In this document: positions 1 to 64,000 of the stretch, piece by piece
How the letters are laid out: every line of letters begins with the position of its first letter
Numbering within the stretch: position 1 is the stretch's first letter
NCBI GenBank assembly: GCA_958296405.1
Contig: OY282519.1
Span: forward strand, 726,132-790,131
DNA length: 64,000 nucleotides
Origin: an uncultured Pseudomonadales bacterium
GTDB taxonomy: Bacteria; Pseudomonadota; Gammaproteobacteria; Pseudomonadales; Azotimanducaceae
Reading direction: 5' to 3'
Notes under the pieces: model-generated
Databases searched by the model: none
Told to the model about the DNA's origin: nothing
The model's input: only the letters and a program-made list of their open reading frames with translations
Position numbers and translations under genes: made by a program

Positions 1-1
1 G

Positions 2-1057
2 GACGACCACACCGAGTACTTCAAGAGCCACTTGGAATCGCTGCCGGCGCAGGAGCGGCGCGTCTATCTGGCGCTTGCGGAACTGTGGAAGCCGGCCAGC
101 ACCCGCGAGATCGCCGAGCAGGCGCGCTTGGACACCAGCAAGTGCAGCGCCCAACTGAAGCGCCTTGTCGAACGCGGCGCGGTGATCGTGGCCGGCGGCA
201 GCGCTCGGCGCAAGCTGCACTATCTGGCCGAGCGGCTGTACAACATCTACTACCTCCTACGGCGCGGACATGGCCCAGATCGCTTGTTGGAGGCGCTGGT
301 GCGCTTCATGGCCTCCTACTATTCCCTTAGGGAACTGAAAGATGTTGGCGTACGCTTGGTCGCGGACATCTCGAACGCGAGTGCCGAGGTGACGCCGCTG
401 TATCAGGGCACACTGACCAAGCTCTTGGCGTTGCCAGAACTGGGTGAGCACAGGGCCGAATTGCTGGCGAAGGCGGGCGAGGATTTGGTGAAGAGGGTTG
501 CTCCTAGTGACCTCGTGGCCGGCCAAGCGGAGGAAGCGCTGACCACTTATGAAGTCGGCCGCCTCCGCGGGACACCGACACCGGAGCTCAAGCGAGGCTT
601 GGGCCTCGCGCTCCTAGGGAAGGCATATGTGGAGCTCGAACTCCGTCGCTTCGGTCAGGCCATCGAGACGAGCACTCAAGCCATTCACGCTTGTCACGGC
701 CAAGCGCTGGAGGAGGGGTTGCTCAACGCTCACTGCATCCGGGCGCTGGCGTGCCTGCGGGACGGAACTGGCGAGTCAATGTACGAGGGCGACGTCCAAG
801 CCATGCTCGAACTCCTCTCGCAGCTTGACAGCATCCCCTCTCTGGTCATCGAAGTGCTTATCGTGGCGAGCATCAAACTAGGTGCGGCCACGGTGCGCGA
901 TTGGATTCTGACATCACCGGCAGCGGATCAGTTGCTGCCGCTGGCCACCGCCCTCGATCAAGAGCTTGGCCTCGAGACCAGCGTGGCGCAAGAGGTGGAC
1001 GAAGTCGCTCAGGACATCCGCCGAGAATTCAGCGAACTGCGGGAGGCCATCGAATGA
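2..1057 (+). CDS. 3' part of a larger gene (5' end outside window): winged-helix plus helical C-terminal region of a STAND/AAA-type ATPase-like protein
   Basis: The frame is open from nt 2 (DDHTEYFKSH precedes the TTG at 32), so the gene starts upstream of the window. LESLPAQERRVYLALAELWKPASTREIAEQARLD...LKRLVERGAV reads like a wHTH. ERLYNIYYLLRR resembles the segment that follows the wHTH in archaeal-type AAA/STAND ATPases. The remaining ~230 aa look helical. No NTPase motif lies inside the window. Confidence 0.5.
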   Translation, partial: DDHTEYFKSHLESLPAQERRVYLALAELWKPASTREIAEQARLDTSKCSAQLKRLVERGAVIVAGGSARRKLHYLAERLYNIYYLLRRGHGPDRLLEALVRFMASYYSLRELKDVGVRLVADISNASAEVTPLYQGTLTKLLALPELGEHRAELLAKAGEDLVKRVAPSDLVAGQAEEALTTYEVGRLRGTPTPELKRGLGLALLGKAYVELELRRFGQAIETSTQAIHACHGQALEEGLLNAHCIRALACLRDGTGESMYEGDVQAMLELLSQLDSIPSLVIEVLIVASIKLGAATVRDWILTSPAADQLLPLATALDQELGLETSVAQEVDEVAQDIRREFSELREAIE

Positions 1058-1138
1058 AGTCGCTGATCGCGCACCCATGGCAGCAGGCCCAAGCGTTTTG
1101 ATGTAGCTTGCCGCCGTTGCGCTCAAGGTGGATTTTCG

Positions 1139-1756
1139 ATGAACGTGGCCGCGGATGGGAGAGCGCGTTGCGGTTGGGGCCTTGGCGACAGCCTGTATCT
1201 GCGCTACCACGACGAGGAGTGGGGTGTTCCGGTGTGCCCGCCGGGCAGCGGCGCACCTGTCGGCCCCCTGTTCGAGCGCTTGGTGCTTGAGGGCATGCAG
1301 GCGGGCCTCTCTTGGCTCACGGTGTTGCGCAAGCGGGAAGCCATGCATCGCGCCTTCCATGCCTTCGATGTGGAGCGGCTCGCCGCCGCCGGCGAAGCCG
1401 ACATGGCGCGTTGGCTCAACGATGCCGGCGTCATCCGCCACGCCGGCAAGCTCGCGGCGATGGTAGGCAACGCGCGGGCGTTCCTTGCGCTGGACGATGC
1501 GGCGGGTTTTCTGTGGTCGTTTGTGGATGGGCAGCCACAGCGGAACCGTTGGCGGGACGCCGGAGACGTGCCGAGCAATACGCCGGCCTCCGCCGCGATG
1601 TCCCGCGCCCTGAAAAAGCTCGGCTTCAAGTTCGTCGGGCCAACCATCTGCTACGCCTTCATGCAGAGCGTCGGCATGGTGAACGACCATCTCGTCACCT
1701 GCTTCCGCCATCAGGAAGTGGTCGGCGCCGTGTGGATGGAGGACCATGCGGAATAG
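1139..1756 (+). CDS. tag: DNA-3-methyladenine glycosylase I
   Basis: 205-aa ORF with the Tag hallmark blocks YHDEEWGVP, LFERLVLEGMQAGLSW, GNARAFL and ICYAFMQSVGMVNDH. Confidence 0.9.
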   Translation: MNVAADGRARCGWGLGDSLYLRYHDEEWGVPVCPPGSGAPVGPLFERLVLEGMQAGLSWLTVLRKREAMHRAFHAFDVERLAAAGEADMARWLNDAGVIRHAGKLAAMVGNARAFLALDDAAGFLWSFVDGQPQRNRWRDAGDVPSNTPASAAMSRALKKLGFKFVGPTICYAFMQSVGMVNDHLVTCFRHQEVVGAVWMEDHAE

Positions 1757-2756
1757 TTGGCGCGCCTTGGCTGTGGTGGGCACGGCGCGGCTGATGGGCT
1801 GGTTGCCGCTTGCCGCGGCGCGCGTCCTCGGCGCCCTCGCCGGCAGGGTGGCTTGGAGTCTGCGTTTGCCGAGCGCCGCGGTCACCGTCGCCAACATTGA
1901 GCTTTGCTTTGCCGACCTGCCGCCCCAGGAGCGGCGCGCGCTGGCACGCCACAGCGTCTTGGAAACCTGCAAGGCCGCCGCCGAGATGGGTTTCGCGTGG
2001 CATGGGGGTTGGGATGCCTCACGCCGCGCCTTGGAGGTGGAAGAGGGCCTGGCCTTGCTGGATGAAGCCCGGCGCAGCGCGGGCGGGGCCGTGATCTTGG
2101 TGCCGCACTTCGGCAACTGGGAGTTCTTGGCGTTTGCCTTGGGGCGGCGGCTGCCGGTCACGTTCCTGTACGAGCGCCCCAAGGATGCCCTGCTCGATCG
2201 TGCGCTGGTGAAGGCGCGGTCGCGTTGGGGGATTGCCGTCGCCGGCACGGATTTGGCGGGCCTCAGGCAGGTGAAGCGGGTGCTGGCGGATGGCGGCGCG
2301 GTGGGGGTGTTGCCGGATCAAACCCCACGTCCGGATGCCGCGGTGAACGCGCCGTTCTTCGGCGTGGAGGTGGCCACGATGACGTTGGCGCAACGCCTGA
2401 TTGGGCCGCAAACCGTTGTCCTCTTGGCCACCGTGCAACGTTCGCGCCTGGGGTTTCGGGTTCGCTACGAGCGGGTGGAAGATGCGATTCGGAGCGCCTC
2501 CCCCAAGGTGAGCGCGACGGCCATGAACCGCGCCATCGAAGCGGCGGTGCGGCGCGACTTGGCGCAATACCAATGGGAATACAAGCGCTTTCGCCGCCGT
2601 CGCCGCCGCTCAGCTGCGCCAGTAGGCGGGCGTCAACAACACCAGCAAGGTGAATACCTCCAAACGCCCGAGCAGCATGGCGAGGGACAACAGCCACTTG
2701 GCCGGGGCGGAGAGCCCGGCATAGTTCAGGGCCACGTCGCCGAGCCCGGGCCCTAG
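1746..2756 (+). CDS. lpxL: Lipid A biosynthesis late acyltransferase (LpxL/HtrB family)
   Basis: ATG 1746 overlaps the tag stop by 11 nt. Contains the acyltransferase HX4(D/E) box PHFGNWE, an LPDQ block and C-terminal QYQWEYKRF (compare EQYLWxHRRFK in LpxL). Homology ends near aa 285, but there is no stop until 2756, so a ~50-aa low-complexity tail runs antisense to the trkH 3' end. Confidence 0.8.
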   Translation: MRNSWRALAVVGTARLMGWLPLAAARVLGALAGRVAWSLRLPSAAVTVANIELCFADLPPQERRALARHSVLETCKAAAEMGFAWHGGWDASRRALEVEEGLALLDEARRSAGGAVILVPHFGNWEFLAFALGRRLPVTFLYERPKDALLDRALVKARSRWGIAVAGTDLAGLRQVKRVLADGGAVGVLPDQTPRPDAAVNAPFFGVEVATMTLAQRLIGPQTVVLLATVQRSRLGFRVRYERVEDAIRSASPKVSATAMNRAIEAAVRRDLAQYQWEYKRFRRRRRRSAAPVGGRQQHQQGEYLQTPEQHGEGQQPLGRGGEPGIVQGHVAEPGP

Positions 2757-4046
2757 GTTGTTGAGGCAAGCGCCCACCGCGGAAAAGGCGGATTGGAAGT
2801 CCAACGAGGAGATGCCGAGCAACACGCACACCATGGCAAGAAACACGATCATGTAGGCGGCAAAGAAGCCCCATACGCCATCCAACACGCGGTCCGGCAC
2901 CACTTCCTTGCCGAGCTTCACCGGAAACACGCCGCTGGGGTGGATGAGGCGGCGGATCTCGCGCACCCCTTGGCGGATGATGAGCACAGCGCGCACCACC
3001 TTGATGCCCCCGGCGGTGGAGCCGGCGCAGCCGCCGACGAACGCTGCGAACAGGAGCAGAACCGGCGCGAAGGACGGCCAGACGCTGAAGTTGGTGGTGG
3101 TGAACCCGGTGGTGGTGGTGATGGACACCGCGTGAAAGAGGCCCTCGCGGAACGGGCTCGGCGTGGCGTCGAACCGGGCGAGAACCCAGATCACCAACGC
3201 CGCCACCACCGCGATGGTGGCGAGGTAGGTGCGCAACTCGATGTCTCTCAGGTACTGCTTCGGGCGACGCCAAGCGAGGAAGTGCAGGCCAAAGTTCATG
3301 CCGGCCAGGATCATGAACACGATCGCGACGGATTCCACCGCGCCGTTCTGAAAGTGGCCAAGGCTCGCGTCATGGGTGGAGAAGCCGCCGATCGCGACCG
3401 TGGAAAAAGCGTGGCAGATGGCGTCGAAGAGGCTCATGCCGGCCGCCCAATAGGCCGCGCCGCAAGCGAGCGTCAGCCCGCAATAGATGAGCCAGAGCGC
3501 GCGAGCCGTTTGCGTAATGCGTGGCGTGAGCTTGTTGTCCTTGACGGGCCCGGGGGATTCGGCGCGATATAGCTGCATGCCGCCCACGCCCAGCATCGGC
3601 AACACCGCCACGGCGAGCACGACGATGCCCATGCCGCCCAACCATTGCAGCAATTGTCGATAGAACAGGATGGCGCGGGGCAGCTCGTCCAAACCAGTGA
3701 TGACAGTCGCGCCGGTGGTGGTGAGGCCAGAAATGGACTCAAAGGCGGCGTCTGTGAACGAATCTGCAACGCCGGGCGACAGATAGATGGGCAACGCGCC
3801 AAAGAGGCCCAACCCCGCATAGAACAACACCGTGATGAGGAACCCCTCGCGGCTGCGCAGGTCCGCGCCCCGGCGTGGCAGCAAGCGCAGCGCAGCGCCC
3901 GTGCCCAAGGTGATGGCGAAGGCGGTGAGGAATGGCCGGAGCACGTCTTCCCCGTAGTGGAGCGCCACCAACAGCGGCGCGGCCATGGCCACGCTGAACA
4001 ACATCAGCAGGACGCCGGTGACGCGCAGGATGACGCTTAGGTGCAA
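2610..4046 (-). CDS. trkH: Trk-type K+ uptake membrane subunit TrkH
   Basis: Polytopic membrane protein with the repeated TTTGF/TTTGA and STVAIGGFS pore-loop-like blocks typical of TrkH. The longest ORF (to 4250) would overlap trkA. TTG at 4046 gives MHLSVILRVTGVLLMLFSVAMAAPLLVAL, matching the usual TrkH N-terminus (478 aa). Confidence 0.85.
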   Translation of the reverse strand: MHLSVILRVTGVLLMLFSVAMAAPLLVALHYGEDVLRPFLTAFAITLGTGAALRLLPRRGADLRSREGFLITVLFYAGLGLFGALPIYLSPGVADSFTDAAFESISGLTTTGATVITGLDELPRAILFYRQLLQWLGGMGIVVLAVAVLPMLGVGGMQLYRAESPGPVKDNKLTPRITQTARALWLIYCGLTLACGAAYWAAGMSLFDAICHAFSTVAIGGFSTHDASLGHFQNGAVESVAIVFMILAGMNFGLHFLAWRRPKQYLRDIELRTYLATIAVVAALVIWVLARFDATPSPFREGLFHAVSITTTTGFTTTNFSVWPSFAPVLLLFAAFVGGCAGSTAGGIKVVRAVLIIRQGVREIRRLIHPSGVFPVKLGKEVVPDRVLDGVWGFFAAYMIVFLAMVCVLLGISSLDFQSAFSAVGACLNNLGPGLGDVALNYAGLSAPAKWLLSLAMLLGRLEVFTLLVLLTPAYWRS

Positions 4047-4060
4047 GGCGCCGTCGTTCC

Positions 4061-5446
4061 CTAGAAAAAGGAGAGGCCCACCTGAAACAGCCGCTCCACA
4101 GCGGCCACGCGGCCCTTGTCGGTGAGCAGCAGGATGACGTGGTCTCCCGGCTCGATGGTGAAGTCGTCGCGCGCGGTCAGCACATCTTCGCCGCGCACGA
4201 CGGCGCCCAAGGTCGTGCCTGGCGGCAGCGGCAGCTCGCTCGCAAGGCATCCGGCCAACTTGCTCGTTTCGTGGACGACGGCTTCCATCGCTTCGGCGGC
4301 GCCGCGCCGAAGGCTATGCACCCGCGTCACGTCGCCGCGTCGAACGTGCTGCAGGATGGTGCCGGCGGTCGCCAGTTGCGGCGACAGCGCGACATCGATT
4401 TGGCCGCCCTCCATCAGATCGACATAGGCCGGCTTGCCGATGAGCGTCATGGCCCGCTTGGCGCCCAAGCGCTTCGACAACAGCGACGACATGACGTTCA
4501 CCTCGTCGTCGTTGGTGACGGCGCAGAAGGCGTCGGTGCGTTCGATGTTGTTTTCCAGCAACAGGTCGCCATCGGTGGCGTCGCCGTGGATGACGATTGC
4601 CGAGTGCAGCCGGTTGGCGAGCTCGTGGGCGCGCCGCTCGTCATGTTCCACCACCTTCACGGAAAAGCGCGGCTCGATGGCGCGGGCGAGATGCTCACCG
4701 ATGCGGCCGCCGCCGGCGATGATGACGCGGTGGGTGCGCGTCTCGTCGCGCCGCAACTCGGTCATCACGTTGTGGATGTTCGCTGCCGCGGCGATGAAGA
4801 ACACGTCGTCGTCGGCTTCAATCACGGTGTCGCCGTGCGGGATGATCGCCCGGTCGCGGCGAAAGATGGCGGCGACCCGCGCTTCGACATTGGGCATGTG
4901 GCGATGCAGGAGACGCAGCGCCTGTCCGACCAGTGGCCCGTCGCGCTGCGCCTTGACGGCGACGAGCTTGACGCGGCCGGCGGCGAAATCCACCACGAGC
5001 AGAGCGCCGGGATGATCCAGCAGTTCCGTGAACTGCTCTGTGACGACGCGCTCTGGGTTGATGAGCACGTCGATGGGCATGTGTTCCTTGGAGAAGAAGG
5101 TTTCTTCTTCGTCGTTCAAGTTGCTGCGGGCGTGGTAGGCATCCGCCCGGATGCGGGCGATCTTCGTTGGCGTGCGGAACATGGAATAGCACACTTGGCA
5201 GGCCACCATGTTCACTTCATCGTGTGGCGTCACCGCGATGAGCATGTCGGCATCCTTGGCGCCGGCCATTTCCAGCACGTCTGGGCGCGATGCGTGGCCG
5301 GTGATGGTGCGGATGTCCAGCCGGCGACGCAGGTCCAATAGGCGCGTCTCGTTGTTATCGACGATGGTGATGTCGAAGTCTTCGTTGGCGAGTTGGCTGG
5401 CGAGGGTGCCGCCCACTTGGCCGGCGCCGAGAATGAGGATGTTCAC
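4061..5446 (-). CDS. trkA: Trk system NAD-binding peripheral subunit TrkA
   Basis: GTG at 5446 gives M-NILILGAGQVGGTLASQL (Rossmann GxGxxG). A second GGGRIGEHLA Rossmann motif lies in the C-terminal half, as in two-domain TrkA. The start overlaps the rsmB stop as GTGA. Confidence 0.9.
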   Translation of the reverse strand: MNILILGAGQVGGTLASQLANEDFDITIVDNNETRLLDLRRRLDIRTITGHASRPDVLEMAGAKDADMLIAVTPHDEVNMVACQVCYSMFRTPTKIARIRADAYHARSNLNDEEETFFSKEHMPIDVLINPERVVTEQFTELLDHPGALLVVDFAAGRVKLVAVKAQRDGPLVGQALRLLHRHMPNVEARVAAIFRRDRAIIPHGDTVIEADDDVFFIAAAANIHNVMTELRRDETRTHRVIIAGGGRIGEHLARAIEPRFSVKVVEHDERRAHELANRLHSAIVIHGDATDGDLLLENNIERTDAFCAVTNDDEVNVMSSLLSKRLGAKRAMTLIGKPAYVDLMEGGQIDVALSPQLATAGTILQHVRRGDVTRVHSLRRGAAEAMEAVVHETSKLAGCLASELPLPPGTTLGAVVRGEDVLTARDDFTIEPGDHVILLLTDKGRVAAVERLFQVGLSFF

Positions 5447-6723
5447 CGCTTTTCGATGCGTGCGTAGAAGAAGCCGTCGGGTCCGCCGCAGGTAGGCAAG
5501 AGCGCTCTGCCGCAGGCCGTTGGCCGGCCCCAAGCCGCCGCGATCGGGGCAATGGCGGCACTTGGCGTCGCGTCCACAAAGCCCTGCACCACGGCGTCGT
5601 TCTCCTCGGGGAGGATCGAGCATGCACAATAGAGCAGCGTGCCGCCGTGTGAAAGCATGAGCCACAGGTTGTCGAGCATGGCGCGTTGCTGGGCCGCGGC
5701 GCGCGTCACGTCCTTGGCGGCGCGCGACACCTTGATGTCTGGGTGCCGGCGCAGCGTGCCGGTGCCGGAGCAGGGGGCATCAACGAGAATGGCGTCGAAC
5801 GGCTCGCCATGCCACCAGCAACGGGCGGTGGCATCGCCGGCGACGATGGCGTGGAGTGGATGGCCCAACCGCCGGCTCTCCGCGCACAGGTGGGCAAGCC
5901 GTTCGGGATTCGCGTCCAACGCCGTCACCGCAACGTGCGGATGGCGTTCCTGGAAGTGAAACGCCTTGCCGCCGGGCGCCGCGCAAGCATCCAGCATCCG
6001 CGCCCCTCGCGCAGCCGGCAACAGGGTGGCGGCGAGCTGCGCCCCTTCGTCCTGCACCGAAACGAGACCGTCGGCAAACCCCGGCAGCGTCTGCGTGCGC
6101 GTGGGCGTGGCCAACACCAGCGTCTCAGGCGTCAAGCCTTGGCGATGCTTGCAGCCGGCGGCATCGAGGCGCTTGCGATACGCGGGTGCGCTGATCTTCG
6201 TCGCGTTCACGCGCAGCGCCATCGGCGCCCGGCTGTTGTTGGCGCGGAACAGCGCTGGGCAATGCGCGGGCCACGCCGCCTCGAATGCCCGCAGCATCCA
6301 AGCGGGATGATCCCAGCGTTGCGTTGCATCCGCGGCGGTGGCCGGCGCTTCGGCTAGGCGCCGCAGAGCGCCGTTCACCAACCCTTTGGCCCACGGGCGG
6401 CGCAATTGATGCGTCGCGGCGACGGTCTCGGACACCGCCGCGTGGGGCGGGATGCGCGTGTGCCGCAACTGGTAGGCGCCGATCACGAGCAGTGCGTGCA
6501 GCACTGCGTCGCGGGGCTTGAGCGGCCGCGCCAAGCGGGCATCGACTTGGGCGGCCAAGGAGTAATAGTGGCGGCAGGCGCCGTAGGCGAGTTCGGTCAA
6601 GAGCGGCGCCGCGTCCGCGCCAAGGGATGCCTCGAGGCGAATGCTCCGATGGCGCACGGCATGGACGGCGCGCGCAGCGCGAGCGCGGGTGACGGCTGCG
6701 TCGGGGCCGCTAGGCGCCGACAT
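5443..6723 (-). CDS. rsmB: 16S rRNA (cytosine967-C5)-methyltransferase RsmB
   Basis: 426 aa. N-terminal NusB-like region, then a SAM methyltransferase core (LDACAAPGGK, DAILVDAPCSGTG, LLYCACSI..EEN). Conserved position between fmt and trkA. Confidence 0.9.
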   Translation of the reverse strand: MSAPSGPDAAVTRARAARAVHAVRHRSIRLEASLGADAAPLLTELAYGACRHYYSLAAQVDARLARPLKPRDAVLHALLVIGAYQLRHTRIPPHAAVSETVAATHQLRRPWAKGLVNGALRRLAEAPATAADATQRWDHPAWMLRAFEAAWPAHCPALFRANNSRAPMALRVNATKISAPAYRKRLDAAGCKHRQGLTPETLVLATPTRTQTLPGFADGLVSVQDEGAQLAATLLPAARGARMLDACAAPGGKAFHFQERHPHVAVTALDANPERLAHLCAESRRLGHPLHAIVAGDATARCWWHGEPFDAILVDAPCSGTGTLRRHPDIKVSRAAKDVTRAAAQQRAMLDNLWLMLSHGGTLLYCACSILPEENDAVVQGFVDATPSAAIAPIAAAWGRPTACGRALLPTCGGPDGFFYARIEKR

Positions 6724-7696
6724 CGCAGCGTGCGCCGGGCTTGAAGAGATCCGGGTAGCCGTTGGCGGCGCTCAGGGCAGTCATGGGGCGCCCCTTGCCG
6801 CGAGCGAGCTGCACCGTTTCCAGCACCAGCGCTCCAGCGCCGCAACCGACGGCGAAGCTGCGCCCGTGCTTGACGAGCTCACCGGGCGGCGCGTTGGCTG
6901 GGATGGCGCTGGCGGCGAGCACGTTCATGCGCACCCGTTCGCTGCGCTCTCCGCTGCACGGCCCCTGCCCTCCGCTAGGTGCCCGCGCTCCGGCCGGCCC
7001 GCGCAGGTGGGTGCGAGCGGGTTGCCGGCCCGCCAAGGCGCGCACTTGGCGTTCGATGTCGGTGGCGGGGCGAGACCAATCGATGATCGCGTCAGACGCG
7101 GTGAGTTTCGGCGCGTAGGTGGCGCGGGCATCATCTTGGGGCGTGGCGCCAAGGTCGTCGAGGCGGTCCAAGCAATCAAGGAGCGCTGTCGCGCCCACTT
7201 CGGCGAGCTGCGCCGTGAGCGTGGCGCCGGTGTCCGCCGCGTCGATGCCCACCTCCCTGCGCAACAGCACGGGCCCCGTGTCCAACCCGGCTTCCATCTG
7301 CATGATGCTGACGCCGGTGATGGCATCCCCGGCCATGATGGCGCGTTCCACGGGTGCCGCGCCGCGCCAGCGGGGCAGCAAGGAGGCGTGGACGTTGAGG
7401 CAGCAGCGCGTCGGTGCAACGAGGGCGGTGGGCGGCAGGATGAGCCCATACGCGGCGACGACGAGCACATCCAAGCCAGAGAGCCAGCGTTCCTGCGCGT
7501 GGAAGCGTTTCGGCGTCTGCACGCACAGGCCCTGCGCCTCGGCGGCCACACGCACCGGGCTTGGCATGAGGCGGCGCCGGCGCCCAGCCGGTCGGTCCGG
7601 CTGGGTGAAGACCACCGCCACGGCATGGCGCGAGCCGATGAGTGCCGCGAGGATGCGCTCGGCGAACTCTGGAGTGCCGGCGAAGCCGAGCCGCAT
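6710..7696 (-). CDS. fmt: Methionyl-tRNA formyltransferase
   Basis: The internal ATG at 7696 gives MRLGFAGTPEFAERIL, the canonical Fmt N-terminus. Also has HASLLPRWRGAAP and SIMQM..GLDTGPV blocks. The longer ORF (to 7873) would overlap def. The C-terminal domain carries a ~19-aa Gly/Arg/Pro-rich insertion relative to E. coli Fmt (aligned by eye). Confidence 0.9.
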   Translation of the reverse strand: MRLGFAGTPEFAERILAALIGSRHAVAVVFTQPDRPAGRRRRLMPSPVRVAAEAQGLCVQTPKRFHAQERWLSGLDVLVVAAYGLILPPTALVAPTRCCLNVHASLLPRWRGAAPVERAIMAGDAITGVSIMQMEAGLDTGPVLLRREVGIDAADTGATLTAQLAEVGATALLDCLDRLDDLGATPQDDARATYAPKLTASDAIIDWSRPATDIERQVRALAGRQPARTHLRGPAGARAPSGGQGPCSGERSERVRMNVLAASAIPANAPPGELVKHGRSFAVGCGAGALVLETVQLARGKGRPMTALSAANGYPDLFKPGARCDVGA

Positions 7697-7746
7697 GGCC
7701 CGCCCGGAGTGGGGCGCCGCCTCGCTTTCCCCGGTGCTGGCGGAAG

Positions 7747-8259
7747 TCAACGCGCCGTCGCTTCTTGGCGGCGCAGCTTCGAGAGCCGGCGGCGGATGCG
7801 GTCGCGTTTCAGGCTGGATAGGTAATCCACGAACAGCTTGCCGTCCAGATGGTCGCACTCGTGCTGGATGCACACGGCGAGCAGATCTTGCGCTTGCATC
7901 TCGAACGGCTTGCCGTCCCGGTCCAAGGCGGACACGCGAATGCGCTCCGCGCGCGGCACCACCTCGTAGAAGCTTGGCACAGAGAGGCAGCCTTCTTCTC
8001 GTTCCTGCGTGCTTTCCGGCGCGCTGAGCTGCGGGTTGATGAGCACCAGCGGCGCGTCTTGGGTGGCCGACACGTCGATGACGACGATGCGCTGGTGAAC
8101 GTCCACCTGCGTCGCCGAGAGGCCGATGCCGGGTGCCTCGTACATGGTGTCGAGCAAATCGTCCGCCAGCTTGCGCGTGGCGCTGGTCACTCGTTCAACC
8201 GGCTGCGCCTTGGTGCGCAGGCGCGGGTCCGGAAACTCAAGAATCGGCAACAGCGCCAT
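7747..8259 (-). CDS. def: Peptide deformylase
   Basis: 170 aa with [16 protein letters not shown] and QHECDHLDG, the three deformylase motifs. Sits upstream of fmt. Confidence 0.95.
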
Positions 8260-8443
8260 GCGGCAGTCCAGCGCGTTTGGGGTGGCAATGATAGGAGCTT
8301 AGGCCGTTGCTCGGAAGCGCCGGGGCGAGCGCTGTGGCGCCGCGGCGGCGGCTCGCCCGACGACGCAAGCCCGTTTGGGCGTTGCCGCCGTGTGAGCCTT
8401 GGCCTACAGACGCTGCCGCGGGCTTGCGGTAAAACGGCGCACC

Positions 8444-9289
8444 ATGTTCCAGACCCTGCGCGGCGCGCGCCTGCCGGAGTGCTTGCTCGCCATTCCAGAC
8501 CCGCCGGCGCGCTTGCATGTGCGCGGCGACGCCGCCGTGCTCGGTGCGCCAAGCGTGGCCATCGTCGGCAGCCGCCGTGCGTCCGGCGCTGGGCGCGAGA
8601 TCGCCCATGCGCTGGCCCGTGAGTTGAGCGCTGCCGGCTTGGTTGTGGTGAGCGGCTTGGCGCATGGCATCGATGCCGCCGCCCATCGTGGCGCGTTGGC
8701 CGCGGGCGGGCGCACGGTCGCTGTGTTCGGCGGCGGCCTCAACCGAGTGTATCCGAGCGCCCACGCGAGGCTTGCCGAGCAGATCGTGGCCGCCGGCGGC
8801 GCCCTCGCCTCGGAGTATGCGGCGGAGCGCGCGCCGCGCAAGCATCAGTTTCCGGAACGCAACCGACTCATCAGCGGCCTCGCGCTCGGCGTTGTGATCG
8901 TGGAGGCGACTGTGGCGAGCGGCTCGCTCATCACGGCGCGCATGGCCGCCGAGCAAGGCCGCGAGGTGATGGCGGTGCCGGGCCCGGTCGCCAGCCCGTT
9001 GTCGGGCGGCTGCCACCGCTTGTTGAAAAGTGGTGCCGCGCTCATCGAAAACGTGGACGACATCCTGTTTGCCATTGGCTTTGAGCCCGCGCCGGCGCCA
9101 TCGTCGAACGCGCCGCCAGCGTCCTTGGCCGCGGTGTTCGAGCAGGTAGGCGCCGAGGTCACTTCCCTCGATCGCGTCGCGGCCGCGGTCGGCCTGTCGC
9201 CGCAAGCGGCGACGCAGGCGCTCGCGGAACTGGAACTGCTGGGATTTGTCGCCCCCCACCGCGGCGGGTATATTCGCTGCCTTTCCTGA
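8444..9289 (+). CDS. dprA: DNA processing/protecting protein DprA (Smf)
   Basis: VAIVGSRRAS..G, VVSGLAHGIDAAAHRGAL, FGGGLNRVYP and FPERNRLISGL are DprA Rossmann-domain blocks. Divergent from def, as in many proteobacteria. The start is uncertain (ATG 8444 or TTG 8399). Either way the N-terminal SAM-like region is short. Confidence 0.8.
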   Translation: MFQTLRGARLPECLLAIPDPPARLHVRGDAAVLGAPSVAIVGSRRASGAGREIAHALARELSAAGLVVVSGLAHGIDAAAHRGALAAGGRTVAVFGGGLNRVYPSAHARLAEQIVAAGGALASEYAAERAPRKHQFPERNRLISGLALGVVIVEATVASGSLITARMAAEQGREVMAVPGPVASPLSGGCHRLLKSGAALIENVDDILFAIGFEPAPAPSSNAPPASLAAVFEQVGAEVTSLDRVAAAVGLSPQAATQALAELELLGFVAPHRGGYIRCLS

Positions 9290-9307
9290 GTTGGGTGAGA
9301 GCCGCTT

Positions 9308-9808
9308 ATGCTGTGGGTGGCCGTGCTGATGGGGTCCGAGTCGGATTGGCCGGTGATGCAGGCCTGCGTGGATGGCTTGGCGCAGTTGGAAGTGCCATGC
9401 GAGGTGCGGGTGCTGTCTGCCCACCGCACGCCGGATGAGACTGCGGAGTATGTCGTGGATGCCGAAGCGAGGGGCTGCGCCGCCTTCATTTGCGCGGCCG
9501 GCATGGCGGCGCATCTCGCCGGGGCGGTGGCGGCGCACACGGTGCGGCCGGTGATTGGGGTGCCGTTGGCGAGTGGCCCGCTGGCTGGTGTTGACGCGCT
9601 CTTGGCAACGGTGCAAATGCCCGGCGGCGTGCCGGTTGCCACGGTTGCCGTGGGCAAGGCCGGCGCCCAGAACGCGGCTTGGCTCGCGGCGCAGGTGCTC
9701 GCGATCAGCGATGCGGGGCTCGCCAAGGCGTTGGTGACGGCGCGCGCCGCCGGCCGCGCCAAGGTGGCGCAACAGAACGCTGCGGTGCAACGAGCCGCCG
9801 CCCAGTGA
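9308..9808 (+). CDS. purE: N5-carboxyaminoimidazole ribonucleotide mutase PurE
   Basis: 166 aa with [27 protein letters not shown] and PVIGVP blocks. No purK is adjacent. Confidence 0.9.
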
Positions 9809-10362
9809 TGGCGGCGTTCGCGGTGCTCCGCGCCGCGTCGGCGTTGGCGTCTGGGGGCATCGTGGCGCATGCCTTGGAGGGCGTTTGGGGCCTCGCGTGC
9901 GACCCGTTCGACGCCGCTGCGGTGTGCCGGCTGCTGCGCCTCAAGCACCGCTCGCCGGGCAAAGGGCTAATCCTCATCGGGGCGACGCCGGCAGCGTTTG
10001 CCGCCGAGCTCGATGCCTTGCCGCCGGCGGCTCGCGCCGCCGTGCTGGCGAGCTGGCCCGGCGCGGAGACATGGATCGTTCCCACCAATCGGTTTTCTTC
10101 GCTTGTGACCGGCGGGAGCAAGCCGGCGGCGGTGGCGGTGCGTGTGCCCGGCCACGAACAAGCGCGCCGACTGGCGGCGGCGTTCGGCGGCCCGATTGTT
10201 TCCACGTCGGCCAACTTGAGCGGGCAGCCGCCAGCGCGCACTGAACTCACGGCCCGGCGCGCGCTCGGCCGCCAAGTGGATTTCGTGCTGCCCGGCGCCA
10301 TCGCTGGCCGCAGCGGCCCGTCGCGCATCCGCCACGCTGCCAACGGCATCGTGCTGCGATGA
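9808..10362 (+). CDS. tsaC: L-threonylcarbamoyladenylate synthase, TsaC/YrdC type
   Basis: ATG at 9808 overlaps the purE stop (TGATG). GGIVAHALEGVWGLACDP, KHRSPGKGLILI and STSANLSGQPP are YrdC/Sua5-domain blocks. The ORF-track start at 9679 lies inside purE. Confidence 0.85.
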   Translation: MAAFAVLRAASALASGGIVAHALEGVWGLACDPFDAAAVCRLLRLKHRSPGKGLILIGATPAAFAAELDALPPAARAAVLASWPGAETWIVPTNRFSSLVTGGSKPAAVAVRVPGHEQARRLAAAFGGPIVSTSANLSGQPPARTELTARRALGRQVDFVLPGAIAGRSGPSRIRHAANGIVLR

Positions 10363-11168
10363 GCCGCCGCTACGTGGTGATCGGCAATCCGGTGGCGCAT
10401 AGCCTGTCGCCGCGCATCCACCGCTTGTTTGCCCGCGCCGCCGGCCATGCCATTGCTTACGAAACCCTGCTTGCGCCGGCGTTTCGCCCTGCCGCCGAGC
10501 GCTTCTTCGCGGCGCCAGACAGCGGCGGCGCCAACGTCACGCTGCCCTTCAAGTTGGATGCCTACGCTTGGGCCGCCGAGCATGGCAGCACGACCGTGAA
10601 CGCCGACGAGGCAGGTGCTGTGAACGCCATCTTGGCCACCCCTCGCGGACCGCGCGGCGACAACACGGATGGCGTGGGCCTGCTGCGCGATTTGCAGCAG
10701 AACCTGGACCTTCCCCTTGCCGGCAAGGGGGTGTTGCTGCTCGGCGCCGGCGGCGCGGCGCGGGGCGCGCTCGGGCCGCTGTTGCGCGCCGAACCGCGGC
10801 GGCTGACGCTTGCCAACCGCACCGTCGAACGCGCGCAGGAACTCGCCAAGGCGTTCGATGGCGTGGAGCCAATGCCGTTGGCGGCTGTGCGCGGCGGCTA
10901 CGATGTGGTCATCAATGCCACCTCGGCGAGTGCGCGGGGCGATGGCCTTGCGCTTTGCGGGGCGGCCATTGAAGGCGCCTTTTGCTACGATATGTTCTAT
11001 CGTTTAGGGGCAGACACGGCGTTCTGCGGTTGGTGCCGGGAACGCGGCGCAGCCGGGGTGGCCGATGGCTTGGGGATGCTCATCGAGCAGGCGGCGGAGT
11101 CGTATCTACTCTGGCGCGGGGTGCGGCCCGACACCGCGCCGGTGGCGGCTGCGTTGGCGCATGGCTGA
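10359..11168 (+). CDS. aroE: Shikimate dehydrogenase
   Basis: ATGA overlap with tsaC. VIGNPVAHSLSPRIH, NVTLPFK, NTDGVGLLRDL and LLLGAGGAARG are AroE blocks. Confidence 0.9.
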   Translation: MSRRYVVIGNPVAHSLSPRIHRLFARAAGHAIAYETLLAPAFRPAAERFFAAPDSGGANVTLPFKLDAYAWAAEHGSTTVNADEAGAVNAILATPRGPRGDNTDGVGLLRDLQQNLDLPLAGKGVLLLGAGGAARGALGPLLRAEPRRLTLANRTVERAQELAKAFDGVEPMPLAAVRGGYDVVINATSASARGDGLALCGAAIEGAFCYDMFYRLGADTAFCGWCRERGAAGVADGLGMLIEQAAESYLLWRGVRPDTAPVAAALAHG

Positions 11169-12267
11169 TCCGCTTGCCTCCGATGCCCCCGCCGTCGCCG
11201 CGCCGTCGCGCTCGGCAGAACGGGGCTTGGCACTGGCCGGCGTCGCGCTCGCCGCGCTCGTGGTGGCGCTCGGCGCCTACACGCGCTTGGTGGATGCCGG
11301 CCTCGGCTGCCCGGATTGGCCCGGGTGCTATGGCTTCATCACCGTGCCGGCATCGGTGCAGGAACTGGCAGCGGCCGAAGCGCGTTTCCCGGATGCGCCG
11401 GTGGAACCGGACAAAGCATGGCCAGAGATGGTGCATCGGTACTTTGCGAGCGGGCTTGGGCTATTGGCATTCGCCGTGCTGGCGTTTGCTTGGCGGCGCA
11501 CGGCGGCCGGCGCGGCGCCAAGCGGCACCCAGGGCCCGGGGCGCGGGTTGCCGATCGCGCTGGTCGTGCTGGTAATCGTGCAAGGCGCTTTCGGCGCCTG
11601 GACCGTCACCTTGAAGCTGTGGCCGCAAGTGGTCACCGCGCACCTGCTTGGCGGCTTCGCAACGCTTGGGCTGCTGTGGCTGCATGCGCTGCAGCTCGAC
11701 GCCGTCAAGCAGCCGCGGCCGCGGCCCGGGCTCGCCGTGGCGGCGCGTTGGGTGATCGCGGTGGTGGTCGCGCAGGTGGCATTGGGCGGTTGGACGTCTT
11801 CCAACTATGCCGCCTTGGCCTGCCCAGACTTTCCGCTTTGCCACGGGCTCGTCGCGCCGCCGATGGACTTTGCCAAGGGCTTTGACATCTTTCAGGACAT
11901 CGGCCCCAACTACTTGGGCGGGGCGCTCTCCAGCGAGGCGCGCACCGCCATTCAGGTGGCGCACCGCATCGGCGCGTTCATCACCTTGTTTGCGGTGGCA
12001 TGGCTCGCTTGGCGCGTTGGCGGTGCGTTGGGTGGGGCCTTGGCGGGCATCGTCGCGGCGCAATTCGGGTTGGGGCTGGCCAATGTGTGGCTGCAGCTTC
12101 CCCTCGCCGTCGCTACCCTCCACAACGCCGGCGCCGCCACGCTGCTGCTTGCCCTGCTTACGGTACACTTCGCCGCCACAACCGCCGGCGCGGGCCAGCC
12201 AAACGCGCCGCCGGCGCCCGAACACCCGCGAGTGGACCAGTCTGCATCATCATCCCGCCCGGCTTGA
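11161..12267 (+). CDS. ctaA: Heme A synthase (COX15/CtaA)
   Basis: ATG 11161 (8-nt overlap with aroE) gives a polytopic protein with GLGCPDWPGCYG and the second-half CPDFPLCHG motif, plus conserved His in TM helices. Confidence 0.85.
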   Translation: MADPLASDAPAVAAPSRSAERGLALAGVALAALVVALGAYTRLVDAGLGCPDWPGCYGFITVPASVQELAAAEARFPDAPVEPDKAWPEMVHRYFASGLGLLAFAVLAFAWRRTAAGAAPSGTQGPGRGLPIALVVLVIVQGAFGAWTVTLKLWPQVVTAHLLGGFATLGLLWLHALQLDAVKQPRPRPGLAVAARWVIAVVVAQVALGGWTSSNYAALACPDFPLCHGLVAPPMDFAKGFDIFQDIGPNYLGGALSSEARTAIQVAHRIGAFITLFAVAWLAWRVGGALGGALAGIVAAQFGLGLANVWLQLPLAVATLHNAGAATLLLALLTVHFAATTAGAGQPNAPPAPEHPRVDQSASSSRPA

Positions 12268-12289
12268 TGGCGGGGCGAGGCCCCATCTA

Positions 12290-13210
12290 ATGCCCAGCGC
12301 CCGAATGAGTGACTTAAGCGCTTCCGCCACATGGCGCGACTTCTTGGAAATGACGAAGCCGCGGGTGGTGGCCCTCATGCTGCTGTGCGCGGTGGTGGGG
12401 ATGGCGCTCGCCGGGCCAGGAGCGGAGGCGCTGCCGGCGATGGTGTATGGCTTGGCCGGCATCGCGCTGGTCGCAGGGTCTGCCGCGGCGGTGAACCACA
12501 TCGCCGATGCGGAGCTCGACGAGCGCATGGCGCGCACCCGGCATCGCCCGGTGGCCACGGGGCGCGTGAGCTTCGCCGCCGGCGCGACATTCGCCGGCGT
12601 CCTCGGCATCACCGGCTTCATGGTGCTGTATGTGCTGGTGAACCCGCTCACCGCATGGCTGAATCTGGCGTCTTGGGTGGGCTATGGACTGATCTATACG
12701 CTGTATCTGAAGCGGGCGACGCCGCAGAACATCGTCATCGGCGGGCTGTTCGGCGCCGCCCCGCCGCTCTTCGGCTGGACGGCGGTGACCGGGGAGATCC
12801 ACATCTTTCCGCTGCTGCTCGTGCTCATCATCTTCGTTTGGACGCCGCCGCATTTTTGGGCGCTGGCCCTCGAACGCAAGGACGAGTACGCCACGGCGGG
12901 GGTGCCGATGCTGCCGGTGACGCACGGCCCCGCGCACACTAGGCGGCAGATTCTCTACTACACCATCGCGCTGGCGGCGCTCAGCCTCACGCCGTTCATG
13001 CTGGGCTTGAGCGGCGTTCCCTATGTTGTCGGCGCGGCGCTGTTGGGCGGCCGGTTCATCTATTGGGCCGCGGCGCTGCTGAAGGAACGCCCAGGCGCGC
13101 CGATGGCAACGTTCCGCTATTCCATCGTTTATCTGATGGCGCTCTTCGCCCTGCTGTTGGTGGATTTCCACTTGGCGCCAGCGATGCGCCTTGCCGGCGG
13201 CGCGGCATGA
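12290..13210 (+). CDS. cyoE: Protoheme IX farnesyltransferase (heme O synthase)
   Basis: WRDFLEMTKPRVVALML, NHIADAELDERMARTRHRPVA and FVWTPPHFWALAL are UbiA-family heme O synthase blocks. The start is ATG 12290 or 12305. The ORF-track start at 11807 lies inside ctaA. Confidence 0.9.
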   Translation: MPSARMSDLSASATWRDFLEMTKPRVVALMLLCAVVGMALAGPGAEALPAMVYGLAGIALVAGSAAAVNHIADAELDERMARTRHRPVATGRVSFAAGATFAGVLGITGFMVLYVLVNPLTAWLNLASWVGYGLIYTLYLKRATPQNIVIGGLFGAAPPLFGWTAVTGEIHIFPLLLVLIIFVWTPPHFWALALERKDEYATAGVPMLPVTHGPAHTRRQILYYTIALAALSLTPFMLGLSGVPYVVGAALLGGRFIYWAAALLKERPGAPMATFRYSIVYLMALFALLLVDFHLAPAMRLAGGAA

Positions 13211-14217
13211 ACGGCGGCAAGATCCTCGTCACGGGAGGCGCCGGCTACATCGGCAGCCACACGGCGACGGAACTGCTCGACGCCGGCCATGAGGTGGTGG
13301 TGTTCGACAACTTCGCCAATAGCTCGCGCGCCGCGGCGGACGCCCTGCAAGTGGCCGCCAACCGCGATGTGGCGGTGGTTGAAGGCGATGTCCGCGATGC
13401 GGATGCGTTGCGCCGGGTGTTTCGCGGCCACGACATCCGCGCTGTGTGCCACTTCGCGGCGAAGAAAGCCGTTGCCGAATCGTTCGAGCAGCCGCTCTCG
13501 TACCACGATAACAACGTGGTCGGCACGCTGCGGCTCGTGGAACAAATGGCGGCTCATGGAGTGAAGACGCTCGTCTTCAGTTCATCTGCCACGGTTTATG
13601 GTTATCCGGTCAGCGTGCCCATCACCGAGAACATGCCGCTTGCGCCGATCAACCCCTACGGGCGCACCAAACTGGCCTGCGAGCGGCTCCTCGGCGATTT
13701 GGCACTGAGCGACGCGGAGTGGCGCATCTCGATTCTGCGCTATTTCAACCCCATCGGCGCCCATTGTTCCGGCTTGCTGGGCGATTCGCCGCAAGGCGTT
13801 CCGACCAACCTGATGCCGTACATCGGCGCGGTGGCAGCGGGGCGGCTGCCGCGCTTGCGCGTCTTTGGCGACGACTACCCGACGCCGGACGGCACTTGCA
13901 TCCGCGATTACATCCATGTGGTGGATCTCGCCAAGGGCCACCTCAAGGCACTGCAATGGCTGGCGGCTGCGCCGGGCCTTGCCATCCACAACTTGGGCAC
14001 CGGCGCCGGCCATAGCGTCTTCGAGGTTGCGCGGGCGTTTGAGGAGGCGTCGGGACGCTCTGTTCCCTATGACGTGGCGCCGCGCCGGCCCGGCGACACG
14101 CCGGTGCTTTATGCGGATCCATCAAGGGCCGCGGCCGAGTTGGAGTGGCGCGCCGAACATGGCCTGCGGCGCATGTGCGAGGACGCTTGGCGCCATGTCG
14201 CGGCGTCGGCTGCCTAG
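13207..14217 (+). CDS. galE: UDP-glucose 4-epimerase
   Basis: ATGA overlap with cyoE. KILVTGGAGYIGSH, SSSATVYG, YGRTKL (YxxxK) and RDYIHVVDLAKGH are typical GalE blocks. Confidence 0.9.
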   Translation: MNGGKILVTGGAGYIGSHTATELLDAGHEVVVFDNFANSSRAAADALQVAANRDVAVVEGDVRDADALRRVFRGHDIRAVCHFAAKKAVAESFEQPLSYHDNNVVGTLRLVEQMAAHGVKTLVFSSSATVYGYPVSVPITENMPLAPINPYGRTKLACERLLGDLALSDAEWRISILRYFNPIGAHCSGLLGDSPQGVPTNLMPYIGAVAAGRLPRLRVFGDDYPTPDGTCIRDYIHVVDLAKGHLKALQWLAAAPGLAIHNLGTGAGHSVFEVARAFEEASGRSVPYDVAPRRPGDTPVLYADPSRAAAELEWRAEHGLRRMCEDAWRHVAASAA

Positions 14218-15495
14218 GTGGTTGCAGCGGACTGGCAGCCCATGTGCGCAGGCGACCCATCCGACGGCGATTTGGCGGCAGCTTACGCGGCTGTGCGCCG
14301 TCAAACGGAGGCGCTCTGCGCCCCCTTGGCCGTGGACGACTACTGCGTTCAGCCCATGCCGGACGCCAGCCCACCCAAATGGCACTTGGCCCATACCTCG
14401 TGGTTCTTCGAAACCTTCCTGTTGAAGCCGCATGGTGAGGGCTATGCACCTTTCGCCAACGGCTACGAGCACCTGTTCAACTCCTATTACAACGGCGTTG
14501 GCAATCCGTATCCACGGCTCAAGCGCGGTGCCTTGTCGCGGCCGACGGTGAGCGAAGTGTTCGCGTATCGGGCGCATGTGGACCGCGCCATGCAAGCATT
14601 GCTGCACCGCGAGGACGCCGGGGTGCGTGAGCGCGTCGTGTTGGGCTTGCACCACGAGCAGCAGCATCAGGAGCTCATTGTCACCGACGTCAAGTTCAAC
14701 TTGGGCGTCAACCCCCTGCGCCCGGCGTACCGCCAAGATTTGGACGCGAGCGCGTGCGGCGCCGCGCCGTTGCGCTTCGCTGCCTTTCCCGGCGGCCTGT
14801 TGGAGATCGGCGCCAACGGCGGCGGCTTCACCTTCGACAACGAAACGCCGCGGCACAAGGTGTGGCTTGCGCCCTTTGAGTTGGCCGAAAGGCTGGTGAC
14901 GAACGGCGAATACCTTGAGTTCTTGGAGGACGACGGTTACGCCAAGCCAGCGCTGTGGCTTGCTGAGGGGTGGGTGGCCGCGCAGCGCAACGATTGGCAA
15001 GCGCCCCTCTATTGGCAGCGCGAACGCGGCGGATGGTCTGAGTATCGGCTGTCGGGGCCGACGCCGCTGGACTTGAACGCTCCGGTCACGCATTTGAGCT
15101 TCTATGAAGCGGAAGCCTTCGCGCGTTGGGCCGGTGCGCGGTTGCCCACCGAGGCCGAGTGGGAGTGTGCCGCCGCCAGCGCCGCGACGGCTGACGGCCA
15201 CTTCAGTGATGGCGGGCGGTTGCATCCGCGGGGCGCGGCGGCGGCCGGCATGGCGCAGCTCTTCGGCGACGTCTGGGAATGGACAGCGAGCGCATACGTC
15301 CCCTATCCGGGCTATCGGCCGCTGCCAGGCGCGTTGGGCGAGTACAACGGCAAGTTCATGGCCAACCAGATGGTGCTGCGGGGCGGCTCCTGCGCGACGC
15401 CGGCCGGCCATGTGCGCGCCAGCTACCGCAATTTCTTCTACGGGCCGGATCGCTGGCAATTCTCCGGTGTTCGGCTGGCGCGGAATGTCGCCTAG
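14218..15495 (+). CDS. egtB: Ergothioneine biosynthesis sulfoxide synthase EgtB (DinB-like plus FGE-sulfatase domains)
   Basis: GTG directly follows the galE stop. PKWHLAHTSWFFETF, HHEQQHQELI (DinB-type His triad region), FDNETPRH, VTNGEYLEFL, WEWTASAY.PYPGY and RGGSCATP..RASYRNFF are EgtB blocks. Confidence 0.85.
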   Translation: MVAADWQPMCAGDPSDGDLAAAYAAVRRQTEALCAPLAVDDYCVQPMPDASPPKWHLAHTSWFFETFLLKPHGEGYAPFANGYEHLFNSYYNGVGNPYPRLKRGALSRPTVSEVFAYRAHVDRAMQALLHREDAGVRERVVLGLHHEQQHQELIVTDVKFNLGVNPLRPAYRQDLDASACGAAPLRFAAFPGGLLEIGANGGGFTFDNETPRHKVWLAPFELAERLVTNGEYLEFLEDDGYAKPALWLAEGWVAAQRNDWQAPLYWQRERGGWSEYRLSGPTPLDLNAPVTHLSFYEAEAFARWAGARLPTEAEWECAAASAATADGHFSDGGRLHPRGAAAAGMAQLFGDVWEWTASAYVPYPGYRPLPGALGEYNGKFMANQMVLRGGSCATPAGHVRASYRNFFYGPDRWQFSGVRLARNVA

Positions 15496-16543
15496 CGGCC
15501 AGCGCGCGCGGCAGTTCCGGCTCCACGACCTGCGGCCGCGGCGACCAGACGCCCGCGCCGAGGTGTTGGCTGGGCTGTCGCGCCAAGCCAAGGCGGTGCC
15601 GCCCAAGTTTTTCTACGACGCAGCCGGCTCTCGGCTGTTCGATGCCATCACGCGTTTGCCGGAGTACTACCTCACCCGGGTGGAGACGGGCATCTTGCGC
15701 GCCAACCGGGCGGCGCTGGCCAAGGCCGTGGGCGCGGATGTCTGCTTGATCGAATACGGCAGCGGCTCGAGCGTCAAGTCGCGGCTGTTGCTGGAATCTT
15801 GCCGCCCGGCGTTGTATGTGCCGGTGGACATCTCGCTGGAACATTTGCTCGCTTCCGCCCGCGGCATCTTTGAAGAGTTCGACTGGCTTTCCGTGTGCCC
15901 GGCCTGCGCGGACTACAGCCGCTCGTTCACACTGCCAAATGCCGCGCATGGGCTGCCCCGCGTGGGTTTCTTCCCCGGTTCGAGCATCGGCAACTTCGAG
16001 CCTGCCCGAGCCGCCGCCTTTCTTGCCGGCGTGGCGGAAGTGGTGGGGCCGCGCGGGCGCTTCATCGTCGGCGTGGATCTGAAGAAGGACGCCAACGTGC
16101 TCGATGCGGCCTACAACGATGCTGCGGGGACGACGCGGGCGTTCAATCTGAACATGTTGAGCCACTTGAACCATGCCTTGGGCGCGAACTTCCAGCTCGA
16201 CCAGTTCGAACATGTTGCGATGTATAACGAGGGCTGCGGACGCATGGAGATGCACCTTAAGAGCGTGACGGCGCAGACCGTGCGCGTGGATGGGGCGGAC
16301 ATCGCGTTTCGCGCCGGCGAACGCATCCACACGGAAAACTCCTACAAGTACGCGCCCGAGGAGTTCTTTGCGCTGGCGGCCGAAGCCGGCTTTGTGCCAC
16401 GCGAGCGATGGCAGGATGCGCGCGGCTACTTCATGGTGGCGTTGTTGGAGAACGCCGGGGTTGCGGGCCAAGGTCTGCTAGATGGCAGCGCCGCAGCCGA
16501 AGCCGCCAAGGCCGCCGCGACGGACGGTGCTAGAAGCGGATGA
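15485..16543 (+). CDS. egtD: L-histidine N-alpha-methyltransferase EgtD
   Basis: ATG 15485 overlaps egtB by 11 nt. PPKFFYDAAGSRLFDAI..LPEYYLTR, IEYGSGSS.K, YVPVDIS, FFPGSSIGNF and ENSYKY are EgtD blocks. It has a ~30-aa Ala/Gly-rich C-terminal tail. Confidence 0.85.
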   Translation: MSPSGQRARQFRLHDLRPRRPDARAEVLAGLSRQAKAVPPKFFYDAAGSRLFDAITRLPEYYLTRVETGILRANRAALAKAVGADVCLIEYGSGSSVKSRLLLESCRPALYVPVDISLEHLLASARGIFEEFDWLSVCPACADYSRSFTLPNAAHGLPRVGFFPGSSIGNFEPARAAAFLAGVAEVVGPRGRFIVGVDLKKDANVLDAAYNDAAGTTRAFNLNMLSHLNHALGANFQLDQFEHVAMYNEGCGRMEMHLKSVTAQTVRVDGADIAFRAGERIHTENSYKYAPEEFFALAAEAGFVPRERWQDARGYFMVALLENAGVAGQGLLDGSAAAEAAKAAATDGARSG

Positions 16544-16793
16544 TCTCCCACTGCGGCACGACGAACTCGGCCTTGTCGAAGTCTCCAAAGCCTTTGGATG
16601 GGTCGAGCGGCGCGAGGTAGTACGGGCGGCCGTTGCGCGGCACGATCTTCACCAGCCGCAACTGGCCGTTTTGGCGGTACTCGTAGATGGTGCGCTCTTC
16701 ACCCTCGATGAGTGTCACGTCGGGGCCGCGCTGCGCCGTTTCCGCGGCGCTGGCGCTGGGCCAAGGCAGCGCCGCAAGCCACCCGATCAACAT
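16530..16793 (-). CDS. Small secreted protein, DUF2782-like
   Basis: The C-terminal part GEERTIYEYRQNGQLRLVKIVPRNGRPYYL resembles the DUF2782 family often found next to polA. ATG 16793 gives the signal-like MLIGWLAALPWPSASA. Upstream in-frame ATGs (up to 16940) cannot be excluded. The 3' end overlaps the egtD stop by 14 nt (convergent). Confidence 0.6.
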   Translation of the reverse strand: MLIGWLAALPWPSASAAETAQRGPDVTLIEGEERTIYEYRQNGQLRLVKIVPRNGRPYYLAPLDPSKGFGDFDKAEFVVPQWEIIRF

Positions 16794-16993
16794 CGCACGC
16801 GGCCAATGCGCCAAGCGCTTGGCGCTGAGTAGCGCGTTCGCGAAGCTGCCAGCAGCTTGGCAAGCGGCGCGTGGGGCGCCTGTGTGCAAGGGCATGAGCA
16901 TCGGTTCCCGTTGGCCAAGGGGCAGATGGCCAATCATCATCCCCGCATCTTGCCGGCGTCAAGGGGCTGAAAGGGATCAGCACCTTCTGGACA

Positions 16994-17025
16994 GTCGCCC
17001 CCAACGGAAGGCCGTTGGGGGCGAC
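16994..17025. repeat. Perfect 14-bp inverted repeat with a 4-nt loop (stable hairpin)
   Basis: gtcgcccccaacgg / aagg / ccgttgggggcgac, read directly from the sequence. No U/T tract follows on either strand. Confidence 0.9.
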
Positions 17026-17241
17026 GGTTCGGTAGCCTATGAGTTGAAGGACAACATGGGAGACCGAACGATGCGGATGTTGGCACAGGACAGGGCGTTC
17101 TACCTGAATTTGCGGGTGGACGGAACGGACGATCCGGAGGCGTTGCGCCGGCTGCGGATCTGAACAGGGTGTGTCAACGCAAAGTAGAAATGTCCCCTTT
17201 TGCCGGCGGGCGCAGCCGATGAAGCCGCCTGCGCGAGCCGA

Positions 17242-17488
17242 GCCGCCGAGCCCGTCCGGCTGGAGGAGGTGGCCGCCCGGGAACTGCCCCATCTGGACGT
17301 CACGACGTCCGCCTTCGGGCTTCGGCGCCACGGGACAAGTCAACCAACTGGCGTACTACGACGAGTTCGCGCGGCACCTCCGCCCCGCCTTGGTGGCGCT
17401 CGTCTTCGTCCCCAACGACTTCAGGAACAATTCGCCGATCTTGGATGGATTGACCAAGAGAACCGATCCGGACCGGTTCCAACACGTC
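17242..17488 (+). pseudogene. Possible decayed remnant of an SGNH/GDSL-type hydrolase gene
   Basis: Two different plus frames carry family-like fragments: ...LDVTTSAFGLR... and ...QLAYYDEFARHLRPALVALVFVPNDFRNN..., which resembles the (K)PDLVVLxFFxGNDFxDN block. There is no intact ORF, no GDS block and no plausible start. Confidence 0.3.
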
Positions 17489-17605
17489 ACCGCGGCGCGC
17501 GGACGTAACCATCGCGCTGCGGCCGCCCCTCTACCCGCGCCGGCACAGCGACGGGGCAATCTCTTATGATTCCCGCGTGATGTCCGCGGCAGGGGGGAGG
17601 CGACC

Positions 17606-20296
17606 ATGTCAGATGATGAGAAGCCGCTGTTGCTCGTTGACGGCTCCTCGTACCTGTTCCGCGCCTTCCACGCGCTGCCGAACCTGACGGCGGCGGATGA
17701 CTTCCCGACCGGCGCCCTGTACGGCGTGGTCAACATGCTCCGCAAGCTCGCCAAGGACTATGCCGGCAGCCCGGTGGCCGTGGTGTTCGACGCCTCCGGC
17801 AAGACTTTCCGCAACGACATCTATCCAGAGTACAAGGCGAATCGGCCGCGGATGCCGGACGAGCTGCGCTGCCAGGTCGAGCCGATTCACGAGACGATCA
17901 AAGCGCTCGGCATGCCGCTGCTCATCGTGCCCGGCGTTGAGGCGGATGACGTCATCGGCACGCTGGCGCGCCAAGCCGACGCGGCCAAGCGGCGCACCGT
18001 CATCTCCACTTCCGACAAAGACATGGCGCAACTCGTCAGCCAGACGGTCACCCTCGTCAACACCATGAGCGACCAGACGCTGGACCGGGGCGGGGTGGAA
18101 GCGAAGTATGGCGTTCCGCCGGAGCGCATCGTGGACTATCTGGCGCTGATGGGCGACAGCGTGGACAACATCCCGGGGGTGCCGAAGGTGGGGCCGAAGA
18201 CCGCGGCGAAGTGGCTCAAGACGTTCGGCAGCCTTGATGCGGTGATCGCCCGTGCCGGGGAAGTGAAGGGCAAGATCGGCGAGAGCCTGCGCGAGGCGCT
18301 GGATCAATTGCCGCTGTCGCGGCATCTTGCAACGATTCGTTGCGACGTGGAACTGCCGGTGGCGCTTGCGGACTTGGTGCCGCGGCCCGTGGACGTCGAT
18401 GCCTTGGCCGCGCTGTTCGAACGCTATGACTTCCGCGTGTGGCTCGCCGAGCTCGGCGTGCCGAGCGCCGCGCCGGAACCGGCCATCGCGCGGGACTATG
18501 TCCGCATCGACTCGCTGGAGGCGCTTGAGGATTGGTGCGCGAGGTTGCGCGCTGCCGGCACATTTGCCTTCGCGATGCACACCGGGCCGCGTCACTACAT
18601 GGATGCGGACATCGTTGGCCTTTCCTTCGCCGCCGAGGCCGGCAAGGCGGCGTACCTGCCACTTGGCCATGATCTTGCCGGCGCCGAGCAGGTGGCGCTT
18701 GCCGATGCGTTGCGCGTCCTCACGCCGCTGTTGGAAGACGCATCGATCCGCAAGGTGGGGCAAGACCTCAAGTTCGCCGTCAACGTGCTGGCGAACCACG
18801 GCATCGCCCTGGCTGGGGCGGACTACGACACCATGCTCGAATCCTACGTCTTCGACAGCGTGGCAACGCGCCGCCACAGCTTGGAGGACCTGTCGGCCAA
18901 GCATTTGGGCCTGCAGGCGGCGCGCTATGACGATCTCGCCGGGCGGGGTGCCAAGCGGTTGGAGTTTGCCGCGGTGGCGGTGGACCAAGCCGTCCATTAC
19001 GCGGCCGAGCGGGCAGACTTGGCGTTGCGCCTGCATGAGGCGCTGTGGCCGAAGCTCACAGCCAGGGGCCGCCTGCAGGCGATCTATGCGGACATCGAAC
19101 GGCCGCTGATGCCGGTGCTGGCCCGCGTCGAGCGCGCCGGCGCGTTGGTGGACGCGAAGCGTCTGGCGGAGCATGGCCGAGAACTTCAGGAACGGTTGCA
19201 GACGCTTGCCGAGCAGGCTTACGCGGAGGCCGGGCGGCCCTTCAACTTGGGCTCGCCGAAGCAACTGCAGGAGGTGCTCTACGACGAACTGGCGCTGCCA
19301 GTGCTGCAGAAGACGCAGACCGGCCAGCGCTCCACGGCGGAAACCGCCTTGGAGGAACTGGCGCAGGACCATCTGCTGCCACGCCTCATTCTGGACCACC
19401 GGCGCCTCGCTAAGCTGAAGTCCACCTACCTCGATGCGCTGCCCAAGCAAATCAAGCAGCGCACCGGCCGCGTCCACACCACCTATGGGCAGGCCGTGGC
19501 CGCCACCGGCCGCCTCGCCTCGCAGGATCCGAACTTGCAGAACATCCCCATCCGCACCGCGGAAGGGCGCCGCATCCGGGCGGCATTCGTGGCGCCGCCG
19601 GGGTGCAAGCTCGTCGCCGCGGACTATTCCCAGATCGAACTGCGCATCATGGCGCACCTCTCTGGCGACGATGGCTTGCGGCGCGCCTTTCGTGAAGGCC
19701 AAGACGTGCATCGCGCCACCGCTGCGGAAGTGTTTGGCCGCGCGCCGCAAGCTGTGAGCGAAGATGAGCGGCGCAGCGCCAAGACCATCAACTTCGGCCT
19801 CATCTACGGCATGTCGGCCTTCGGCTTGGCGCGCGAGCTGAGCGTCCCTCGCGGCGTGGCGCAGGGCTACATCGACCGCTACTTCGAGCGCTATCCGGAC
19901 GTGCGCGATTACATGCAAGGCATCCGCAGCCAAGCTCGGGAGACGGGTTTCGTGGAAACGGCGTACGGCCGGCGGCTCTACCTGCCGGACATCCGCGCCC
20001 GGCAGGTGGGCCGCCGCCAAGCAGCCGAGCGCACGGCCATCAACGCGCCCATGCAGGGCACCGCCGCGGACGTCATCAAGCGCGCCATGATCGCCGTGGA
20101 CGCATGGCTTGCCACCGCCGGCCTGCCGGCGCGCATGGTCATGCAGGTGCATGACGAGCTGGTTTTCGAGGTGGCGGAGGATGCGGTGGACGCGCTCGTG
20201 AAGGGCGCAGTTGAGCGCATGGAAGCGGCGGCGGACCTGTCCGTGGGGTTGGTGGTGGATGTGGGCGTTGGCGACAACTGGGATCAAGCCCACTAG
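17606..20296 (+). CDS. polA: DNA polymerase I
   Basis: 896 aa, preceded by a GGGGGGAGG Shine-Dalgarno. Has the 5' nuclease N-terminus (LLLVDGSSYLFRAFHA), a 3'-5' exonuclease region and polymerase motifs (DYSQIELRIMAH, RRSAKTINFGLIYG, QVHDELVFE). Confidence 0.97.
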   Translation: MSDDEKPLLLVDGSSYLFRAFHALPNLTAADDFPTGALYGVVNMLRKLAKDYAGSPVAVVFDASGKTFRNDIYPEYKANRPRMPDELRCQVEPIHETIKALGMPLLIVPGVEADDVIGTLARQADAAKRRTVISTSDKDMAQLVSQTVTLVNTMSDQTLDRGGVEAKYGVPPERIVDYLALMGDSVDNIPGVPKVGPKTAAKWLKTFGSLDAVIARAGEVKGKIGESLREALDQLPLSRHLATIRCDVELPVALADLVPRPVDVDALAALFERYDFRVWLAELGVPSAAPEPAIARDYVRIDSLEALEDWCARLRAAGTFAFAMHTGPRHYMDADIVGLSFAAEAGKAAYLPLGHDLAGAEQVALADALRVLTPLLEDASIRKVGQDLKFAVNVLANHGIALAGADYDTMLESYVFDSVATRRHSLEDLSAKHLGLQAARYDDLAGRGAKRLEFAAVAVDQAVHYAAERADLALRLHEALWPKLTARGRLQAIYADIERPLMPVLARVERAGALVDAKRLAEHGRELQERLQTLAEQAYAEAGRPFNLGSPKQLQEVLYDELALPVLQKTQTGQRSTAETALEELAQDHLLPRLILDHRRLAKLKSTYLDALPKQIKQRTGRVHTTYGQAVAATGRLASQDPNLQNIPIRTAEGRRIRAAFVAPPGCKLVAADYSQIELRIMAHLSGDDGLRRAFREGQDVHRATAAEVFGRAPQAVSEDERRSAKTINFGLIYGMSAFGLARELSVPRGVAQGYIDRYFERYPDVRDYMQGIRSQARETGFVETAYGRRLYLPDIRARQVGRRQAAERTAINAPMQGTAADVIKRAMIAVDAWLATAGLPARMVMQVHDELVFEVAEDAVDALVKGAVERMEAAADLSVGLVVDVGVGDNWDQAH

Positions 20297-20400
20297 CCTG
20301 CTCGCCCGTTAGCCCAATACGAGCAGGTCGTGCCAAAGCCGCGGTCTGGCCGCGTTTGCGCCATCGGCTCGCCGCACGTCCTTGGCGGCGCGATTCGCCC

Positions 20401-21006
20401 CTAAGCCTCGGTCGCGGCGTCTCCCGCTGCGAGAAAGGCGGCGATCTGCGCTGTGGCGGCGTCGGCGCCGAGGCCAGTCACCGCGGAGAATGGCACGGCA
20501 ACGGCGTCTTCAAGGGCAGCCACCCGCGCCGCCACGGCCCGCTCCGCTGTCAAACGCGCGCCGTGGCGCAGCTTGTCGCATTTGTTGAGCAAGATGACGA
20601 GCGGTTTGCCGGCGGCCTGCGCCCACGCCAGCAGTTGCTCGTCGAAGGGCTGAAAGGGGCGGCGCGCGTCCATGATGAGCACCACCGCCGCCAAGCTCGC
20701 CCGATGCGAGAGATAGTCGTCGATGGCTTTGCTCCAGCGTTGGCGGCTGTCCTTGCTCGCGTTCGCATAGCCATAGCCGGGCAAGTCCACGAGGCGGCCG
20801 CCGCCGGCGACGGCGAAGAAGTTGATGAGCCGCGTGCGCCCAGGCGTTTTGCTGACGCGGGCCAAGCGCCGCGCCCCGGCGAGGCGATTCAAGGCGCTGG
20901 ACTTGCCGGCGTTCGAGCGCCCGACGAACGCCACCTCCGGCTCATCGTCGGCGGGGCACTGCGCGAGCGTTGCGGCGCTGGTGAGGAAATGCGCGGACAG
21001 GGCCAT
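20401..21006 (-). CDS. engB: Ribosome biogenesis GTPase EngB/YihA
   Basis: GRSNAGKSS (G1), DLPGYGYA (G3) and LLNKCDKL (G4). Conserved neighbour of polA and cytochrome c4. Confidence 0.9.
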   Translation of the reverse strand: MALSAHFLTSAATLAQCPADDEPEVAFVGRSNAGKSSALNRLAGARRLARVSKTPGRTRLINFFAVAGGGRLVDLPGYGYANASKDSRQRWSKAIDDYLSHRASLAAVVLIMDARRPFQPFDEQLLAWAQAAGKPLVILLNKCDKLRHGARLTAERAVAARVAALEDAVAVPFSAVTGLGADAATAQIAAFLAAGDAATEA

Positions 21007-21100
21007 GCGCGGTATACTCCCATTGCGGCGCTGCGCGGCAGTTTAGCGGCTCGCGCGCGCAAATTTGGGCTAGATTGATTTGGGCTGGAGCGCTCTCCAC

Positions 21101-21694
21101 ATGCGTTTTCTCCGATGGGTGGCTGCGCTGGGGTTGGCCGCCGTTTGCTCGGCGGCGGACGTCGACACCCTCATTCTGCCTTGCGCGGCTTGCCACGGGC
21201 AGGATGGCGCCTCCGGCATCGCGCCGGATTACCCGAACTTGGCCGGGCAGAACGAGCGCTATCTCTTCGAGCAACTGCTCATGATCAAGTCTGGCGAACG
21301 CCCGGCGCCGCTCATGGCCGGGCAACTCAACCATCTCTCTGAAGAAGATTTGGCGGCCATGTCTGCGTACTACGCCGCGCTGCCGGCGCAGGTGGGCCGC
21401 TCTGCGCCAGAGACCGTGGATGCCGGCATGCACATCTATCGAGGCGGGGTGATGGCGAAGGGCGTCGCCGCCTGCACCGCTTGCCATTCGCCCACGGGCG
21501 CCGGCAACGCCCCCGCTGGGTTTCCGATGCTCTCTGGGCAGCGGTTCGATTACGTCGTGGCGCAGCTCATCGCCTATCGGGAAGGCCAACGCAAGACGGA
21601 CGAAGCCCACGGCGCGATGATGCGCCAAGTGGCCGCCCGGCTGACGGACACGGAAATCCGCGCCGTTGCCAACTATGTCCAAGGGCTGCATTGA
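21101..21694 (+). CDS. Diheme cytochrome c4
   Basis: Signal peptide MRFLRWVAALGLAAVCSA and two CxxCH haem sites (CAACHG, CTACHS), each followed by a distal Met region. ~197 aa. Confidence 0.85.
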   Translation: MRFLRWVAALGLAAVCSAADVDTLILPCAACHGQDGASGIAPDYPNLAGQNERYLFEQLLMIKSGERPAPLMAGQLNHLSEEDLAAMSAYYAALPAQVGRSAPETVDAGMHIYRGGVMAKGVAACTACHSPTGAGNAPAGFPMLSGQRFDYVVAQLIAYREGQRKTDEAHGAMMRQVAARLTDTEIRAVANYVQGLH

Positions 21695-21735
21695 AACGCC
21701 AGCCGGGGCGGGTTCGTTGGCGCCAAGCGTTGACC

Positions 21736-22386
21736 ATGCTGCCGGCGTTCGCCGGCTTTGCTTTGTTGGGCGTCTTTGCGGCGCCGGTTGCCGCGCAGGA
21801 GTTTGAGGCCGGCCGCCACTACGACGTGTTGCCCGTGCCGGTGGAGACTGCCGGCGGCGACGCTGTGGAAGTCGTCGAGGTGTTCTCCTACGCCTGCGTG
21901 CATTGTTACAACTTCGATCCCCTGGTTGCGGCGTGGGAGCGCCGCCAACCGGCGGACGTGCGTTTCGAGCGGTTGCCGGCGCCGATCAACCCGGTTTGGG
22001 AACAGCTTGCGCGCGTCTATTACGCGGCCGAAGCGTTGGGCGTGACCGACGCGCTGCACATGCCGATGTTTGAGGCCATCCATGTGCATCGGGTGGACGT
22101 CCGCGATGAGCAACTGGTGGCGCGCATCTTCGGGCGCTACGCGGAGGTCGAGCCGGAGGCGTTTCAGAGCGCCTACGAATCCTTCGGCGTGGACACGCGG
22201 GTGCGCCAAGCCGCAGCGATGAGCCGCGCTTACCGCATCACCGCGGTGCCGACGCTGATCGTGGCCGGCAAGTACCGCATCGAGGCGAACCTGGCCGGCA
22301 GCTTGGAACGGATGCTGGACGTGGTGGATTTCCTCGTCGCCAAAGAGCGTTCCGAAGCTAACCTGGAGTCCACGCCGCAAGCGTAA
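21736..22386 (+). CDS. dsbA: Thiol:disulfide interchange protein DsbA
   Basis: Thioredoxin-fold CxxC (FSYACVHCYNF) and C-terminal VPTLIVAGKY. The start is either ATG 21736 or in-frame TTG 21691. TTG 21691 overlaps the c4 stop and adds a positively charged n-region (KRQPGRVRWRQ) to the signal peptide. Confidence 0.85.
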   Translation: MLPAFAGFALLGVFAAPVAAQEFEAGRHYDVLPVPVETAGGDAVEVVEVFSYACVHCYNFDPLVAAWERRQPADVRFERLPAPINPVWEQLARVYYAAEALGVTDALHMPMFEAIHVHRVDVRDEQLVARIFGRYAEVEPEAFQSAYESFGVDTRVRQAAAMSRAYRITAVPTLIVAGKYRIEANLAGSLERMLDVVDFLVAKERSEANLESTPQA

Positions 22387-22417
22387 TCGGCGTTGGCAAT
22401 CGGGTATTCTGCCGCGC

Positions 22418-25063
<2,646 letters not shown>

Positions 25064-25089
25064 GCCAAAACGCGCGCGTGGTTCCTTGC

Positions 25090-26310
25090 ATGGCGCGAGT
25101 GCTGCCGTTGACGCTCGTTTTGGGCCTCTGCTGCTTCGGCGCCCCCGCGGGCGCCGAAGCAGCTCGCCAAAACGCGCCGGCCGTGCTCCTGCAGGACATG
25201 AGCAAGGCATTCAGCGAAGGGGACTTTGAAGGCAGTTGGCGCAGCCTTCGGCGCTTCTTCGAGAGCGCCCCGCCGGACGAGATGGAGCGTCTGATGTCGG
25301 CCCATTGCTGGGGCGACCAGCGGGCCACGCTCGTCGCCGTGTGTCCACCCGTCGATTTCCTGGCTTGGTTGACAGGGCAGACCGCGGCGGACTTCGGCTT
25401 CGTGGACCGCCTCTGTGAGGTTCGCCGGGACGAGCCGGATGGGTTTGCGTGGCGAGCGGGATGGTCCTGCGATCGGCTGGCCCTCCTCCTCACCAAGCAT
25501 CGGAACGTGTTGTCGTCCAGCTCCCCTCCGTTGCGGAGCGGACGCATGGGGATGAGCCGCCCGAACCAGAGCGAAGCGCGGCGGGTGGCCATCGCCGGTT
25601 GGGAGCACTGGACCTTCTGGGCGCTGCTGGACACGGGGGCCCCCATTACGTCCGTCCCGCGGACAGCTCTGGAATGGGGTGGCGACCGCCTGGAGCGCCT
25701 TGGCACCTCAGTGGCCATCGCTGGGTTCGACGGCGTGGCATGGAACCGGGAACAAGTGCTTCTGCGCGACTTTGGCGGCCCGGGGATGGCGCCGGGTGAC
25801 TTGCCAGCTACAGTGGCGGCCCCGTGGATGCCAGATGGGCTTGGGATCATCGGCATGAACGCGCTGATCCGATTTGAAGCCATGTGCTTTTCGTGGCGGG
25901 ACGAGGTGCTTCATCTGGGCGAGCTCGGTCCATGCGGCGAAGGCGTGCAGCCTCATCGGGCGTGGCTTTCCGGCACCGCGACGCCAATGGTGGCCATAGA
26001 GCGGGCCGGGGCACCGCCGATTCGGGTGTTCATCGACACTGGCGCGCCTTCCACCCACTGCGCGGAAGGCGTGGCCCGCGCCGACGACGTCGTTGGGGAG
26101 CTTCGATTCGGCGACCATCCGGACATGGCGCTGTCATGCGGACACGAGCCGCCTCCCGAATCCGGCAGTTGGCTGAGGCATGCCGATGTGCTCGCGGGAA
26201 TGGAGTTGCTCGCCCGCTTCGACGCCTTCGGCCGGCGGCTCAACCCGTTCGAGATGTACTTCGTCCCCAAGCGGGAGCGCGACGTTGCCCCGGTCGATTC
26301 GGGGGCGTGA
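25090..26310 (+). CDS. Secreted Cys-rich protein with two retropepsin-like (DTGA) domains, paralogue A
   Basis: ATG 25090 gives the signal-like MARVLPLTLVLGLCCFGAPAGAEA. There are two D-T-G-A motifs, at aa 181-184 (nt 25630) and aa 316-319 (nt 26035). Each has a hydrophobic strand before it and a G-[IM]-x-x-L block after it (GIIGMNALIRF; LAGMELLARF), as in clan AA retropepsin-like domains. The mature part has 8 Cys. The ORF-track start at 24946 lies inside aceE. Confidence 0.75.
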   Translation: MARVLPLTLVLGLCCFGAPAGAEAARQNAPAVLLQDMSKAFSEGDFEGSWRSLRRFFESAPPDEMERLMSAHCWGDQRATLVAVCPPVDFLAWLTGQTAADFGFVDRLCEVRRDEPDGFAWRAGWSCDRLALLLTKHRNVLSSSSPPLRSGRMGMSRPNQSEARRVAIAGWEHWTFWALLDTGAPITSVPRTALEWGGDRLERLGTSVAIAGFDGVAWNREQVLLRDFGGPGMAPGDLPATVAAPWMPDGLGIIGMNALIRFEAMCFSWRDEVLHLGELGPCGEGVQPHRAWLSGTATPMVAIERAGAPPIRVFIDTGAPSTHCAEGVARADDVVGELRFGDHPDMALSCGHEPPPESGSWLRHADVLAGMELLARFDAFGRRLNPFEMYFVPKRERDVAPVDSGA

Positions 26311-26482
26311 ACAGCCGCCACCCCCGCCTCCTCCCCCAGATCCCTAGGAGCCGGAGGATCCCAAGGATCGCGAGAGTTGAGGCACGCATAGCGGGCTTTT
26401 TTGGTGGGCCTAGAAGTGGAGTGTTGATCGTTGGCATGGAAGCATGCGGGGTTCTGAAATGCCGCACGGTGTTGTAGGGCGC

Positions 26483-27709
26483 GTGGCCCGATTGCTGCCG
26501 TTGACGCTCGCTTTGGGCCTCTGCTGCTTCGGCGCCCCCGCGGGCGCCGAAGCAGCTCGCCAAGACGCGCCGGCCGTGCTCCTGCAGGACATGAGCGAGG
26601 CATTCAGCGAGGGGGACTTTGAAGGCAGTTGGCGCAGCCTTCGGCGCTTCTTCGAGAGCGCCCCGCCGGACGAGGCGGAGCGTCTGATGTCGGCCCATTG
26701 CTGGGGCGGCCAGCGGGCCACGCTCGTCGCCGTGTGTCCACCCGTCGACTTCCTGGCTTGGTTGACAGGGCAGACCGCGGCGGACTTCGGCTTCGTGGAC
26801 CGCCTCTGTGAGGTTCGCCGGGACGAGCCGGATGGGTTTGCGTGGCGAGCGGGATGGTCCTGCGATCGGCTGGCCCTCCTCCTCACCAAGCATCGGAACG
26901 TGTTGTCGTCCAGCTCCCCTCCGTTGCGGAGCGGACGCATGGGGATGAGCCGCCCGAACCGGAGCGAAGCGCGGCGGGTGGCCATCGCCGGTTGGGAGCA
27001 CTGGACCTTCTGGGCGCTGCTGGACACGGGGGCCCCCATTACGTCCGTCCCGCGGACAGCTCTGGAATGGGGTGGCGACCGCGTGGAGCGCCTTGGCACT
27101 TCAGTGGCCATCATTGGATTCGACGGCGTAGTCGTGAACCGGGAACGAGTGCTTCTGCGCGACTTTGGCGGCCCGGGGATGGCGCCGGGTGACTTGCCAG
27201 CTACAGTGGCGGCCCCGTCGATGCCACATGGGCTTGGCATCATCGGCATGAACGCGCTGATCCGATTTGAAGCGGTGTGCTTTTCGTGGCGGGACGAGGT
27301 GCTTCATCTGGGCGAGCTCGGCCCATGCGGCGAAGGCGCGCGGCCTCATCGGGCGTGGCTTTCCGGCGGCGTGACGCCAGTGGTGGCCATAGAGCGGGCC
27401 GGGGCGCCGCCGATTCGGGTGCTCATCGACACTGGCGCAATTTTCCCCACGGACTGCGCGAAAGGCGTGGCCCGCGCCGACGACGTCGACGTTGGGGAGC
27501 TCCGATTCGGCGACCATCCGGACATGGCGCTGTCATGCGGACACGAGCCGCCGCCCGAATCCGCCGGTTGGCTGATGCATGGCGATGTGCTTGCGGGGAT
27601 GGAGTTGCTCGCCCGCTTCGACGCCTTCGGCTGGCGGCTCAACCCGTTCGAGATGTACTTCCTCCCCAAGCGGGAGCGCGACGTTGCCCCGGTCGATTCG
27701 GGGGCCTGA
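26483..27709 (+). CDS. Secreted Cys-rich protein with two retropepsin-like (DTGA) domains, paralogue B
   Basis: About 90% identical in protein to paralogue A (by eye). DTGA motifs start at nt 27023 and 27428. GTG 26483 aligns with the ATG of copy A. In-frame ATGs at 26444 and 26459 are alternative starts. Confidence 0.75.
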   Translation: MARLLPLTLALGLCCFGAPAGAEAARQDAPAVLLQDMSEAFSEGDFEGSWRSLRRFFESAPPDEAERLMSAHCWGGQRATLVAVCPPVDFLAWLTGQTAADFGFVDRLCEVRRDEPDGFAWRAGWSCDRLALLLTKHRNVLSSSSPPLRSGRMGMSRPNRSEARRVAIAGWEHWTFWALLDTGAPITSVPRTALEWGGDRVERLGTSVAIIGFDGVVVNRERVLLRDFGGPGMAPGDLPATVAAPSMPHGLGIIGMNALIRFEAVCFSWRDEVLHLGELGPCGEGARPHRAWLSGGVTPVVAIERAGAPPIRVLIDTGAIFPTDCAKGVARADDVDVGELRFGDHPDMALSCGHEPPPESAGWLMHGDVLAGMELLARFDAFGWRLNPFEMYFLPKRERDVAPVDSGA

Positions 27710-27802
27710 ACCGGGCGGACGACTTAGCCGTTGTGGTCGAACCTCACCCTTGGGGCCTTTTGAGGATGCGCCCTGGCGAACCGGGGCGACCTGCGCCACC
27801 TT

Positions 27803-28684
27803 CTAACGTCGCCGCGCCGGCCGCCGCTCGCGGGGCTTTGCCCCGGTCATGTCCATCAGCCGCTCGCCGAGGAGTTCCAAATCCTCGTAAGTGGCGTCCA
27901 CGCCGAGTTCCACCGCCTGATTGACGACGATCTGCGACATGGAGAAGCTGCCGCTGGCTGCGTGGATGACGGCGCCGTTGGGCGCGTTTTCCGCGCACAT
28001 GAACAGCACGGCCGGGCTCACCAGCTTGGGATGGCGCTCAGCCGGCGGCGCTTCGACGTCCTCGGCGCGGCCGGGCACGGTGTTGGTCATGCGCGTGGCG
28101 GCGCCCGGCGCCAGCGTGTTGACGCGCACATTGTGGTTCGCTCCCTCAAGGGCGAGCACGTTCATCAGCCCCAACATGCCCATCTTGGCAGCGCCATAGT
28201 TGGATTGGCCGAAATTGCCGAAGATGCCAGAGCCGGAACTCGTCAGCACGATGCGCCCGTAGTTCTGCGCGTACATCAGCGGCCAAGCCGCATGGGTCAC
28301 ATAGGCGGTGCCGTTCAGGTGAACGCTGATGACGAGGTCCCACTCGTCCAAGGTCATGTTCTTGAACGTCTTGTCGCGCAGGATGCCGGCGTTGTTGACG
28401 AGGATGTCGATGCGCCCGAAGGCGTCGATGGCCGTTTGCACGATGGATTGGGCGCCCTCGCGGTCTGAGACGGACGCCTTGTTTGCCACCGCGACGCCGC
28501 CCAAGGCGGCGATTTCCTGCACCACGGCGTCTGCGGCATCGCCGGCGCCGGTGCCATCCACGCTGCCGCCAAGGTCGTTCACCACCACCTTGGCGCCGCG
28601 CTTGGCGAACTCGATGGCGTGGCAGCGCCCAAGGCCACCGCCGGCGCCCGTGACGACGGCTACTTTTCCTTCGAACTCACTCAT
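27803..28684 (-). CDS. Short-chain dehydrogenase/reductase, MFE-2-type (3R)-hydroxyacyl-CoA dehydrogenase-like
   Basis: ATG 28684 is preceded by a GGGAGA Shine-Dalgarno. [28 protein letters not shown] and YGAAKMG (YxxxK) give the pattern typical of the dehydrogenase domain of multifunctional enzyme type 2. Confidence 0.8.
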
Positions 28685-28709
28685 CAATGTCTCCCTGCTT
28701 CGGGGGCGC

Positions 28710-29486
28710 TCATGGGGCGTCCTTGGGGCCCTGTTGAGGTTGGCTTATGGTGCCCCCCCCCCGGCGAGAGGTGGAATGGGACGGCACCGTCAGCACATAG
28801 TTCCCGTTGAAGGCGCGGCGGAACGCGACCCAAAGCGAGAGCAGAATGAGCTTCAAGTCTTCCACGGGGCCCATGCGCTCGATGTATCGTTTGTCGTAGC
28901 CCAGCTTCTCCGCCGGGTGCGTCCAGTAACCGCGCTGCCCATACGCCTGCGCGAGGCCGGCGATGCCGGGCCGCACCATCAGGCGATCTGCGAAGCCGGG
29001 CGTTTCGCGGCCAAAGCTGTGGGCGAGTTCAGGGCGCTCTGGGCGCGGCCCGACGACGCTCATGTCGCCGCGCAGAATGTTGATGACCTGCGGAATCTCA
29101 TCTAAGTGGAAGCGCCGCAACATCTTGCCCACGCGAGTGGTGCGGGCGTCGTCCAACGTGGCCCACACCGGCCCGGTGTGCGCCTCCGCATCGGTGACCA
29201 TGGTGCGGAACTTGATGAGGCGGAACGGCTTGCCGAAGCGGCCGAGGCGCTGTTGCGTGTAGAAGATCGGACGCCGGTCTTCAAGATAGATGGCCAACGG
29301 AACGAAAATCCACACCGCTGCCCAAAGCGGTAGCAGGAGCACGATGGCTAAGGTGACAAAGGCGAGGTCGAAGGGGCGCTTGTAAAGCTCTGACGCACCC
29401 CGTCGGGCGTCCACGGCCGGCACCGAGGTGCCGTTGGTGTGGGGCTCAGGGGTGGTAGTGGTAGCCATGTAGCGGGATTGTCGCAC
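28710..29486 (-). CDS. Small (monotopic-type) phosphoglycosyl transferase, bacterial sugar transferase family
   Basis: KRPFDLAFV..., [14 protein letters not shown] and [15 protein letters not shown] are hallmarks of the PF02397-type undecaprenyl-phosphate sugar-phosphate transferases. The start is GTG 29486 or ATG 29468. Confidence 0.85.
28753..28762. repeat. C10 (G10 on the coding strand) homopolymer inside the 3' end of the sugar transferase gene
   Basis: Read directly: tgcccccccccc. It encodes R-G-G-G, 16 codons before the stop. Confidence 0.95.
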
Positions 29487-29522
29487 TAGGCGGGGCGTCT
29501 AAACAAGGCGGGCGGGCGGCGC

Positions 29523-31001
29523 CTATTGTCGCACGACCACATTGCCTGCTTCATCGAGCCGCACTGGGCGCCCGCAGAACTCGTCAGTCATCATGGCCTG
29601 CATCAAGTCGGCGTCTTGGCTGTTGGCCCACACCCGGTCTCCGTTTGGCGTCAGGCATGCGAAATGAGCCACGCTCGGCTCGCCTTGGTCATGCATCACC
29701 GTGTAAGACTCGATGTGGGCGTCGCCGCGCCATGCCGCCAGCGAGATGCGTGACGGCAGGGCGTCGATGTCCGCTTGCACGTCGGCAAAGCGAAAGTCTC
29801 GCTCTGGCGGCGCGCTGGAGTAAACGCCATGCACATGCTTGTAGAGGTTGCCGCCGTTGCCCGTGATGAGGCCGCGTGCGCCTGGGTGCTCGCGGAGCAA
29901 CTCCACCATGCGGGCGATGCTGTGCATGACGTAGTTGTTGAGCGGTCCGCCGCCGAAGGTGAGGCCGCCGGTGACGGTGAGGGAGCGCTGCTGCGAGAGG
30001 CCCAGCTCGTCCGCGGCCACCTGCACCGCCGAGGGAAAGCAACTGTAAAGATCGACGAACGCCAGTTCCTCGACATTGGTTTGGGCCAGTTCCAGCGCCC
30101 GGGCGCCGGTGAGGCGGATGCCGGGCGAGGTGTGGAAGTTGTCTCGCACCGAAGCGCAGAAGTGGTCGTAGCCCTTGGCGCCGGACCACGGATACACCCA
30201 CTTCGCCTCGGTAACGCCCAAGCGCCTTGCCCGCGCCGCGGAGCACATGATGAGCGCCGCCCCCATGTCCACCATCATGTTCGCGTTCATGAACTTGGTG
30301 TAGGGGAAGCCGACCATGCGGTTGGCCGGGGACGGCGCGCGGATTTCCTCCGGCGTCATGTTGTGGCGCACCCAAGCGTTGGGGTTGGCTTGGGCCACAT
30401 CGTTGAAGCCAGACCATAGTTCGGAGACGCGCTGCCGATGCGCGAGGACGGACTCGCCGCGCTGATGGCGGATGGCGTTGTCGTACATCGGATACACCTG
30501 AATGGCGCGCCGAATGCCCTTCGCCATCTCGTGCTCATGGTGCTCGGGCTGTTGCGGCCCGCCGATGAGGACATCGTAGTGTCCGGGGGCTGGCGTTTCC
30601 GCCAGGTTCACCCCAGCGCGGCGCGCCTTGTTGGCGCTGTAGCCGTTCTCGGCGCCGGCGATGAGGACGAAATCCACCTTGCCGGCGAGGATTTCCAACG
30701 CCGTGTGGTTGATGACGGCTTGGTTCTGATTGCCGCCGATGAGCGTGCCGACGGTTTGGGCGTTGGGGGCGCCGATGCGCTCGCGCACCAGCGCGGCCGG
30801 GTTGTCGTATCCCCACATGCCGCGGATGACGCGCACGGACTGCACCCCGTCAAGGGCCGTGCCAATGCCGGCGTCGAGCGCTGCGAGCTCGCTTGCCCGC
30901 AGCATCATCTCGATGGGCTCGACGGCGTCTTCCAGCGCCTCAATGCGGTTCAAGGTTTGGCCGACGCCCACCAGCACCGGCGTATTGGGGTTGGTGGCCA
31001 T
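29523..31001 (-). CDS. Thiolase-fold protein lacking the nucleophilic Cys, with a C-terminal OB-like extension
   Basis: ATG 31001 gives MATNPNTPVLVGVGQ... Thiolase-like blocks are present (VDFVLIAGAENG, DLYSCFPSAVQ, TGGLTFGGGPLNNY). The position normally holding the acyl-accepting Cys reads IGGNQNQAV. The last ~90 aa (AHIESYTVMH...VAHFACLTPNGDRVWAN...GRPVRL) resemble the OB part of DUF35 proteins. The ORF-track start at 31643 lies inside the crotonase gene. Confidence 0.7.
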   Translation of the reverse strand: MATNPNTPVLVGVGQTLNRIEALEDAVEPIEMMLRASELAALDAGIGTALDGVQSVRVIRGMWGYDNPAALVRERIGAPNAQTVGTLIGGNQNQAVINHTALEILAGKVDFVLIAGAENGYSANKARRAGVNLAETPAPGHYDVLIGGPQQPEHHEHEMAKGIRRAIQVYPMYDNAIRHQRGESVLAHRQRVSELWSGFNDVAQANPNAWVRHNMTPEEIRAPSPANRMVGFPYTKFMNANMMVDMGAALIMCSAARARRLGVTEAKWVYPWSGAKGYDHFCASVRDNFHTSPGIRLTGARALELAQTNVEELAFVDLYSCFPSAVQVAADELGLSQQRSLTVTGGLTFGGGPLNNYVMHSIARMVELLREHPGARGLITGNGGNLYKHVHGVYSSAPPERDFRFADVQADIDALPSRISLAAWRGDAHIESYTVMHDQGEPSVAHFACLTPNGDRVWANSQDADLMQAMMTDEFCGRPVRLDEAGNVVVRQ

Positions 31002-31021
31002 GTGCTTGGGCGCGGAGCCGG

Positions 31022-31795
31022 TCAGCCCTGCGCCCAAGCAGCCTTGCGCTTCTCGCGGAACGCCGCCATGCCCTCCGCCGCTTCTTCCGAGCGGAACATG
31101 CGGCCGCTCCAAGTGGCCGTTTCCTTGAAGCCCTCTGCCATGGAGAGCTGCGGAACGCGCCGCACCAACCGCTTGCATTCGACCACGGCGTTTGGCCCGC
31201 CCAAGTTGATCATGTCGATCGTCTCCTGCGTCGCGGCGCGCAGCGCGTCCTTGGGCACGGCGCGATGGACGAAGCCCATCGCCACGGCGTCGGCGCCGGT
31301 GAAGCGCTCGCCGGTGAGGAACAGCTTCATGGCATGGTGGGTGCCGAGCTTCGGAATGCACACCACGGAAATCACCGCGGGAATCACGCCGATGCGCACT
31401 TCGCTGAACGAGAACAGGGCGTCCTCCACCGCCACCACGATGTCGGCGGCGCCAACGAGCCCCAAGCCGCCGGCGAAGGCGTGGCCGTTCACCGCGGCGA
31501 TGACCGGCTTGTCGCTTTCCATGATGGTGGTCAGCACGGTCGGATACGGCACGGACTGACGCCCCGAGATGGTTTGCCCTGGGGGGCTCTTGAGGTCTGC
31601 CCCGGAACAGAAGGCCGGGTCTGCGCCGGTGATGACGATGCAACGCACGGCTGGGTCGCCATTGGCCGCCAGCAAGTGTTCGTGGAGTTCGCTCACCAAC
31701 ACCGCGGAGAGGGCGTTGCGGTTGTCTGGCCGGTTCAGCGTGATCCAGGCAGCGCCGCTGTCGATGTCGTACAGGGTTGCGTCGGTGGTCTGCAT
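31022..31795 (-). CDS. Crotonase-superfamily enzyme (enoyl-CoA hydratase/isomerase family)
   Basis: ITLNRPDNRNAL, ITGADPAFCSGADL and AAVNGHAFAGGLGLVGAADI..FSFSEVRIGVIP are crotonase blocks. Only the second of the two canonical catalytic Glu residues is present, in FSE. The first aligns to Gly in GGLGLVG (aligned by eye). Confidence 0.85.
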   Translation of the reverse strand: MQTTDATLYDIDSGAAWITLNRPDNRNALSAVLVSELHEHLLAANGDPAVRCIVITGADPAFCSGADLKSPPGQTISGRQSVPYPTVLTTIMESDKPVIAAVNGHAFAGGLGLVGAADIVVAVEDALFSFSEVRIGVIPAVISVVCIPKLGTHHAMKLFLTGERFTGADAVAMGFVHRAVPKDALRAATQETIDMINLGGPNAVVECKRLVRRVPQLSMAEGFKETATWSGRMFRSEEAAEGMAAFREKRKAAWAQG

Positions 31796-31805
31796 GGCTC
31801 TGCCC

Positions 31806-33791
31806 TCAACTCTCTTGGTTTGCTTCCAACACGATCAGGAGCGCGCCGTTGTCCACTTGGTCGCCATCGCGCACCAACAGCTCGGTGACGGTGCCGGCCG
31901 CCGGTGCCGTGATGCGATGCTCCATCTTCATGGCTTCCAGCACCAGCAGCAGTTGGCCTTGCGCCACGACGGCGCCCTCGGCGACGTGAACGGCGGTCAC
32001 GTTGCCGGGCATGGGCGCCCGGAGCCCGCCGCTCACCTCGGCGCGGCCGGCGGTGGGGAAGCGTGGCAGCTCGGATAACTCCACGTCGCCGAACGGCCCA
32101 TGCACAAACCACACCCCGTGCTCCAACCCCATCACCATCGCGGCGACGCGCCGCCCGTCGATCTCGAGATCGATGTCGGCGTCGCCATTGGCGAACACCG
32201 CCACGGACAGTTCCGCGTCCTCAACCTGCACCTTGAAGGCGCCGTCGCGCTGCGCTTGGTAACGCACCGTCAATTCGGCTTCGCCGCAGCGGAACGCCGT
32301 CGTTTGCGGCGGCATGATGGAGTTGCGCCAGCCGCTGGCGATGCCTTGCAGCACCGTGGCCTGCAGGCGCCGCTGCCACTGCGCGTGGAGCGCCGCGGCG
32401 ATGGCGGCGTCGCGCAATTCGGCGCTTGCGAGGCCGCGCGTTCGCGAAGGGGCCACGCGGTCGATGAAGTCTGTCGTGGTGTCGCCTTCCAGAAAGGCTG
32501 GCTCGCGCAACGTGGCGACAAGGAAGTCTCGGTTGTTCGTCACCCCCTGCAGGCGTGTCTTCTCAAGCACGCGCGCCAGCCGCCCGGCCGCCTCGCGGCG
32601 GGTCGGCGCGTGGACGATCACCTTGGCGATCATCGGGTCGAACTCGATGCTCACATCGCTGCCGGCCTCGATGCCCGAATCAAAGCGCGCCCCACGGGCG
32701 GGTTCCCATGCGCGCACCCGGCCGCCGCTGGGCAAGAAGTCGTTGGCGGGATCTTCCGCGTAGAGGCGCGCTTCGATGGCGTGGCCGCTGAAGGCAACAT
32801 CTTCCTGGCTGTAGCCCAAGGGTTCGCCCTCGGCGATGCGCAGTTGCTCGCGCACCAAGTCCAACCCGGTGATGGCTTCCGTGACGGGATGCTCCACCTG
32901 CAGGCGGGCGTTCACTTCCAAGAACCAGAACTGGCCGCCGTCCACCAAGAACTCGACGGTGCCGGCGGACGCATAGCCAATGCGCTGCGCCGCCGCCACG
33001 GCCGCGGCGCCCATTTGCGCGCGCAGCGCAGCATCCACGGCTGGCGAGGGCGCTTCCTCGATGATCTTCTGGTGGCGGCGCTGAATGGAACATTCGCGCT
33101 CGAAGAGATGCACGAGGTTGCCGTGCAAATCGCCCAAGATCTGGATTTCCACATGGCGCGGCGCGGTGAGCCAGCGCTCGAGAAACACGGTGTCGTCGCC
33201 GAACGCGGACGCCGCTTCACGGCGCGCGCTCGCCACTGCCTCGGCGAGCTCAGTGGCTTCGCGGACGATGCGCATGCCCCTGCCGCCGCCGCCGGCCGCT
33301 GCTTTCACCAGCACGGGGTAGCCGATTTCGTTTGCCGCCGCAGCCAAATCGCCATCGGCGGTGAGTTCAACCGCCGGCAGGGTCGGCACGTCCGCTTCGC
33401 GCATCAAGCGCTTGGCGGCGAGCTTGTCGCCCATGGCGCTTAAGGCCGTGAACGATGGCCCCACCCAGCGAACGCCGGCCGCCTCCACTGCGGCGGCGAA
33501 CTGCGCGCTCTCGGAGAGAAAGCCATAGCCCGGGTGTACCGCGTCCGCGCCGCATCGCTTAGCGGCGTCGGTGACTTTGGCGATGTTGAGGTAGGTGTCG
33601 GTGGAGCCGCTGCCGTGCAGGGCAATGGCCGTGTCTGCCTCGCGCACGAACGGCGCGTTGGCGTCGCTGTCTGCGTAAACCGCAACCGTGTCCATGCCCA
33701 TGTCATGCGCCGAGCGAATCACGCGCCGCGCGATTTCGCCCCGGTTGGCGATCAACAGCCGCCGAATGGGTTGGATGCCTACATCCGCCAT
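31806..33791 (-). CDS. Biotin-dependent acyl-CoA carboxylase alpha subunit (biotin carboxylase + BCCP), MCC/GCC type
   Basis: 661 aa. ATP-grasp biotin carboxylase blocks (LIANRGEIA, GYPVLVKAAAGGGGRGMR, EMNARLQVEHPVTE-like EVNARLQVEHPVTE) and the C-terminal biotinylation site EAMKME. Confidence 0.9.
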   Translation of the reverse strand: MADVGIQPIRRLLIANRGEIARRVIRSAHDMGMDTVAVYADSDANAPFVREADTAIALHGSGSTDTYLNIAKVTDAAKRCGADAVHPGYGFLSESAQFAAAVEAAGVRWVGPSFTALSAMGDKLAAKRLMREADVPTLPAVELTADGDLAAAANEIGYPVLVKAAAGGGGRGMRIVREATELAEAVASARREAASAFGDDTVFLERWLTAPRHVEIQILGDLHGNLVHLFERECSIQRRHQKIIEEAPSPAVDAALRAQMGAAAVAAAQRIGYASAGTVEFLVDGGQFWFLEVNARLQVEHPVTEAITGLDLVREQLRIAEGEPLGYSQEDVAFSGHAIEARLYAEDPANDFLPSGGRVRAWEPARGARFDSGIEAGSDVSIEFDPMIAKVIVHAPTRREAAGRLARVLEKTRLQGVTNNRDFLVATLREPAFLEGDTTTDFIDRVAPSRTRGLASAELRDAAIAAALHAQWQRRLQATVLQGIASGWRNSIMPPQTTAFRCGEAELTVRYQAQRDGAFKVQVEDAELSVAVFANGDADIDLEIDGRRVAAMVMGLEHGVWFVHGPFGDVELSELPRFPTAGRAEVSGGLRAPMPGNVTAVHVAEGAVVAQGQLLLVLEAMKMEHRITAPAAGTVTELLVRDGDQVDNGALLIVLEANQES

Positions 33792-35413
33792 GTGCCGAAC
33801 TCCTTAGTGCCGCGCACTTCGCCGTTGTGGCAGACGGACAACGCGATGGCGATCGCGGCGCGCGTGTCGCGTGGGTCGATCATGCCGTCGTCGGCAACCC
33901 GCGACGTGGCGTACAGCCCCTTGGAACGCTCCTCCGCCCAGTGCTCGGCGACGGCCACGCGCTTGGCGTTGGCTTCTTCGTCGAACTCAAGCCCGCGGCG
34001 CGTCGCTGCGGCGCGTTGCACGATGGTCATCACCCCGGCCATCTGCTTTGGCCCCATGACGGCGATCTTCGCCGTGGGCCAGATGAACGTGAAGCGCGTG
34101 TCGTAGGCGCGCCCGCTCATGCCGTAGTTGCCGGCGCCATACGACGCGCCGACGATGACGGTGATGTGCGGCACCGTCGAGTTGGACACGGCGTTGATCA
34201 TCTTCGAGCCATTCTTGGTGATGCCGCCCTGCTCGAAGTCTGTGCCCACCACATAGCCCGTGATGTTGTGCAGGAACAGCAGCGGCACGTCGATTTGGTT
34301 GCAGAGCTGAATGAACTGCGACGCCTTCTCCGCGGACGCGGAGAGCAGCGGGCCGTTGTTGCCGAGGATGCCGATGGGATAGCCGTGCAGCGACGCCCAG
34401 CCGGTGACCAACGTCGTCCCGTAGAGGGGCTTGAACTCCTCGAACCGCGAGCCATCCACGATGCGGGCGATGACGTCGCGCATGTCGAAGGGAACGCGCA
34501 GGTCCTCGTTGACGATGCCGAGCAGCTCCTCAGCGTCGTGCAGCGGTTCGTCCGCCGGCATGGAAGGGCCGGGCCCCAGCTTGCGCCAGTTGAGGTGCGC
34601 CACCACCTCGCGGCACATGCGGATGCCGTCCATCTCGTCCAAGGCCAGGTAGTCGCCCAAGCCGGAGGTGCGCGTATGCATGTCGGCGCCGGCGAGCGCT
34701 TCGTAATCCGCGTCCTCGCCGGTGGCCATCTTCACCAGCGGCGGCCCGCCAAGGGCCACTTGGGATTGCCCCTTGATGAAGATGTTGTAGTCGCTCATGC
34801 CCGGCTGGTAGGCGCCGCCGGCGGTGGAGGCGCCGAACACCAGCGAGATGGTGGGAATGCGCATCTTCGACAGTTCGGTGATTTCGTAGAAGAGCCGGCC
34901 AGATTCCGCGAAGTGGCCGCCCTCGCGGCGAATGGACGCCTCCGGGTCTCCGCCGCCGCCTTCGCCGCGCAAGTCCGCCCCGGCGGATTCCACGAATTGC
35001 ACGTAGGGAATGCGGTTCTTGCGGGCGATCTCCAAGCCGCGCATCAGCTTCTTGCTGTTGAACTGATTGAAGGCGCCGGCGCGCACGGATGGATCGTGGC
35101 CGAGCACCAGGCACTCGGTGTTTTCGATGATGCCGATGCCGACGATGAAGCCGGAGCCCACCGCGTAGTTTGACCGCCACGCCGCGAGCGGGCTGATCTC
35201 CAAGAAAGGGGAGTCTCTATCGAGCACCAAGCTGATGCGTTCGCGCAGCGGCAGCTTGTCCCGCGAGCGCAGCCGCGCCATGGCCTCGGGGCCACCGCCG
35301 TTGGACGCCTCGGCGTACAACTCGTCGAGCTGCGCGAGGGTCTTCAGCATGTGCGCGCGATTCTCGCGGTGAGCATCCGAACGGACGTTCAGTTGCGACT
35401 CAAGCACGGCCAT
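33779..35413 (-). CDS. Acyl-CoA carboxylase carboxyltransferase (beta) subunit, MCC/GCC type
   Basis: 544 aa. KLPLRERISLVLDRDSPFLEISPLAA, a two-domain crotonase-like carboxyltransferase, and a length typical of methylcrotonyl-/geranyl-CoA carboxylase beta. The stop overlaps the alpha-subunit start by 13 nt. Confidence 0.85.
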   Translation of the reverse strand: MAVLESQLNVRSDAHRENRAHMLKTLAQLDELYAEASNGGGPEAMARLRSRDKLPLRERISLVLDRDSPFLEISPLAAWRSNYAVGSGFIVGIGIIENTECLVLGHDPSVRAGAFNQFNSKKLMRGLEIARKNRIPYVQFVESAGADLRGEGGGGDPEASIRREGGHFAESGRLFYEITELSKMRIPTISLVFGASTAGGAYQPGMSDYNIFIKGQSQVALGGPPLVKMATGEDADYEALAGADMHTRTSGLGDYLALDEMDGIRMCREVVAHLNWRKLGPGPSMPADEPLHDAEELLGIVNEDLRVPFDMRDVIARIVDGSRFEEFKPLYGTTLVTGWASLHGYPIGILGNNGPLLSASAEKASQFIQLCNQIDVPLLFLHNITGYVVGTDFEQGGITKNGSKMINAVSNSTVPHITVIVGASYGAGNYGMSGRAYDTRFTFIWPTAKIAVMGPKQMAGVMTIVQRAAATRRGLEFDEEANAKRVAVAEHWAEERSKGLYATSRVADDGMIDPRDTRAAIAIALSVCHNGEVRGTKEFGTWRM

Positions 35414-35491
35414 TCAATGTTCTCCAAAGGCTGCGCGGCAAGCGGCTGGCGTCGCTGCCGCGGGTGATGTAAGGGGCGTTGCCGCGGCGAA

Positions 35492-36574
35492 CTACCTGCT
35501 GAGCGCGTCGTTGCTCTGCCAAGGGGCGATCTGCCCATCGTAGACGTCCGGTCCGTTGCGGAAGTGCGCCGCCTCTTGCAGCGTTTCCACAAACGGCATC
35601 TCGCGCGGATACAGGCGTTCGCCACGCGGGCGCGGCCCGGCCTTGGAGACGTGCCCCCACAAGGGGTGCCCCACCACCTCTTCGGCGATGGCGGCGGCCT
35701 CGATGAGCTTGTCCAAGTTGTAGCCGGTTTTGATGCCGAGCTCGTGGCACAGGTCCACGAAATCTTCAGTGGGCACATGGCCGGCGGCGCGGCCATTGCC
35801 ACAGTACGGACAGCCGCCCATGCCGCCGATGGAGGTGTCGAACTCGCGCACGCCGAGCTTCAACGCCTCGTAGTAGCTGGCGATGGTGACGCCGCGGGTG
35901 TTGTGCAGATGCATGTGGAAATCGGTGATTTCCGGCCAGCGCTCCTTGATGGCGACGATGGTGTCATGCACCTGATTGGGCAAGTTCCAGCCCATCGCCT
36001 CGAGGAACGAGCAGCGCGTCACTTCGATGCCGACGGCGTGCCACTTGTCCACCATCAGCTCCAACAGCCCCATGCGCTGCGCCATGGAGAAGGCGCCCTC
36101 GAAGTTCGAGCCGAACGGGTTGCCGATGGCCACGGAGCCAGTGGTGGCGCCAGCGGCCTTGGCGGCGGCGATGGTGCCTTCCATGGCGCCGATTTGCTCG
36201 GCTTGGGTGCGGTTGTAGTTGCGCCGCGCGAAGGTGTCGCAGAGTTCCACGTGGGTGCCGAAGCGGCGCTGCCGCACGTCCAGCTTTGGATAGTAGGCGT
36301 CTGCCCTGTCGAAGCCGCGCTTGTTGAACACCGCGGCGGTGTACCTGATGCCGGGCTTGGGCTCGAAGCGCTCGGCGAGGTCGTCGATGCAGCCCATCTG
36401 TGGCGTCCACTTGGGGTGGGCGAACGAGCCGATGCTGATGACGCTGGCGCCGGTTTCGCCCAAGGCGTCGAGCAGGCGCAGCTTCGCTTCCACCGGGATG
36501 TCGGCCGCCTCGATCTGCAGGCCTTCGCGCATGGTGTCGTCGTTGATGACGACAGATTCAGGAAACCCGCTCAT
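35492..36574 (-). CDS. DRE-TIM metallolyase, HMG-CoA-lyase-like (atypically long, 360 aa)
   Basis: ATG 36574 is preceded by a GGGGGAGAG Shine-Dalgarno. DDTMREGLQ (in place of the usual RDGLQ), SFAHPKWTPQM, HMHLHNTRG and GGMGGCPY match the HMGL-like/pyruvate carboxyltransferase TIM-barrel pattern. A ~60-aa C-terminal extension follows. Confidence 0.75.
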   Translation of the reverse strand: MSGFPESVVINDDTMREGLQIEAADIPVEAKLRLLDALGETGASVISIGSFAHPKWTPQMGCIDDLAERFEPKPGIRYTAAVFNKRGFDRADAYYPKLDVRQRRFGTHVELCDTFARRNYNRTQAEQIGAMEGTIAAAKAAGATTGSVAIGNPFGSNFEGAFSMAQRMGLLELMVDKWHAVGIEVTRCSFLEAMGWNLPNQVHDTIVAIKERWPEITDFHMHLHNTRGVTIASYYEALKLGVREFDTSIGGMGGCPYCGNGRAAGHVPTEDFVDLCHELGIKTGYNLDKLIEAAAIAEEVVGHPLWGHVSKAGPRPRGERLYPREMPFVETLQEAAHFRNGPDVYDGQIAPWQSNDALSR

Positions 36575-36644
36575 CGCAAACTCTCCCCCGAAATTGCGAG
36601 GCGACATTTTGCCAAGAGTGTCGCAGTTAGTCGAACGCCGCTTG

Positions 36645-36706
36645 AACGGTTGCCGCGAACTCCCAAACTCGATGCCGATGCCGCTTCGAGAGCAACGGTT
36701 GCCGCG
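36645..36706. promoter_or_regulatory. Two copies of a 13-nt direct repeat (aacggttgccgcg) 49 nt apart, upstream of the lyase-carboxylase operon
   Basis: Exact repeats at 36645-36657 and 36694-36706, each preceded by gccgctt, lying 70-130 nt upstream of the 36574 start codon within a 426-bp non-coding gap. The function is inferred only. Confidence 0.25.
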
Positions 36707-37000
36707 CCCGGGCGCGCGCATGGCAATGCTCGCGCGTCGCCGGCACCCGTCGCCGCGGCGCACCTGCGCACCGCGGTGCCCAGACTCACCCGCGGCGAGG
36801 TGGCGCGTCACTTGGCGCGGCTCGACGCCTTCATGGCGACGAGCTCGATCGCGATGAACGCCGCACAGATTGGCGAAACGGCGTTCCTTGGCATGGTGGG
36901 CACCGCAGCTTGGCCGCTATGGGCTTCGCCTTCCCGGTGGTGGGGGAGAGTGCCCGACGATGGCGTCCGCCAAGCCGCAGGGCGCAGTGGGAATGGCGTG

Positions 37001-38035
37001 TCAGCCCCGTTGCCCATCCACCAAAATGTCCTCCGAGCCCCCCGGCAAATCAAAGGTCATGCCATCTTCGGTGAGCACCACGCTGTCTGGGATGTCGCGC
37101 ATGAAAATCGCGGCCATCAGCGTGTTCTGCGGCACCGGGACAAGATGGTAGAAGGCGAGTTTGCGCACGCCGATGCGCTCGGCCAACGCGGCCACGTCGG
37201 TAGTGTGGGCGTGGTAATCCAGCACATCGACCAGCACTTTCTGCATGCGCGGGTTGGCTCGCGCGGCCATCGCGGAGACGAGTGGCTCGGACAGGGCGTC
37301 GTGAATCAAGAGATCGACGCCAGCGGCCATGCTCTCCAAGCTCGGCGTGACGACGGTATCGCCACTCACCACCACCGAGCGGCCCTTGTAATCGAAGCGG
37401 TAGCCGAAGGCGGGCGCCACGGGGGAGTGATCCACCACGAACGCCGTGATGCGCAGGCCGTCGGCATCATGCACTACGCCGGGTTCGATGACCCGCGGCT
37501 GCATCACGCCGAGCGCCGGCGGCAGCAGGTCTTCGCCGTGGTGGTCGATGCGGTGTTGTCGGTCCTGCGCGTAGGCGCGATTGAAGCCCGCCACCACCTC
37601 TTCGATGCCCGGCGGCCCCACCACTTGCAGCGGCGCCGGGCGCCCCGCCACCCAAGACCTCTGGTTGTGGTTTGGCAAGCCGTCGATGTGGTCCGAGTGG
37701 TAGTGCGTGATGAAAACGGCCTCAAGGTGTTGCGCGGGGATGCGCTCCAGCGTCAGCGTTTGCCCGGAACCGGCGCCGGCGTCCACAAGGTAGAAACGTT
37801 TGCCGACCAACACTGCCACGCATGCCCGCCGGCCGACGGCGCCCAGCGGCGAAGCCGTGCCGCACATCACCACCCGCAACGTGTCTGCCGGCGGCGTGGC
37901 CGCTGGCGCCGTCAAGGCGCCAGTCGCAAACTCCAAGGCCATGTCTTGCCCGGCGCGGGTTTGCATGACGAACCAATAGCCGGCCGCAGCGAGCGCCAGC
38001 AAGGCCGCCAAGACGGCCAGCAACAGGCGTTTCAA
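37001..38035 (-). CDS. Membrane-anchored or secreted MBL-fold metallo-hydrolase (RNase Z/ElaC-like subgroup)
   Basis: TTG 38035 overlaps the upstream thiolase stop (TTGA) and gives MKRLLLAVLAALLALAAAGYWFV (signal or anchor). Also has VMCGTASP, FYLVDAGAGS, ITHYHSDHIDGL (HxHxDH) and a later DALSE/YHAH region. Confidence 0.8.
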   Translation of the reverse strand: MKRLLLAVLAALLALAAAGYWFVMQTRAGQDMALEFATGALTAPAATPPADTLRVVMCGTASPLGAVGRRACVAVLVGKRFYLVDAGAGSGQTLTLERIPAQHLEAVFITHYHSDHIDGLPNHNQRSWVAGRPAPLQVVGPPGIEEVVAGFNRAYAQDRQHRIDHHGEDLLPPALGVMQPRVIEPGVVHDADGLRITAFVVDHSPVAPAFGYRFDYKGRSVVVSGDTVVTPSLESMAAGVDLLIHDALSEPLVSAMAARANPRMQKVLVDVLDYHAHTTDVAALAERIGVRKLAFYHLVPVPQNTLMAAIFMRDIPDSVVLTEDGMTFDLPGGSEDILVDGQRG

Positions 38036-39243
38036 GAATCTGCCGTCAGCACGAGGGTGCCGGTGGTGGACAGCGTGCCGCCGGTGCCGTTCACCACGCA
38101 GGTGCGGGCGTTGGTCTGCTTGCCGGCAATGCCGTTCACCCCGTCCTCGGCGGTGCCGGAGAGCTGGCGGTACGCCTCCACCAACAGCTGCATGCCGTAC
38201 ATGCCGGAGTGGTTGAACGACAGGCCGCCGCCGTTGGTGTTGATGGGCAGCCGCCCGCCGGGCGCGGCGTGGCCTTCCTTCCACAGCGTGTAGCCCTTGC
38301 CGCGCGGCGCGAGGCCGAGCATCTCCGCGGTGATGCCGGCGGTGATGGTGAAGGAGTCGTAGATCATCGCCATTTCCATGTCCGCCGGCCCAAGCCCGGC
38401 CATCTTGTAGGCGGTGGCGGACGAACGAGATGCTGACGTGGCGGTGAAGTCTTCCATCTCCAGCATGTTCTGATGCCCCATGGATTCGCCGGCGCCGCTG
38501 ATCCACACCGGGTTGGTGCGCAGGCTGCGGGCGATCTCCGGCCGCGCCACGATGACGGCGCCGCCGTGGTCGGTGACCAAGCAGCAGTTGTAGAGCGTGA
38601 GCGGCCACGCGATGAGCCGGGCTTCCGTGACATCCTGCAAGGTGATCGGCCCGCCGAACGGGCTTTGCTTCTTGTCGAACATCACGGCGCGCGGGTTGAG
38701 CGTGGCCCACTGCCGCGTGACCACGGCGATGTGGGCGAAATCTTCCGCGGTGGTGCCGAAGCGGTGGAAGTGGCGCACCATCGCATGGGCGTATTGCGAG
38801 GGCGCGCCGAAGATGCCGTAGGCCGCCGTCATCTCGGTGGCGGGGCTCACTTGCGCGCCGCCGCGCCCGCCGCCATATCCGCCGCCTCGGTAAGACCAGC
38901 CGGCCTCGCCGTGGCTCACCAGCGCGATGTCGATGATGCCGGCGTGGATGGCTGCGAGCGCATGGTGGACGTGAATCTGGAACGAGCAGCCGCCCACCAT
39001 CGTCGTGTCCAGATAGCGCGGGCGCAGCCCTAGGTGTTCCGCGAGTTCGCCAGACCAGCCGGCGGAGAAGATGCCTTGGATGTCCGCCACGGGAATGCCG
39101 GTCAAGTCGCAGACGTTCTTGATGGCTTCGATGTGGTGCTGCAGCGAGGTGACCCGCTTGCCGATCAGCTCCATCGGATAGCCGATGACGTTGGATTCCG
39201 CAGCGCCGACGATGGCCGCCGCATTCGAAAGGTTCGCCGCCAT
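38032..39243 (-). CDS. Thiolase-fold protein, SCP-x/nonspecific lipid-transfer type
   Basis: ATG 39243 overlaps the DUF35 stop (TGATG). MVGGCSFQ (candidate nucleophile Cys), IALVSHGE, NTNGGGLSFNHSGMYGM and VVNGTGGTLS give the pattern of DUF35-partnered thiolases. Confidence 0.8.
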   Translation of the reverse strand: MAANLSNAAAIVGAAESNVIGYPMELIGKRVTSLQHHIEAIKNVCDLTGIPVADIQGIFSAGWSGELAEHLGLRPRYLDTTMVGGCSFQIHVHHALAAIHAGIIDIALVSHGEAGWSYRGGGYGGGRGGAQVSPATEMTAAYGIFGAPSQYAHAMVRHFHRFGTTAEDFAHIAVVTRQWATLNPRAVMFDKKQSPFGGPITLQDVTEARLIAWPLTLYNCCLVTDHGGAVIVARPEIARSLRTNPVWISGAGESMGHQNMLEMEDFTATSASRSSATAYKMAGLGPADMEMAMIYDSFTITAGITAEMLGLAPRGKGYTLWKEGHAAPGGRLPINTNGGGLSFNHSGMYGMQLLVEAYRQLSGTAEDGVNGIAGKQTNARTCVVNGTGGTLSTTGTLVLTADS

Positions 39244-39662
39244 CACTGCTCCTCCGCCACGCGCCAGAATGGAATGTGGGTGTCTTCGTTGGCTTGTTCG
39301 AACTCCACCCGCACCAAGGCGCCGATTTTGATGCTCTCTGGGCGGGTGGCGTCCACGCCGCGCAGCACCGTCAGCATGCGATCCCCTTCCGCCAAATCGA
39401 TGAATGCGGTGACGTAGGGCACCTCCTGCTGCCAGCCGCCGAAGGCGCGATGCTGCACCGCGTAGGTGTGGATGCGGCCCTCGCCGCTCGCCTGCACCCA
39501 CTCCAGCGCGGCGGAATGGCAGAAGGGGCAGATCAGGCGCGGATACCAGTGCGTGCGATTGCAGTCTGTGCAGCGTGGCAGCATCAGCTTGCCGGCCTTG
39601 GCCCCCTCCCAGAAGGGCTGCGTATGCTGTCCTTGCGGGGGGATGGGTTTGTCGTAAGCCAC
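39243..39662 (-). CDS. Zn-ribbon/OB-fold protein (DUF35 family)
   Basis: PFWEGAKAGKLMLPRCTDCNRTHWYPRLICPFCHS (4-Cys rubredoxin-like ribbon) followed by an OB region (GEGRIHTYAV...VPYVTAFIDLAEG.RMLT...GALVRVEF). The start is GTG 39662 or the ORF-track start at 39695. Confidence 0.8.
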   Translation of the reverse strand: MAYDKPIPPQGQHTQPFWEGAKAGKLMLPRCTDCNRTHWYPRLICPFCHSAALEWVQASGEGRIHTYAVQHRAFGGWQQEVPYVTAFIDLAEGDRMLTVLRGVDATRPESIKIGALVRVEFEQANEDTHIPFWRVAEEQ

Positions 39663-39759
39663 GGTGAAACTCTCTTCGGCGCCAAGCAAACGCAAACCTT
39701 ATCACGGCTGCCTTTCGCTAATCCCGAGGTCCTCTTTGTGCATCACCACCGGACGTGCA

Positions 39760-39939
39760 TCAGCCACCGGATGCTTCGCCTTTGGGGAGCGTTTTGGAGA
39801 CGGCGGCAAACACAAAGCCCAGAAGAGGGCTGATGACCAGCGATAGCAAGAACCATCCGAAGCCGGAGCGGTTTCGGTAGTTGGCCGCGAAGATGCCCGC
39901 GGCGACGCTAAACGCGAACCAAAGCAGCAAAATCTCCAC
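39760..39939 (-). CDS. 59-aa two-TM small membrane protein (hypothetical)
   Basis: GTG 39939 lies 6 nt after an AAAGGAGAA Shine-Dalgarno. The product is MEILLLWFAFSVAAGIFAANYRNRSGFGWFLLSLVISPLLGFVFAAVS..., two hydrophobic helices separated by a basic loop. The longer ORF-track version (to 40218) overlaps recC. Confidence 0.5.
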   Translation of the reverse strand: MEILLLWFAFSVAAGIFAANYRNRSGFGWFLLSLVISPLLGFVFAAVSKTLPKGEASGG

Positions 39940-40046
39940 TCTCAGTTCTCCTTTCCAGCTCAGCGATCGTGCAGTCGCCCGTCGATTGTCCATGAGAGGG
40001 TAGCCGACGCTCCACTCGCTTGCCGCCTCCGCGGCCAGGCAGGACA

Positions 40047-43000
40047 ATGCTCGGCGCACTGTGCCCGCGCCACGCGGCGCGAGCGGGCAGGGGGAGGCAG
40101 CCAATCCACATTCACGCCGGCAATCGGCTGGAAACCTTGGCGGCGCGTTTGGCGCAGGAAATGCAGGGCGCTCCCGGAGACCCGCTGGCGCCGGAGCGCA
40201 TCGTCGTGCCGCATCCAACGCTGGGCCGCTGGCTCACGCTGGAACTCGCTGGGCAGTTGGGCATTGCGGCGCATCTCAACGTGGAACTGCCGGCGCAGTT
40301 CGCGTGGGCCATCATGCGCGACGCGGTGCCCACGTTGCCGTTGGAGCGGCCCTTCGCGCCGGAGCGGTTGCGCTGGCGCATCTTCCATGCCTTGGCGGAG
40401 GCTGCCGGCGACGCCACGCCGGCGCCCGGCGACCAACTGGGCCCCGGCGCGGACGCGGTGCGCGGCTACTTGGCGGATGGCGACCCGCGCAAGCGCTTCG
40501 AGCTCGCCGAGCGTCTGGCGGGGGTGTATGACCGGTGCCTGCTGTACCGCCCAGATTGGATTCGCGCCTGGGAGGCCGGCGCGGCGCCGCATTGGCAGGC
40601 ACGGCTGTGGCAACGCTTGGCGGCCGGTGCCACGGCGCCGCGGCACTGGGTGGCGGCCATCGATGCGTTCGCCGCGGCGTTGCCGGGGGCGTCGCCGGCG
40701 GCGTGGCCGGGGCGGGTGAGCTTCTTTGGCATCGCCGCGCTCTCGCCTTCGTATCTCGACATGCTGCGCCACGCCGCCAGGCACATGGAGATTCACCTCT
40801 TCCTGTTAAGCCCATGCCGCGAGTACTGGGCAGACATCGCGCCCCGCCGCATCAACCGACGCCGCTCCGCGCCTGAGGATCCCGCGGAGCAACACCGCGC
40901 CGAAGGCAACGAGCTGCTGGCGGCTTGGGGCAAGCTGGCGCGGGACACGCAGTCGCTGTTGGCCGAGCAGGAACTGGCCGTAGGTGGCCCGGAGGAAACC
41001 TACGACGAGCCGCCGGCGGAGACGGCCCTCGGCAAGGTGCAGGGTGACGTGCTGGGGCTGCGGCTGGCTGCGGAAGGCGCCGCCGCCGAGTCGCGGCCTG
41101 CCGGCGCGGATGCGTCCATTCAGATGCATGTCTGCCACTCTCCGACCCGCGAGGCGGAGGCACTGCATGACAGGCTGCTCGCCCTCTTCGATGAGCAGCC
41201 GGACATCGAACCGGCGGATGTGTTGGTGCTCACGCCGCACATTGAGGAATACGCGCCGGCCATCGAGTCGGTGTTCGCGGCGGAAGGCGTCATTCCGTTC
41301 AATGTCTCGCGCCCGCGCAGCGCCGCGACCCGCGCCACCCAAGCGTTTCTCGACCTGCTCGCCCTGCCCGGCTCACGCTACGGCGCCGAAGTTGTGCTGG
41401 CGCCCCTCGAATCCGCCGCGGTGCAGGCGCGGCTCGGCATCGATGCGGCGCGTCTCGGCGACATCCGCGATTGGGTGCGCGACGCCGGCATTCGCTGGGG
41501 CGTGGACGCGGCGCATCGGCGCGATGAGGGGCTGCCCGCCACCCATGCGCACACTTGGCGCTTTGGCCTGCGGCGGCTGCTGCTCGGCTACGCCATGGCC
41601 GGGGACGATGTGTTGTTCAACGAGGTGGCGCCGAGCGCCATTGGCTTTGCCGGCGGGGTGGGCTCGGCGGAAGACTACGAGGCGCTGGGCCGTTTCGTCG
41701 GCTACTGCGAAGATGCGTTCAAGCTGCGTTGTTGGATGCAGGAATCGCTGCCGGCGGCGGAGTGGGTGCGCAAGCTGCGCGAAGAGGTGGTGGCGCCCTT
41801 TTTTGCGGACCCGGAGCAAAGCCCTGCGGCAGCGGCCCGCGAGACAGCGTCCGTCGAGCGGCTCATTGACGATCTTGCGGAAGAGTGGGCGGTGCTTGTC
41901 GAGCCGCCGCCGGGGTCGGCTGCGCCGAGGGCTTCAGAGCAGCCTGCCGCGGTGCCGTCGCGGCAGGGGGAACTCTTCGCCGCGGCATCCGCGACGGCGC
42001 TGGGGCGGCCGCCTTCTCTAGGCGAAGCGCCGCGGCAGGCAGGCAGCGCAGCCCCGCTCATCCCCTTCACCGTGCTGCGGGATGCCTTGCAGAGCGCTGC
42101 GGCGAGCGCATCGCGGCCGATGGCGCGCCTTGCGGACGGCGTGACCGTGGCGGCGCTGGCGACCGGGCAGACGTTTCCCGCCAAGGTCGTCTGCGCGATG
42201 GGCATGAACGACGGCAGCTTCCCGCGTTCTCCCACGCCGCTGTCGTTCGACGTGATGGCGCAGGACGAGGCGCGCCGCGGCGACCGCAGCGTCCGCGACG
42301 AAGATCGCCTCGCCTTCCTCGAGGCGTTGTTGGCGGCGCGGCGCTGCTTTCTCGTCAGCTACACCGGGCGCGGCCTGCGCGACGACGCGGCGATCCCCCC
42401 CTCAGTGGTGGTGGACGAGCTCAAGGGTTACTTGGCGGCGCGCTTCCCGGACATGGCGTTTGAGACCCGACATCCGGTGCAGCCGTTCAGCCCGCGGTAC
42501 TTCGGGGCATCGTCTGGCGCTGGCCGCGATGACGCGGGCCTCTTCAGTTACTCCACGAGCATGCTCGCCGCGGCGCGCTCGTTGGCCGACAGCTTGGATG
42601 ATGGCGCGGTCGCCAGCCGTTTCTTCGTCCCGCTGTCGTCCCCGCCAGCCAAGGGCGCCATCGACTTGCGCGCCCTCACGGCGTATGCGGCGGCGCCGGC
42701 CAAATCCTTTCTGCGCGATCGGCTTGGGCTGCGCTTGGAGACGGACGATGCGGCCCTCGCCGAAGATGAGCCGTTTGAACTCGATGGGCTGCAGCGCTGG
42801 CAGGTGCGCGATCGCCTCTTCTCGCTCGGCCGGCAAGGGCTCGCCCCGGCGCGTCGCGCCGCCTTGGTCGCGGCCAGCGGCGCCCTGCCGCAGGGTGCTC
42901 AAGGAGAACTCACGCAGGAGGACGCGCAAGTTGCTGTGGATGCGCTGGGCGCCGCGCTGGCGCCGCACGAGGCTGCATTGAACGCCGCGCCCATTGCCAT

Positions 43001-43580
43001 CGACACGCAGCTCGAAGGCTACATCGTGACCGGTACGCTCGAAGGCGTGGATGCCGCGACGCGCACGTTGGTTTGCTACCGCATCGGCTCCGTTCGGCCG
43101 AAGGATCGCATTGAGGCGTGGCTGAAATTGCTGGTCTGGGCGGCGGGCGCGAGCGCACCAGCGCTGACGGCCGCGCAGGACGACGACGGCGTGGACGCTG
43201 CATATTGGGCGTGTTGCGTCGGGCTTGGCAGTAAGGGTGTGGAGACGCTGTGGCTGGAAGCGCCGCCGGCCGCCGCGGCACGGTGCCAGCTCAGCGCTTG
43301 GCTCGAGGTTTGGCGCCGCGGCCAAAGCGAGCTGTTGCCGTTGGCGCCGAATGTTTCTTGGGAGTACGCCGCGGTGTTCGCGAAGAAGAATGTGGACGCT
43401 TCGATGGCACGCGAAGCGGGTCTCGCCGCCGCGGTGCGGGAGTGGGACAAGAGCTTCTTCCCAGACGCATACGAGCGTTTGGCGTTCGGCAGCCAAGGTC
43501 CGTTCGGCGAACGCTTCGCCGAACTGGCCGAAACGCTCTTCGTGCCGCTCGTTGGCGCGGCGCGCAAGGGACGCACATGA
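40047..43580 (+). CDS. recC: Exodeoxyribonuclease V gamma subunit RecC
   Basis: ~1177 aa. N-terminal HAGNRLETLAARL..., IVVPHPTLGRWL, and a position upstream of recB with an ATGA overlap. The exact start is uncertain (ATG 40047 chosen). Confidence 0.9.
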   Translation: MLGALCPRHAARAGRGRQPIHIHAGNRLETLAARLAQEMQGAPGDPLAPERIVVPHPTLGRWLTLELAGQLGIAAHLNVELPAQFAWAIMRDAVPTLPLERPFAPERLRWRIFHALAEAAGDATPAPGDQLGPGADAVRGYLADGDPRKRFELAERLAGVYDRCLLYRPDWIRAWEAGAAPHWQARLWQRLAAGATAPRHWVAAIDAFAAALPGASPAAWPGRVSFFGIAALSPSYLDMLRHAARHMEIHLFLLSPCREYWADIAPRRINRRRSAPEDPAEQHRAEGNELLAAWGKLARDTQSLLAEQELAVGGPEETYDEPPAETALGKVQGDVLGLRLAAEGAAAESRPAGADASIQMHVCHSPTREAEALHDRLLALFDEQPDIEPADVLVLTPHIEEYAPAIESVFAAEGVIPFNVSRPRSAATRATQAFLDLLALPGSRYGAEVVLAPLESAAVQARLGIDAARLGDIRDWVRDAGIRWGVDAAHRRDEGLPATHAHTWRFGLRRLLLGYAMAGDDVLFNEVAPSAIGFAGGVGSAEDYEALGRFVGYCEDAFKLRCWMQESLPAAEWVRKLREEVVAPFFADPEQSPAAAARETASVERLIDDLAEEWAVLVEPPPGSAAPRASEQPAAVPSRQGELFAAASATALGRPPSLGEAPRQAGSAAPLIPFTVLRDALQSAAASASRPMARLADGVTVAALATGQTFPAKVVCAMGMNDGSFPRSPTPLSFDVMAQDEARRGDRSVRDEDRLAFLEALLAARRCFLVSYTGRGLRDDAAIPPSVVVDELKGYLAARFPDMAFETRHPVQPFSPRYFGASSGAGRDDAGLFSYSTSMLAAARSLADSLDDGAVASRFFVPLSSPPAKGAIDLRALTAYAAAPAKSFLRDRLGLRLETDDAALAEDEPFELDGLQRWQVRDRLFSLGRQGLAPARRAALVAASGALPQGAQGELTQEDAQVAVDALGAALAPHEAALNAAPIAIDTQLEGYIVTGTLEGVDAATRTLVCYRIGSVRPKDRIEAWLKLLVWAAGASAPALTAAQDDDGVDAAYWACCVGLGSKGVETLWLEAPPAAAARCQLSAWLEVWRRGQSELLPLAPNVSWEYAAVFAKKNVDASMAREAGLAAAVREWDKSFFPDAYERLAFGSQGPFGERFAELAETLFVPLVGAARKGRT

Positions 43581-46500
43581 CCTCACCCACGGCACCGGCA
43601 CCGCTCGACCTGCCGCTGGACGGCAACGGCACCACACTGATCGAGGCGAGCGCCGGCACCGGCAAAACCTACGCGCTCACCACGTTGGCGGCGCGGCTCA
43701 TCGTCGAGGCGCAGCGCGAAATCAGCGAGCTGCTGGTGGTCACGTTCACGGTGGCGGCGACGGATGAATTGCGGGATCGGATGCGCCGGACCTTGCGCGA
43801 CGCCCTGCGCGCCGCCGCCGGAGATGCTGACAGCGGCGGCCAGGCCCGTGAGCTCATGGCGCGCTGGGCTTCCCTCGGCATCAGCGCGGCCCAAGTGGAG
43901 CGCCGCTTGGAGCCGGCGGTGGCCGATCTAGACCGCGCCAACGTGGTGACCATCCACGGCTTCTGCCAGCGCGTCATCAGGGATTTCGCGTTCGACTGCG
44001 GCCTGCCGTTCGGGTTCGCGGTGAGCGGCGACGGCTTCGACGTGATGAGCGCCGCAGTGCGCGATCACTGGCGCCGCGCCATGTATCCGGCGCCCAAGAT
44101 GCGCGTGCAGTTCGCTGGCTCGCAGCAGTTCCTGCCCAAGGTGCAGGGCAACGACCTGTTCGGTGCGCTGAACCTCACCGATTGGGTGATCGGGCACCTC
44201 GGCAAGCCGGCGCTGGACATCCGCGGCGCCGACCCCCTCGACGCAGCCGCGGAGCAAAGCCTCGCCGAGCGGGAGGCGAATTGGGAGCTCGCGCTTGACG
44301 CCGCGCGACAGAGTGCCGCGGGGGCAGGGCAGGGCTTGGATGCGGTGTTGGCCGCCCTTGAGCATCCGCTGACAGTGGCGTTCGACCCGAAGGCGACCTT
44401 CGCTGCTTTGTCGGCTGGCGTGGCCAAGGTGCCGCGCCTGGAGGATTGCTTGGCCGCTTTGGATGCGGCCGCCACGGCGTTGCTCGCGGCGTATCACGAA
44501 TGGTTGCCCCGCGCGCGCCGCGCCGCCCTGGAAGACACCCGCGAGCGGGTTGCCCGCCGCGTCCGCGAATATCGCCAGCTCGGCTACGACGATCTGTTGC
44601 TCACGGTGCGCGAGGCGCTGCTGCGGGCGCCGGGCTTGGCGGAACGCATCCGGCAGCGCTATCCGGTTGCGCTCATCGACGAGTATCAGGACACGGATCG
44701 GGCGCAGGCGGACATCTTCCAACGCATATACGGCGGCGGGGGCGGGTCGATGGTGATCGTGGGCGACCCGAAGCAATCCATCTACCGCTTCCGCAGCGCG
44801 GACATCTTTGCCTATCTGCGCGCCCGCGCAGAAGTCGATGACGGTGACGGTTCACGACTCACGTTGAAGGACAACTACCGTGCGGTGCCACGCTTGGTCG
44901 CAGCCACCAACGCCGTCTTTGGCTGCGAACATCCATTTGGCCTGCCGGAGATCTCTTTCACCCCGGCGACGCCGGCGCTGTCCGACGATGCCCCGGGTTT
45001 GCGTGTGGCCGGGGAGGAAGGCGCGCCGCCGATGCAGTTCCGCCTCATTCCCGGGCAGGAGCGCAAGCAAATCACGAAGCGCGACGCCACGCCGTTGGCG
45101 GCAAGCCAAGCAGCGGACGAGATTGCGCGCCTGTTGGAATTGTCCAAGGAAGGCGGCGCCAGCATTGCCGGCCAGCCGCTGGCCGGGTCTGACATCGCCG
45201 TGTTGGTGCGCAAGACCGAGCAAGGCCGGCGGGTGGCGAGCGCCTTGGCGGAGCGCGGCGTGCGCAGCGTTGAAGTCGGCGTCGCTGACGTTTTCGACAG
45301 CCGCGAGGCGGAAGAGCTGGAACGTTTGTTGTGGGCTGTGGCGAGCCCACATTCTGCGGCAAGAATGCGCGGCGCGCTGGCCGGCGACCTATTCGGCATG
45401 GACGCCGCGCAACTCGCCAGCTTGGCCGATGACGACAATGCTTGGAACGCATGGAAGGAACGCTTGGGCGAGTGGCGGGCGGTGTGGCAAGCCGGCGGCG
45501 TGGCGTCGATGGTGCGCCGCCTGCTGCGGAGCTTCCATGTCGGCGCGGCGCGAGCGGGAGACGCGCCCAACGGCGCCGCCCAACAGCTATTGCGACACGC
45601 CGATGGCGCCCGCCGCCTCACCAATGTCATGCACTTGGCAGACCTGCTGCAGCAAGCGGAGGCCGCCGGCCACCTCACTCCCACCGGCGTTGCGGCGTGG
45701 CTCAGCCGCCGCCGCGGGCGGGTGAACATCCACGACGAAGTGGCGCAACTGCGGCTGGAGAGCGACGAGGAACTGGTGAAGATCGTCACCGTTCACCGCA
45801 GCAAGGGTTTGGAGTTTCCCATCGTCTTCCTGCCGTTCGCGTGGGACGCCCAGCGCCCTGGCGGCACTGGTGCCAAGAAGTGGGAGGCGCAGTTCCATGA
45901 GCGGGCGATGGCTGGCCTGCCGGAGGTGTTGCACCTCGCGCCGACGGCTGCCGAGCGCAGCAAGGAATGGCTGGAGGAGTTCTCCGAAGACGCGCGGTTG
46001 CTCTATGTGGGGCTGACGCGCGCGCGCCTGCGCTGCGTCGTCACTTGGGCTCGGGCCACTTATTCGGAATACGCTCCCCTCACTTGGCTGTTGCGCGAGG
46101 CTGGCGCCGATGCGGACGCAGCTGGCGAGGCCGGCCAAGGCCCGCTAGAAGCCTTGCAGCAGGTATGCGCCGCCGCGAAAAGGATGCCGGCTGATGCGTG
46201 GCTGCAGCGCGTCGAAGCGTTGGTGGAGCAGTGTCCGGGGGGCATTGGCGCGGAGGAAATGCCAGTGGGGGCGAACACGCCGAGGCAGCGCGTCGCGCCG
46301 CCGCCCAGCCAGCCGCTTCAAGCGCGCGAGCGAAGCCGCGCTCTCGGCCGGGTGCGGCAAATGACCAGCTACTCCGCCTTGGCCGGGCAGTCCGGCGCTG
46401 CAGCGTCTGGCTTCGACCATGAGTTCCTCGAACAGCCCGACCACGACATGGAGGCGACCCTCGATGACGCCGGTGAGCCGCTCCTTGGCACGGCCGGTGT

Positions 46501-47233
46501 TGAGCGCTCCCCCTTCACGTTCCCCGCCGGCGCCCGCGTGGGCAGTTGCCTGCATGAAATGTTCGAGCGGCTGGCGCGTGGTGCGGCGTTAGATCAAGTG
46601 GTGAGCGAGGGCTTGGCGCGGCATCGCATCGATGCCACTTGGCAGGACGTCGCCACGCGGATGGTGGAGAACGTTTGGAACGCGCAGCTGGAGGCTGCCG
46701 CTGGCCCCGGCAGCGGCAAGCCTTGGCGCCTCTCGGAACTCAGCCGGCCCGTGCCGGAAATGGAGTTCCACCTGCCGGCGCGGGGCTTGGACCGCGCCGC
46801 GCTGGGCAGTGCCTTGGATGCGCATGGCTATGGCCCGCCGCCCCCATTCGGGCAGGAACAGACGGTTGATGGCTTTCTGCGCGGCTTCATCGACTTGGTG
46901 GTGGAGCGGGATGGCTGTTGGTATGTGATCGACTACAAGACGAATCTGTTGGGGCGCCGGGGCGCGGAGTACGCGCCACAGCGCCTTGCAGCCGCCATGC
47001 AGCGGCACGGCTATCGCCTGCAGTACTTGCTGTACGTGCTCGCGCTGCATCGCCACCTGCAGCTCCGCCTGCCGGAATACAGTTATGAGACGCACATCGG
47101 CGGGGTGTTCTACCTATTCACGCGCGGCATCGAAGGCGCCGGTGACGCGGCGCGCCAAGGCATCTACTTCGACCGGCCCAGCGCCGCCTGCATCGCCGCC
47201 GTGGCTGCCTGCTTTGCGGGCCGCGCGCCATGA
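43577..47233 (+). CDS. recB: Exodeoxyribonuclease V beta subunit RecB (helicase-nuclease)
   Basis: The ATGA overlap with recC gives MTSPTAPAPLDLPLDG.TLIEASAGTGKTY (Walker A). Also has DEYQDTD, VGDPKQSIYRFRSAD, VTVHRSKGLEFP and the C-terminal PD-(D/E)XK nuclease block GFIDLVVERDGCWYVIDYKTN. Confidence 0.95.
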   Translation: MTSPTAPAPLDLPLDGNGTTLIEASAGTGKTYALTTLAARLIVEAQREISELLVVTFTVAATDELRDRMRRTLRDALRAAAGDADSGGQARELMARWASLGISAAQVERRLEPAVADLDRANVVTIHGFCQRVIRDFAFDCGLPFGFAVSGDGFDVMSAAVRDHWRRAMYPAPKMRVQFAGSQQFLPKVQGNDLFGALNLTDWVIGHLGKPALDIRGADPLDAAAEQSLAEREANWELALDAARQSAAGAGQGLDAVLAALEHPLTVAFDPKATFAALSAGVAKVPRLEDCLAALDAAATALLAAYHEWLPRARRAALEDTRERVARRVREYRQLGYDDLLLTVREALLRAPGLAERIRQRYPVALIDEYQDTDRAQADIFQRIYGGGGGSMVIVGDPKQSIYRFRSADIFAYLRARAEVDDGDGSRLTLKDNYRAVPRLVAATNAVFGCEHPFGLPEISFTPATPALSDDAPGLRVAGEEGAPPMQFRLIPGQERKQITKRDATPLAASQAADEIARLLELSKEGGASIAGQPLAGSDIAVLVRKTEQGRRVASALAERGVRSVEVGVADVFDSREAEELERLLWAVASPHSAARMRGALAGDLFGMDAAQLASLADDDNAWNAWKERLGEWRAVWQAGGVASMVRRLLRSFHVGAARAGDAPNGAAQQLLRHADGARRLTNVMHLADLLQQAEAAGHLTPTGVAAWLSRRRGRVNIHDEVAQLRLESDEELVKIVTVHRSKGLEFPIVFLPFAWDAQRPGGTGAKKWEAQFHERAMAGLPEVLHLAPTAAERSKEWLEEFSEDARLLYVGLTRARLRCVVTWARATYSEYAPLTWLLREAGADADAAGEAGQGPLEALQQVCAAAKRMPADAWLQRVEALVEQCPGGIGAEEMPVGANTPRQRVAPPPSQPLQARERSRALGRVRQMTSYSALAGQSGAAASGFDHEFLEQPDHDMEATLDDAGEPLLGTAGVERSPFTFPAGARVGSCLHEMFERLARGAALDQVVSEGLARHRIDATWQDVATRMVENVWNAQLEAAAGPGSGKPWRLSELSRPVPEMEFHLPARGLDRAALGSALDAHGYGPPPPFGQEQTVDGFLRGFIDLVVERDGCWYVIDYKTNLLGRRGAEYAPQRLAAAMQRHGYRLQYLLYVLALHRHLQLRLPEYSYETHIGGVFYLFTRGIEGAGDAARQGIYFDRPSAACIAAVAACFAGRAP

Positions 47234-49035
47234 CCGCTGCTGCGCAGCGCGAACCTAGGGCAGCGCACAGCGCCTTGGCGGAGCTCGAAGCGCTGTTGGC
47301 AGCCGGGCTGATCCAACACATCGACTTCGCGTTCGCTGGTTTCGTCGTGGAGCTCAGTGCGCCGTGCGCCGCCGTGCGCGAGGTCGCCTTGGCCGCGGCC
47401 TTGGCGAGCGCCCAAGTGCGCGCGGGGGACGCATGCCTCGCGCTGCCGGCCTGCGCCGGCGCCGATGCCGCCGCGGCGCTGGGGGAATCCGCCGCGCAAC
47501 CAGTCGGCGTGCGCTTGCCGGCGCTGGAACATTGGCGGGCGGCGCTGCTTGAGAGCCCCGCGGTGGCGAGTTCAGGCCCGGCCGGGCAACGCCCCCTGTT
47601 TCTCGATGCGGAGAATCAGCTCTACCTAGACCGCCTGCGCGATGACGAGGTGCGCGTGGCCGAGGGGCTGCGGGCACTGTCGGCGCCCGTGGGGCGCCCC
47701 GCGGGCACCGCTCAAGCCTTGGGCCCGAACGTCCAAGCAGTGGTGGAGCGCTTGTTTGGCAGCGACGTTGCGGAGTATCGCCAAGCGGCGCAGGCGGCAG
47801 CAAAGCACCGCCTGTGCGTGGTCACCGGCGGCCCTGGCACTGGTAAGACAACGCTGGCGGCGCGGCTCATCGCGCTCTTGGTGGGAACGGCCCTCGCCAA
47901 GCCAGAGCGCGTGGCGCTGGCGGCGCCCACCGGCAAGGCCGCGAAGCGGCTGCAAGAGGCCGTGACGGCGCAAGCAACGGGGCTCGCGCAAGCGGTGCCG
48001 GCGCTCGCGGACTACCGGGCGGACGCCAGCACCATTCACAGCCTGTTGTTCCGCGCCCGCCGCGCGCCGCTGCAGCTCGATGCGCTCATCTTGGATGAAG
48101 CGTCCATGGTCGATGTCACGCTCATGGCGCAACTGCTGGGTGCATTGCCAGAGACCGCTCGCTTGATCGTGCTGGGCGATGCGAGCCAGCTCGCGTCCGT
48201 GCAACCGGGCGCGGTGCTGGGCGACTTGTGCGCTGCCGGCCGCGCCGCAGGTTCGCCGCTCAAGCCGACGCTGGTGGAATTGACGCAAAGCCATCGCTTC
48301 GACCCGCGCGGAGGCATTGGGCGCTTGGCGGCCGCCATTGTGCAGGGCGATGCCGATGGCGCCCTCGGCGCTTTGCGAGACACCGCAGCGGCCGAGACGC
48401 GGCTCGACCCGCTTGGCGGCGCGCGCGCCTTTGATGCACTGGCGGCGAGCTATGCGCGGGAGTTCTGCGTTCCGCGCGTACGCGCCGTGCGCGAGATTGG
48501 CGCGGCTGCCCAGCCCTTTCCGGAACTGCGCGTCCTGTGCGCGCATCGCTCCGGGCCGTTCGGCGCGGAGCGCTTCAATGGCTTGGTGGAACGGCATCTG
48601 CGGCGCAGCGGCGCCGCCGGGCGCGGCGAAGAGTTCTACGCTGGCCGCCCGATCATCGTCACGCGCAACGACGCGGCCTCGGGCCTTGCCAACGGCGATG
48701 TCGGCGTGGTGTTGCGCGCCGGCGGCAAAGGGCGCGTCTGGTTTCCAGAACTCGGCTCGGCAGACTCACGCTTCGAAATCGCGCCATCGCGCTTGCCCGA
48801 ACACGAGACCTTCTTCGCGCTGACGGTGCATCGCGCGCAAGGCTCGGAATACGATGCGGTGGCGTTCGTTCCCGGCCCGGTCGATTCCCGCATCGCGACG
48901 CAGGAGCTCTTCTACACTGCGGTGACCCGGGCGCGTTCGCAAGTCATCGTGCATGGCAGCGCAGAGGCCGTGCGCCAAGCGGTGACAAGGCCGGCGGCGC
49001 GTGCCACCGGCTTGGCGCTGAAGCTGGCGCAGTGA
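47230..49035 (+). CDS. recD: Exodeoxyribonuclease V alpha subunit RecD
   Basis: ATGA overlap with recB. VVTGGPGTGKTT, ILDEASMVD, LVLLGD-like LIVLGDASQL, and LTVHRAQGSEYD near the C-terminus. Confidence 0.95.
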   Translation: MTAAAQREPRAAHSALAELEALLAAGLIQHIDFAFAGFVVELSAPCAAVREVALAAALASAQVRAGDACLALPACAGADAAAALGESAAQPVGVRLPALEHWRAALLESPAVASSGPAGQRPLFLDAENQLYLDRLRDDEVRVAEGLRALSAPVGRPAGTAQALGPNVQAVVERLFGSDVAEYRQAAQAAAKHRLCVVTGGPGTGKTTLAARLIALLVGTALAKPERVALAAPTGKAAKRLQEAVTAQATGLAQAVPALADYRADASTIHSLLFRARRAPLQLDALILDEASMVDVTLMAQLLGALPETARLIVLGDASQLASVQPGAVLGDLCAAGRAAGSPLKPTLVELTQSHRFDPRGGIGRLAAAIVQGDADGALGALRDTAAAETRLDPLGGARAFDALAASYAREFCVPRVRAVREIGAAAQPFPELRVLCAHRSGPFGAERFNGLVERHLRRSGAAGRGEEFYAGRPIIVTRNDAASGLANGDVGVVLRAGGKGRVWFPELGSADSRFEIAPSRLPEHETFFALTVHRAQGSEYDAVAFVPGPVDSRIATQELFYTAVTRARSQVIVHGSAEAVRQAVTRPAARATGLALKLAQ

Positions 49036-49096
49036 CCGGGCGGCGCCGTCGCGCGGGGGCGCTGCAATGACAGACGCAGGGCCAAGCGACCCGTCT

Positions 49097-50203
49097 TCAA
49101 TCCAGCGTTGCCGACACTTCCTGCCACACCCTGTCTGGATGCACGCTGGCGAAGCAAGGTGGCCGCACCACTTGCCCGCCCCACTGTTGCGGCGCCCCGC
49201 GGTAGCCGCAAGCGCGCGTGAAGCAAGGTGAACAAGCAAGGCTCGCCTGCAAGCTGCGGGCGCGCGCGCCTAGGCATCCGGTGAGGCGCCGGTCAGTGGG
49301 CCCATACACCACCACCGTCGGTCGGCCCAGCGCGGCGGCGAGATGGGCAAGACCGCTGTCAACGCCCACCACGGCGCTCGCGCCGGAGAGCAGCGTGATG
49401 ACCTGTTCCAAGCGCAGCGGCGGCGCCACCTCGCTGCTGTTGACGGCGGCGGCAATGCGCTGCGCCCGCTCGCGCTCGGCGTCAGAGAGCCAAGGCAAGA
49501 GCGGCGTCAGCCCGGCGTTGGCCGCTAGCTCGGCGATGCGCGTCCAAAAGGACTCCGGCCAATGTTTCGTGCTCCAGGTGGTGCTGTGGGTCAGCACGCA
49601 GTAGCCGTTGGGTGCGCTGCGCTGCGTCACGCCGAATGTCGGCGCATCGGTGGGCTGCGGATAGCCGAGGGTGGCCGCGAACAGGGCGCGGATGCGGCCC
49701 ACGGCGTGATCCGTCCTCGGCGCCGGCGCCCGGCTGGAATAGAGCAGCGCCGCGGCCGGTTCCCTGGCGCTGTGGCGATCAAAGCCGGCATGTTCCCCGG
49801 CGTTCGCCAACCGAGCAACGAGGGCGCTCTTGAGCAGGCCTTGGGCGTCGATCGTCAAGTCATATCGCTCCCGGCGCAGGGCGCGGCGGAACGCCAGCGC
49901 CTCGCCGATGTGCGCCGCGGCGGACTTGCGCCACCGCCGCAGCGCCACGGGAATCACCTGCCGCACGCCGCGGTGCAGCGCCGGCACCGCGGCGAAGCCC
50001 TCTTCCACCGCCCAATCGAAGGTGGCGCCATGACGCGCCGCGTCCTCCACGGCCGGCAACGTATGCACGATGTCTCCCAAGGAGGAGAGCTTCACGAGGA
50101 GGACGCGGGGCCCCGTGGCTGCGGACGCCGCGCCCTTGGCCCATGGCGTCGCCTCCGGGCGTGGCTGCGCGGCGCCGTTGACGAGCGGTGAAGGCTCGCT
50201 CAC
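49097..50203 (-). CDS. waaC: ADP-heptose:LPS heptosyltransferase I
   Basis: RVLLVKLSSLGDIVHTLPAVEDA, FDWAVEEGFAAVP and VIPVALRRWRKS align closely to the E. coli WaaC N-terminus. GTG 50203 overlaps the waaF stop (GTGA) and adds a ~30-aa N-terminal extension. No other in-frame start precedes the first beta-strand. Confidence 0.85.
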   Translation of the reverse strand: MSEPSPLVNGAAQPRPEATPWAKGAASAATGPRVLLVKLSSLGDIVHTLPAVEDAARHGATFDWAVEEGFAAVPALHRGVRQVIPVALRRWRKSAAAHIGEALAFRRALRRERYDLTIDAQGLLKSALVARLANAGEHAGFDRHSAREPAAALLYSSRAPAPRTDHAVGRIRALFAATLGYPQPTDAPTFGVTQRSAPNGYCVLTHSTTWSTKHWPESFWTRIAELAANAGLTPLLPWLSDAERERAQRIAAAVNSSEVAPPLRLEQVITLLSGASAVVGVDSGLAHLAAALGRPTVVVYGPTDRRLTGCLGARARSLQASLACSPCFTRACGYRGAPQQWGGQVVRPPCFASVHPDRVWQEVSATLD

Positions 50204-51234
50204 AGGGTGGCTCTTGGGCGCTGCTCGGCAAGCAGCGCGTTGAGCGCTTGGCACACGGCTTGTGGTGCAAGTTCCGTCAGACAACGCGTGTGGCCGAGCG
50301 GGCACACGCGCTGGAAACAGGGGCTGCAGGGCTGAGGCGAGCGCAGCACCGTTGCCGCCTTGCCAAGGGGTGGCGTGAAGTCTGGCGAGGTGGAGCCGAA
50401 CAACGCCACCACTGGCCGCCCCAACGCCCCGGCCACATGCATGAGGCCGGAATCGTTCGCCACCACGCATCGCGCCACGGACAAGAGGTCGATGGCGTCC
50501 CCCAAGCGCGTGCTTCCCGCGAGATTCAGCGCACCGGGCGCGCGCGCCGCGATTTCATCGCAAATGGGCTTCTCTGCAGGTGTCCCCAAAAGCCACACTT
50601 GCCGCCGCGCTGCGATGCTTTCGGCAGCGACCGCGGCGAAGTGCTTGGGCGGCCAGCGCTTGGCCGGCCCGAACTCGGCGCCGGGGCAGAGCGCCACCGC
50701 TTGGGGTGCCGGCTTGAGCGCTAGCTTGGTGCGCACCTTGGCCAGATTGCGCGGGTCTGCCAGCAGCTTGGGGCGGTGCGACATGGAGCGCGTGGGCTTG
50801 GCCTCGTCAGCGTTGCCACTGGCGGCCAAGGCGGCGAAGCGGTCCACCAAGCGGGCGGGGTGCTCGGCGCGCGGGCGCCGCAGGTCATTCAACACGCCGT
50901 AGCGATGTTCGCCAAGCCAGCCGCTGCGCCGCGGGATGCCGGCGAACCAAGGCGTCAGCGCAGACTTGAAGGAGTTCGGCAACACGATGGCGCGCTCGAA
51001 GTTGAGGGCGCGCAAGGCGCGCGCTGCGCGCCACCTCGCGCGCAGCGCCAAGTGGCCGTGGCCGGCTTCCAAGCGGTGTGCCCGCGTGACGCCGGCCAAC
51101 CGCGCGGCAACCGGCAGCGTGGCGGGCGGCGCCAGCATATGCACTTCGTCGCCGTCTTGGCGCAATGCGGCGATCAGTGGTTGCGCCATCACCATGTCCC
51201 CAACCCAAGCCGGCCCGACGATGAGCACCTTCAC
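50200..51234 (-). CDS. waaF: ADP-heptose:LPS heptosyltransferase II
   Basis: GTG 51234 gives MKVLIVGPAWVGDMVMAQPL, nearly the E. coli WaaF N-terminus (MKILVIGPSWVGDMMMSQ). Also has C-terminal VANDSGLMHVAGALGRPVVALFGST and CSPCFQRVCPLGH. Confidence 0.9.
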   Translation of the reverse strand: MKVLIVGPAWVGDMVMAQPLIAALRQDGDEVHMLAPPATLPVAARLAGVTRAHRLEAGHGHLALRARWRAARALRALNFERAIVLPNSFKSALTPWFAGIPRRSGWLGEHRYGVLNDLRRPRAEHPARLVDRFAALAASGNADEAKPTRSMSHRPKLLADPRNLAKVRTKLALKPAPQAVALCPGAEFGPAKRWPPKHFAAVAAESIAARRQVWLLGTPAEKPICDEIAARAPGALNLAGSTRLGDAIDLLSVARCVVANDSGLMHVAGALGRPVVALFGSTSPDFTPPLGKAATVLRSPQPCSPCFQRVCPLGHTRCLTELAPQAVCQALNALLAEQRPRATL

Positions 51235-51259
51235 CCCTGCGGGCGCTCCGCGGCGTCGC

Positions 51260-52195
51260 TCACAGGGTCGGCGTGTGCCAATCCGAGTGCGCTTCCCGGC
51301 GCCCCCGCACTTGCTCGAAGTAACGGGACTGCAGTTGTTCGGTGATGGGCCCGCGGCGTCCATCGCCGATCACGCGACGGTCAAGCTCCCGAATGGGCAA
51401 CACCTCGGCGGCGGTGCCGGTGAAGAACGCTTCGTCGGCGATGTACAGTTCGTCGCGGGTGATGCGGCGCTCGATCACCGGCAGGGACATTTCCTTGGCG
51501 AAGGTGAAGATGGTGTCTCGGGTGATGCCCGGCAGGCACGATGTGAGCTCGGGCGTGTGCAGGACGCCGTTCTGCACCACGAACAAGTTCTCGCCGCTGC
51601 CTTCCGCGGCGTAGCCTTCGTTATCCAGCAGCAGCGCCTCGTCGCAACCTGATTGCAGCGCCTCGCGCAATGCCAAGATGGAATTGATGTAGTTGCCGTT
51701 CGCCTTGGCCTTGCACATGGTGATGTTGACGTGATGCCGGGTGTAGGAGGAAGTGCGCACGGCGATGCCACGCTCGCGGGACTCGGGGTCCATGTAGTCT
51801 GGCCAAGGCCAGCAGGCGACGGCGACGTTCACCGAAAGTGCCTCGGCGCGCAGCCCCATCGCCTCCGAGCCCATGTACACCACCGGCCGCAGGTAGCCTT
51901 CCGCCAATTCGTTGGCGCGGAACACTTGGCACTGGGCGGCGTTCAATTCGTCTTGGGTGTAGGGAATCGAGATGCCGAGGATGTGCGCCGAGTTGAACAA
52001 GCGCTGGGTGTGCTCGCGCAGCCTGAAAATGTGCGGGCCGCGCGGCGTGGCGTAGGCGCGCACGCCCTCGAAGACGCCCAGCCCGTAGTGCAGGGTGTGG
52101 GTGAGCACATGCACCTGCGCGTCGCGCCACGCCACGAGCTCGCCGTTCATCCAGATGTGGCCGTCGCGGTTTGCGAATGATTCGTCGGCAACCAT
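51260..52195 (-). CDS. ilvE: Branched-chain amino acid aminotransferase
   Basis: ATG 52195 is preceded by a GGGAGA Shine-Dalgarno. IWMNGELVAWRDAQVHVLTHTLHYGLGVFEGVRAY, a KANGNY.NS region and EGSGENLF are class IV aminotransferase blocks. Confidence 0.9.
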   Translation of the reverse strand: MVADESFANRDGHIWMNGELVAWRDAQVHVLTHTLHYGLGVFEGVRAYATPRGPHIFRLREHTQRLFNSAHILGISIPYTQDELNAAQCQVFRANELAEGYLRPVVYMGSEAMGLRAEALSVNVAVACWPWPDYMDPESRERGIAVRTSSYTRHHVNITMCKAKANGNYINSILALREALQSGCDEALLLDNEGYAAEGSGENLFVVQNGVLHTPELTSCLPGITRDTIFTFAKEMSLPVIERRITRDELYIADEAFFTGTAAEVLPIRELDRRVIGDGRRGPITEQLQSRYFEQVRGRREAHSDWHTPTL

Positions 52196-52321
52196 CAGTG
52201 TCTCCCGCTGTGGCCAAAGCGTCATCGCGGGCGCGCGTCGCCTGCCGGCGGTCGACTAAAGCGCCGCCGCATGGCTGGGGCGCCCGCTCCTGCGGATGGC
52301 TCGCCATTGTAATGGCAATTC

Positions 52322-55030
52322 TCAGGCGCCGAAGAACTGCCCCCAGATGCGCGCGATGTCGTCCCGATGCCGGGCGAGCAGGGACGCGGCGCGCTCCGGG
52401 TCTGGCAGGTCCAAGGCTGCGCGATGCGCTTCTGAACGCAGCGCCAAGTACGCTTCGGTCAAGGCCGCGGCGTCCGCCGGGTCGATGACGCCGAGGTGCG
52501 CCGCGGTCTCCAGGATGCGCACGTTGTCTGTGTGCTCGCAAAGCGCTTCATGTTCGTGGGCCCAAGCGAGCACGAGGTACTGCACGATGAACTCCACATC
52601 GACGATGCCGCCCGGCCCGCGCTTGAGATCAACGCCGGCGGACGCCGCATCGGCGATGCGCTTACGCATGGCGACGATCTCTTCGCGCAACCGTCGCCGG
52701 TCTTGCCGGGCGCGGAGCGCCATGCGTCGCGTCACCTCGAAACGGCGGCCGAGGGCCGCGTCCCCGGCCACCACGCGCGCCCGCACCAGCGCTTGGCGCT
52801 CCCAGGTCCACGCTTGTTCCTGCTGATAGCGGGTGAAGCCCTCCAAGGAGCTCACGAGCGAGCCAGCGCGGCCGGAGGGCCGCAGCCGCATGTCCACTTC
52901 GTAGAGCTGGCCATGCACGGTTGTCGCGGTGAGCGCGTGCAGAAAGCGGCGCACCAGCCGGTGCAGCGCGCCGTGATCGGAGGTGGGGAAGTCGTGCAGG
53001 AACACGAGATCGAGATCAGACGCGGGGCCGAGTTCCAAGCCGCCGAGCTTGCCGTAGCCGACCACCACGAAGCGTTTCACGACATCGGCGCCGAACGTCT
53101 CGCGCCAGACATGGGCAAGTGCGCGATCCAGCACCGCTTCCGCCAAGAAGGTGAGGTAGTCGCTGACGTGCATGAGGGTTAGGCGGCCGGCCATTTCAGC
53201 GGCCGCGGCGCGGAACAGGTGGGATTCCCGAAACTCCCGCAACGTGTCCAGCACACGCTCGGCGTCGTCGGGCTGCGCGCGCGCAAGCCAGGCATCGAGA
53301 TCGCCGATGAGTTCGCGGCGGCTGGGCGGTTCGTCGCGATCGTGGGGCAGCAGCAACTCGTCGAAGAGCATCGGATGGCGGGCGACATGCGCGGCGATCC
53401 ACTGGCTCTGCGAGGCGAGGCGCAGCAACGCGCCAAGGGCGGGCGGGTTCTCGATCAAGAGCGCAAGGTACGCGGAGCGGCGCAGCACGGCTTCGAGGAT
53501 GGGTGCGATGCGAGCCAGCATCTGGTTGGCTGCCGCCGGCTGCTCGTCGAGCCGAGTGAGCAAGAGGGGCATCAACCGATCCAGCCGTTCGCGGCCGGCG
53601 CCGCCGACGCTTGGCTTGTCTCGCGCCCGCCGCAAGCGGTCGAGCCACGGGCGCCAAGCCTCCGGGGCCGGCGCCTCGCCATGCCAAACGGCGGCCGCGG
53701 TGGCGTCTGGGGCTTGCGCATCCGGCGTCAGTGCCGCTTCGAAGTGCATGGCGACGCGAGCGCGGGTGGCGGCCAGCGTGTGCAGGAACGCATCGTAGGT
53801 GGGGGCGCCCATCATCCACGCGAGGCGCGCTTGGTCCAACGCATTGGCCGGCAGCTGATGCGTTTGGCGATCGCCGATGGCTTGCAGGCTGTGCTCGACA
53901 TCGCGCAGGTAGCGGTAAGCGTCGCCAAGTTGGGCCGCGGCGTCGGCTTGCAGCAGGCCGAGCTCGCTCAGGCGGGGCAGCGCGTCGAGGAGGCTCCGGC
54001 AACGCAGCTCGCGCCGGCGCCCGCCCCAGATCAGTTGCTGGGTTGCGGTGAGGAACTCCACTTCGCGGATGCCGCCAGGGCCGAGCTTCACGTTGTCTTG
54101 GATGGCGCGTCCGCGCCGCTCCTGTTGCACGCGCCGCTGCATGTCGCGCAATGCCGCCACGGCGCCGAAGTCCAAGTAGCGGCGGTAGACAAAGGGTTCG
54201 AGCGCGGCGACGAGTTCCGCGCCGCGTGTGGGATCCCCGGCGCAGGGGCGCATCTTCACCAATGCATAGCGTTCCCAATCGCGGCCTTGGTCTGCGTAGT
54301 AGGTTTCCAGCGCATCGAATGACCACACCAGCGGCCCGCTCTCGCCATAGGGGCGCAGGCGCGTGTCCACGCGGAAGGCGCCGCCTTGGCGCGTTGGCGT
54401 GTCCAAGACGCCGATGAGGCTGCGCGCCACAGCCACGAAAAACTGCTGATTGGGCCTGCCGGACGCGGTGCGGCCGAGCGCGGGATAGGCGAACAGCAAG
54501 TCCACGTCGCTGGACAGATTGAGTTCCTGGCTGCCGAGTTTGCCAAGCGCCATGACCACCAAGCCCTGCTGCTGGCCATCGTCGCCGACCGGTGCCCCGT
54601 GCCGTGCCACCGCCCATTCGAGGATGCGCTTCAGCGCGGCGTCGATGAAGGCGTCCGCCATGTCGGAGCAGCGGGACACCGTCTCCGCGTAGTCCGCAAG
54701 GCCGAGCGCGTGCCGCCAGACGAGGCCGACCATGAGGCGGTGGCGCAGCGCATGGAACGGAGCGGTGAGGTGTGCGGCTTCCCGCGCATCGGCCGCGGCT
54801 GCATCGAGTGCGCGCTTGATCGCCGCCGGCTCTGGTGGGCGCTCCCAAGCCCGATCGGTGACGAAGCCTTGGAACCACGCGCCATCGCTCTGCGCGCGGG
54901 AGGCGACAAAGTCGCTCGCGGCCAGCACCGCGCGGGCCTCTGCGCTGTCTCCCAAACCGAGCGATGCAAGCCGGCGGGCGCGCGCCTCGGCGAGCGCGGG
55001 AGGGTTCTTGCGTTCGGTGAAGTGGGCCAT
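52322..55030 (-). CDS. glnE: Bifunctional glutamine synthetase adenylyltransferase/adenylyl-removing enzyme
   Basis: ~902 aa with two nucleotidyltransferase modules (GKLGSQELNLSSDVDLLF and GKLGGLELGPASDLDLVF), each followed by GGIREVEF/GGIVDVEF blocks. Confidence 0.95.
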   Translation of the reverse strand: MAHFTERKNPPALAEARARRLASLGLGDSAEARAVLAASDFVASRAQSDGAWFQGFVTDRAWERPPEPAAIKRALDAAAADAREAAHLTAPFHALRHRLMVGLVWRHALGLADYAETVSRCSDMADAFIDAALKRILEWAVARHGAPVGDDGQQQGLVVMALGKLGSQELNLSSDVDLLFAYPALGRTASGRPNQQFFVAVARSLIGVLDTPTRQGGAFRVDTRLRPYGESGPLVWSFDALETYYADQGRDWERYALVKMRPCAGDPTRGAELVAALEPFVYRRYLDFGAVAALRDMQRRVQQERRGRAIQDNVKLGPGGIREVEFLTATQQLIWGGRRRELRCRSLLDALPRLSELGLLQADAAAQLGDAYRYLRDVEHSLQAIGDRQTHQLPANALDQARLAWMMGAPTYDAFLHTLAATRARVAMHFEAALTPDAQAPDATAAAVWHGEAPAPEAWRPWLDRLRRARDKPSVGGAGRERLDRLMPLLLTRLDEQPAAANQMLARIAPILEAVLRRSAYLALLIENPPALGALLRLASQSQWIAAHVARHPMLFDELLLPHDRDEPPSRRELIGDLDAWLARAQPDDAERVLDTLREFRESHLFRAAAAEMAGRLTLMHVSDYLTFLAEAVLDRALAHVWRETFGADVVKRFVVVGYGKLGGLELGPASDLDLVFLHDFPTSDHGALHRLVRRFLHALTATTVHGQLYEVDMRLRPSGRAGSLVSSLEGFTRYQQEQAWTWERQALVRARVVAGDAALGRRFEVTRRMALRARQDRRRLREEIVAMRKRIADAASAGVDLKRGPGGIVDVEFIVQYLVLAWAHEHEALCEHTDNVRILETAAHLGVIDPADAAALTEAYLALRSEAHRAALDLPDPERAASLLARHRDDIARIWGQFFGA

Positions 55031-55130
55031 CGGTGGGAAGCGGCGCTCTTGCCCCGCCACTACTGGACTATCTTGTTGACTTTGATGGGGTTTATGGTTT
55101 CGCGCCAACTGGCTGGAACGAGCCGCTGGG

Positions 55131-56048
55131 TTAGCGGGTTTCCCCAACGATCTTGGTGGCGGCGCCAATCATCGACGCCACATCGGCCAAGTTGGCCGGC
55201 ACGATCAGGGTGTTCCCTTCCTTGGCGAGCTTGCCGAACTGCTCCAAGTACGATTCGGCGACGCGGAGCTGCATCGCCTCGCCGCCGCCTTCGGCCACAA
55301 GCGATTCGGCGACGGCCCGCAGCCCGGTGGCCGTTGCGTTGGCCACGGTGAGGATGGCCTCGGCCTCCCCTTGAGCTTCGTTGATCTGCCTCTGTTTCGC
55401 CGCTTCGGACTCCATGACCACCCGGCGCTTCTCGCCTTCGGCGGCGTTGATCACGGCGTCCCGCTCCCCTTCGGACATCAACACGGTGGCGCGTTTCTCC
55501 CGCTCCGCCCGCATCTGTTTTTCCATCGCCGCCACGACGTCCTCGGGCGGATTAATGTTCTTGATCTCGTAGCGCAGGACCTTGACGCCCCATGACTGCG
55601 TGGCTGCATCCAGTTCGGCCACCACCCGCAGGTTGATCTTGGTGCGTTCCTCGAAGGTCTTGTCGAGTTCGATTTTGCCGATTTCGCTCCTGAGCGTCGT
55701 CTGCGCCAACTGGGTGACGGCAAAGGTGTAGTCGCCGATGCCGTAGGACGCTCGGCTGGCGTCCAGCACCCGCAGGTACAGGACGCCGTCGACTCCCACT
55801 TGCACGTTGTCGGCAGTGATGCAGATTTGCTCGCTGACGTCCAACGCCCGTTCTTTCAGGCTGTGCTTGTAGGCGACGACCTCAATGAATGGAACCAGCA
55901 CATGGAACCCCGCCGTCAGCGTGCGGGAGTACTTGCCGAGGTTCTCCACGACGTACGCGCTTTGCTGCGGCACGACCACCGCCGTCTTGATGACGATGAT
56001 GATGGCCAAGACCGCCACGGCGATGGCGATGATCAGTCCTACTTCCAT
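55131..56048 (-). CDS. SPFH/band-7 (stomatin/paraslipin-like) membrane protein
   Basis: An N-terminal TM segment, then VVPQQSAYVVENLGKY...TADNV.V.VDGVLYLRV, LRSEIGKIELD and a coiled Ala/Glu-rich C-terminal part. Downstream of and overlapping an NfeD gene, the classic pair. Confidence 0.9.
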   Translation of the reverse strand: MEVGLIIAIAVAVLAIIIVIKTAVVVPQQSAYVVENLGKYSRTLTAGFHVLVPFIEVVAYKHSLKERALDVSEQICITADNVQVGVDGVLYLRVLDASRASYGIGDYTFAVTQLAQTTLRSEIGKIELDKTFEERTKINLRVVAELDAATQSWGVKVLRYEIKNINPPEDVVAAMEKQMRAEREKRATVLMSEGERDAVINAAEGEKRRVVMESEAAKQRQINEAQGEAEAILTVANATATGLRAVAESLVAEGGGEAMQLRVAESYLEQFGKLAKEGNTLIVPANLADVASMIGAATKIVGETR

Positions 56049-56518
56049 GATGCGCCCCTGCGTTCGGGTTGTTCGTCAGCGTCCGCCTCGGCGGGGTTCG
56101 CCACTTCCAGCACGATGCCGCGGGCGCGGAGGATCCGGGCGCTCGTTCCGGGCGGGACCGCCGCATTCCCCACGTTCTCGACCGTCCACTGGCTGCCCCG
56201 CCACTCCACGCGGGCCCGCCCTCCCACCGGAAGGCCGCGTGGCAAGGCCACCAGTTCGCCGGCCGGATCATCGTCGAAGCCCGTCAACCCGCCCCGGAAC
56301 TTGTCGTACAGCTTCTTGCGGAACAGCACCATCGTGATGATGGCGATGGCTGAAAACGCGAGCCATTGCGCCCATTCCGGCAGGCCCGCCCCCGCCAGCC
56401 CCGCCGTGCCGACGAGCACGGCCGCCACGCCGATGAAGAGGAGGTAGAACGCCGTGTCGCCCATGAGTTCTACGGCAATGAGCGCCCCGCCCGCCAGAAA
56501 CCACAGCCACCAAGGCAC
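56039..56518 (-). CDS. NfeD-family membrane protein
   Basis: Three or four N-terminal TM helices and a C-terminal OB-like soluble domain (GRARVEWRGSQWTVEN). Its 3' end overlaps the SPFH gene by 10 nt. Confidence 0.85.
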   Translation of the reverse strand: MPWWLWFLAGGALIAVELMGDTAFYLLFIGVAAVLVGTAGLAGAGLPEWAQWLAFSAIAIITMVLFRKKLYDKFRGGLTGFDDDPAGELVALPRGLPVGGRARVEWRGSQWTVENVGNAAVPPGTSARILRARGIVLEVANPAEADADEQPERRGASWK

Positions 56519-56678
56519 GGCTAGGCGGCGCTCAAGCGCGGGAGTTCAGGCTGAAGCCGCATGATGGATGGCATCATAGCAGCGAGGCGGCTTGCGGTTC
56601 CGGTCGCCTCCCCCCTGTTCGTTCTCGACTGCTTGGCCGCGCCTGCCTCGCGGCAGCGTTCACGGCAACTGCGGGGTT

Positions 56679-56689
56679 GGGGGGGGGGG
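56679..56689. repeat. G11 homopolymer in the divergent intergenic region
   Basis: Read directly (ttg + ggggggggg + g). It lies 91 nt upstream of ATG 56780 and 161 nt upstream of the nfeD start. Confidence 0.95.
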
Positions 56690-56779
56690 CACATGCCCTC
56701 TTAAGACTGTCCTGCCTTAGGGAAGCGGGTGCGTTTGGGTTAAGGTGTTCGCATCCATTCAGGCGAACGAGGAGAGGCC

Positions 56780-57259
56780 ATGTTGCGAGGGATGCGTGGA
56801 GCGATGTTGGCGACGGTGTGCGGCGCCGCCATTGCCGCTGTTGCTGCGCCCAAGGCGACGGTTCAGGACCTCGCGTGGATGACAGGTTCTTGGGCTGGGC
56901 CGATGGGTGGCGGTCAGGTGCTTGAGGAGAACTGGACAGCGCCCCGCGCCGGCTCCATCGCCGCGGTGGTGCGCTTGCTGGGGCAGGACGCCCCCTCGAT
57001 GGTGGAGCTCATCTCCGTTGAGGAGGAGGGCGACAGCCTCGTGCTGCACATTCAGCAGTGGGATCCGGGCTTCTCCCCGCGCCCGGGCGGGGCGCAGAAG
57101 CTCAAGCTCCATGCCGTCGGCGAGAACCGCGTCGCATGGGAGGCCGTGGGCGAAGGCGGCATGCGATCGCTCGTCTATGCGCGCCCCGCGCCCGATACGT
57201 TCACCATCGATGTCGACACCGCCGACGGTCAGTTCCACATCGAGTTGAAGGCACAGTGA
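56780..57259 (+). CDS. Secreted hypothetical protein (DUF6265-like)
   Basis: A GGAGAGG Shine-Dalgarno, the signal peptide MLRGMRGAMLATVCGAAIAAVAA, then LAWMTGSWAG..G..LEENWT.P..GS, which I associate with the DUF6265 family. This assignment is from memory. Confidence 0.6.
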   Translation: MLRGMRGAMLATVCGAAIAAVAAPKATVQDLAWMTGSWAGPMGGGQVLEENWTAPRAGSIAAVVRLLGQDAPSMVELISVEEEGDSLVLHIQQWDPGFSPRPGGAQKLKLHAVGENRVAWEAVGEGGMRSLVYARPAPDTFTIDVDTADGQFHIELKAQ

Positions 57260-57359
57260 ACGGCCCGTTGGCGGCGACGGCGGCCGGCTTGGTCGTCCAA
57301 CGGCAGGAGCGCTGACGCGGCGCCATCGCGCGCCGGTCGCACCGCCGGCTAGAGCGTTC

Positions 57360-59582
57360 GTGAAACTGGCTTTCTGCATTTACCGCTACTTCCCCTATGG
57401 CGGCCTGTCGCGAGACTTGGCTGCCATGGCCGCCGAATGTGCGCGGCGGGGTTGGCCCGTGCGGGTGTATGCGCTGCGTTGGGATGCGCCGTTGCCGGGG
57501 GTGGAGGCCGTGGCCGTGCCGATGCGCGGGCTCACCAGCCCGGCCCGCTATCGTCGATTCACGCGATGGGTGCGCCAGCACTTGGCGGCGCATCCCGTGG
57601 ACCTCGTGGTTGGCATGAACAAGATGCCTAGCCTCGACGTGTATTTCGCGGGGGATTCCTGCTACGAGGAGAAGGTGCGGCTGGCGCGCCCTTGGCCCTG
57701 CCGGCTGCTGCCGCGCTATCGCCATTTCGCCGCGTACGAACGCGCCGTGTTCAGCGACGACCGGGTGCGGATCCTTGCGCTGACGGCGGCGCAGCAAGAG
57801 GCGTTTCAACGCCATTACGACACCCGCGGTGAGCGTTTCTTCATGTTGCCGCCGGCGTTGGCGGAGGCTGCTGCCCCACCTGGGGAAGGGACAGCTCGCG
57901 CTTGGCTCAACCGCGAATTCGCCTTGCCAACGAACGCCATCGCGCTGTTGTTCGTTGGCTCTGGCTTTCGCACCAAGGGGTTGGATCGGTTGCTCAGGGC
58001 GGTGGCTGCGCTGCCGGATGGCTTGGCGCAGCGGGTGTGGCTGCTTGTCATCGGCGCCGATCGCGACCATGCTTTCAAGCGCCAGGCGCGGCGCCTCAAA
58101 CTCGCTGAGCGCACACGTTTCCTAGGCGGGCGCGAAGATGTGCCAAAGTTCCTGCGCGGCGCCGATGCGCTCGCCCTGCCGGCATACAACGAGGCCACCG
58201 GCGGCGTCATCGTTGAAGCCATGGCGGCCGGATTGCCGGCCATCGTCACCGCTGCGTGCGGCTACGCGCCGCTGGTCTCCGTTGCCGATGCGGGCATCGT
58301 CTGCCCTGCGCCGTTCGACCAAGCGCGCTTCACGAGCGATTTGGCGCGGCTGTTGACGGACCCGCAGCGGGAGGCGTGGCGCGCGAACGGCCGCCGTTTC
58401 GCCGCTGGCATTGCTCCCGGCGCTCGCGCTCGCGCCGCGGCGGGCTTGCTTGAAGGCTTCGCTGTTGGCACGGCGCCGCGAACGGTGGCCCTTTGCCTGC
58501 ATCGGGTCGCGCCGGATGACGGCCCTTCGCGGGATTTTGCGCGCGTCGCAAGCGCTTGTGTGCGGGCCGGCTTCTGCGTCCGGGTTTACACGATGTCGTG
58601 GCGGCCGCCGCGCACCGTTCCGAAGGGCTTGGAGGTGATCGTCGCGCCAGTGGCATCCATGACTGGCTACAAGCGCTTGGAACGTTTCGCCGCTTGGGTG
58701 CAGGCGTCGCTCAAGCGCGACCCCGCGCAGTGCGTGGTGGGATTCAACAAGATGGACGCCTTGGACCTGTATCTGGTGACGGAGCCATGCATCGAACGGC
58801 AGGCAGACGAGGTGCGCCTGCGCTGGTACCGCCGGGCGCCAAGCTACCGCCAGCGTGTGCGCGCGGAGCGCGCGGTGTTCCGCGGCAGTGCGCAAGTGCT
58901 GGCGCAGAACGCCCGCCAAATCGAGGAGTATCGGGGCTACTACGATGTCGATGCGCGTTTCATCGGCCCGCTGGCGGCGCGGGCGGCCGCGGCGCCGGCG
59001 GCGGCTCGGCGGGCGTTTCGCGGCGAGCGCGACCTTCCGGATGGCGCGTTGCTGACGCTGCAAGTCGGCAGCGAGGGGCTCGACCGCGTGTTGCTCGCCA
59101 TGGGTGCGCTGCCGCGGGAAGTGAGCGAGAGAACTTGGCTGCTCGTCCTCAACGGGAGGCGCAGGTGGCGGAGCATGGCGCGTGGCTTGGGCGTGCGTGT
59201 TCTGTTCGAGGAATGTGGCACCATCAATGACGCCTACTATCGCGGTGCGGACCTGCTGCTGCACCTGCCGCACCGAGATTTGGCGGCGCGACCCGTGCTC
59301 GACGCCATCCGCGCGGGGTTGCCGGTGCTGACCATCGCGGACGTGGGCTTCGCCGAACATGTCACCCGCGCCGAGGCGGGCTTGGCGATGGAGCCGCCGT
59401 TCGACCTTGAGGTGTGCCGGCGTGCCTTGGTCGCGGCCCTTGGGGACGATGCGCAGCGGCGCGCATGGGGCGTCAACGGCGCCCGCTACTTCGCCCGCAC
59501 GGAGTTTGGAGCGCCGGACCGGGTGGTTGACATGATCCAAGAGGTGGTGGAGCGGCGTGGCCGAGCTGTTTTTGCGGGGTGA
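57360..59582 (+). CDS. waaG: LPS core glucosyltransferase WaaG fused to a second, diverged WaaG-like module (740 aa)
   Basis: aa 1-372 align along their whole length to E. coli WaaG (MKLAFCIYRYFPYGGLSRDL, VVGMNKMPSLDVYFAGDSCYEEKV, NEATGGVIVEAMAAGLP). aa ~377-725 repeat the same order of blocks in diverged form (VALCLHRVAPDDGPSRDF, VVGFNKMDALDLYLVTEPCIER, HRDLAARPVLDAIRAGLP). One uninterrupted frame. Confidence 0.85.
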   Translation: MKLAFCIYRYFPYGGLSRDLAAMAAECARRGWPVRVYALRWDAPLPGVEAVAVPMRGLTSPARYRRFTRWVRQHLAAHPVDLVVGMNKMPSLDVYFAGDSCYEEKVRLARPWPCRLLPRYRHFAAYERAVFSDDRVRILALTAAQQEAFQRHYDTRGERFFMLPPALAEAAAPPGEGTARAWLNREFALPTNAIALLFVGSGFRTKGLDRLLRAVAALPDGLAQRVWLLVIGADRDHAFKRQARRLKLAERTRFLGGREDVPKFLRGADALALPAYNEATGGVIVEAMAAGLPAIVTAACGYAPLVSVADAGIVCPAPFDQARFTSDLARLLTDPQREAWRANGRRFAAGIAPGARARAAAGLLEGFAVGTAPRTVALCLHRVAPDDGPSRDFARVASACVRAGFCVRVYTMSWRPPRTVPKGLEVIVAPVASMTGYKRLERFAAWVQASLKRDPAQCVVGFNKMDALDLYLVTEPCIERQADEVRLRWYRRAPSYRQRVRAERAVFRGSAQVLAQNARQIEEYRGYYDVDARFIGPLAARAAAAPAAARRAFRGERDLPDGALLTLQVGSEGLDRVLLAMGALPREVSERTWLLVLNGRRRWRSMARGLGVRVLFEECGTINDAYYRGADLLLHLPHRDLAARPVLDAIRAGLPVLTIADVGFAEHVTRAEAGLAMEPPFDLEVCRRALVAALGDDAQRRAWGVNGARYFARTEFGAPDRVVDMIQEVVERRGRAVFAG

Positions 59583-61677
59583 CTTGGCACGGGCTTGGCA
59601 ACGCCAAGACCCGTTCGCGGTGGCACAGGGCCTTGATGGCGAAACGGTGCGCTTGGCGCACGGGCGGCGGACGCTGCGTTTCGAGGCGGCCGGAGGCGTC
59701 TACTTCGCCAAAGTCCACGAGGGAGTTGGCTGGGGCGAAATCGGCAAGAGCCTGTTCGCGTTGAAGCCGCCGATCTTAGGCGCGGCCAACGAGTACCGCG
59801 CCTTGGTGCGCTTGGCTGCGGCGGGCGTGGCGGCGCCGGCGGTGGCCGCATACGGCTGCCGCGGCCACAACCCAGCGCGCCGCCAATCATTCATCGTCTG
59901 CGACGCGCTTCTTGGCTGCGTCAGCTTAGAGGATGTGGCCGCGGCGTGGGCCGAGCGGCCACCAACTGCCAAGTTGCGCCGTCGCCTGCTCGCCGCGGTG
60001 GCGGATCTCGCGCGCGGCCTGCACGGGGCGGGGGTGAGCCATCGAGACCTCTACCTGTGCCACATCTTGGCGGATGCCGAGGCGTTGGCGCGGGATGAGG
60101 CGCATCTTGCCGTCATTGACCTGCATCGCGCCCGCACGGGCCGCCGCGTGCCGCGCCGGTGGCAACTTCGAGACTTGGCGGCGCTCAGCTACTCCGCCGC
60201 CGGCGTCGCCCTCTCGCGCCAAGACACACTGCGTTTCTTGGCGCGCTACAGCGGGTTGCCGCCCCGCGAAGCGCTGCGTCGCCACGGCGCCCTGTGGCGG
60301 CGCGTAGGCAAGCGAGCCGAACGCTTGGCGGCGCGCGCAAACCAGCGCGGCATCGATCCAGCCGCCGTGATCGACGGGCGGGCGCCGCCGTTTGACGTGG
60401 CGGCGCGGCGCGGCAATGGCGCTCCCGCCACCATTCGATGTTTGGACATGCTGCGGCGGCTGCCTGGTCGGCGGCTCATCGTGCGCGGGCTGGTGGCGGG
60501 CCAGCCGGCGGCGGTGAAGTTCTTCTTCGGCAAAGGGGCGCGGCGCCGTTGCCGGGCGGAGGCGGAAGGCTTGTGCGCGCTCGCCGACAGCGGTGCTGGA
60601 TCGCCGGCGCTGCTGGACACTGGGGCTTGCGCCGGCGGCCATTGGAGCGCAACGGCTTGGATTGACGGCGGCGCCCCGTTCCAAAAGGAAGACTTAGGAG
60701 AGCTGGTTGACCTCACGGCCCGCCTGCATCGGCACGGCGTCATGCAGCGCGATCCGCATCCCGGCAACTTCGTCTTCGCCGATGGCAAGGTGCTGGCCTT
60801 GGATGGCGGCGGCGTGCGCGCCGGTGGCTTGGCGCGGCTGACGCTGCGTTTCAGCCGCCCTGCGAACCTGCGGGAGCTGGCGCGTTTGCTCGCCGCATTC
60901 GATGTGCCGCGGCAAGCGCTCGAAGGCTGCTATCGGCGCTATTGCGCCGGGCGCGGCTGGTCGCCGCGGGGCGCTGAGGCGCGGGCGCTGCCGCGGCAGA
61001 CGCGACGCGCCCGGTGCCGCCGCCGCCGCATCTATCTCCGCAAGACCGGGCGCCGCTGCACGGAGTTCGAGCGGCGCGATGGGCCAGAGTGCGCCACGCT
61101 CTTTCGCCGCGCGGCGATGTGCCCCGAGTTGGCGCGCTTGCTCGCTGCCCTGGATGCCGCGGTGGCCGCGGGTGAACGGCTGAAGGATGGCAACACGGCC
61201 ACGGTCGTGCGGGTGCGCGATGGCGTGGCCCGCTATGTGGTGAAGCGCTACAACGCGAAGGCGGGGCGGGCGCGCCGCGCTTGGCGCAATGGCCATTGGC
61301 TCGGCTTTTGCGGCATCCCCACGGCGGCGCCCATCGCCTTGGTCACCCCGCGGCGCCGGGGGGCTGCCTACTTGGTGTTGGAGGATCTTGGCGCTGACCG
61401 GCTCGATGAGCATGTCGCCCGCCACGGCGCTGACGCAGCGGTGCTCGACGGCGTGGCGCAGCTGTTCCATGCCCTGCGGCAAGAGGGTCTGACCCATGGC
61501 GACGCCAAGGCCACCAATTTCATGGTGTGCGCCGGAGTGGTGGCGCTGGTGGATCTCGATGCGCTGCGCCGGGCGTGGCTGCCGGGCGATCGACAGCGGG
61601 ACGCGCTGCGTTTCATGCGCAACTGGGAGGGGGCTGTGGCGGCGTCATTCGCCGAACGCTTGGGCGTGGCTGCATGA
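59557..61677 (+). CDS. waaP: Three-module LPS-core kinase: WaaP plus two further Kdo/WaaP-family kinase modules in one 706-aa ORF
   Basis: Module 1 (aa 1-270) aligns to E. coli WaaP (RTLRFE..G..YF.K, SFIVCDAL...SLED, HRDLYLCHIL, IDLHR). Module 2 (aa ~295-470) has AVKFFF, QRDPHPGNFVF and LALDGGG. Module 3 (aa ~480-706) has YVVKRY, HGDAKATNFMV and LVDLDAL. The GTG start overlaps the waaG end by 26 nt. Confidence 0.8.
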   Translation: MAELFLRGDLARAWQRQDPFAVAQGLDGETVRLAHGRRTLRFEAAGGVYFAKVHEGVGWGEIGKSLFALKPPILGAANEYRALVRLAAAGVAAPAVAAYGCRGHNPARRQSFIVCDALLGCVSLEDVAAAWAERPPTAKLRRRLLAAVADLARGLHGAGVSHRDLYLCHILADAEALARDEAHLAVIDLHRARTGRRVPRRWQLRDLAALSYSAAGVALSRQDTLRFLARYSGLPPREALRRHGALWRRVGKRAERLAARANQRGIDPAAVIDGRAPPFDVAARRGNGAPATIRCLDMLRRLPGRRLIVRGLVAGQPAAVKFFFGKGARRRCRAEAEGLCALADSGAGSPALLDTGACAGGHWSATAWIDGGAPFQKEDLGELVDLTARLHRHGVMQRDPHPGNFVFADGKVLALDGGGVRAGGLARLTLRFSRPANLRELARLLAAFDVPRQALEGCYRRYCAGRGWSPRGAEARALPRQTRRARCRRRRIYLRKTGRRCTEFERRDGPECATLFRRAAMCPELARLLAALDAAVAAGERLKDGNTATVVRVRDGVARYVVKRYNAKAGRARRAWRNGHWLGFCGIPTAAPIALVTPRRRGAAYLVLEDLGADRLDEHVARHGADAAVLDGVAQLFHALRQEGLTHGDAKATNFMVCAGVVALVDLDALRRAWLPGDRQRDALRFMRNWEGAVAASFAERLGVAA

Positions 61678-62696
61678 CGCGCCGGGCGCTGCAGATTTGT
61701 CCCAACGACCATCCACCGTTCGGCGATGTCTGCGCTGGCTTCGAGGCGGCGCTCGGCAAGCTGGGGTACGCCGTGACCACGGTGTTCTTTGCGCCGGCGG
61801 GCATTGGCGCCGCGCCGGCCACGCGCCGCTACCAGCCGCCGAGGATGTTGCGGCAGCTTGCCGGCGAAAACGCCGTCGATTTGGTGTTGACGCATCGCTA
61901 CAAGGGTTATCGCGCCGGCGTGGCGTTGCCGTCCAAGGCGCAGGTGTCGCTGTCCCACGGCTTCGACATGTTCAAGCGCCGCCGCCGCCGCTGGCGCGCC
62001 CGGCTGGCCCGCAAGCCGGTGGCCTTTGCCGGCGTCTCTGGCGCGGTGGCTCAGGAGATGGCGCGGCATTTGGGGCGTCCGTGCGGGACGCTGCCCAATG
62101 CCATCGACGCCGCCGCGTTGCGCGCCCGCCTCTTGGACCGGCTCGCGGCGCGCCAAGCGCTGGGGCTTCCTGCGGACGGCTATCTTGTTGGCGTTGTCGG
62201 ACGCCTGCACTGGTGGAAGCGGCCCCTGTTGGCGGTGGAGGGTTTCAACCGCGCCGGCCAGTGCCTTGGCCCGAAGGCCAAATTGGTGTTCATGGGCGCC
62301 GGCGACGAGGCGGCAAACATTCCGCGCCGGCCAGACATCGCCTTGGCCGGCTTCGTGCCGGATGCGTCGCGGTACCTGCGCGCGTTTGATTTGGTGCTCT
62401 CCACCTCCTCGGGGCGCGAGGCGTTCGGCATGAGCTTGGTGGAAGCGCTGGCCGCGGAAGTGCCGGTGGTGTGTGCGGAGCAACCCGGCCCGAAGGAGGC
62501 GCTGGGCGGCTGCGCGCGGTTCTTTGCCGACGCCGACGCCGACGCGTTGGCGCGGGCCCTCGTCGCGATGCGACGTGCGCCGGATGCCGCGCTGTGCGCT
62601 GCCGGTTACCGCCATGTGGAGGCGAACCTCTCCATCGGCGCCGTGGCGGACCGCTTGGCGGCGTTGGTCGAATCAGCCGCTCGCGTCGCCGGCTAG
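61674..62696 (+). CDS. Glycosyltransferase, GT4 (group 1) family
   Basis: ATGA overlap with the kinase gene. The C-terminal half has GRLHWWKR, FVPD..RYL.AFDLVL.TS..EAFGMSLVEALAAEVPVV (EX7E). Confidence 0.8.
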   Translation: MTRRALQICPNDHPPFGDVCAGFEAALGKLGYAVTTVFFAPAGIGAAPATRRYQPPRMLRQLAGENAVDLVLTHRYKGYRAGVALPSKAQVSLSHGFDMFKRRRRRWRARLARKPVAFAGVSGAVAQEMARHLGRPCGTLPNAIDAAALRARLLDRLAARQALGLPADGYLVGVVGRLHWWKRPLLAVEGFNRAGQCLGPKAKLVFMGAGDEAANIPRRPDIALAGFVPDASRYLRAFDLVLSTSSGREAFGMSLVEALAAEVPVVCAEQPGPKEALGGCARFFADADADALARALVAMRRAPDAALCAAGYRHVEANLSIGAVADRLAALVESAARVAG

Positions 62697-62724
62697 CGTG
62701 GCTGGCGGCCGGCAACGGGCGGCG

Positions 62725-63381
62725 CTAGTACATCTGCGGCTGCGCCGCGACGGCTAGGGAGGATTCGATGTCCCAGATCGCTCTGGTGATGGCGTGGCCG
62801 ATGAGGTCCATGCGGCGCACTTGGTCGATGCGTTCGGCGGCCTGCTCCAGCTCGCGTTCGGACAACAGCTCCTTGAAGATGCCGCAAGCGTCGGCCAAGC
62901 AGATGATGACGATGTCGCGCGGGTCCGGCAGTTCGTCGGAGAACAGCACGCTCATGATGCGCAGCTTCACTTCGCGCTCGGCGCTGCCGTCCACGATGGG
63001 ATAGCGCCGCGCCCGGAACACCCACATGAACCTGTCATCCCGGGCTTCCAAGATGCCCGCCGCCACGAGCTGGTCCAACGCGGCTTGGCGGATGTCGTTG
63101 GCGCGTCCAGCGGCGCGTTCCACCCAGTAGCGCGTGTCATGCCGCTCGGTGGCGCCGGCGATGTCGGCCAGCGTGGGATCGAGCACCGCGCAATCCAGCG
63201 GCGTGGGGTCCACGAGAATGAGCTGCTGCAAGTCTGTGTCGATGCGATTGTGCAGCGCCAATTCCATCAGCACGCCGCCGCCAAGCCCATAGCGCAGCGA
63301 CCAATCCGGCACGCGCGCGAACTTGCCGTCCTGGTCGTTCAGGAGCAGGAGCAGGACTTCTTCCGGGAAGGTGAGGGTCAT
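62725..63381 (-). CDS. GPP34/GOLPH3-family protein
   Basis: MTLTFPEEVLLLLLNDQDGKF......L.YGLGGGVLMELALHNRI is the characteristic N-terminus of bacterial GPP34 (PF05719) proteins. Predicted all-helical, 218 aa. Confidence 0.75.
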   Translation of the reverse strand: MTLTFPEEVLLLLLNDQDGKFARVPDWSLRYGLGGGVLMELALHNRIDTDLQQLILVDPTPLDCAVLDPTLADIAGATERHDTRYWVERAAGRANDIRQAALDQLVAAGILEARDDRFMWVFRARRYPIVDGSAEREVKLRIMSVLFSDELPDPRDIVIICLADACGIFKELLSERELEQAAERIDQVRRMDLIGHAITRAIWDIESSLAVAAQPQMY

Positions 63382-63457
63382 TCCGATCTCCTAGGTTGCC
63401 GCGGCCCATCGCCCGGTCATGGTGATGTTACCGTAAGCCCGAACGATGGCGTGTGGG

Positions 63458-64000
63458 TCATCTCGCGCCGGCACTGGGGCGGCGTTTGCGGCGCCGTTGC
63501 GCCTGGCCATACAGCGCCTTGCCTGCTGGGTGGGTTTTGAAGCGGCGGTGCAGCCACAGGTATTGATCTGGGTGGCGGCGGATTTCGGCCTCGATGGCTT
63601 GGTTCATGCGGGCGGCATCCGCCGTGTCGTCGCCGCTCGGATAGTCGCGCAGCCGGCGCAAGCGCAGCGACCAAGTTTGCCGCGCCTCATCGCGGAAGTG
63701 GCTAAACAGCACCACGGCCGAGCCATGCATCCGCGCCAGCCGGGCGCCGGCGGTGATGGTGGCCGCGGGTTGCCCAAAGAATGGCGCGAAGACCGAGTGG
63801 CGGCGGCCAAAGTCTTGGTCCGCGGCGTACCAGACGATGTGCCCTTGCTTCAGGCGCCGGGCGACGCGCCGCATGTCGCTGCGCTCGATGACGGCCTGGT
63901 AGCGTCGTTCGCGCCCGCGCCGCATCGCCCAATCGATCACCGCGTTGCGGTTGTGCCGATAGATCACGTCGAAGTCAACCTGCTCGGCGAGCAGCGCGCC
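63458..64000 (-). CDS. lpxL: Lipid A biosynthesis lauroyl/myristoyl acyltransferase (LpxL/LpxM family), 5' end outside window
   Basis: The frame stays open to nt 64000. YRHNRNAVIDW..RRGRER, WYAADQDFG...SVFAPFFG..AAT and PDQYLWLHRRFKT align block for block to the C-terminal half of E. coli LpxL. Confidence 0.85.
   Translation of the reverse strand, partial: GALLAEQVDFDVIYRHNRNAVIDWAMRRGRERRYQAVIERSDMRRVARRLKQGHIVWYAADQDFGRRHSVFAPFFGQPAATITAGARLARMHGSAVVLFSHFRDEARQTWSLRLRRLRDYPSGDDTADAARMNQAIEAEIRRHPDQYLWLHRRFKTHPAGKALYGQAQRRRKRRPSAGAR

Follow-up and report, generated by a model that had tools for sequence, protein, structure and literature searches.

Two tandem genes for predicted exported proteins are located on the plus strand of the window, the whole 64-kb stretch of DNA analysed here from a 3.8-Mb genome. 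Copy A (25090..26310) is an ORF call with an ATG start, encodes a 406-aa protein identical to P0001 and occupies the ancestral syntenic position. Copy B (26483..27709), recognized by ORF call and comparison with copy A, encodes 408 aa from a GTG. Alternative ATG starts at 26459 or 26444 would only lengthen the n-region of the signal; a 416-aa version of copy B is present in public data (P0007). The proteins share 92% identity across the full length (BLASTP). On the DNA level, the repeat is limited to the coding sequences with 2 nt on either side (25088-26312 versus 26481-27711). The spacer of 168 nt between them (26313..26480, no strand) is unique sequence, with no similarity to sister-genome flanks or to the rest of the window and no ORF for a double-glycine (GG) leader peptide. 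In the called frame, the G+C content peaks at the third codon position (0.79-0.80), supporting the called strand and frame. Antisense ORFs overlapping the pair, e.g. 24609-25883 on the minus strand, were rejected as high-G+C shadow ORFs. Rfam yielded no matches within the window.

The upstream neighbour is aceE, encoding pyruvate dehydrogenase E1 (22418..25063, plus strand). Its end at 25063 confirms the 26-nt distance to copy A given in the original prediction. The gap (25064..25089, plus strand) is about 90% conserved in sister genomes and contains no obvious Shine-Dalgarno sequence. Scans for promoters and terminators found neither a sigma-70 promoter nor a terminator. Judged from this arrangement, co-transcription of aceE and copy A is possible. 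The gene dsbA (21736-22386) is indeed located two genes upstream of copy A. Its vicinity reflects conserved synteny of housekeeping genes and does not count as evidence for a functional link; a functional connection of the pair to dsbA or aceE was rejected as unsupported. A convergent short-chain dehydrogenase gene (27803..28687, minus strand) marks the downstream edge of a variable spot.

Both products start with a Sec-type signal peptide, as had been proposed for the two ~406-aa proteins. In copy A it covers aa 1-24 (25090..25161, plus strand) with a predicted cut after AEA, assigned by sequence rules only. The signal of both copies reads MAR[VL]LPLTL.LGLCCFGAPAGAEA up to the cut, followed by ARQ. 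It comprises one Arg, a hydrophobic core of 14 residues and A-x-A at positions -3/-1. The rule-based n-, h- and c-regions are MAR, VLPLTLVLGLCCFG and APAGAEA, respectively, with A as the next residue and a small-x-small cleavage site. Besides this cleavable predicted signal, the window proteins have no further hydrophobic segment. By a heuristic, 38 of 47 relatives likewise start with a signal-like N-terminus, and some of these N-termini contain a lipobox-like motif; this agrees with the expected export. The mature product of ~380 aa would be periplasmic or secreted.

An N-terminal helical domain follows (copy A, aa 25-150; 25162..25539, plus strand), delimited by the structure model and conservation. 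It carries a GDFE..W motif and four cysteines (C73, C85, C109, C127) of the eight in the mature protein (further C266, C282, C324, C350), in accordance with the earlier count. The domain probably holds two disulfides. Its helices in the model span residues 29-42, 46-59, 62-74, 88-94, 99-113 and 127-141. The motifs of the domain are conserved among family relatives, and no Pfam match was obtained in the window proteins or 47 family members. The first hairpin is at most TPR-like. PDB profile matches of the domain alone were topped by designed armadillo/TPR repeat proteins and were rejected as artefacts, their E-values being sums of insignificant repeats.

The remainder of the chain forms two lobes with one D-T-G-A motif each, confirming the two motifs predicted per protein. 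Lobe 1 of copy A (aa 151-283; 25540..25938, plus strand), defined by profiles, model and hhalign, contains D181-T-G-A (25630-25641), a flap, G255-M-N-x-L and the linker VC266F-W..LHLGELGPC282. Lobe 2 (aa 284-406; 25939..26307, plus strand), defined by hhalign and conservation, contains D316-T-G-A (26035-26046), C324, C350, G370-M-E-x-L and the C-terminal AFG(R)RLNP..YFVP. The D-T-G codons of copy B are located at 27023 and 27428. Each lobe combines a hydrophobic strand and D-T/S-G-A with a helix motif of the type G-x-D/N-x-L, namely WALLDTGAP and IIGMNAL in lobe 1, VFIDTGAP and LAGMELL in lobe 2. The lobes are homologous (hhalign 96.9%, E 1.8e-10). Their alignment shows a gap of ~25 aa at the expected place of the flap. 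A flap hairpin (aa 201-230) is present in lobe 1 only, like in pepsin, and is absent from lobe 2. Among 47-50 full-length relatives with an identity of just 21-38%, at least 90% retain both D-T-G and both G-M-x-x-L motifs, which is more than chance. Copy B retains every near-invariant residue of the family, and copy A has an Arg in place of a near-invariant Trp (W382R).

In profile searches, lobe 1 of the window proteins, and lobe 1 only, matched PF13975 and PF13650 with scores below the gathering cut-offs (20.4 versus 28.2 and 22.5 versus 24.3 bits). PF13650 matched 37 of 47 family members at E < 0.01, with a best E of 1.4e-11. Lobe 2 is linked to lobe 1 via hhalign. Searched alone, lobe 2 gave no significant Pfam or PDB profile match; its Pfam E-values were 0.002-0.3 and confined to the motif region. 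The top PDB matches of lobe 2 alone, designed armadillo/TPR repeat proteins, were dismissed as artefacts of summed, individually insignificant repeat matches. The family profile matched PDB entry 9iy9 over two domains (E 1.6e-8), besides Ddi1, ApRick and tethered HIV protease dimers; single-domain retropepsin-like entries reached E ~4e-5. PF00026 matched neither the window proteins, even with E values up to 10 allowed, nor any of the 47 family members. Pepsin-type PDB matches were weak (polyporopepsin E 0.07 with the family profile, candidapepsin ~1 with the lobe-2 profile).

An AlphaFold model from a 47-sequence alignment reached a pLDDT of 81.8 and a pTM of 0.83; a 5-sequence alignment alone gave a pLDDT of 29.6. 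The pLDDT exceeds 90 across most of both lobes, which adopt the retropepsin beta-barrel fold in the model, and is low at the flap tip (residues 213-215). The best Foldseek match was again 9iy9, over the whole length (E 3e-13, TM 0.61/0.60, 437 columns). Pepsin, chymosin, renin and plasmepsin followed with E about 1e-7 to 2e-7, ~340 columns and TM 0.35-0.49. Matches in the viral library were single viral or phage retropepsin-like domains (TMt ~0.55). The predicted chain has two lobes, each bearing one D-T/S-G, and only one flap; it is pepsin-like without being an A1 member. The exported two-lobe aspartic protease of tandem retropepsin-like domains in the original prediction is supported by profiles, fold prediction and signal; we infer its catalysis.

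A fold of this kind might also serve as a non-catalytic peptide binder, acting in sequestration or as a receptor. Plant xylanase inhibitors and Bg7S-type proteins are pepsin homologues that bind without cutting, and the Foldseek search with the model also retrieved Bg7S of soybean (3aup). One Asp is missing in ~10% of the family members, among them P0019 (N-S-G), P0037 (G-T-G), P0055 (S-T-G), P0027 (G-T-G) and P0029 (N-T-G). In fused two-unit proteins of the family, one Asp is lost in one unit of every pair. Catalysis is therefore not universal in the family, and W382R in copy A would also suit a binder. However, both D-T-G-A and both G-M-x-x-L motifs are intact in the window copies and all close orthologues, and each of the two Asp residues is retained by 90% or more of the family. 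The loss in single units is expected if the partner unit stays active. A binding role of the window pair is improbable.

The family is rare, patchy and uncharacterised. An exhaustive HMMER search among 1.84 billion proteins yielded 95 clusters, whereas a word-indexed homologue search recovered just 4-5. Models for the family are absent from NCBIfam, PADLOC and PHROGs, and the anti-phage defence models of PADLOC and the phage models of PHROGs did not match the window proteins. Scans of metagenome contigs with the patterns AFGWELNP and HLGELGPC found nothing. A scan of genome contigs detected only one sister MAG (OY282379.1, uncultured Pseudomonadales bacterium).

In other lineages, the gene is part of a four-gene peptide-export cassette in the order double-glycine-leader peptide, family protein, HlyD-type adaptor and C39-peptidase ABC exporter. 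This association is based on nine distant loci, the window locus not being among the cassette carriers. Adaptor and exporter are located directly downstream in six of the nine (L005, L006, L009, L010, L011, L012), and all six cassette exporters have the catalytic C39 motif. A GG-leader ORF is located directly upstream in six of nine (L005, L008, L009, L010, L011, L012); L006 and L007 have no recognisable one at this place. The leader peptides of the distant loci are often proline-rich. This gene placement suggests an exported peptide as substrate. The window has no adaptor or exporter homologue in its 64 kb by tblastn and no GG-leader ORF near 25090-27709. The two copies look like orphans, without a cassette in the 64 kb examined. 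A neighbour-joining tree places the cassette-linked P0018 as the sister of the window clade.

Sister genomes carry a single gene at the position of copy A, conserved in three of them. The second copy is specific to the strain of the window, and the pair is a recent duplication. The region downstream of the gene differs strain by strain. The dN/dS ratio is 0.56-0.80 in every comparison with the window copies and 0.32-0.80 over all pairs, the value of 0.32 belonging to the two closest sister genomes (L003/L004). The control gene aceE has a dN/dS of 0.08-0.09. Variable sites are concentrated in segments equivalent to the cleft of HIV protease (23/45 versus 64/337, p = 8e-6), as are the differences between copies A and B (12/45 versus 17/337, p = 2e-5); these segments were picked by analogy to HIV protease after the difference list had been seen. 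By this comparison, predicted cleft positions appear to take up most of the variation. Relaxed constraint would likewise be compatible with a dN/dS of 0.7.

The copies could be general exported proteases of housekeeping or nutrition, co-expressed with aceE and unrelated to peptide-export cassettes. The short gap after aceE without a predicted terminator, the conserved position in the three sister genomes and the absence of a cassette from the window are compatible with this. The rarity and patchiness of the family speak against it, as do the linkage to cassettes seen in the nearest outgroup and in the majority of the other members and the spot downstream of the gene, which is different in each strain. 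A dN/dS of 0.6-0.8 and the concentration of variation in the predicted cleft are atypical of housekeeping enzymes, and a housekeeping role is slightly less probable still than a binding one. Decay of a lost cassette under relaxed selection, leaving remnants without current function, is very unlikely: it would account for the high dN/dS, the absent cassette partners, the W382R change and a 109-aa fragment in a related assembly (P0008), but neither a stop nor a frameshift interrupts any of five full-length sequences, with dS up to 0.12, all family-invariant residues save W382 of copy A are retained, the substitutions are clustered rather than evenly spread, and the derived changes are similar between the copies (11 and 9).

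The preferred reading is that the pair encodes Sec-exported, single-chain, pseudo-dimeric clan AA aspartic endopeptidases, which act as orphan peptide-degrading proteases of a resistance type (probability about 0.68). The missing cassette, the strain-only duplication and the divergence in the cleft lead to the orphan and resistance part of this reading. Two homologous beta-barrel lobes would have arisen by internal duplication, and D181 and D316, one per lobe, would feed one shared cleft, for which the pTM of 0.83 and the bilobal matches give indirect support. A glycine-tipped flap in lobe 1 alone would make the enzyme asymmetric in the manner of pepsin. The lobes may be tied by the conserved, putatively paired Cys C266/C282 and C324/C350, by the linker and by the C-terminal strands. 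In the cassettes, the family protein would act on the exported peptide, either in its maturation or in its degradation as self-protection. In the lineage of the window, the gene next to aceE has been duplicated in this strain only and is diversifying at predicted cleft positions.

A more tentative extension concerns the whole family. It may represent an unrecognised accessory of microcin systems, in which an exported single-chain retropepsin-like protease provides self-protection against a new class of proline-rich, exporter-secreted GG-leader peptides or performs the last step of their maturation. In that case, the tandem, fast-diverging orphan copies of the window might confer resistance in an arms race with peptides from neighbouring bacteria. 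Retropepsins are able to cleave before proline, an ability on which this proposal draws. A periplasmic role in maturation is not obvious, since adaptor-dependent exporters of the C39 ABC kind normally bypass this compartment. A literature search found no paper linking retropepsins with microcins. If the GG-leader peptide encoded next to the gene is indeed the substrate, the family would add a novel type of accessory or immunity protein to microcin-type systems, and perhaps a novel class of proline-rich peptides as well.

Pepsins have long been proposed to descend from a retropepsin-like gene that was duplicated and fused and then lost one flap. The family provides a natural and independent example of this step and a useful comparison point. 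Its gene neighbourhood yields a concrete substrate hypothesis, the GG-leader peptide encoded alongside. For the window, two 'hypothetical proteins' receive an improved annotation. The number of characterised bacterial clan AA peptidases is small (PMC11957791, PMC4140852).

The distant family loci share the layout of microcin systems, comprising a GG-leader precursor, an accessory gene, an HlyD-type adaptor and an exporter with catalytic C39 domain. Class II microcin and other GG-leader export cassettes include cvaC-cvi-cvaA-cvaB for MccV and RaxX-RaxST-RaxA-RaxB. In contrast to these cassettes, the window shows neither a precursor near the pair nor an adaptor or exporter within 64 kb. Known immunity proteins of class II microcins reside in the inner membrane, have transmembrane helices and do not exceed 216 aa (PMC12219008). 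The window proteins differ from them in size (406-408 aa), in the cleavable predicted signal and in having no other hydrophobic segment.

The closest architecture is PDB 9iy9, a 'putative endopeptidase' or 'exported protein' of 420 aa from Bacteroides fragilis, released 2025-08-06. It is an exported chain with an N-terminal domain and two tandem D-T-G retropepsin-like domains, which carry FDTGAG and FDTGNS in the aligned stretches. Identity is only 12%, and in the alignment to the family profile, lobe 1 is the counterpart of both 9iy9 domains. Literature searches found neither a paper nor a published function for 9iy9; a preprint on a PAR2 protease of B. fragilis concerns serine proteases and is unrelated.

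The bacterial APRc/ApRick (PMC4140852; 5c9b) and RimB (PMC11957791) and the eukaryotic Ddi1 belong to the same domain family (PF13650/PF13975) and have the D-T-G-A and G-M/L-D/S-x-L motifs in common with the window family. They are one-domain homodimers, whereas the window protein consists of two diverged, fused domains and is predicted to be exported. APRc is membrane-embedded and RimB cytoplasmic.

Members of the pepsin family A1, i.e. pepsin, renin, plasmepsins and the bacterial shewasins (PMC4814920), resemble the window proteins in the single chain, the two homologous lobes and the flap in the N-lobe only. The lobes of the window proteins are retropepsin-sized (~110-130 aa), unlike those of A1, and a larger helical N-domain stands in place of the ~44-aa prosegment of pepsin. 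The window family is an independent duplication and fusion and no pepsin homologue at the family level.

The tandem pair of protease-like genes is a real feature of the window. Copy A (25090-26310, plus strand) encodes 406 aa. Copy B follows head to tail on the same strand, from a GTG at 26483 to 27709, giving 408 aa; translation might instead begin at an ATG, at 26459 or 26444. The products share 92% identity, while the DNA repeat is limited to the coding sequences ±2 nt and the 168-nt spacer is unique sequence. The G+C content peaks at the third codon position (0.79-0.80), supporting the called frame. All features listed in the original prediction were found in the window: a Sec-type signal in both copies (MAR[VL]LPLTL.LGLCCFGAPAGAEA|ARQ), eight Cys in the mature protein, four of these within the N-terminal ~125 residues, D-T-G-A motifs at D181 and D316 (copy A numbering), each followed by G-M-x-x-L, and aceE ending 26 nt upstream of copy A, with dsbA one gene beyond aceE. 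Neither aceF nor lpd comes next after aceE (22418-25063); the two protease genes do instead. Beyond the pair lie convergent genes for an SDR, a sugar transferase, a thiolase-like protein, an enoyl-CoA hydratase and a biotin carboxylase.

Pfam gave only sub-threshold clan AA matches for the window proteins, at the first motif region, and NCBIfam gave none. The hits of a word-indexed protein search were limited to three near-identical clusters and a single relative at 30%. When 1.84 billion cluster representatives were scanned exhaustively with a HMMER profile, 95 proteins came up at E < 1e-3, mostly of ~400 aa and matched over the full length. Across 47-50 aligned full-length members (21-38% identity), D181-T-G, G255-M-x-x-L and VC266F-W...LxLGxLGPC282 of lobe 1 (aa 151-283) and the linker are invariant or ≥90% conserved, as are D316-T-G, C324, C350, G370-M-x-x-L and AFGWxLNP of lobe 2 (aa 284-406). 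The N-domain (aa 25-150) keeps G-D-F-E-x-x-W plus C73, C85 and C109. PF13650 is matched by 37 of 47 members (best 1.4e-11). The family profile matched Ddi1, ApRick and tethered HIV protease dimers in the PDB, with 9iy9 from Bacteroides fragilis ('exported protein') on top (two domains, E 1.6e-8). Taken as a family, the proteins thus fall by profile similarity into the retropepsin-like domain superfamily (PF13650/PF13975), the window proteins themselves lying below Pfam cut-offs. Lobe 2 by itself has no significant match in Pfam or the PDB. A profile-profile comparison shows its homology to lobe 1 (96.9%, E 1.8e-10), with ~25 residues missing at the site of the lobe 1 hairpin.

An AlphaFold model from a 5-sequence alignment was unusable (pLDDT 29.6); with 47 sequences, the model reached pLDDT 81.8 and pTM 0.83. 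The modelled N-domain consists of six helices. Lobe 1 is beta-rich with a long hairpin (201-230); confidence is low at its Gly-rich tip (213-215), as expected of a flap. The smaller lobe 2 has no flap-type hairpin. Foldseek against the PDB ranked 9iy9 first, here named 'putative endopeptidase from Bacteroides fragilis' (E 3e-13, TM 0.61/0.60, 437 columns), followed by pepsin, chymosin, renin, plasmepsins and cathepsin D (E about 1e-7, TM 0.35-0.49). Matches in a viral structure library were single retropepsin-like domains. The architecture is concluded to be that of a single-chain, two-lobed, one-flap aspartic protease from retropepsin-type domains. The two-lobe aspartic protease originally proposed is thereby supported as the correct interpretation, with catalysis predicted.

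The family is genetically coupled to the export of double-glycine (GG)-leader peptides. Nine loci were compared, all outside the window lineage; L001 is too short for a cassette judgement. A HlyD/AprE-type adaptor and an ABC exporter directly follow the family gene in six (L005, L006, L009, L010, L011, L012). The catalytic C39 motif Q...AECGLACLAM is present in each of the six exporters; in three it lies in frame upstream of the annotated start, those genes having been called too short (L005 11784-12125; L006, upstream of 10615; L009, upstream of 3983). A small ORF with a canonical GG leader (e.g. MRLLNENEMLAVAGG|...) stands directly upstream in L005, L008, L009, L010, L011 and L012 (6/9). The core peptides are strikingly proline-rich (e.g. 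TDKPTRPPAPQRPPPRPVWPDPEPLPIPDFPGIKPPP) in L008 (922-1134, plus strand), L005 (7800-7982), L011 (7702-7869) and L012 (about 1013-1300), and Gly/Thr/Asn-rich with two Cys in L009 and L010. Gene calling missed the Pro-rich ORFs of L008 and L012. These Pro-rich peptides may form an exported class not yet described. In a neighbour-joining protein tree without support values they track one major clade, which includes the window clade, and the Gly/Thr-rich peptides track the other; P0018, sister of the window clade, is cassette-linked. Just upstream of the L011 leader gene, a six-fold tandem repeat (7327-7626, minus strand; MPEQLLPD in minus-strand translation) may be a regulatory-region repeat rather than a gene. 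Several family loci stand among defence or mobile genes: TIR, ThsB-TIR, BrxC/PglY-like, AbiEii, PIN/MazE pairs, integrases and IS elements flank L005, L007 and L010. L007 lies within such an island, mobile or defence-related, and has no cassette. No GG-leader ORF was found near copies A and B, nor any adaptor or exporter homologue within the 64-kb window. PADLOC gave no match for the family protein.

Copies A and B code for two-lobed proteins of clan AA fold that look exported and bear both catalytic motifs. The family protein would act as an endopeptidase on the neighbouring exported peptide. Retropepsins are unusual in their ability to cut before proline, which fits the Pro-rich cores. In an immunity role, a periplasmic protease would destroy peptide re-entering the producer. 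Class II microcins exert their action from the periplasm, and the immunity proteins known for them are small membrane proteins (PMC12219008); by destroying the peptide, a periplasmic protease would thus solve the immunity problem differently. Alternatively, the family protein may mature the neighbouring peptide.

A non-catalytic binder is a rival for copies A and B. Four relatives (P0013, P0014, P0015, P0017; loci L005, L007, L011) are fusions of two complete units (740-790 aa); in each, one unit is intact and its partner has lost a single catalytic Asp (N-S-G, G-T-G, S-T-G or N-T-G). Tandem duplication is recurrent in the family, L001 holding two adjacent, diverged paralogues.

A general protease linked to aceE is another rival. 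Three sister genomes, one of them MAG OY282379.1 of an uncultured Pseudomonadales bacterium, carry a single copy in the same place (polA, engB, cytochrome c4, dsbA, aceE, family gene, SDR), so the second copy is specific to the window strain. The dN/dS of aceE is 0.08-0.09; that of the family gene is 0.56-0.80 in all comparisons with the window copies and ranges over all pairs from 0.32 (L003 vs L004, the closest sister genomes) to 0.80. A decaying remnant, which might agree with W382R at a near-invariant Trp in copy A, is the least probable rival. No stop codons or frameshifts occur in any compared family-gene sequence.

The dS between copies (0.060) is close to that between strains (0.07); the duplication, or capture of a sister allele, is therefore about as old as the strain split. 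The sequence directly downstream of the family gene differs in every strain. In the sister genome locus L002, ~1.1 kb (7241-8154, minus strand) with two ORFs (234 aa and 70 aa, no match in Pfam) lies exactly at the copy B position, indicating a strain-variable spot. Derived changes number 11 in copy A and 9 in copy B. Segments equivalent to the HIV protease cleft (positions after D-T-G-A, flap, loop before G-M-x-x-L) are enriched in variable sites (23/45 vs 64/337, p = 8e-6) and in A-B differences (12/45 vs 17/337, p = 2e-5), a concentration at predicted positions that is suggestive only, since the segments were picked by analogy and partly after the differences were seen. At 7.76 Mb, the contig behind L003 (s105.ptg000110c) is about double the length of the sister genomes (3.73-3.83 Mb), and a separate 109-aa fragment of the family gene (P0008) is encoded on it as well; two related strains may have been merged in its assembly. 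Being orphan, duplicated and diversifying, copies A and B are tentatively read as orphan resistance-type genes, the best-fitting but least secure step (probability about one in three).

Copies A and B are predicted to resemble pepsin in function and design. PF00026 matched neither the window proteins nor the 47 family members, placing the family outside pepsin A1. The same architecture is already in the PDB as the uncharacterised 9iy9, for which no publication was found in the literature searched. The studied bacterial clan AA enzymes APRc and RimB are single-domain homodimers (PMC4140852; PMC11957791), whereas the window proteins have two lobes in one chain. Retropepsin-like proteins linked to microcin or C39-exporter cassettes were not found in the searchable literature, which does not by itself prove novelty. 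The new elements are the cassette association of the family and the orphan, diversifying tandem pair in the window.

Follow-up and report, generated by a model that had tools for sequence, protein, structure and literature searches.

Seven co-directional open reading frames lie on the minus strand of the window, the 64-kb stretch of DNA analysed here, with an upstream region before the first of them. A first-pass annotation had described these reading frames, their protein families and the spaces between them. All were recovered: the recomputed gaps are identical (78, -13, 10, 20, 36 and 25 nt), the seven family assignments hold, and the ORF coordinates give the order lyase-beta-alpha-hydratase. 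The features are listed below in the direction of transcription.

36575..37000, no strand: upstream region, candidate promoter/operator and putative MatE gene remnant
35492..36574, minus strand: LYA, long HMG-CoA-lyase-fold protein of 360 aa (Pfam HMGL-like)
33779..35413, minus strand: CT, carboxyltransferase (beta) subunit of the Carboxyl_trans family, assigned to a third clade within the gamma-carboxylating MCC/GCC lineage
31806..33791, minus strand: BC, biotin carboxylase-BCCP, the alpha subunit with BC-BT-BCCP layout (Pfam CPSase_L_D2, Biotin_carb_N/C, BT_MCC_alpha, Biotin_lipoyl)
31022..31795, minus strand: ECH, one-glutamate crotonase (Pfam ECH_1, 186 bits)
29523..31001, minus strand: TLP1, thiolase-like protein type 1 with an extra C-terminal domain (Pfam TLP1_add_C; PDB 4egv, 1.8e-54)
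28710..29486, minus strand: small phosphoglycosyl transferase (Pfam Bac_transf, 184 bits)
27803..28684, minus strand: SDR, MFE-2-type, (3R)-hydroxyacyl-CoA dehydrogenase-like

Gene layout, conserved core and local additions

The nearest genomes are Pseudomonadales/Azotimanducaceae MAGs, and the sister genome L001 is ~97% identical. An actinobacterial origin, suggested at first by high G+C content and NCBIfam matches of mycobacterial style, was rejected in view of these nearest genomes. In the neighbourhood comparison, the seven-gene run did not behave as one conserved unit; lyase-CT-BC-hydratase alone recurs. In all 72 related loci BC is the next gene after CT, and the overlap of the two genes, 13 nt here, is the same in 45 of them. 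This indicates that the core arrangement is far beyond chance. The hydratase comes next in 56 of 71 related loci, and the lyase is located upstream of the core in 30 of 71. The four core genes stand alone in L008, where they adjoin dnaA-dnaN-recF-gyrB, and the same layout was found in L006 and L007. The conserved unit is the four-gene module of LYA, CT, BC-BCCP and ECH, and the other three genes are local additions. The module has gained TLP1 in the present lineage, and the MFE-2-type dehydrogenase and an unrelated sugar transferase in the present species.

TLP1 is a lineage-specific attachment. It adjoins the core only in the closest relatives (L001-L005), and distant TLP1-like genes were found near the cluster in L021 and L039. 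In proteins of this type (PMC3406046), the thiolase fold is joined by an extra C-terminal barrel, Gly replaces the nucleophilic Cys, YSCF replaces NEAF and GGL replaces GHP. The window protein carries the YSCF and GGL fingerprints and belongs to this type. It is not Cys-less, as the first-pass annotation had called it; five Cys are present, and the nucleophilic one is replaced by Gly (LIGGNQ). The fold, the Gly replacement, YSCF/GGL and the extra C-terminal domain are shared with M. smegmatis TLP1 (4egv). That protein has no thiolase activity, and the resemblance assigns no reaction to the window protein. A TLP1 paralogue exists elsewhere in the same genome, in an uninformative context.

The sugar transferase gene occurs elsewhere only in L001 among the related loci and is probably an unrelated passenger. 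Its nucleotide identity to L001 is 91%, with 94% for TLP1 and 96-99% for most neighbouring genes. The start is most likely the ATG at 29468, not the GTG at 29486, because L001 has a 1-nt indel between the two; the gap before the gene would then be 54 nt. Similarly, the SDR is a species-specific attachment, found elsewhere only in L001 among the best 80 loci. Its earlier classification as MFE-2 type was confirmed by its best solved relatives, the (3R)-hydroxyacyl-CoA dehydrogenases 2et6 (395 bits over two stretches), 1gz6 and 1zbq.

No acyl-CoA dehydrogenase was detected in the 64-kb window by tblastn with four representatives (E<=1e-3), in agreement with the earlier reading. This absence is peculiar to the present lineage and is not a general trait: acyl-CoA dehydrogenase genes, often paired, are located within or beside the cluster in 18 of 54 related loci with full context. 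AtuA, an acyl-CoA ligase, TetR and an Mce lipid importer also belong to the gene company of the relatives, and GST/MDMPI-type genes are further neighbours of related clusters. One cultured carrier of a related cluster is Rhodococcus sp. DK17 (pDK3).

The proximal ~130 nt upstream of LYA, which L001 shares almost without change, probably form the promoter/operator, with two 13-nt direct repeats (36645-36657 and 36694-36706). A scan of the stretch gave no promoter-like sites and six terminator-like sites, no more than shuffles give, with none between the seven genes. Alignment to L001 revealed a ~1.2-kb deletion in the upstream region, and the corresponding L001 ORF is MatE. The distal upstream part is read from this alignment as what is left of a MatE transporter gene that ran in the opposite direction and was deleted. 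An upstream trio of DUF35, SCP-x thiolase and MBL genes was considered as part of the operon and rejected, because in L001 the opposite-strand MatE gene intervenes between these genes and the module. The three genes form a separate unit.

The carboxylase and its clade

To our knowledge, biotin-dependent carboxylases of the gamma-carbon are known in two flavours only, methylcrotonyl-CoA carboxylase (MCC) for leucine and geranyl-CoA carboxylase (GCC) for acyclic terpenes. The window CT scores 482 bits to PaMCC beta (3u9r_B) and 428 bits to PaGCC beta. It aligns full-length to MCC beta from residue 1, and the alignment includes an N-terminal segment that is absent from PCC, to which hits begin at about residue 24. 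BC carries an MCC-type BT domain (PF21139 BT_MCC_alpha, 53 bits) and the biotinylation motif EAMKM, with MKM at residue 621. On these sequence features, the CT and the alpha subunit are assigned to the gamma-carboxylating (MCC/GCC-type) lineage.

The CT tree sets the window clade, with support of 100/100, apart from the MCC clade and the GCC clade, where the reference clades are order-level genomes labelled by PDB similarity and the GCC clade was recognised via G041b (704 bits to 5ikl_B). The nearest sister of the window clade is a group of actinobacterial AtuA-linked carboxylases, and GCC comes next. Identity of the window CT is 74-99% to the best 80 related loci, which span several phyla, 52-56% to the CTs of the actinobacterial sister group (plasmid), and at most 46% to any MCC/GCC-type CT of its own order. 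A second CT/BC pair is located in the same genome at C1:1379503-1383058, with no hydratase (liuC) or lyase (liuE) beside it. Its CT scores 778 bits to PaMCC beta and is 41-43% identical to the window CT. Judged by this similarity, the second pair is the bona fide MCC, and the window CT is classed as distinct from the methylcrotonyl-CoA carboxylase of the cell. The first-pass annotation had proposed a carboxylation-dependent route for a branched acyl-CoA, with a substrate that may differ from leucine or geranate. The separate MCC pair (778 against 482 bits) supports a liu/atu-like module of this kind with a carboxylase other than the leucine enzyme, and the tree does not place the window CT squarely inside LiuB, the position that would have spoken against it.

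The beta subunit of MCC has an invariant substrate segment, RQDEVFPDREHFGRIF, and its Phe191 is preceded by a 3-residue insertion (PMC4347857, PMC4673880). GCC beta has a glycine (Gly162) at the Phe191 position and is without the 3-residue insertion (PMC4673880). The segment of the window CT is PEASIRREGGHFAESGRLF, in which RQDEVFPDREHFGRIF is retained in part: His-Phe and the last Phe remain, the first Phe is lost, and an extra AES insertion is present. The pattern is invariant across the window clade, whose selectivity loop reads RExGHFAESGR. The GCC glycine was not found there; at the same place GCC-clade sequences show DG-GR or similar and window-clade sequences GHFAES-GR. In L032 a CT of the third clade and one of the GCC clade occur next to each other, an argument that the two have different roles. 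On tree and motif, the window CT is classed as neither LiuB nor AtuC and as part of a discrete third clade.

The hydratase, the lyase and AtuA

The motif sequence of ECH is AGGLGL ... FSFSE, the glutaconyl-type crotonase signature. Of 61 homologues, 60 have Gly in the place of Glu144, and all 61 keep Glu at the position equivalent to Glu164. The closest solved structures to ECH are the enoyl-CoA hydratases 3oc7 and 4knp, which we take to be mycobacterial structural-genomics entries, and its score to AtuE (4zu2) is 133 bits. AtuE and P. putida LiuC likewise have Gly at the Glu144-equivalent and retain the Glu164-equivalent (PMC13689101). ECH is predicted to be an alkylglutaconyl-CoA hydratase.

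LYA scores 83.6 bits to Pfam HMGL-like, against a cut-off of 29, and 177.6 to the NCBIfam HMG-CoA lyase model, under the cut-off of 246. Its matches among PDB sequences are HMG-CoA lyases (1e-26 to 1e-38). An AlphaFold model was obtained with a pLDDT of 72.9, and in a Foldseek search its 14 best matches were HMG-CoA lyases (E about 1e-16 to 5e-19, TMt 0.77-0.81), ahead of IPMS/HCS/CMS at about 1e-10. The modelled fold is closest to the solved HMG-CoA lyases. A conserved C-terminal tail of ~55 aa (residues 306-360) has a pLDDT of about 31-36.

The catalytic and metal residues of human HMG-CoA lyase are presumably Arg41, Asp42, Glu72, His233, His235 and Cys266. LYA keeps Arg41, the HxH pair and the GGCPY cysteine, but has Glu at the Asp42 position and Ser at the Glu72 position, both invariant in the clade; its motifs do not vary in 33 clade members. 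The earlier observation of REGLQ where RDGLQ is expected proved correct in the sequence. As a unique LYA hallmark, REG for RDG is weakened, because shorter HMGL-like relatives (35-38% identity) have REG too. Glu at position 42 is common to these relatives, and position 72 is variable among them. Databases name the LYA-type lyase inconsistently, as 'citramalate synthase' in one source and as 'HMG-CoA lyase' in another. LYA is the only HMGL-like gene in its own genome. A canonical HMG-CoA lyase is present besides the LYA type in 3 of 5 related LYA-type genomes, which indicates that LYA is not just LiuE.

A search for AtuA (PF07287) in the genome gave no match, and the same search was positive in 5 of 5 AtuA-type genomes. 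LYA and AtuA were never found together, either across the related loci or in the 11 genomes checked. The basal members of the clade have AtuA directly after the hydratase. The mutual exclusivity of LYA and AtuA is weakened as strong statistical evidence: on the CT tree about two changes suffice to explain it, and it therefore stands for one or two replacements and not for many independent ones.

Proposed reactions and alternative explanations

The module is proposed, with a probability of about 0.6, to carboxylate, hydrate and cleave a beta-branched enoyl-CoA other than 3-methylcrotonyl-CoA or geranyl-CoA. From family membership, the BC/CT pair would carboxylate the gamma-carbon (the C3 branch) of a 3-alkyl-2-enoyl-CoA and spend ATP. 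The one-glutamate crotonase would hydrate the alkylglutaconyl-CoA to 3-hydroxy-3-alkylglutaryl-CoA. The HMG-CoA-lyase-fold protein would then cleave this product, and the branch that blocks beta-oxidation would be removed. Since the CT lies in a discrete third clade and is apparently not the MCC of the cell, the substrate is most likely neither of the two known ones. Our best guess is an isoprenoid-derived or other natural 3-branched 2-enoic acid, for which a dehydrogenase would not be needed. A counter-point is that the CT loop retains the His-Phe of MCC, which there blocks large substrates, so the published rule (PMC4673880) would not lead one to expect a bulky isoprenoid substrate. The AES insertion makes that rule hard to apply here.

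In Pseudomonas, liuRABCDE encodes IVD, MCC beta, methylglutaconyl-CoA hydratase, MCC alpha and HMG-CoA lyase. The window module shares with it the reaction logic (gamma-carboxylation of a 3-methyl-2-enoyl-CoA, hydration, lyase cleavage), the superfamilies of all four core proteins, the one-Glu crotonase and the MCC-type BT domain in alpha. A rearranged leucine/isovalerate pathway, in which CT/BC would be a second MCC and LYA and ECH the HMG-CoA lyase and the methylglutaconyl-CoA hydratase, would fit the His-Phe of the loop and the hydratase type, which is also that of P. putida LiuC (PMC13689101). Because LYA is the sole HMGL-like gene and the true MCC pair has neither liuC nor liuE as neighbour, LYA and ECH might also, or instead, serve leucine catabolism. 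We consider this explanation of the module unlikely, however. A bona fide MCC already coexists in the genome, and the window CT belongs to another clade, keeps RQDEVFPDREHFGRIF in part and has three residues added. The lyase is a long variant under the NCBIfam HMG-CoA lyase cut-off, and a canonical enzyme accompanies it in 3 of the 5 LYA-type genomes. The order is lyase-beta-alpha-hydratase without IVD, and the module never adjoins an IVD-type liuA in the known liu arrangement.

The Pseudomonas atuRABCDEFGH cluster encodes AtuA, the GCC beta subunit AtuC, AtuD, the hydratase AtuE and the GCC alpha subunit AtuF. An equivalent of atuC/atuF/atuE for acyclic monoterpenes, with LYA as the lyase, is quite improbable, although GCC is the nearest characterised carboxylase by phylogeny (the second sister, after the AtuA-linked actinobacterial group) and the ECH signature is that of AtuE. 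AtuA right after the hydratase in basal clade members, and AtuA, acyl-CoA dehydrogenases and TetR in the clusters of many clade members and of the actinobacterial sisters, also point in this direction. Against it, the CT scores lower to PaGCC beta (428) than to PaMCC beta (482) and stays at or below 46% identity to the MCC/GCC-type CTs of the order. Where GCC has its hallmark Gly162 and no insertion, the window CT has His-Phe and a longer loop. L032 holds carboxylases of both clades. AtuA, AtuB and AtuD equivalents are absent from the window, AtuA is absent from the genome, and an HMGL-fold lyase takes the place of AtuA in the subclade of the window.

Sitosterol side-chain degradation involves carboxylation at C28 (PMC10049677). 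The module might by analogy remove the C24 branch of phytosterol side chains through C28 carboxylation, hydration and retro-aldol cleavage, with the SDR and the SCP-x-type thiolase/DUF35 genes nearby as side-chain enzymes, and an actinobacterial relative adjoins an Mce importer and an SCP2-domain gene. This explanation was rejected as very improbable, because a search of the 98%-complete genome for the KshA C-terminal domain gave no match (the control matched weakly) and because both the SDR and the thiolase trio are neighbours peculiar to this species. The opposite-strand MatE gene also parts the trio from the module in L001, and the core module is often found by itself next to housekeeping genes.

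A mycobacterial system is among the closest known ones. The mycobacterial AccD2-AccA2 cluster includes fadE12, fadE13 and echA7, so that an MCC paralogue is clustered with a crotonase and acyl-CoA dehydrogenases there too. In M. smegmatis, AccD2-AccA2 is dispensable on isovalerate, AccD2 has a divergent substrate motif, and the function was termed an open question (PMC4347857). The actinobacterial sister CTs are set beside AccD2 by description, not by AccD2 sequence; they are about 55% identical to the window CT, and their clusters are without an HMGL-type lyase. As a tentative extension with the odds against it, the module would represent a third substrate class of gamma-carboxylating carboxylases, related to AccD2-AccA2 and abundant in environmental Proteobacteria and Acidobacteriota. 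It would serve a common natural 3-branched enoic acid, such as an isoprenoid or phytol breakdown product, and AtuA and the long HMGL-type lyase would perform the same C-C cleavage.

The third flavour of carboxylase described here is set apart by a sharp boundary and is highly conserved, with identities of at least 74% in the best 80 related loci, from several phyla. The identity of its substrate would add a branched-lipid breakdown pathway for soils, waters and wastewater, and would give a handle on the function of mycobacterial AccD2-AccA2. It would also make the alternation of lyase and AtuA a natural experiment for testing the role of AtuA. If AtuA and the unrelated long HMGL-type lyase do perform the same C-C cleavage, the long-unclear role of AtuA would be settled, with one or two exchanges between them. 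At present, third-clade members are named only generically or inconsistently in databases.

A conserved four-gene module within the seven-gene run

The window derives from the complete 3.8-Mb chromosome of an uncultured, Azotimanducaceae-like member of the Pseudomonadales. Seven minus-strand genes were found at 27803-36574, of the families named in the first-pass annotation. The gaps from the first gene to the last are 78, -13, 10, 20, 36 and 25 nt, as that annotation had reported.

Genes of the run at 27803-36574, in transcription order
Gene 1, minus strand: LYA, HMGL-like lyase, 360 aa
Gene 2, minus strand: CT, Carboxyl_trans protein (carboxyltransferase)
Gene 3, minus strand: BC, biotin carboxylase with MCC-type BT domain and BCCP
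Gene 4, minus strand: ECH, crotonase
Gene 5, minus strand: TLP1, thiolase-like protein type 1
28710-29486, minus strand: PGT, small Bac_transf phosphoglycosyl transferase
Gene 7, minus strand: SDR, of the MFE-2 type

Among solved structures, SDR is closest to the (3R)-hydroxyacyl-CoA dehydrogenase portions of MFE-2. TLP1 matched M. smegmatis TLP1 (4egv) at 1.8e-54 and shares its fingerprints, namely Gly replacing the nucleophilic Cys, YSCF and GGL. The reported absence of an acyl-CoA dehydrogenase was also confirmed, with 0 homologues in the entire 64-kb window.

Conservation was measured in the best 80 related loci, with CT at 74-99% identity to the window CT. They span Gamma-, Alpha- and Betaproteobacteria, Acidobacteriota, Nitrospirota and others. 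BC directly follows CT in 72/72 loci with enough sequence, and the short CT-BC overlap of the window is present in 45 of the 72. ECH lies within 600 nt downstream in 56/71 loci, and LYA within 2 kb upstream of CT in 30/71. In L008, the LYA, CT, BC and ECH genes are isolated beside dnaA-dnaN-recF-gyrB, and the layout in L006 and L007 is identical. This stand-alone layout indicates that LYA-CT-BC-ECH is a self-contained module. Of 54 full-context loci, 18 have acyl-CoA dehydrogenase genes, often paired, within or next to the cluster.

Among the same 80 loci, TLP1 adjoins the core only in L001-L005, and two alphaproteobacterial loci have distant TLP1-like genes in the vicinity of the cluster. PGT and SDR were found in one locus alone, that of the sister genome L001, whose nucleotide identity to the window is about 97%. 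The first-pass annotation had treated the seven genes as one unit and proposed a search for its recurrence. The LYA-CT-BC-ECH part is conserved and recurs, whereas TLP1, PGT and SDR are local and the full set was found only in L001. The window thus has a conserved four-gene module that was elaborated locally into a putative seven-gene operon.

The carboxylase lineage

The window CT scored 482 bits against the P. aeruginosa beta subunit of MCC, the leucine-type (Liu) carboxylase, and 428 bits against that of GCC, the geranyl-type (Atu) carboxylase. A second CT/BC pair is present in the same genome at C1:1379503-1383058 (L081 9497-13061). Its CT scored 778 bits against MCC beta and is therefore a true MCC. 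This second pair is isolated, flanked by a DUF2779 gene and a flavin monooxygenase-like gene, and no IVD, hydratase or lyase was found beside it.

Within 81 genomes of the order, a CT with more than 75% identity to the window CT was present in only 3, and other MCC- or GCC-type CTs reached at most 46%. The maximum-likelihood tree placed the window CT in a clade with 100/100 support and a long stem. This clade is sister (97/98) to the GCC clade, as labelled via one member with 704 bits to P. aeruginosa GCC beta, and MCC forms a separate group. The CT phylogeny suggested in the first-pass annotation puts the window CT outside both clades, in a third lineage. The closest sister group of the window clade (SH-aLRT 99) consists of CTs from actinobacterial plasmids (Rhodococcus, Mycolicibacterium, Nocardia), which are 52-56% identical to the window CT. 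The gene order in Rhodococcus sp. DK17 is CT-BC-ECH-MDMPI-AtuA-ACAD (acyl-CoA dehydrogenase)-acyl-CoA ligase-TetR, beside an Mce importer. In one Pseudomonadales MAG (L032), a third-clade CT/BC with AtuA at 10001-13563 is followed 5 kb on by a GCC-clade CT/BC at 18491-21582. The presence of both carboxylases in one locus argues for distinct functions.

In MCC beta a 3-residue insertion precedes Phe191, and GCC beta lacks this insertion and has Gly162 (PMC4673880); the invariant segment of MCC is RQDEVFPDREHFGRIF (PMC4347857). The window clade has an invariant RExGHFAESGRLF, in which His-Phe is kept, the first Phe is lost and three residues are added. The window CT differs from MCC in keeping the MCC segment in part only, and from its sister GCC in lacking Gly162. 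At the sequence level, its loop fits neither published rule.

Hydratase, lyase and proposed function

In ECH, the Glu144-equivalent is Gly in 60/61 homologues and the Glu164-equivalent is Glu in 61/61. The one-glutamate state is known from AtuE, and for P. putida LiuC the free carboxylate of the substrate was proposed to replace the missing glutamate (PMC13689101). Given this precedent, the signature fits a hydratase for gamma-carboxylated enoyl-CoAs, and the view that it is atypical of such hydratases was rejected.

LYA clears the Pfam HMGL-like threshold but falls short of the one set by NCBIfam for HMG-CoA lyase. Of the residues of human HMG-CoA lyase, it retains Arg41, both His of the HxH pair and the Cys of GGCPY; Asp42 is replaced by Glu and Glu72 by Ser, and all 33 clade members show both substitutions. 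Among 1.8 billion representatives searched, there were few full-length "long" relatives (60, 50, 44, 41 and 35% identity), and beyond them came ordinary HMGL-like proteins of about 300-320 residues. The nearest shorter proteins carry REG as LYA does, so this motif is not unique to the LYA clade. The predicted structure (pLDDT 72.9) best matched HMG-CoA lyases (TMt 0.77-0.81), and isopropylmalate, homocitrate and citramalate synthases ranked lower. Public labels of the family (P0131, P0135, P0149, P0154 and others) are "citramalate synthase" (NCBI), "hydroxymethylglutaryl-CoA lyase" (JGI) and "hypothetical". In view of the fold match, the NCBI name is poorly founded, and sequence together with the modelled fold favours the lyase family. 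The C-terminal tail (residues 306-360, about 55 aa; 35492-35660) is highly conserved and contains many invariant residues, yet the confidence of its model is very low (pLDDT about 31-36). Folding may require contact with a partner, perhaps the carboxylase. A canonical HMG-CoA lyase coexists in 3/5 LYA-type genomes, which indicates that LYA is not merely LiuE. No canonical HMG-CoA lyase was found in the window's own genome, so LYA may serve leucine catabolism there too.

LYA and AtuA did not overlap, as seen for example in L040 and L041 compared with L002 and L008. Of the 54 full-context loci, 23 had LYA upstream of CT, 21 had AtuA after the hydratase, 10 had neither and 0 had both. At the genome level (11 genomes, the AtuA search being run with a positive control), AtuA was found without a LYA-clade gene in five AtuA-type chromosomes, and LYA without AtuA in five LYA-type genomes and the window's own. 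The split requires about two changes on the CT tree, where LYA loci are essentially one derived subclade and AtuA-type loci take basal positions along with the actinobacterial sisters. It therefore reflects one or two replacements rather than many independent cases. AtuA is expected from the literature to carry out the cleavage step, and the non-overlap fits AtuA as the C-C lyase of atu-type pathways.

Beside these observations of gene content, conservation, clade placement and residue patterns, a function can be proposed from family membership at each step. A 3-alkyl-2-enoyl-CoA would be gamma-carboxylated, the carboxylated product would be hydrated, and a C-C cleavage would follow, a putative branch removal parallel to Liu and Atu. 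The module is a real finding: it belongs to a known type of pathway and is itself uncharacterised. The substrate most likely differs from both 3-methylcrotonyl-CoA and geranyl-CoA; the separate CT clade and the own-genome MCC agree with the earlier suggestion of a route other than that for leucine or geranate. The lack of a dehydrogenase in the lineage would fit a substrate already carrying the 2,3 double bond, and the enzyme could equally be encoded elsewhere, as the genome has at least 18. A module for phytosterol side-chain (sterol) degradation finds little support.

A GST gene is beside the carboxylase cluster in 30/80 loci (e.g., L003 8038-8667), and a mycothiol-type maleylpyruvate-isomerase-family protein is at the matching place in the Rhodococcus cluster (L105 13391-14212). 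GCC is believed to accept its substrate in the cis form alone (PMC4673880), so GST/MDMPI-type proteins may set the double-bond geometry. By analogy, the two may be thiol-dependent E/Z isomerases of enoyl-CoA.

PGT and the upstream region

PGT has diverged more than any other gene between the window and L001, with 91% nucleotide identity (TLP1 94%, most others 96-99%), and looks like a passenger gene. Its likelier start is the ATG at 29468. A G10 run inside PGT is broken in L001 (GGGGGAAGGG) with the frame unchanged.

Upstream of LYA lies a further group of genes:
37001-39695, minus strand: trio of DUF35, SCP-x-type thiolase and MBL-fold hydrolase

In L001, the only one of the 80 loci with this trio, an opposite-strand MatE transporter gene (in the region 7244-9094 of L001) separates it from LYA, and the trio was rejected as part of the module. 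The 426-bp "non-coding" gap of the window (36575-37000) is mostly a remnant of this MatE efflux gene after a deletion of about 1.2 kb. Over the final ~130 nt upstream of the LYA start codon, the window and L001 are near-identical; this stretch contains two 13-nt direct repeats and is a probable promoter/operator by prediction. L010 and L036 also have DUF35 and SCP-x thiolase pairs, with about 40% identity, close to the cluster.
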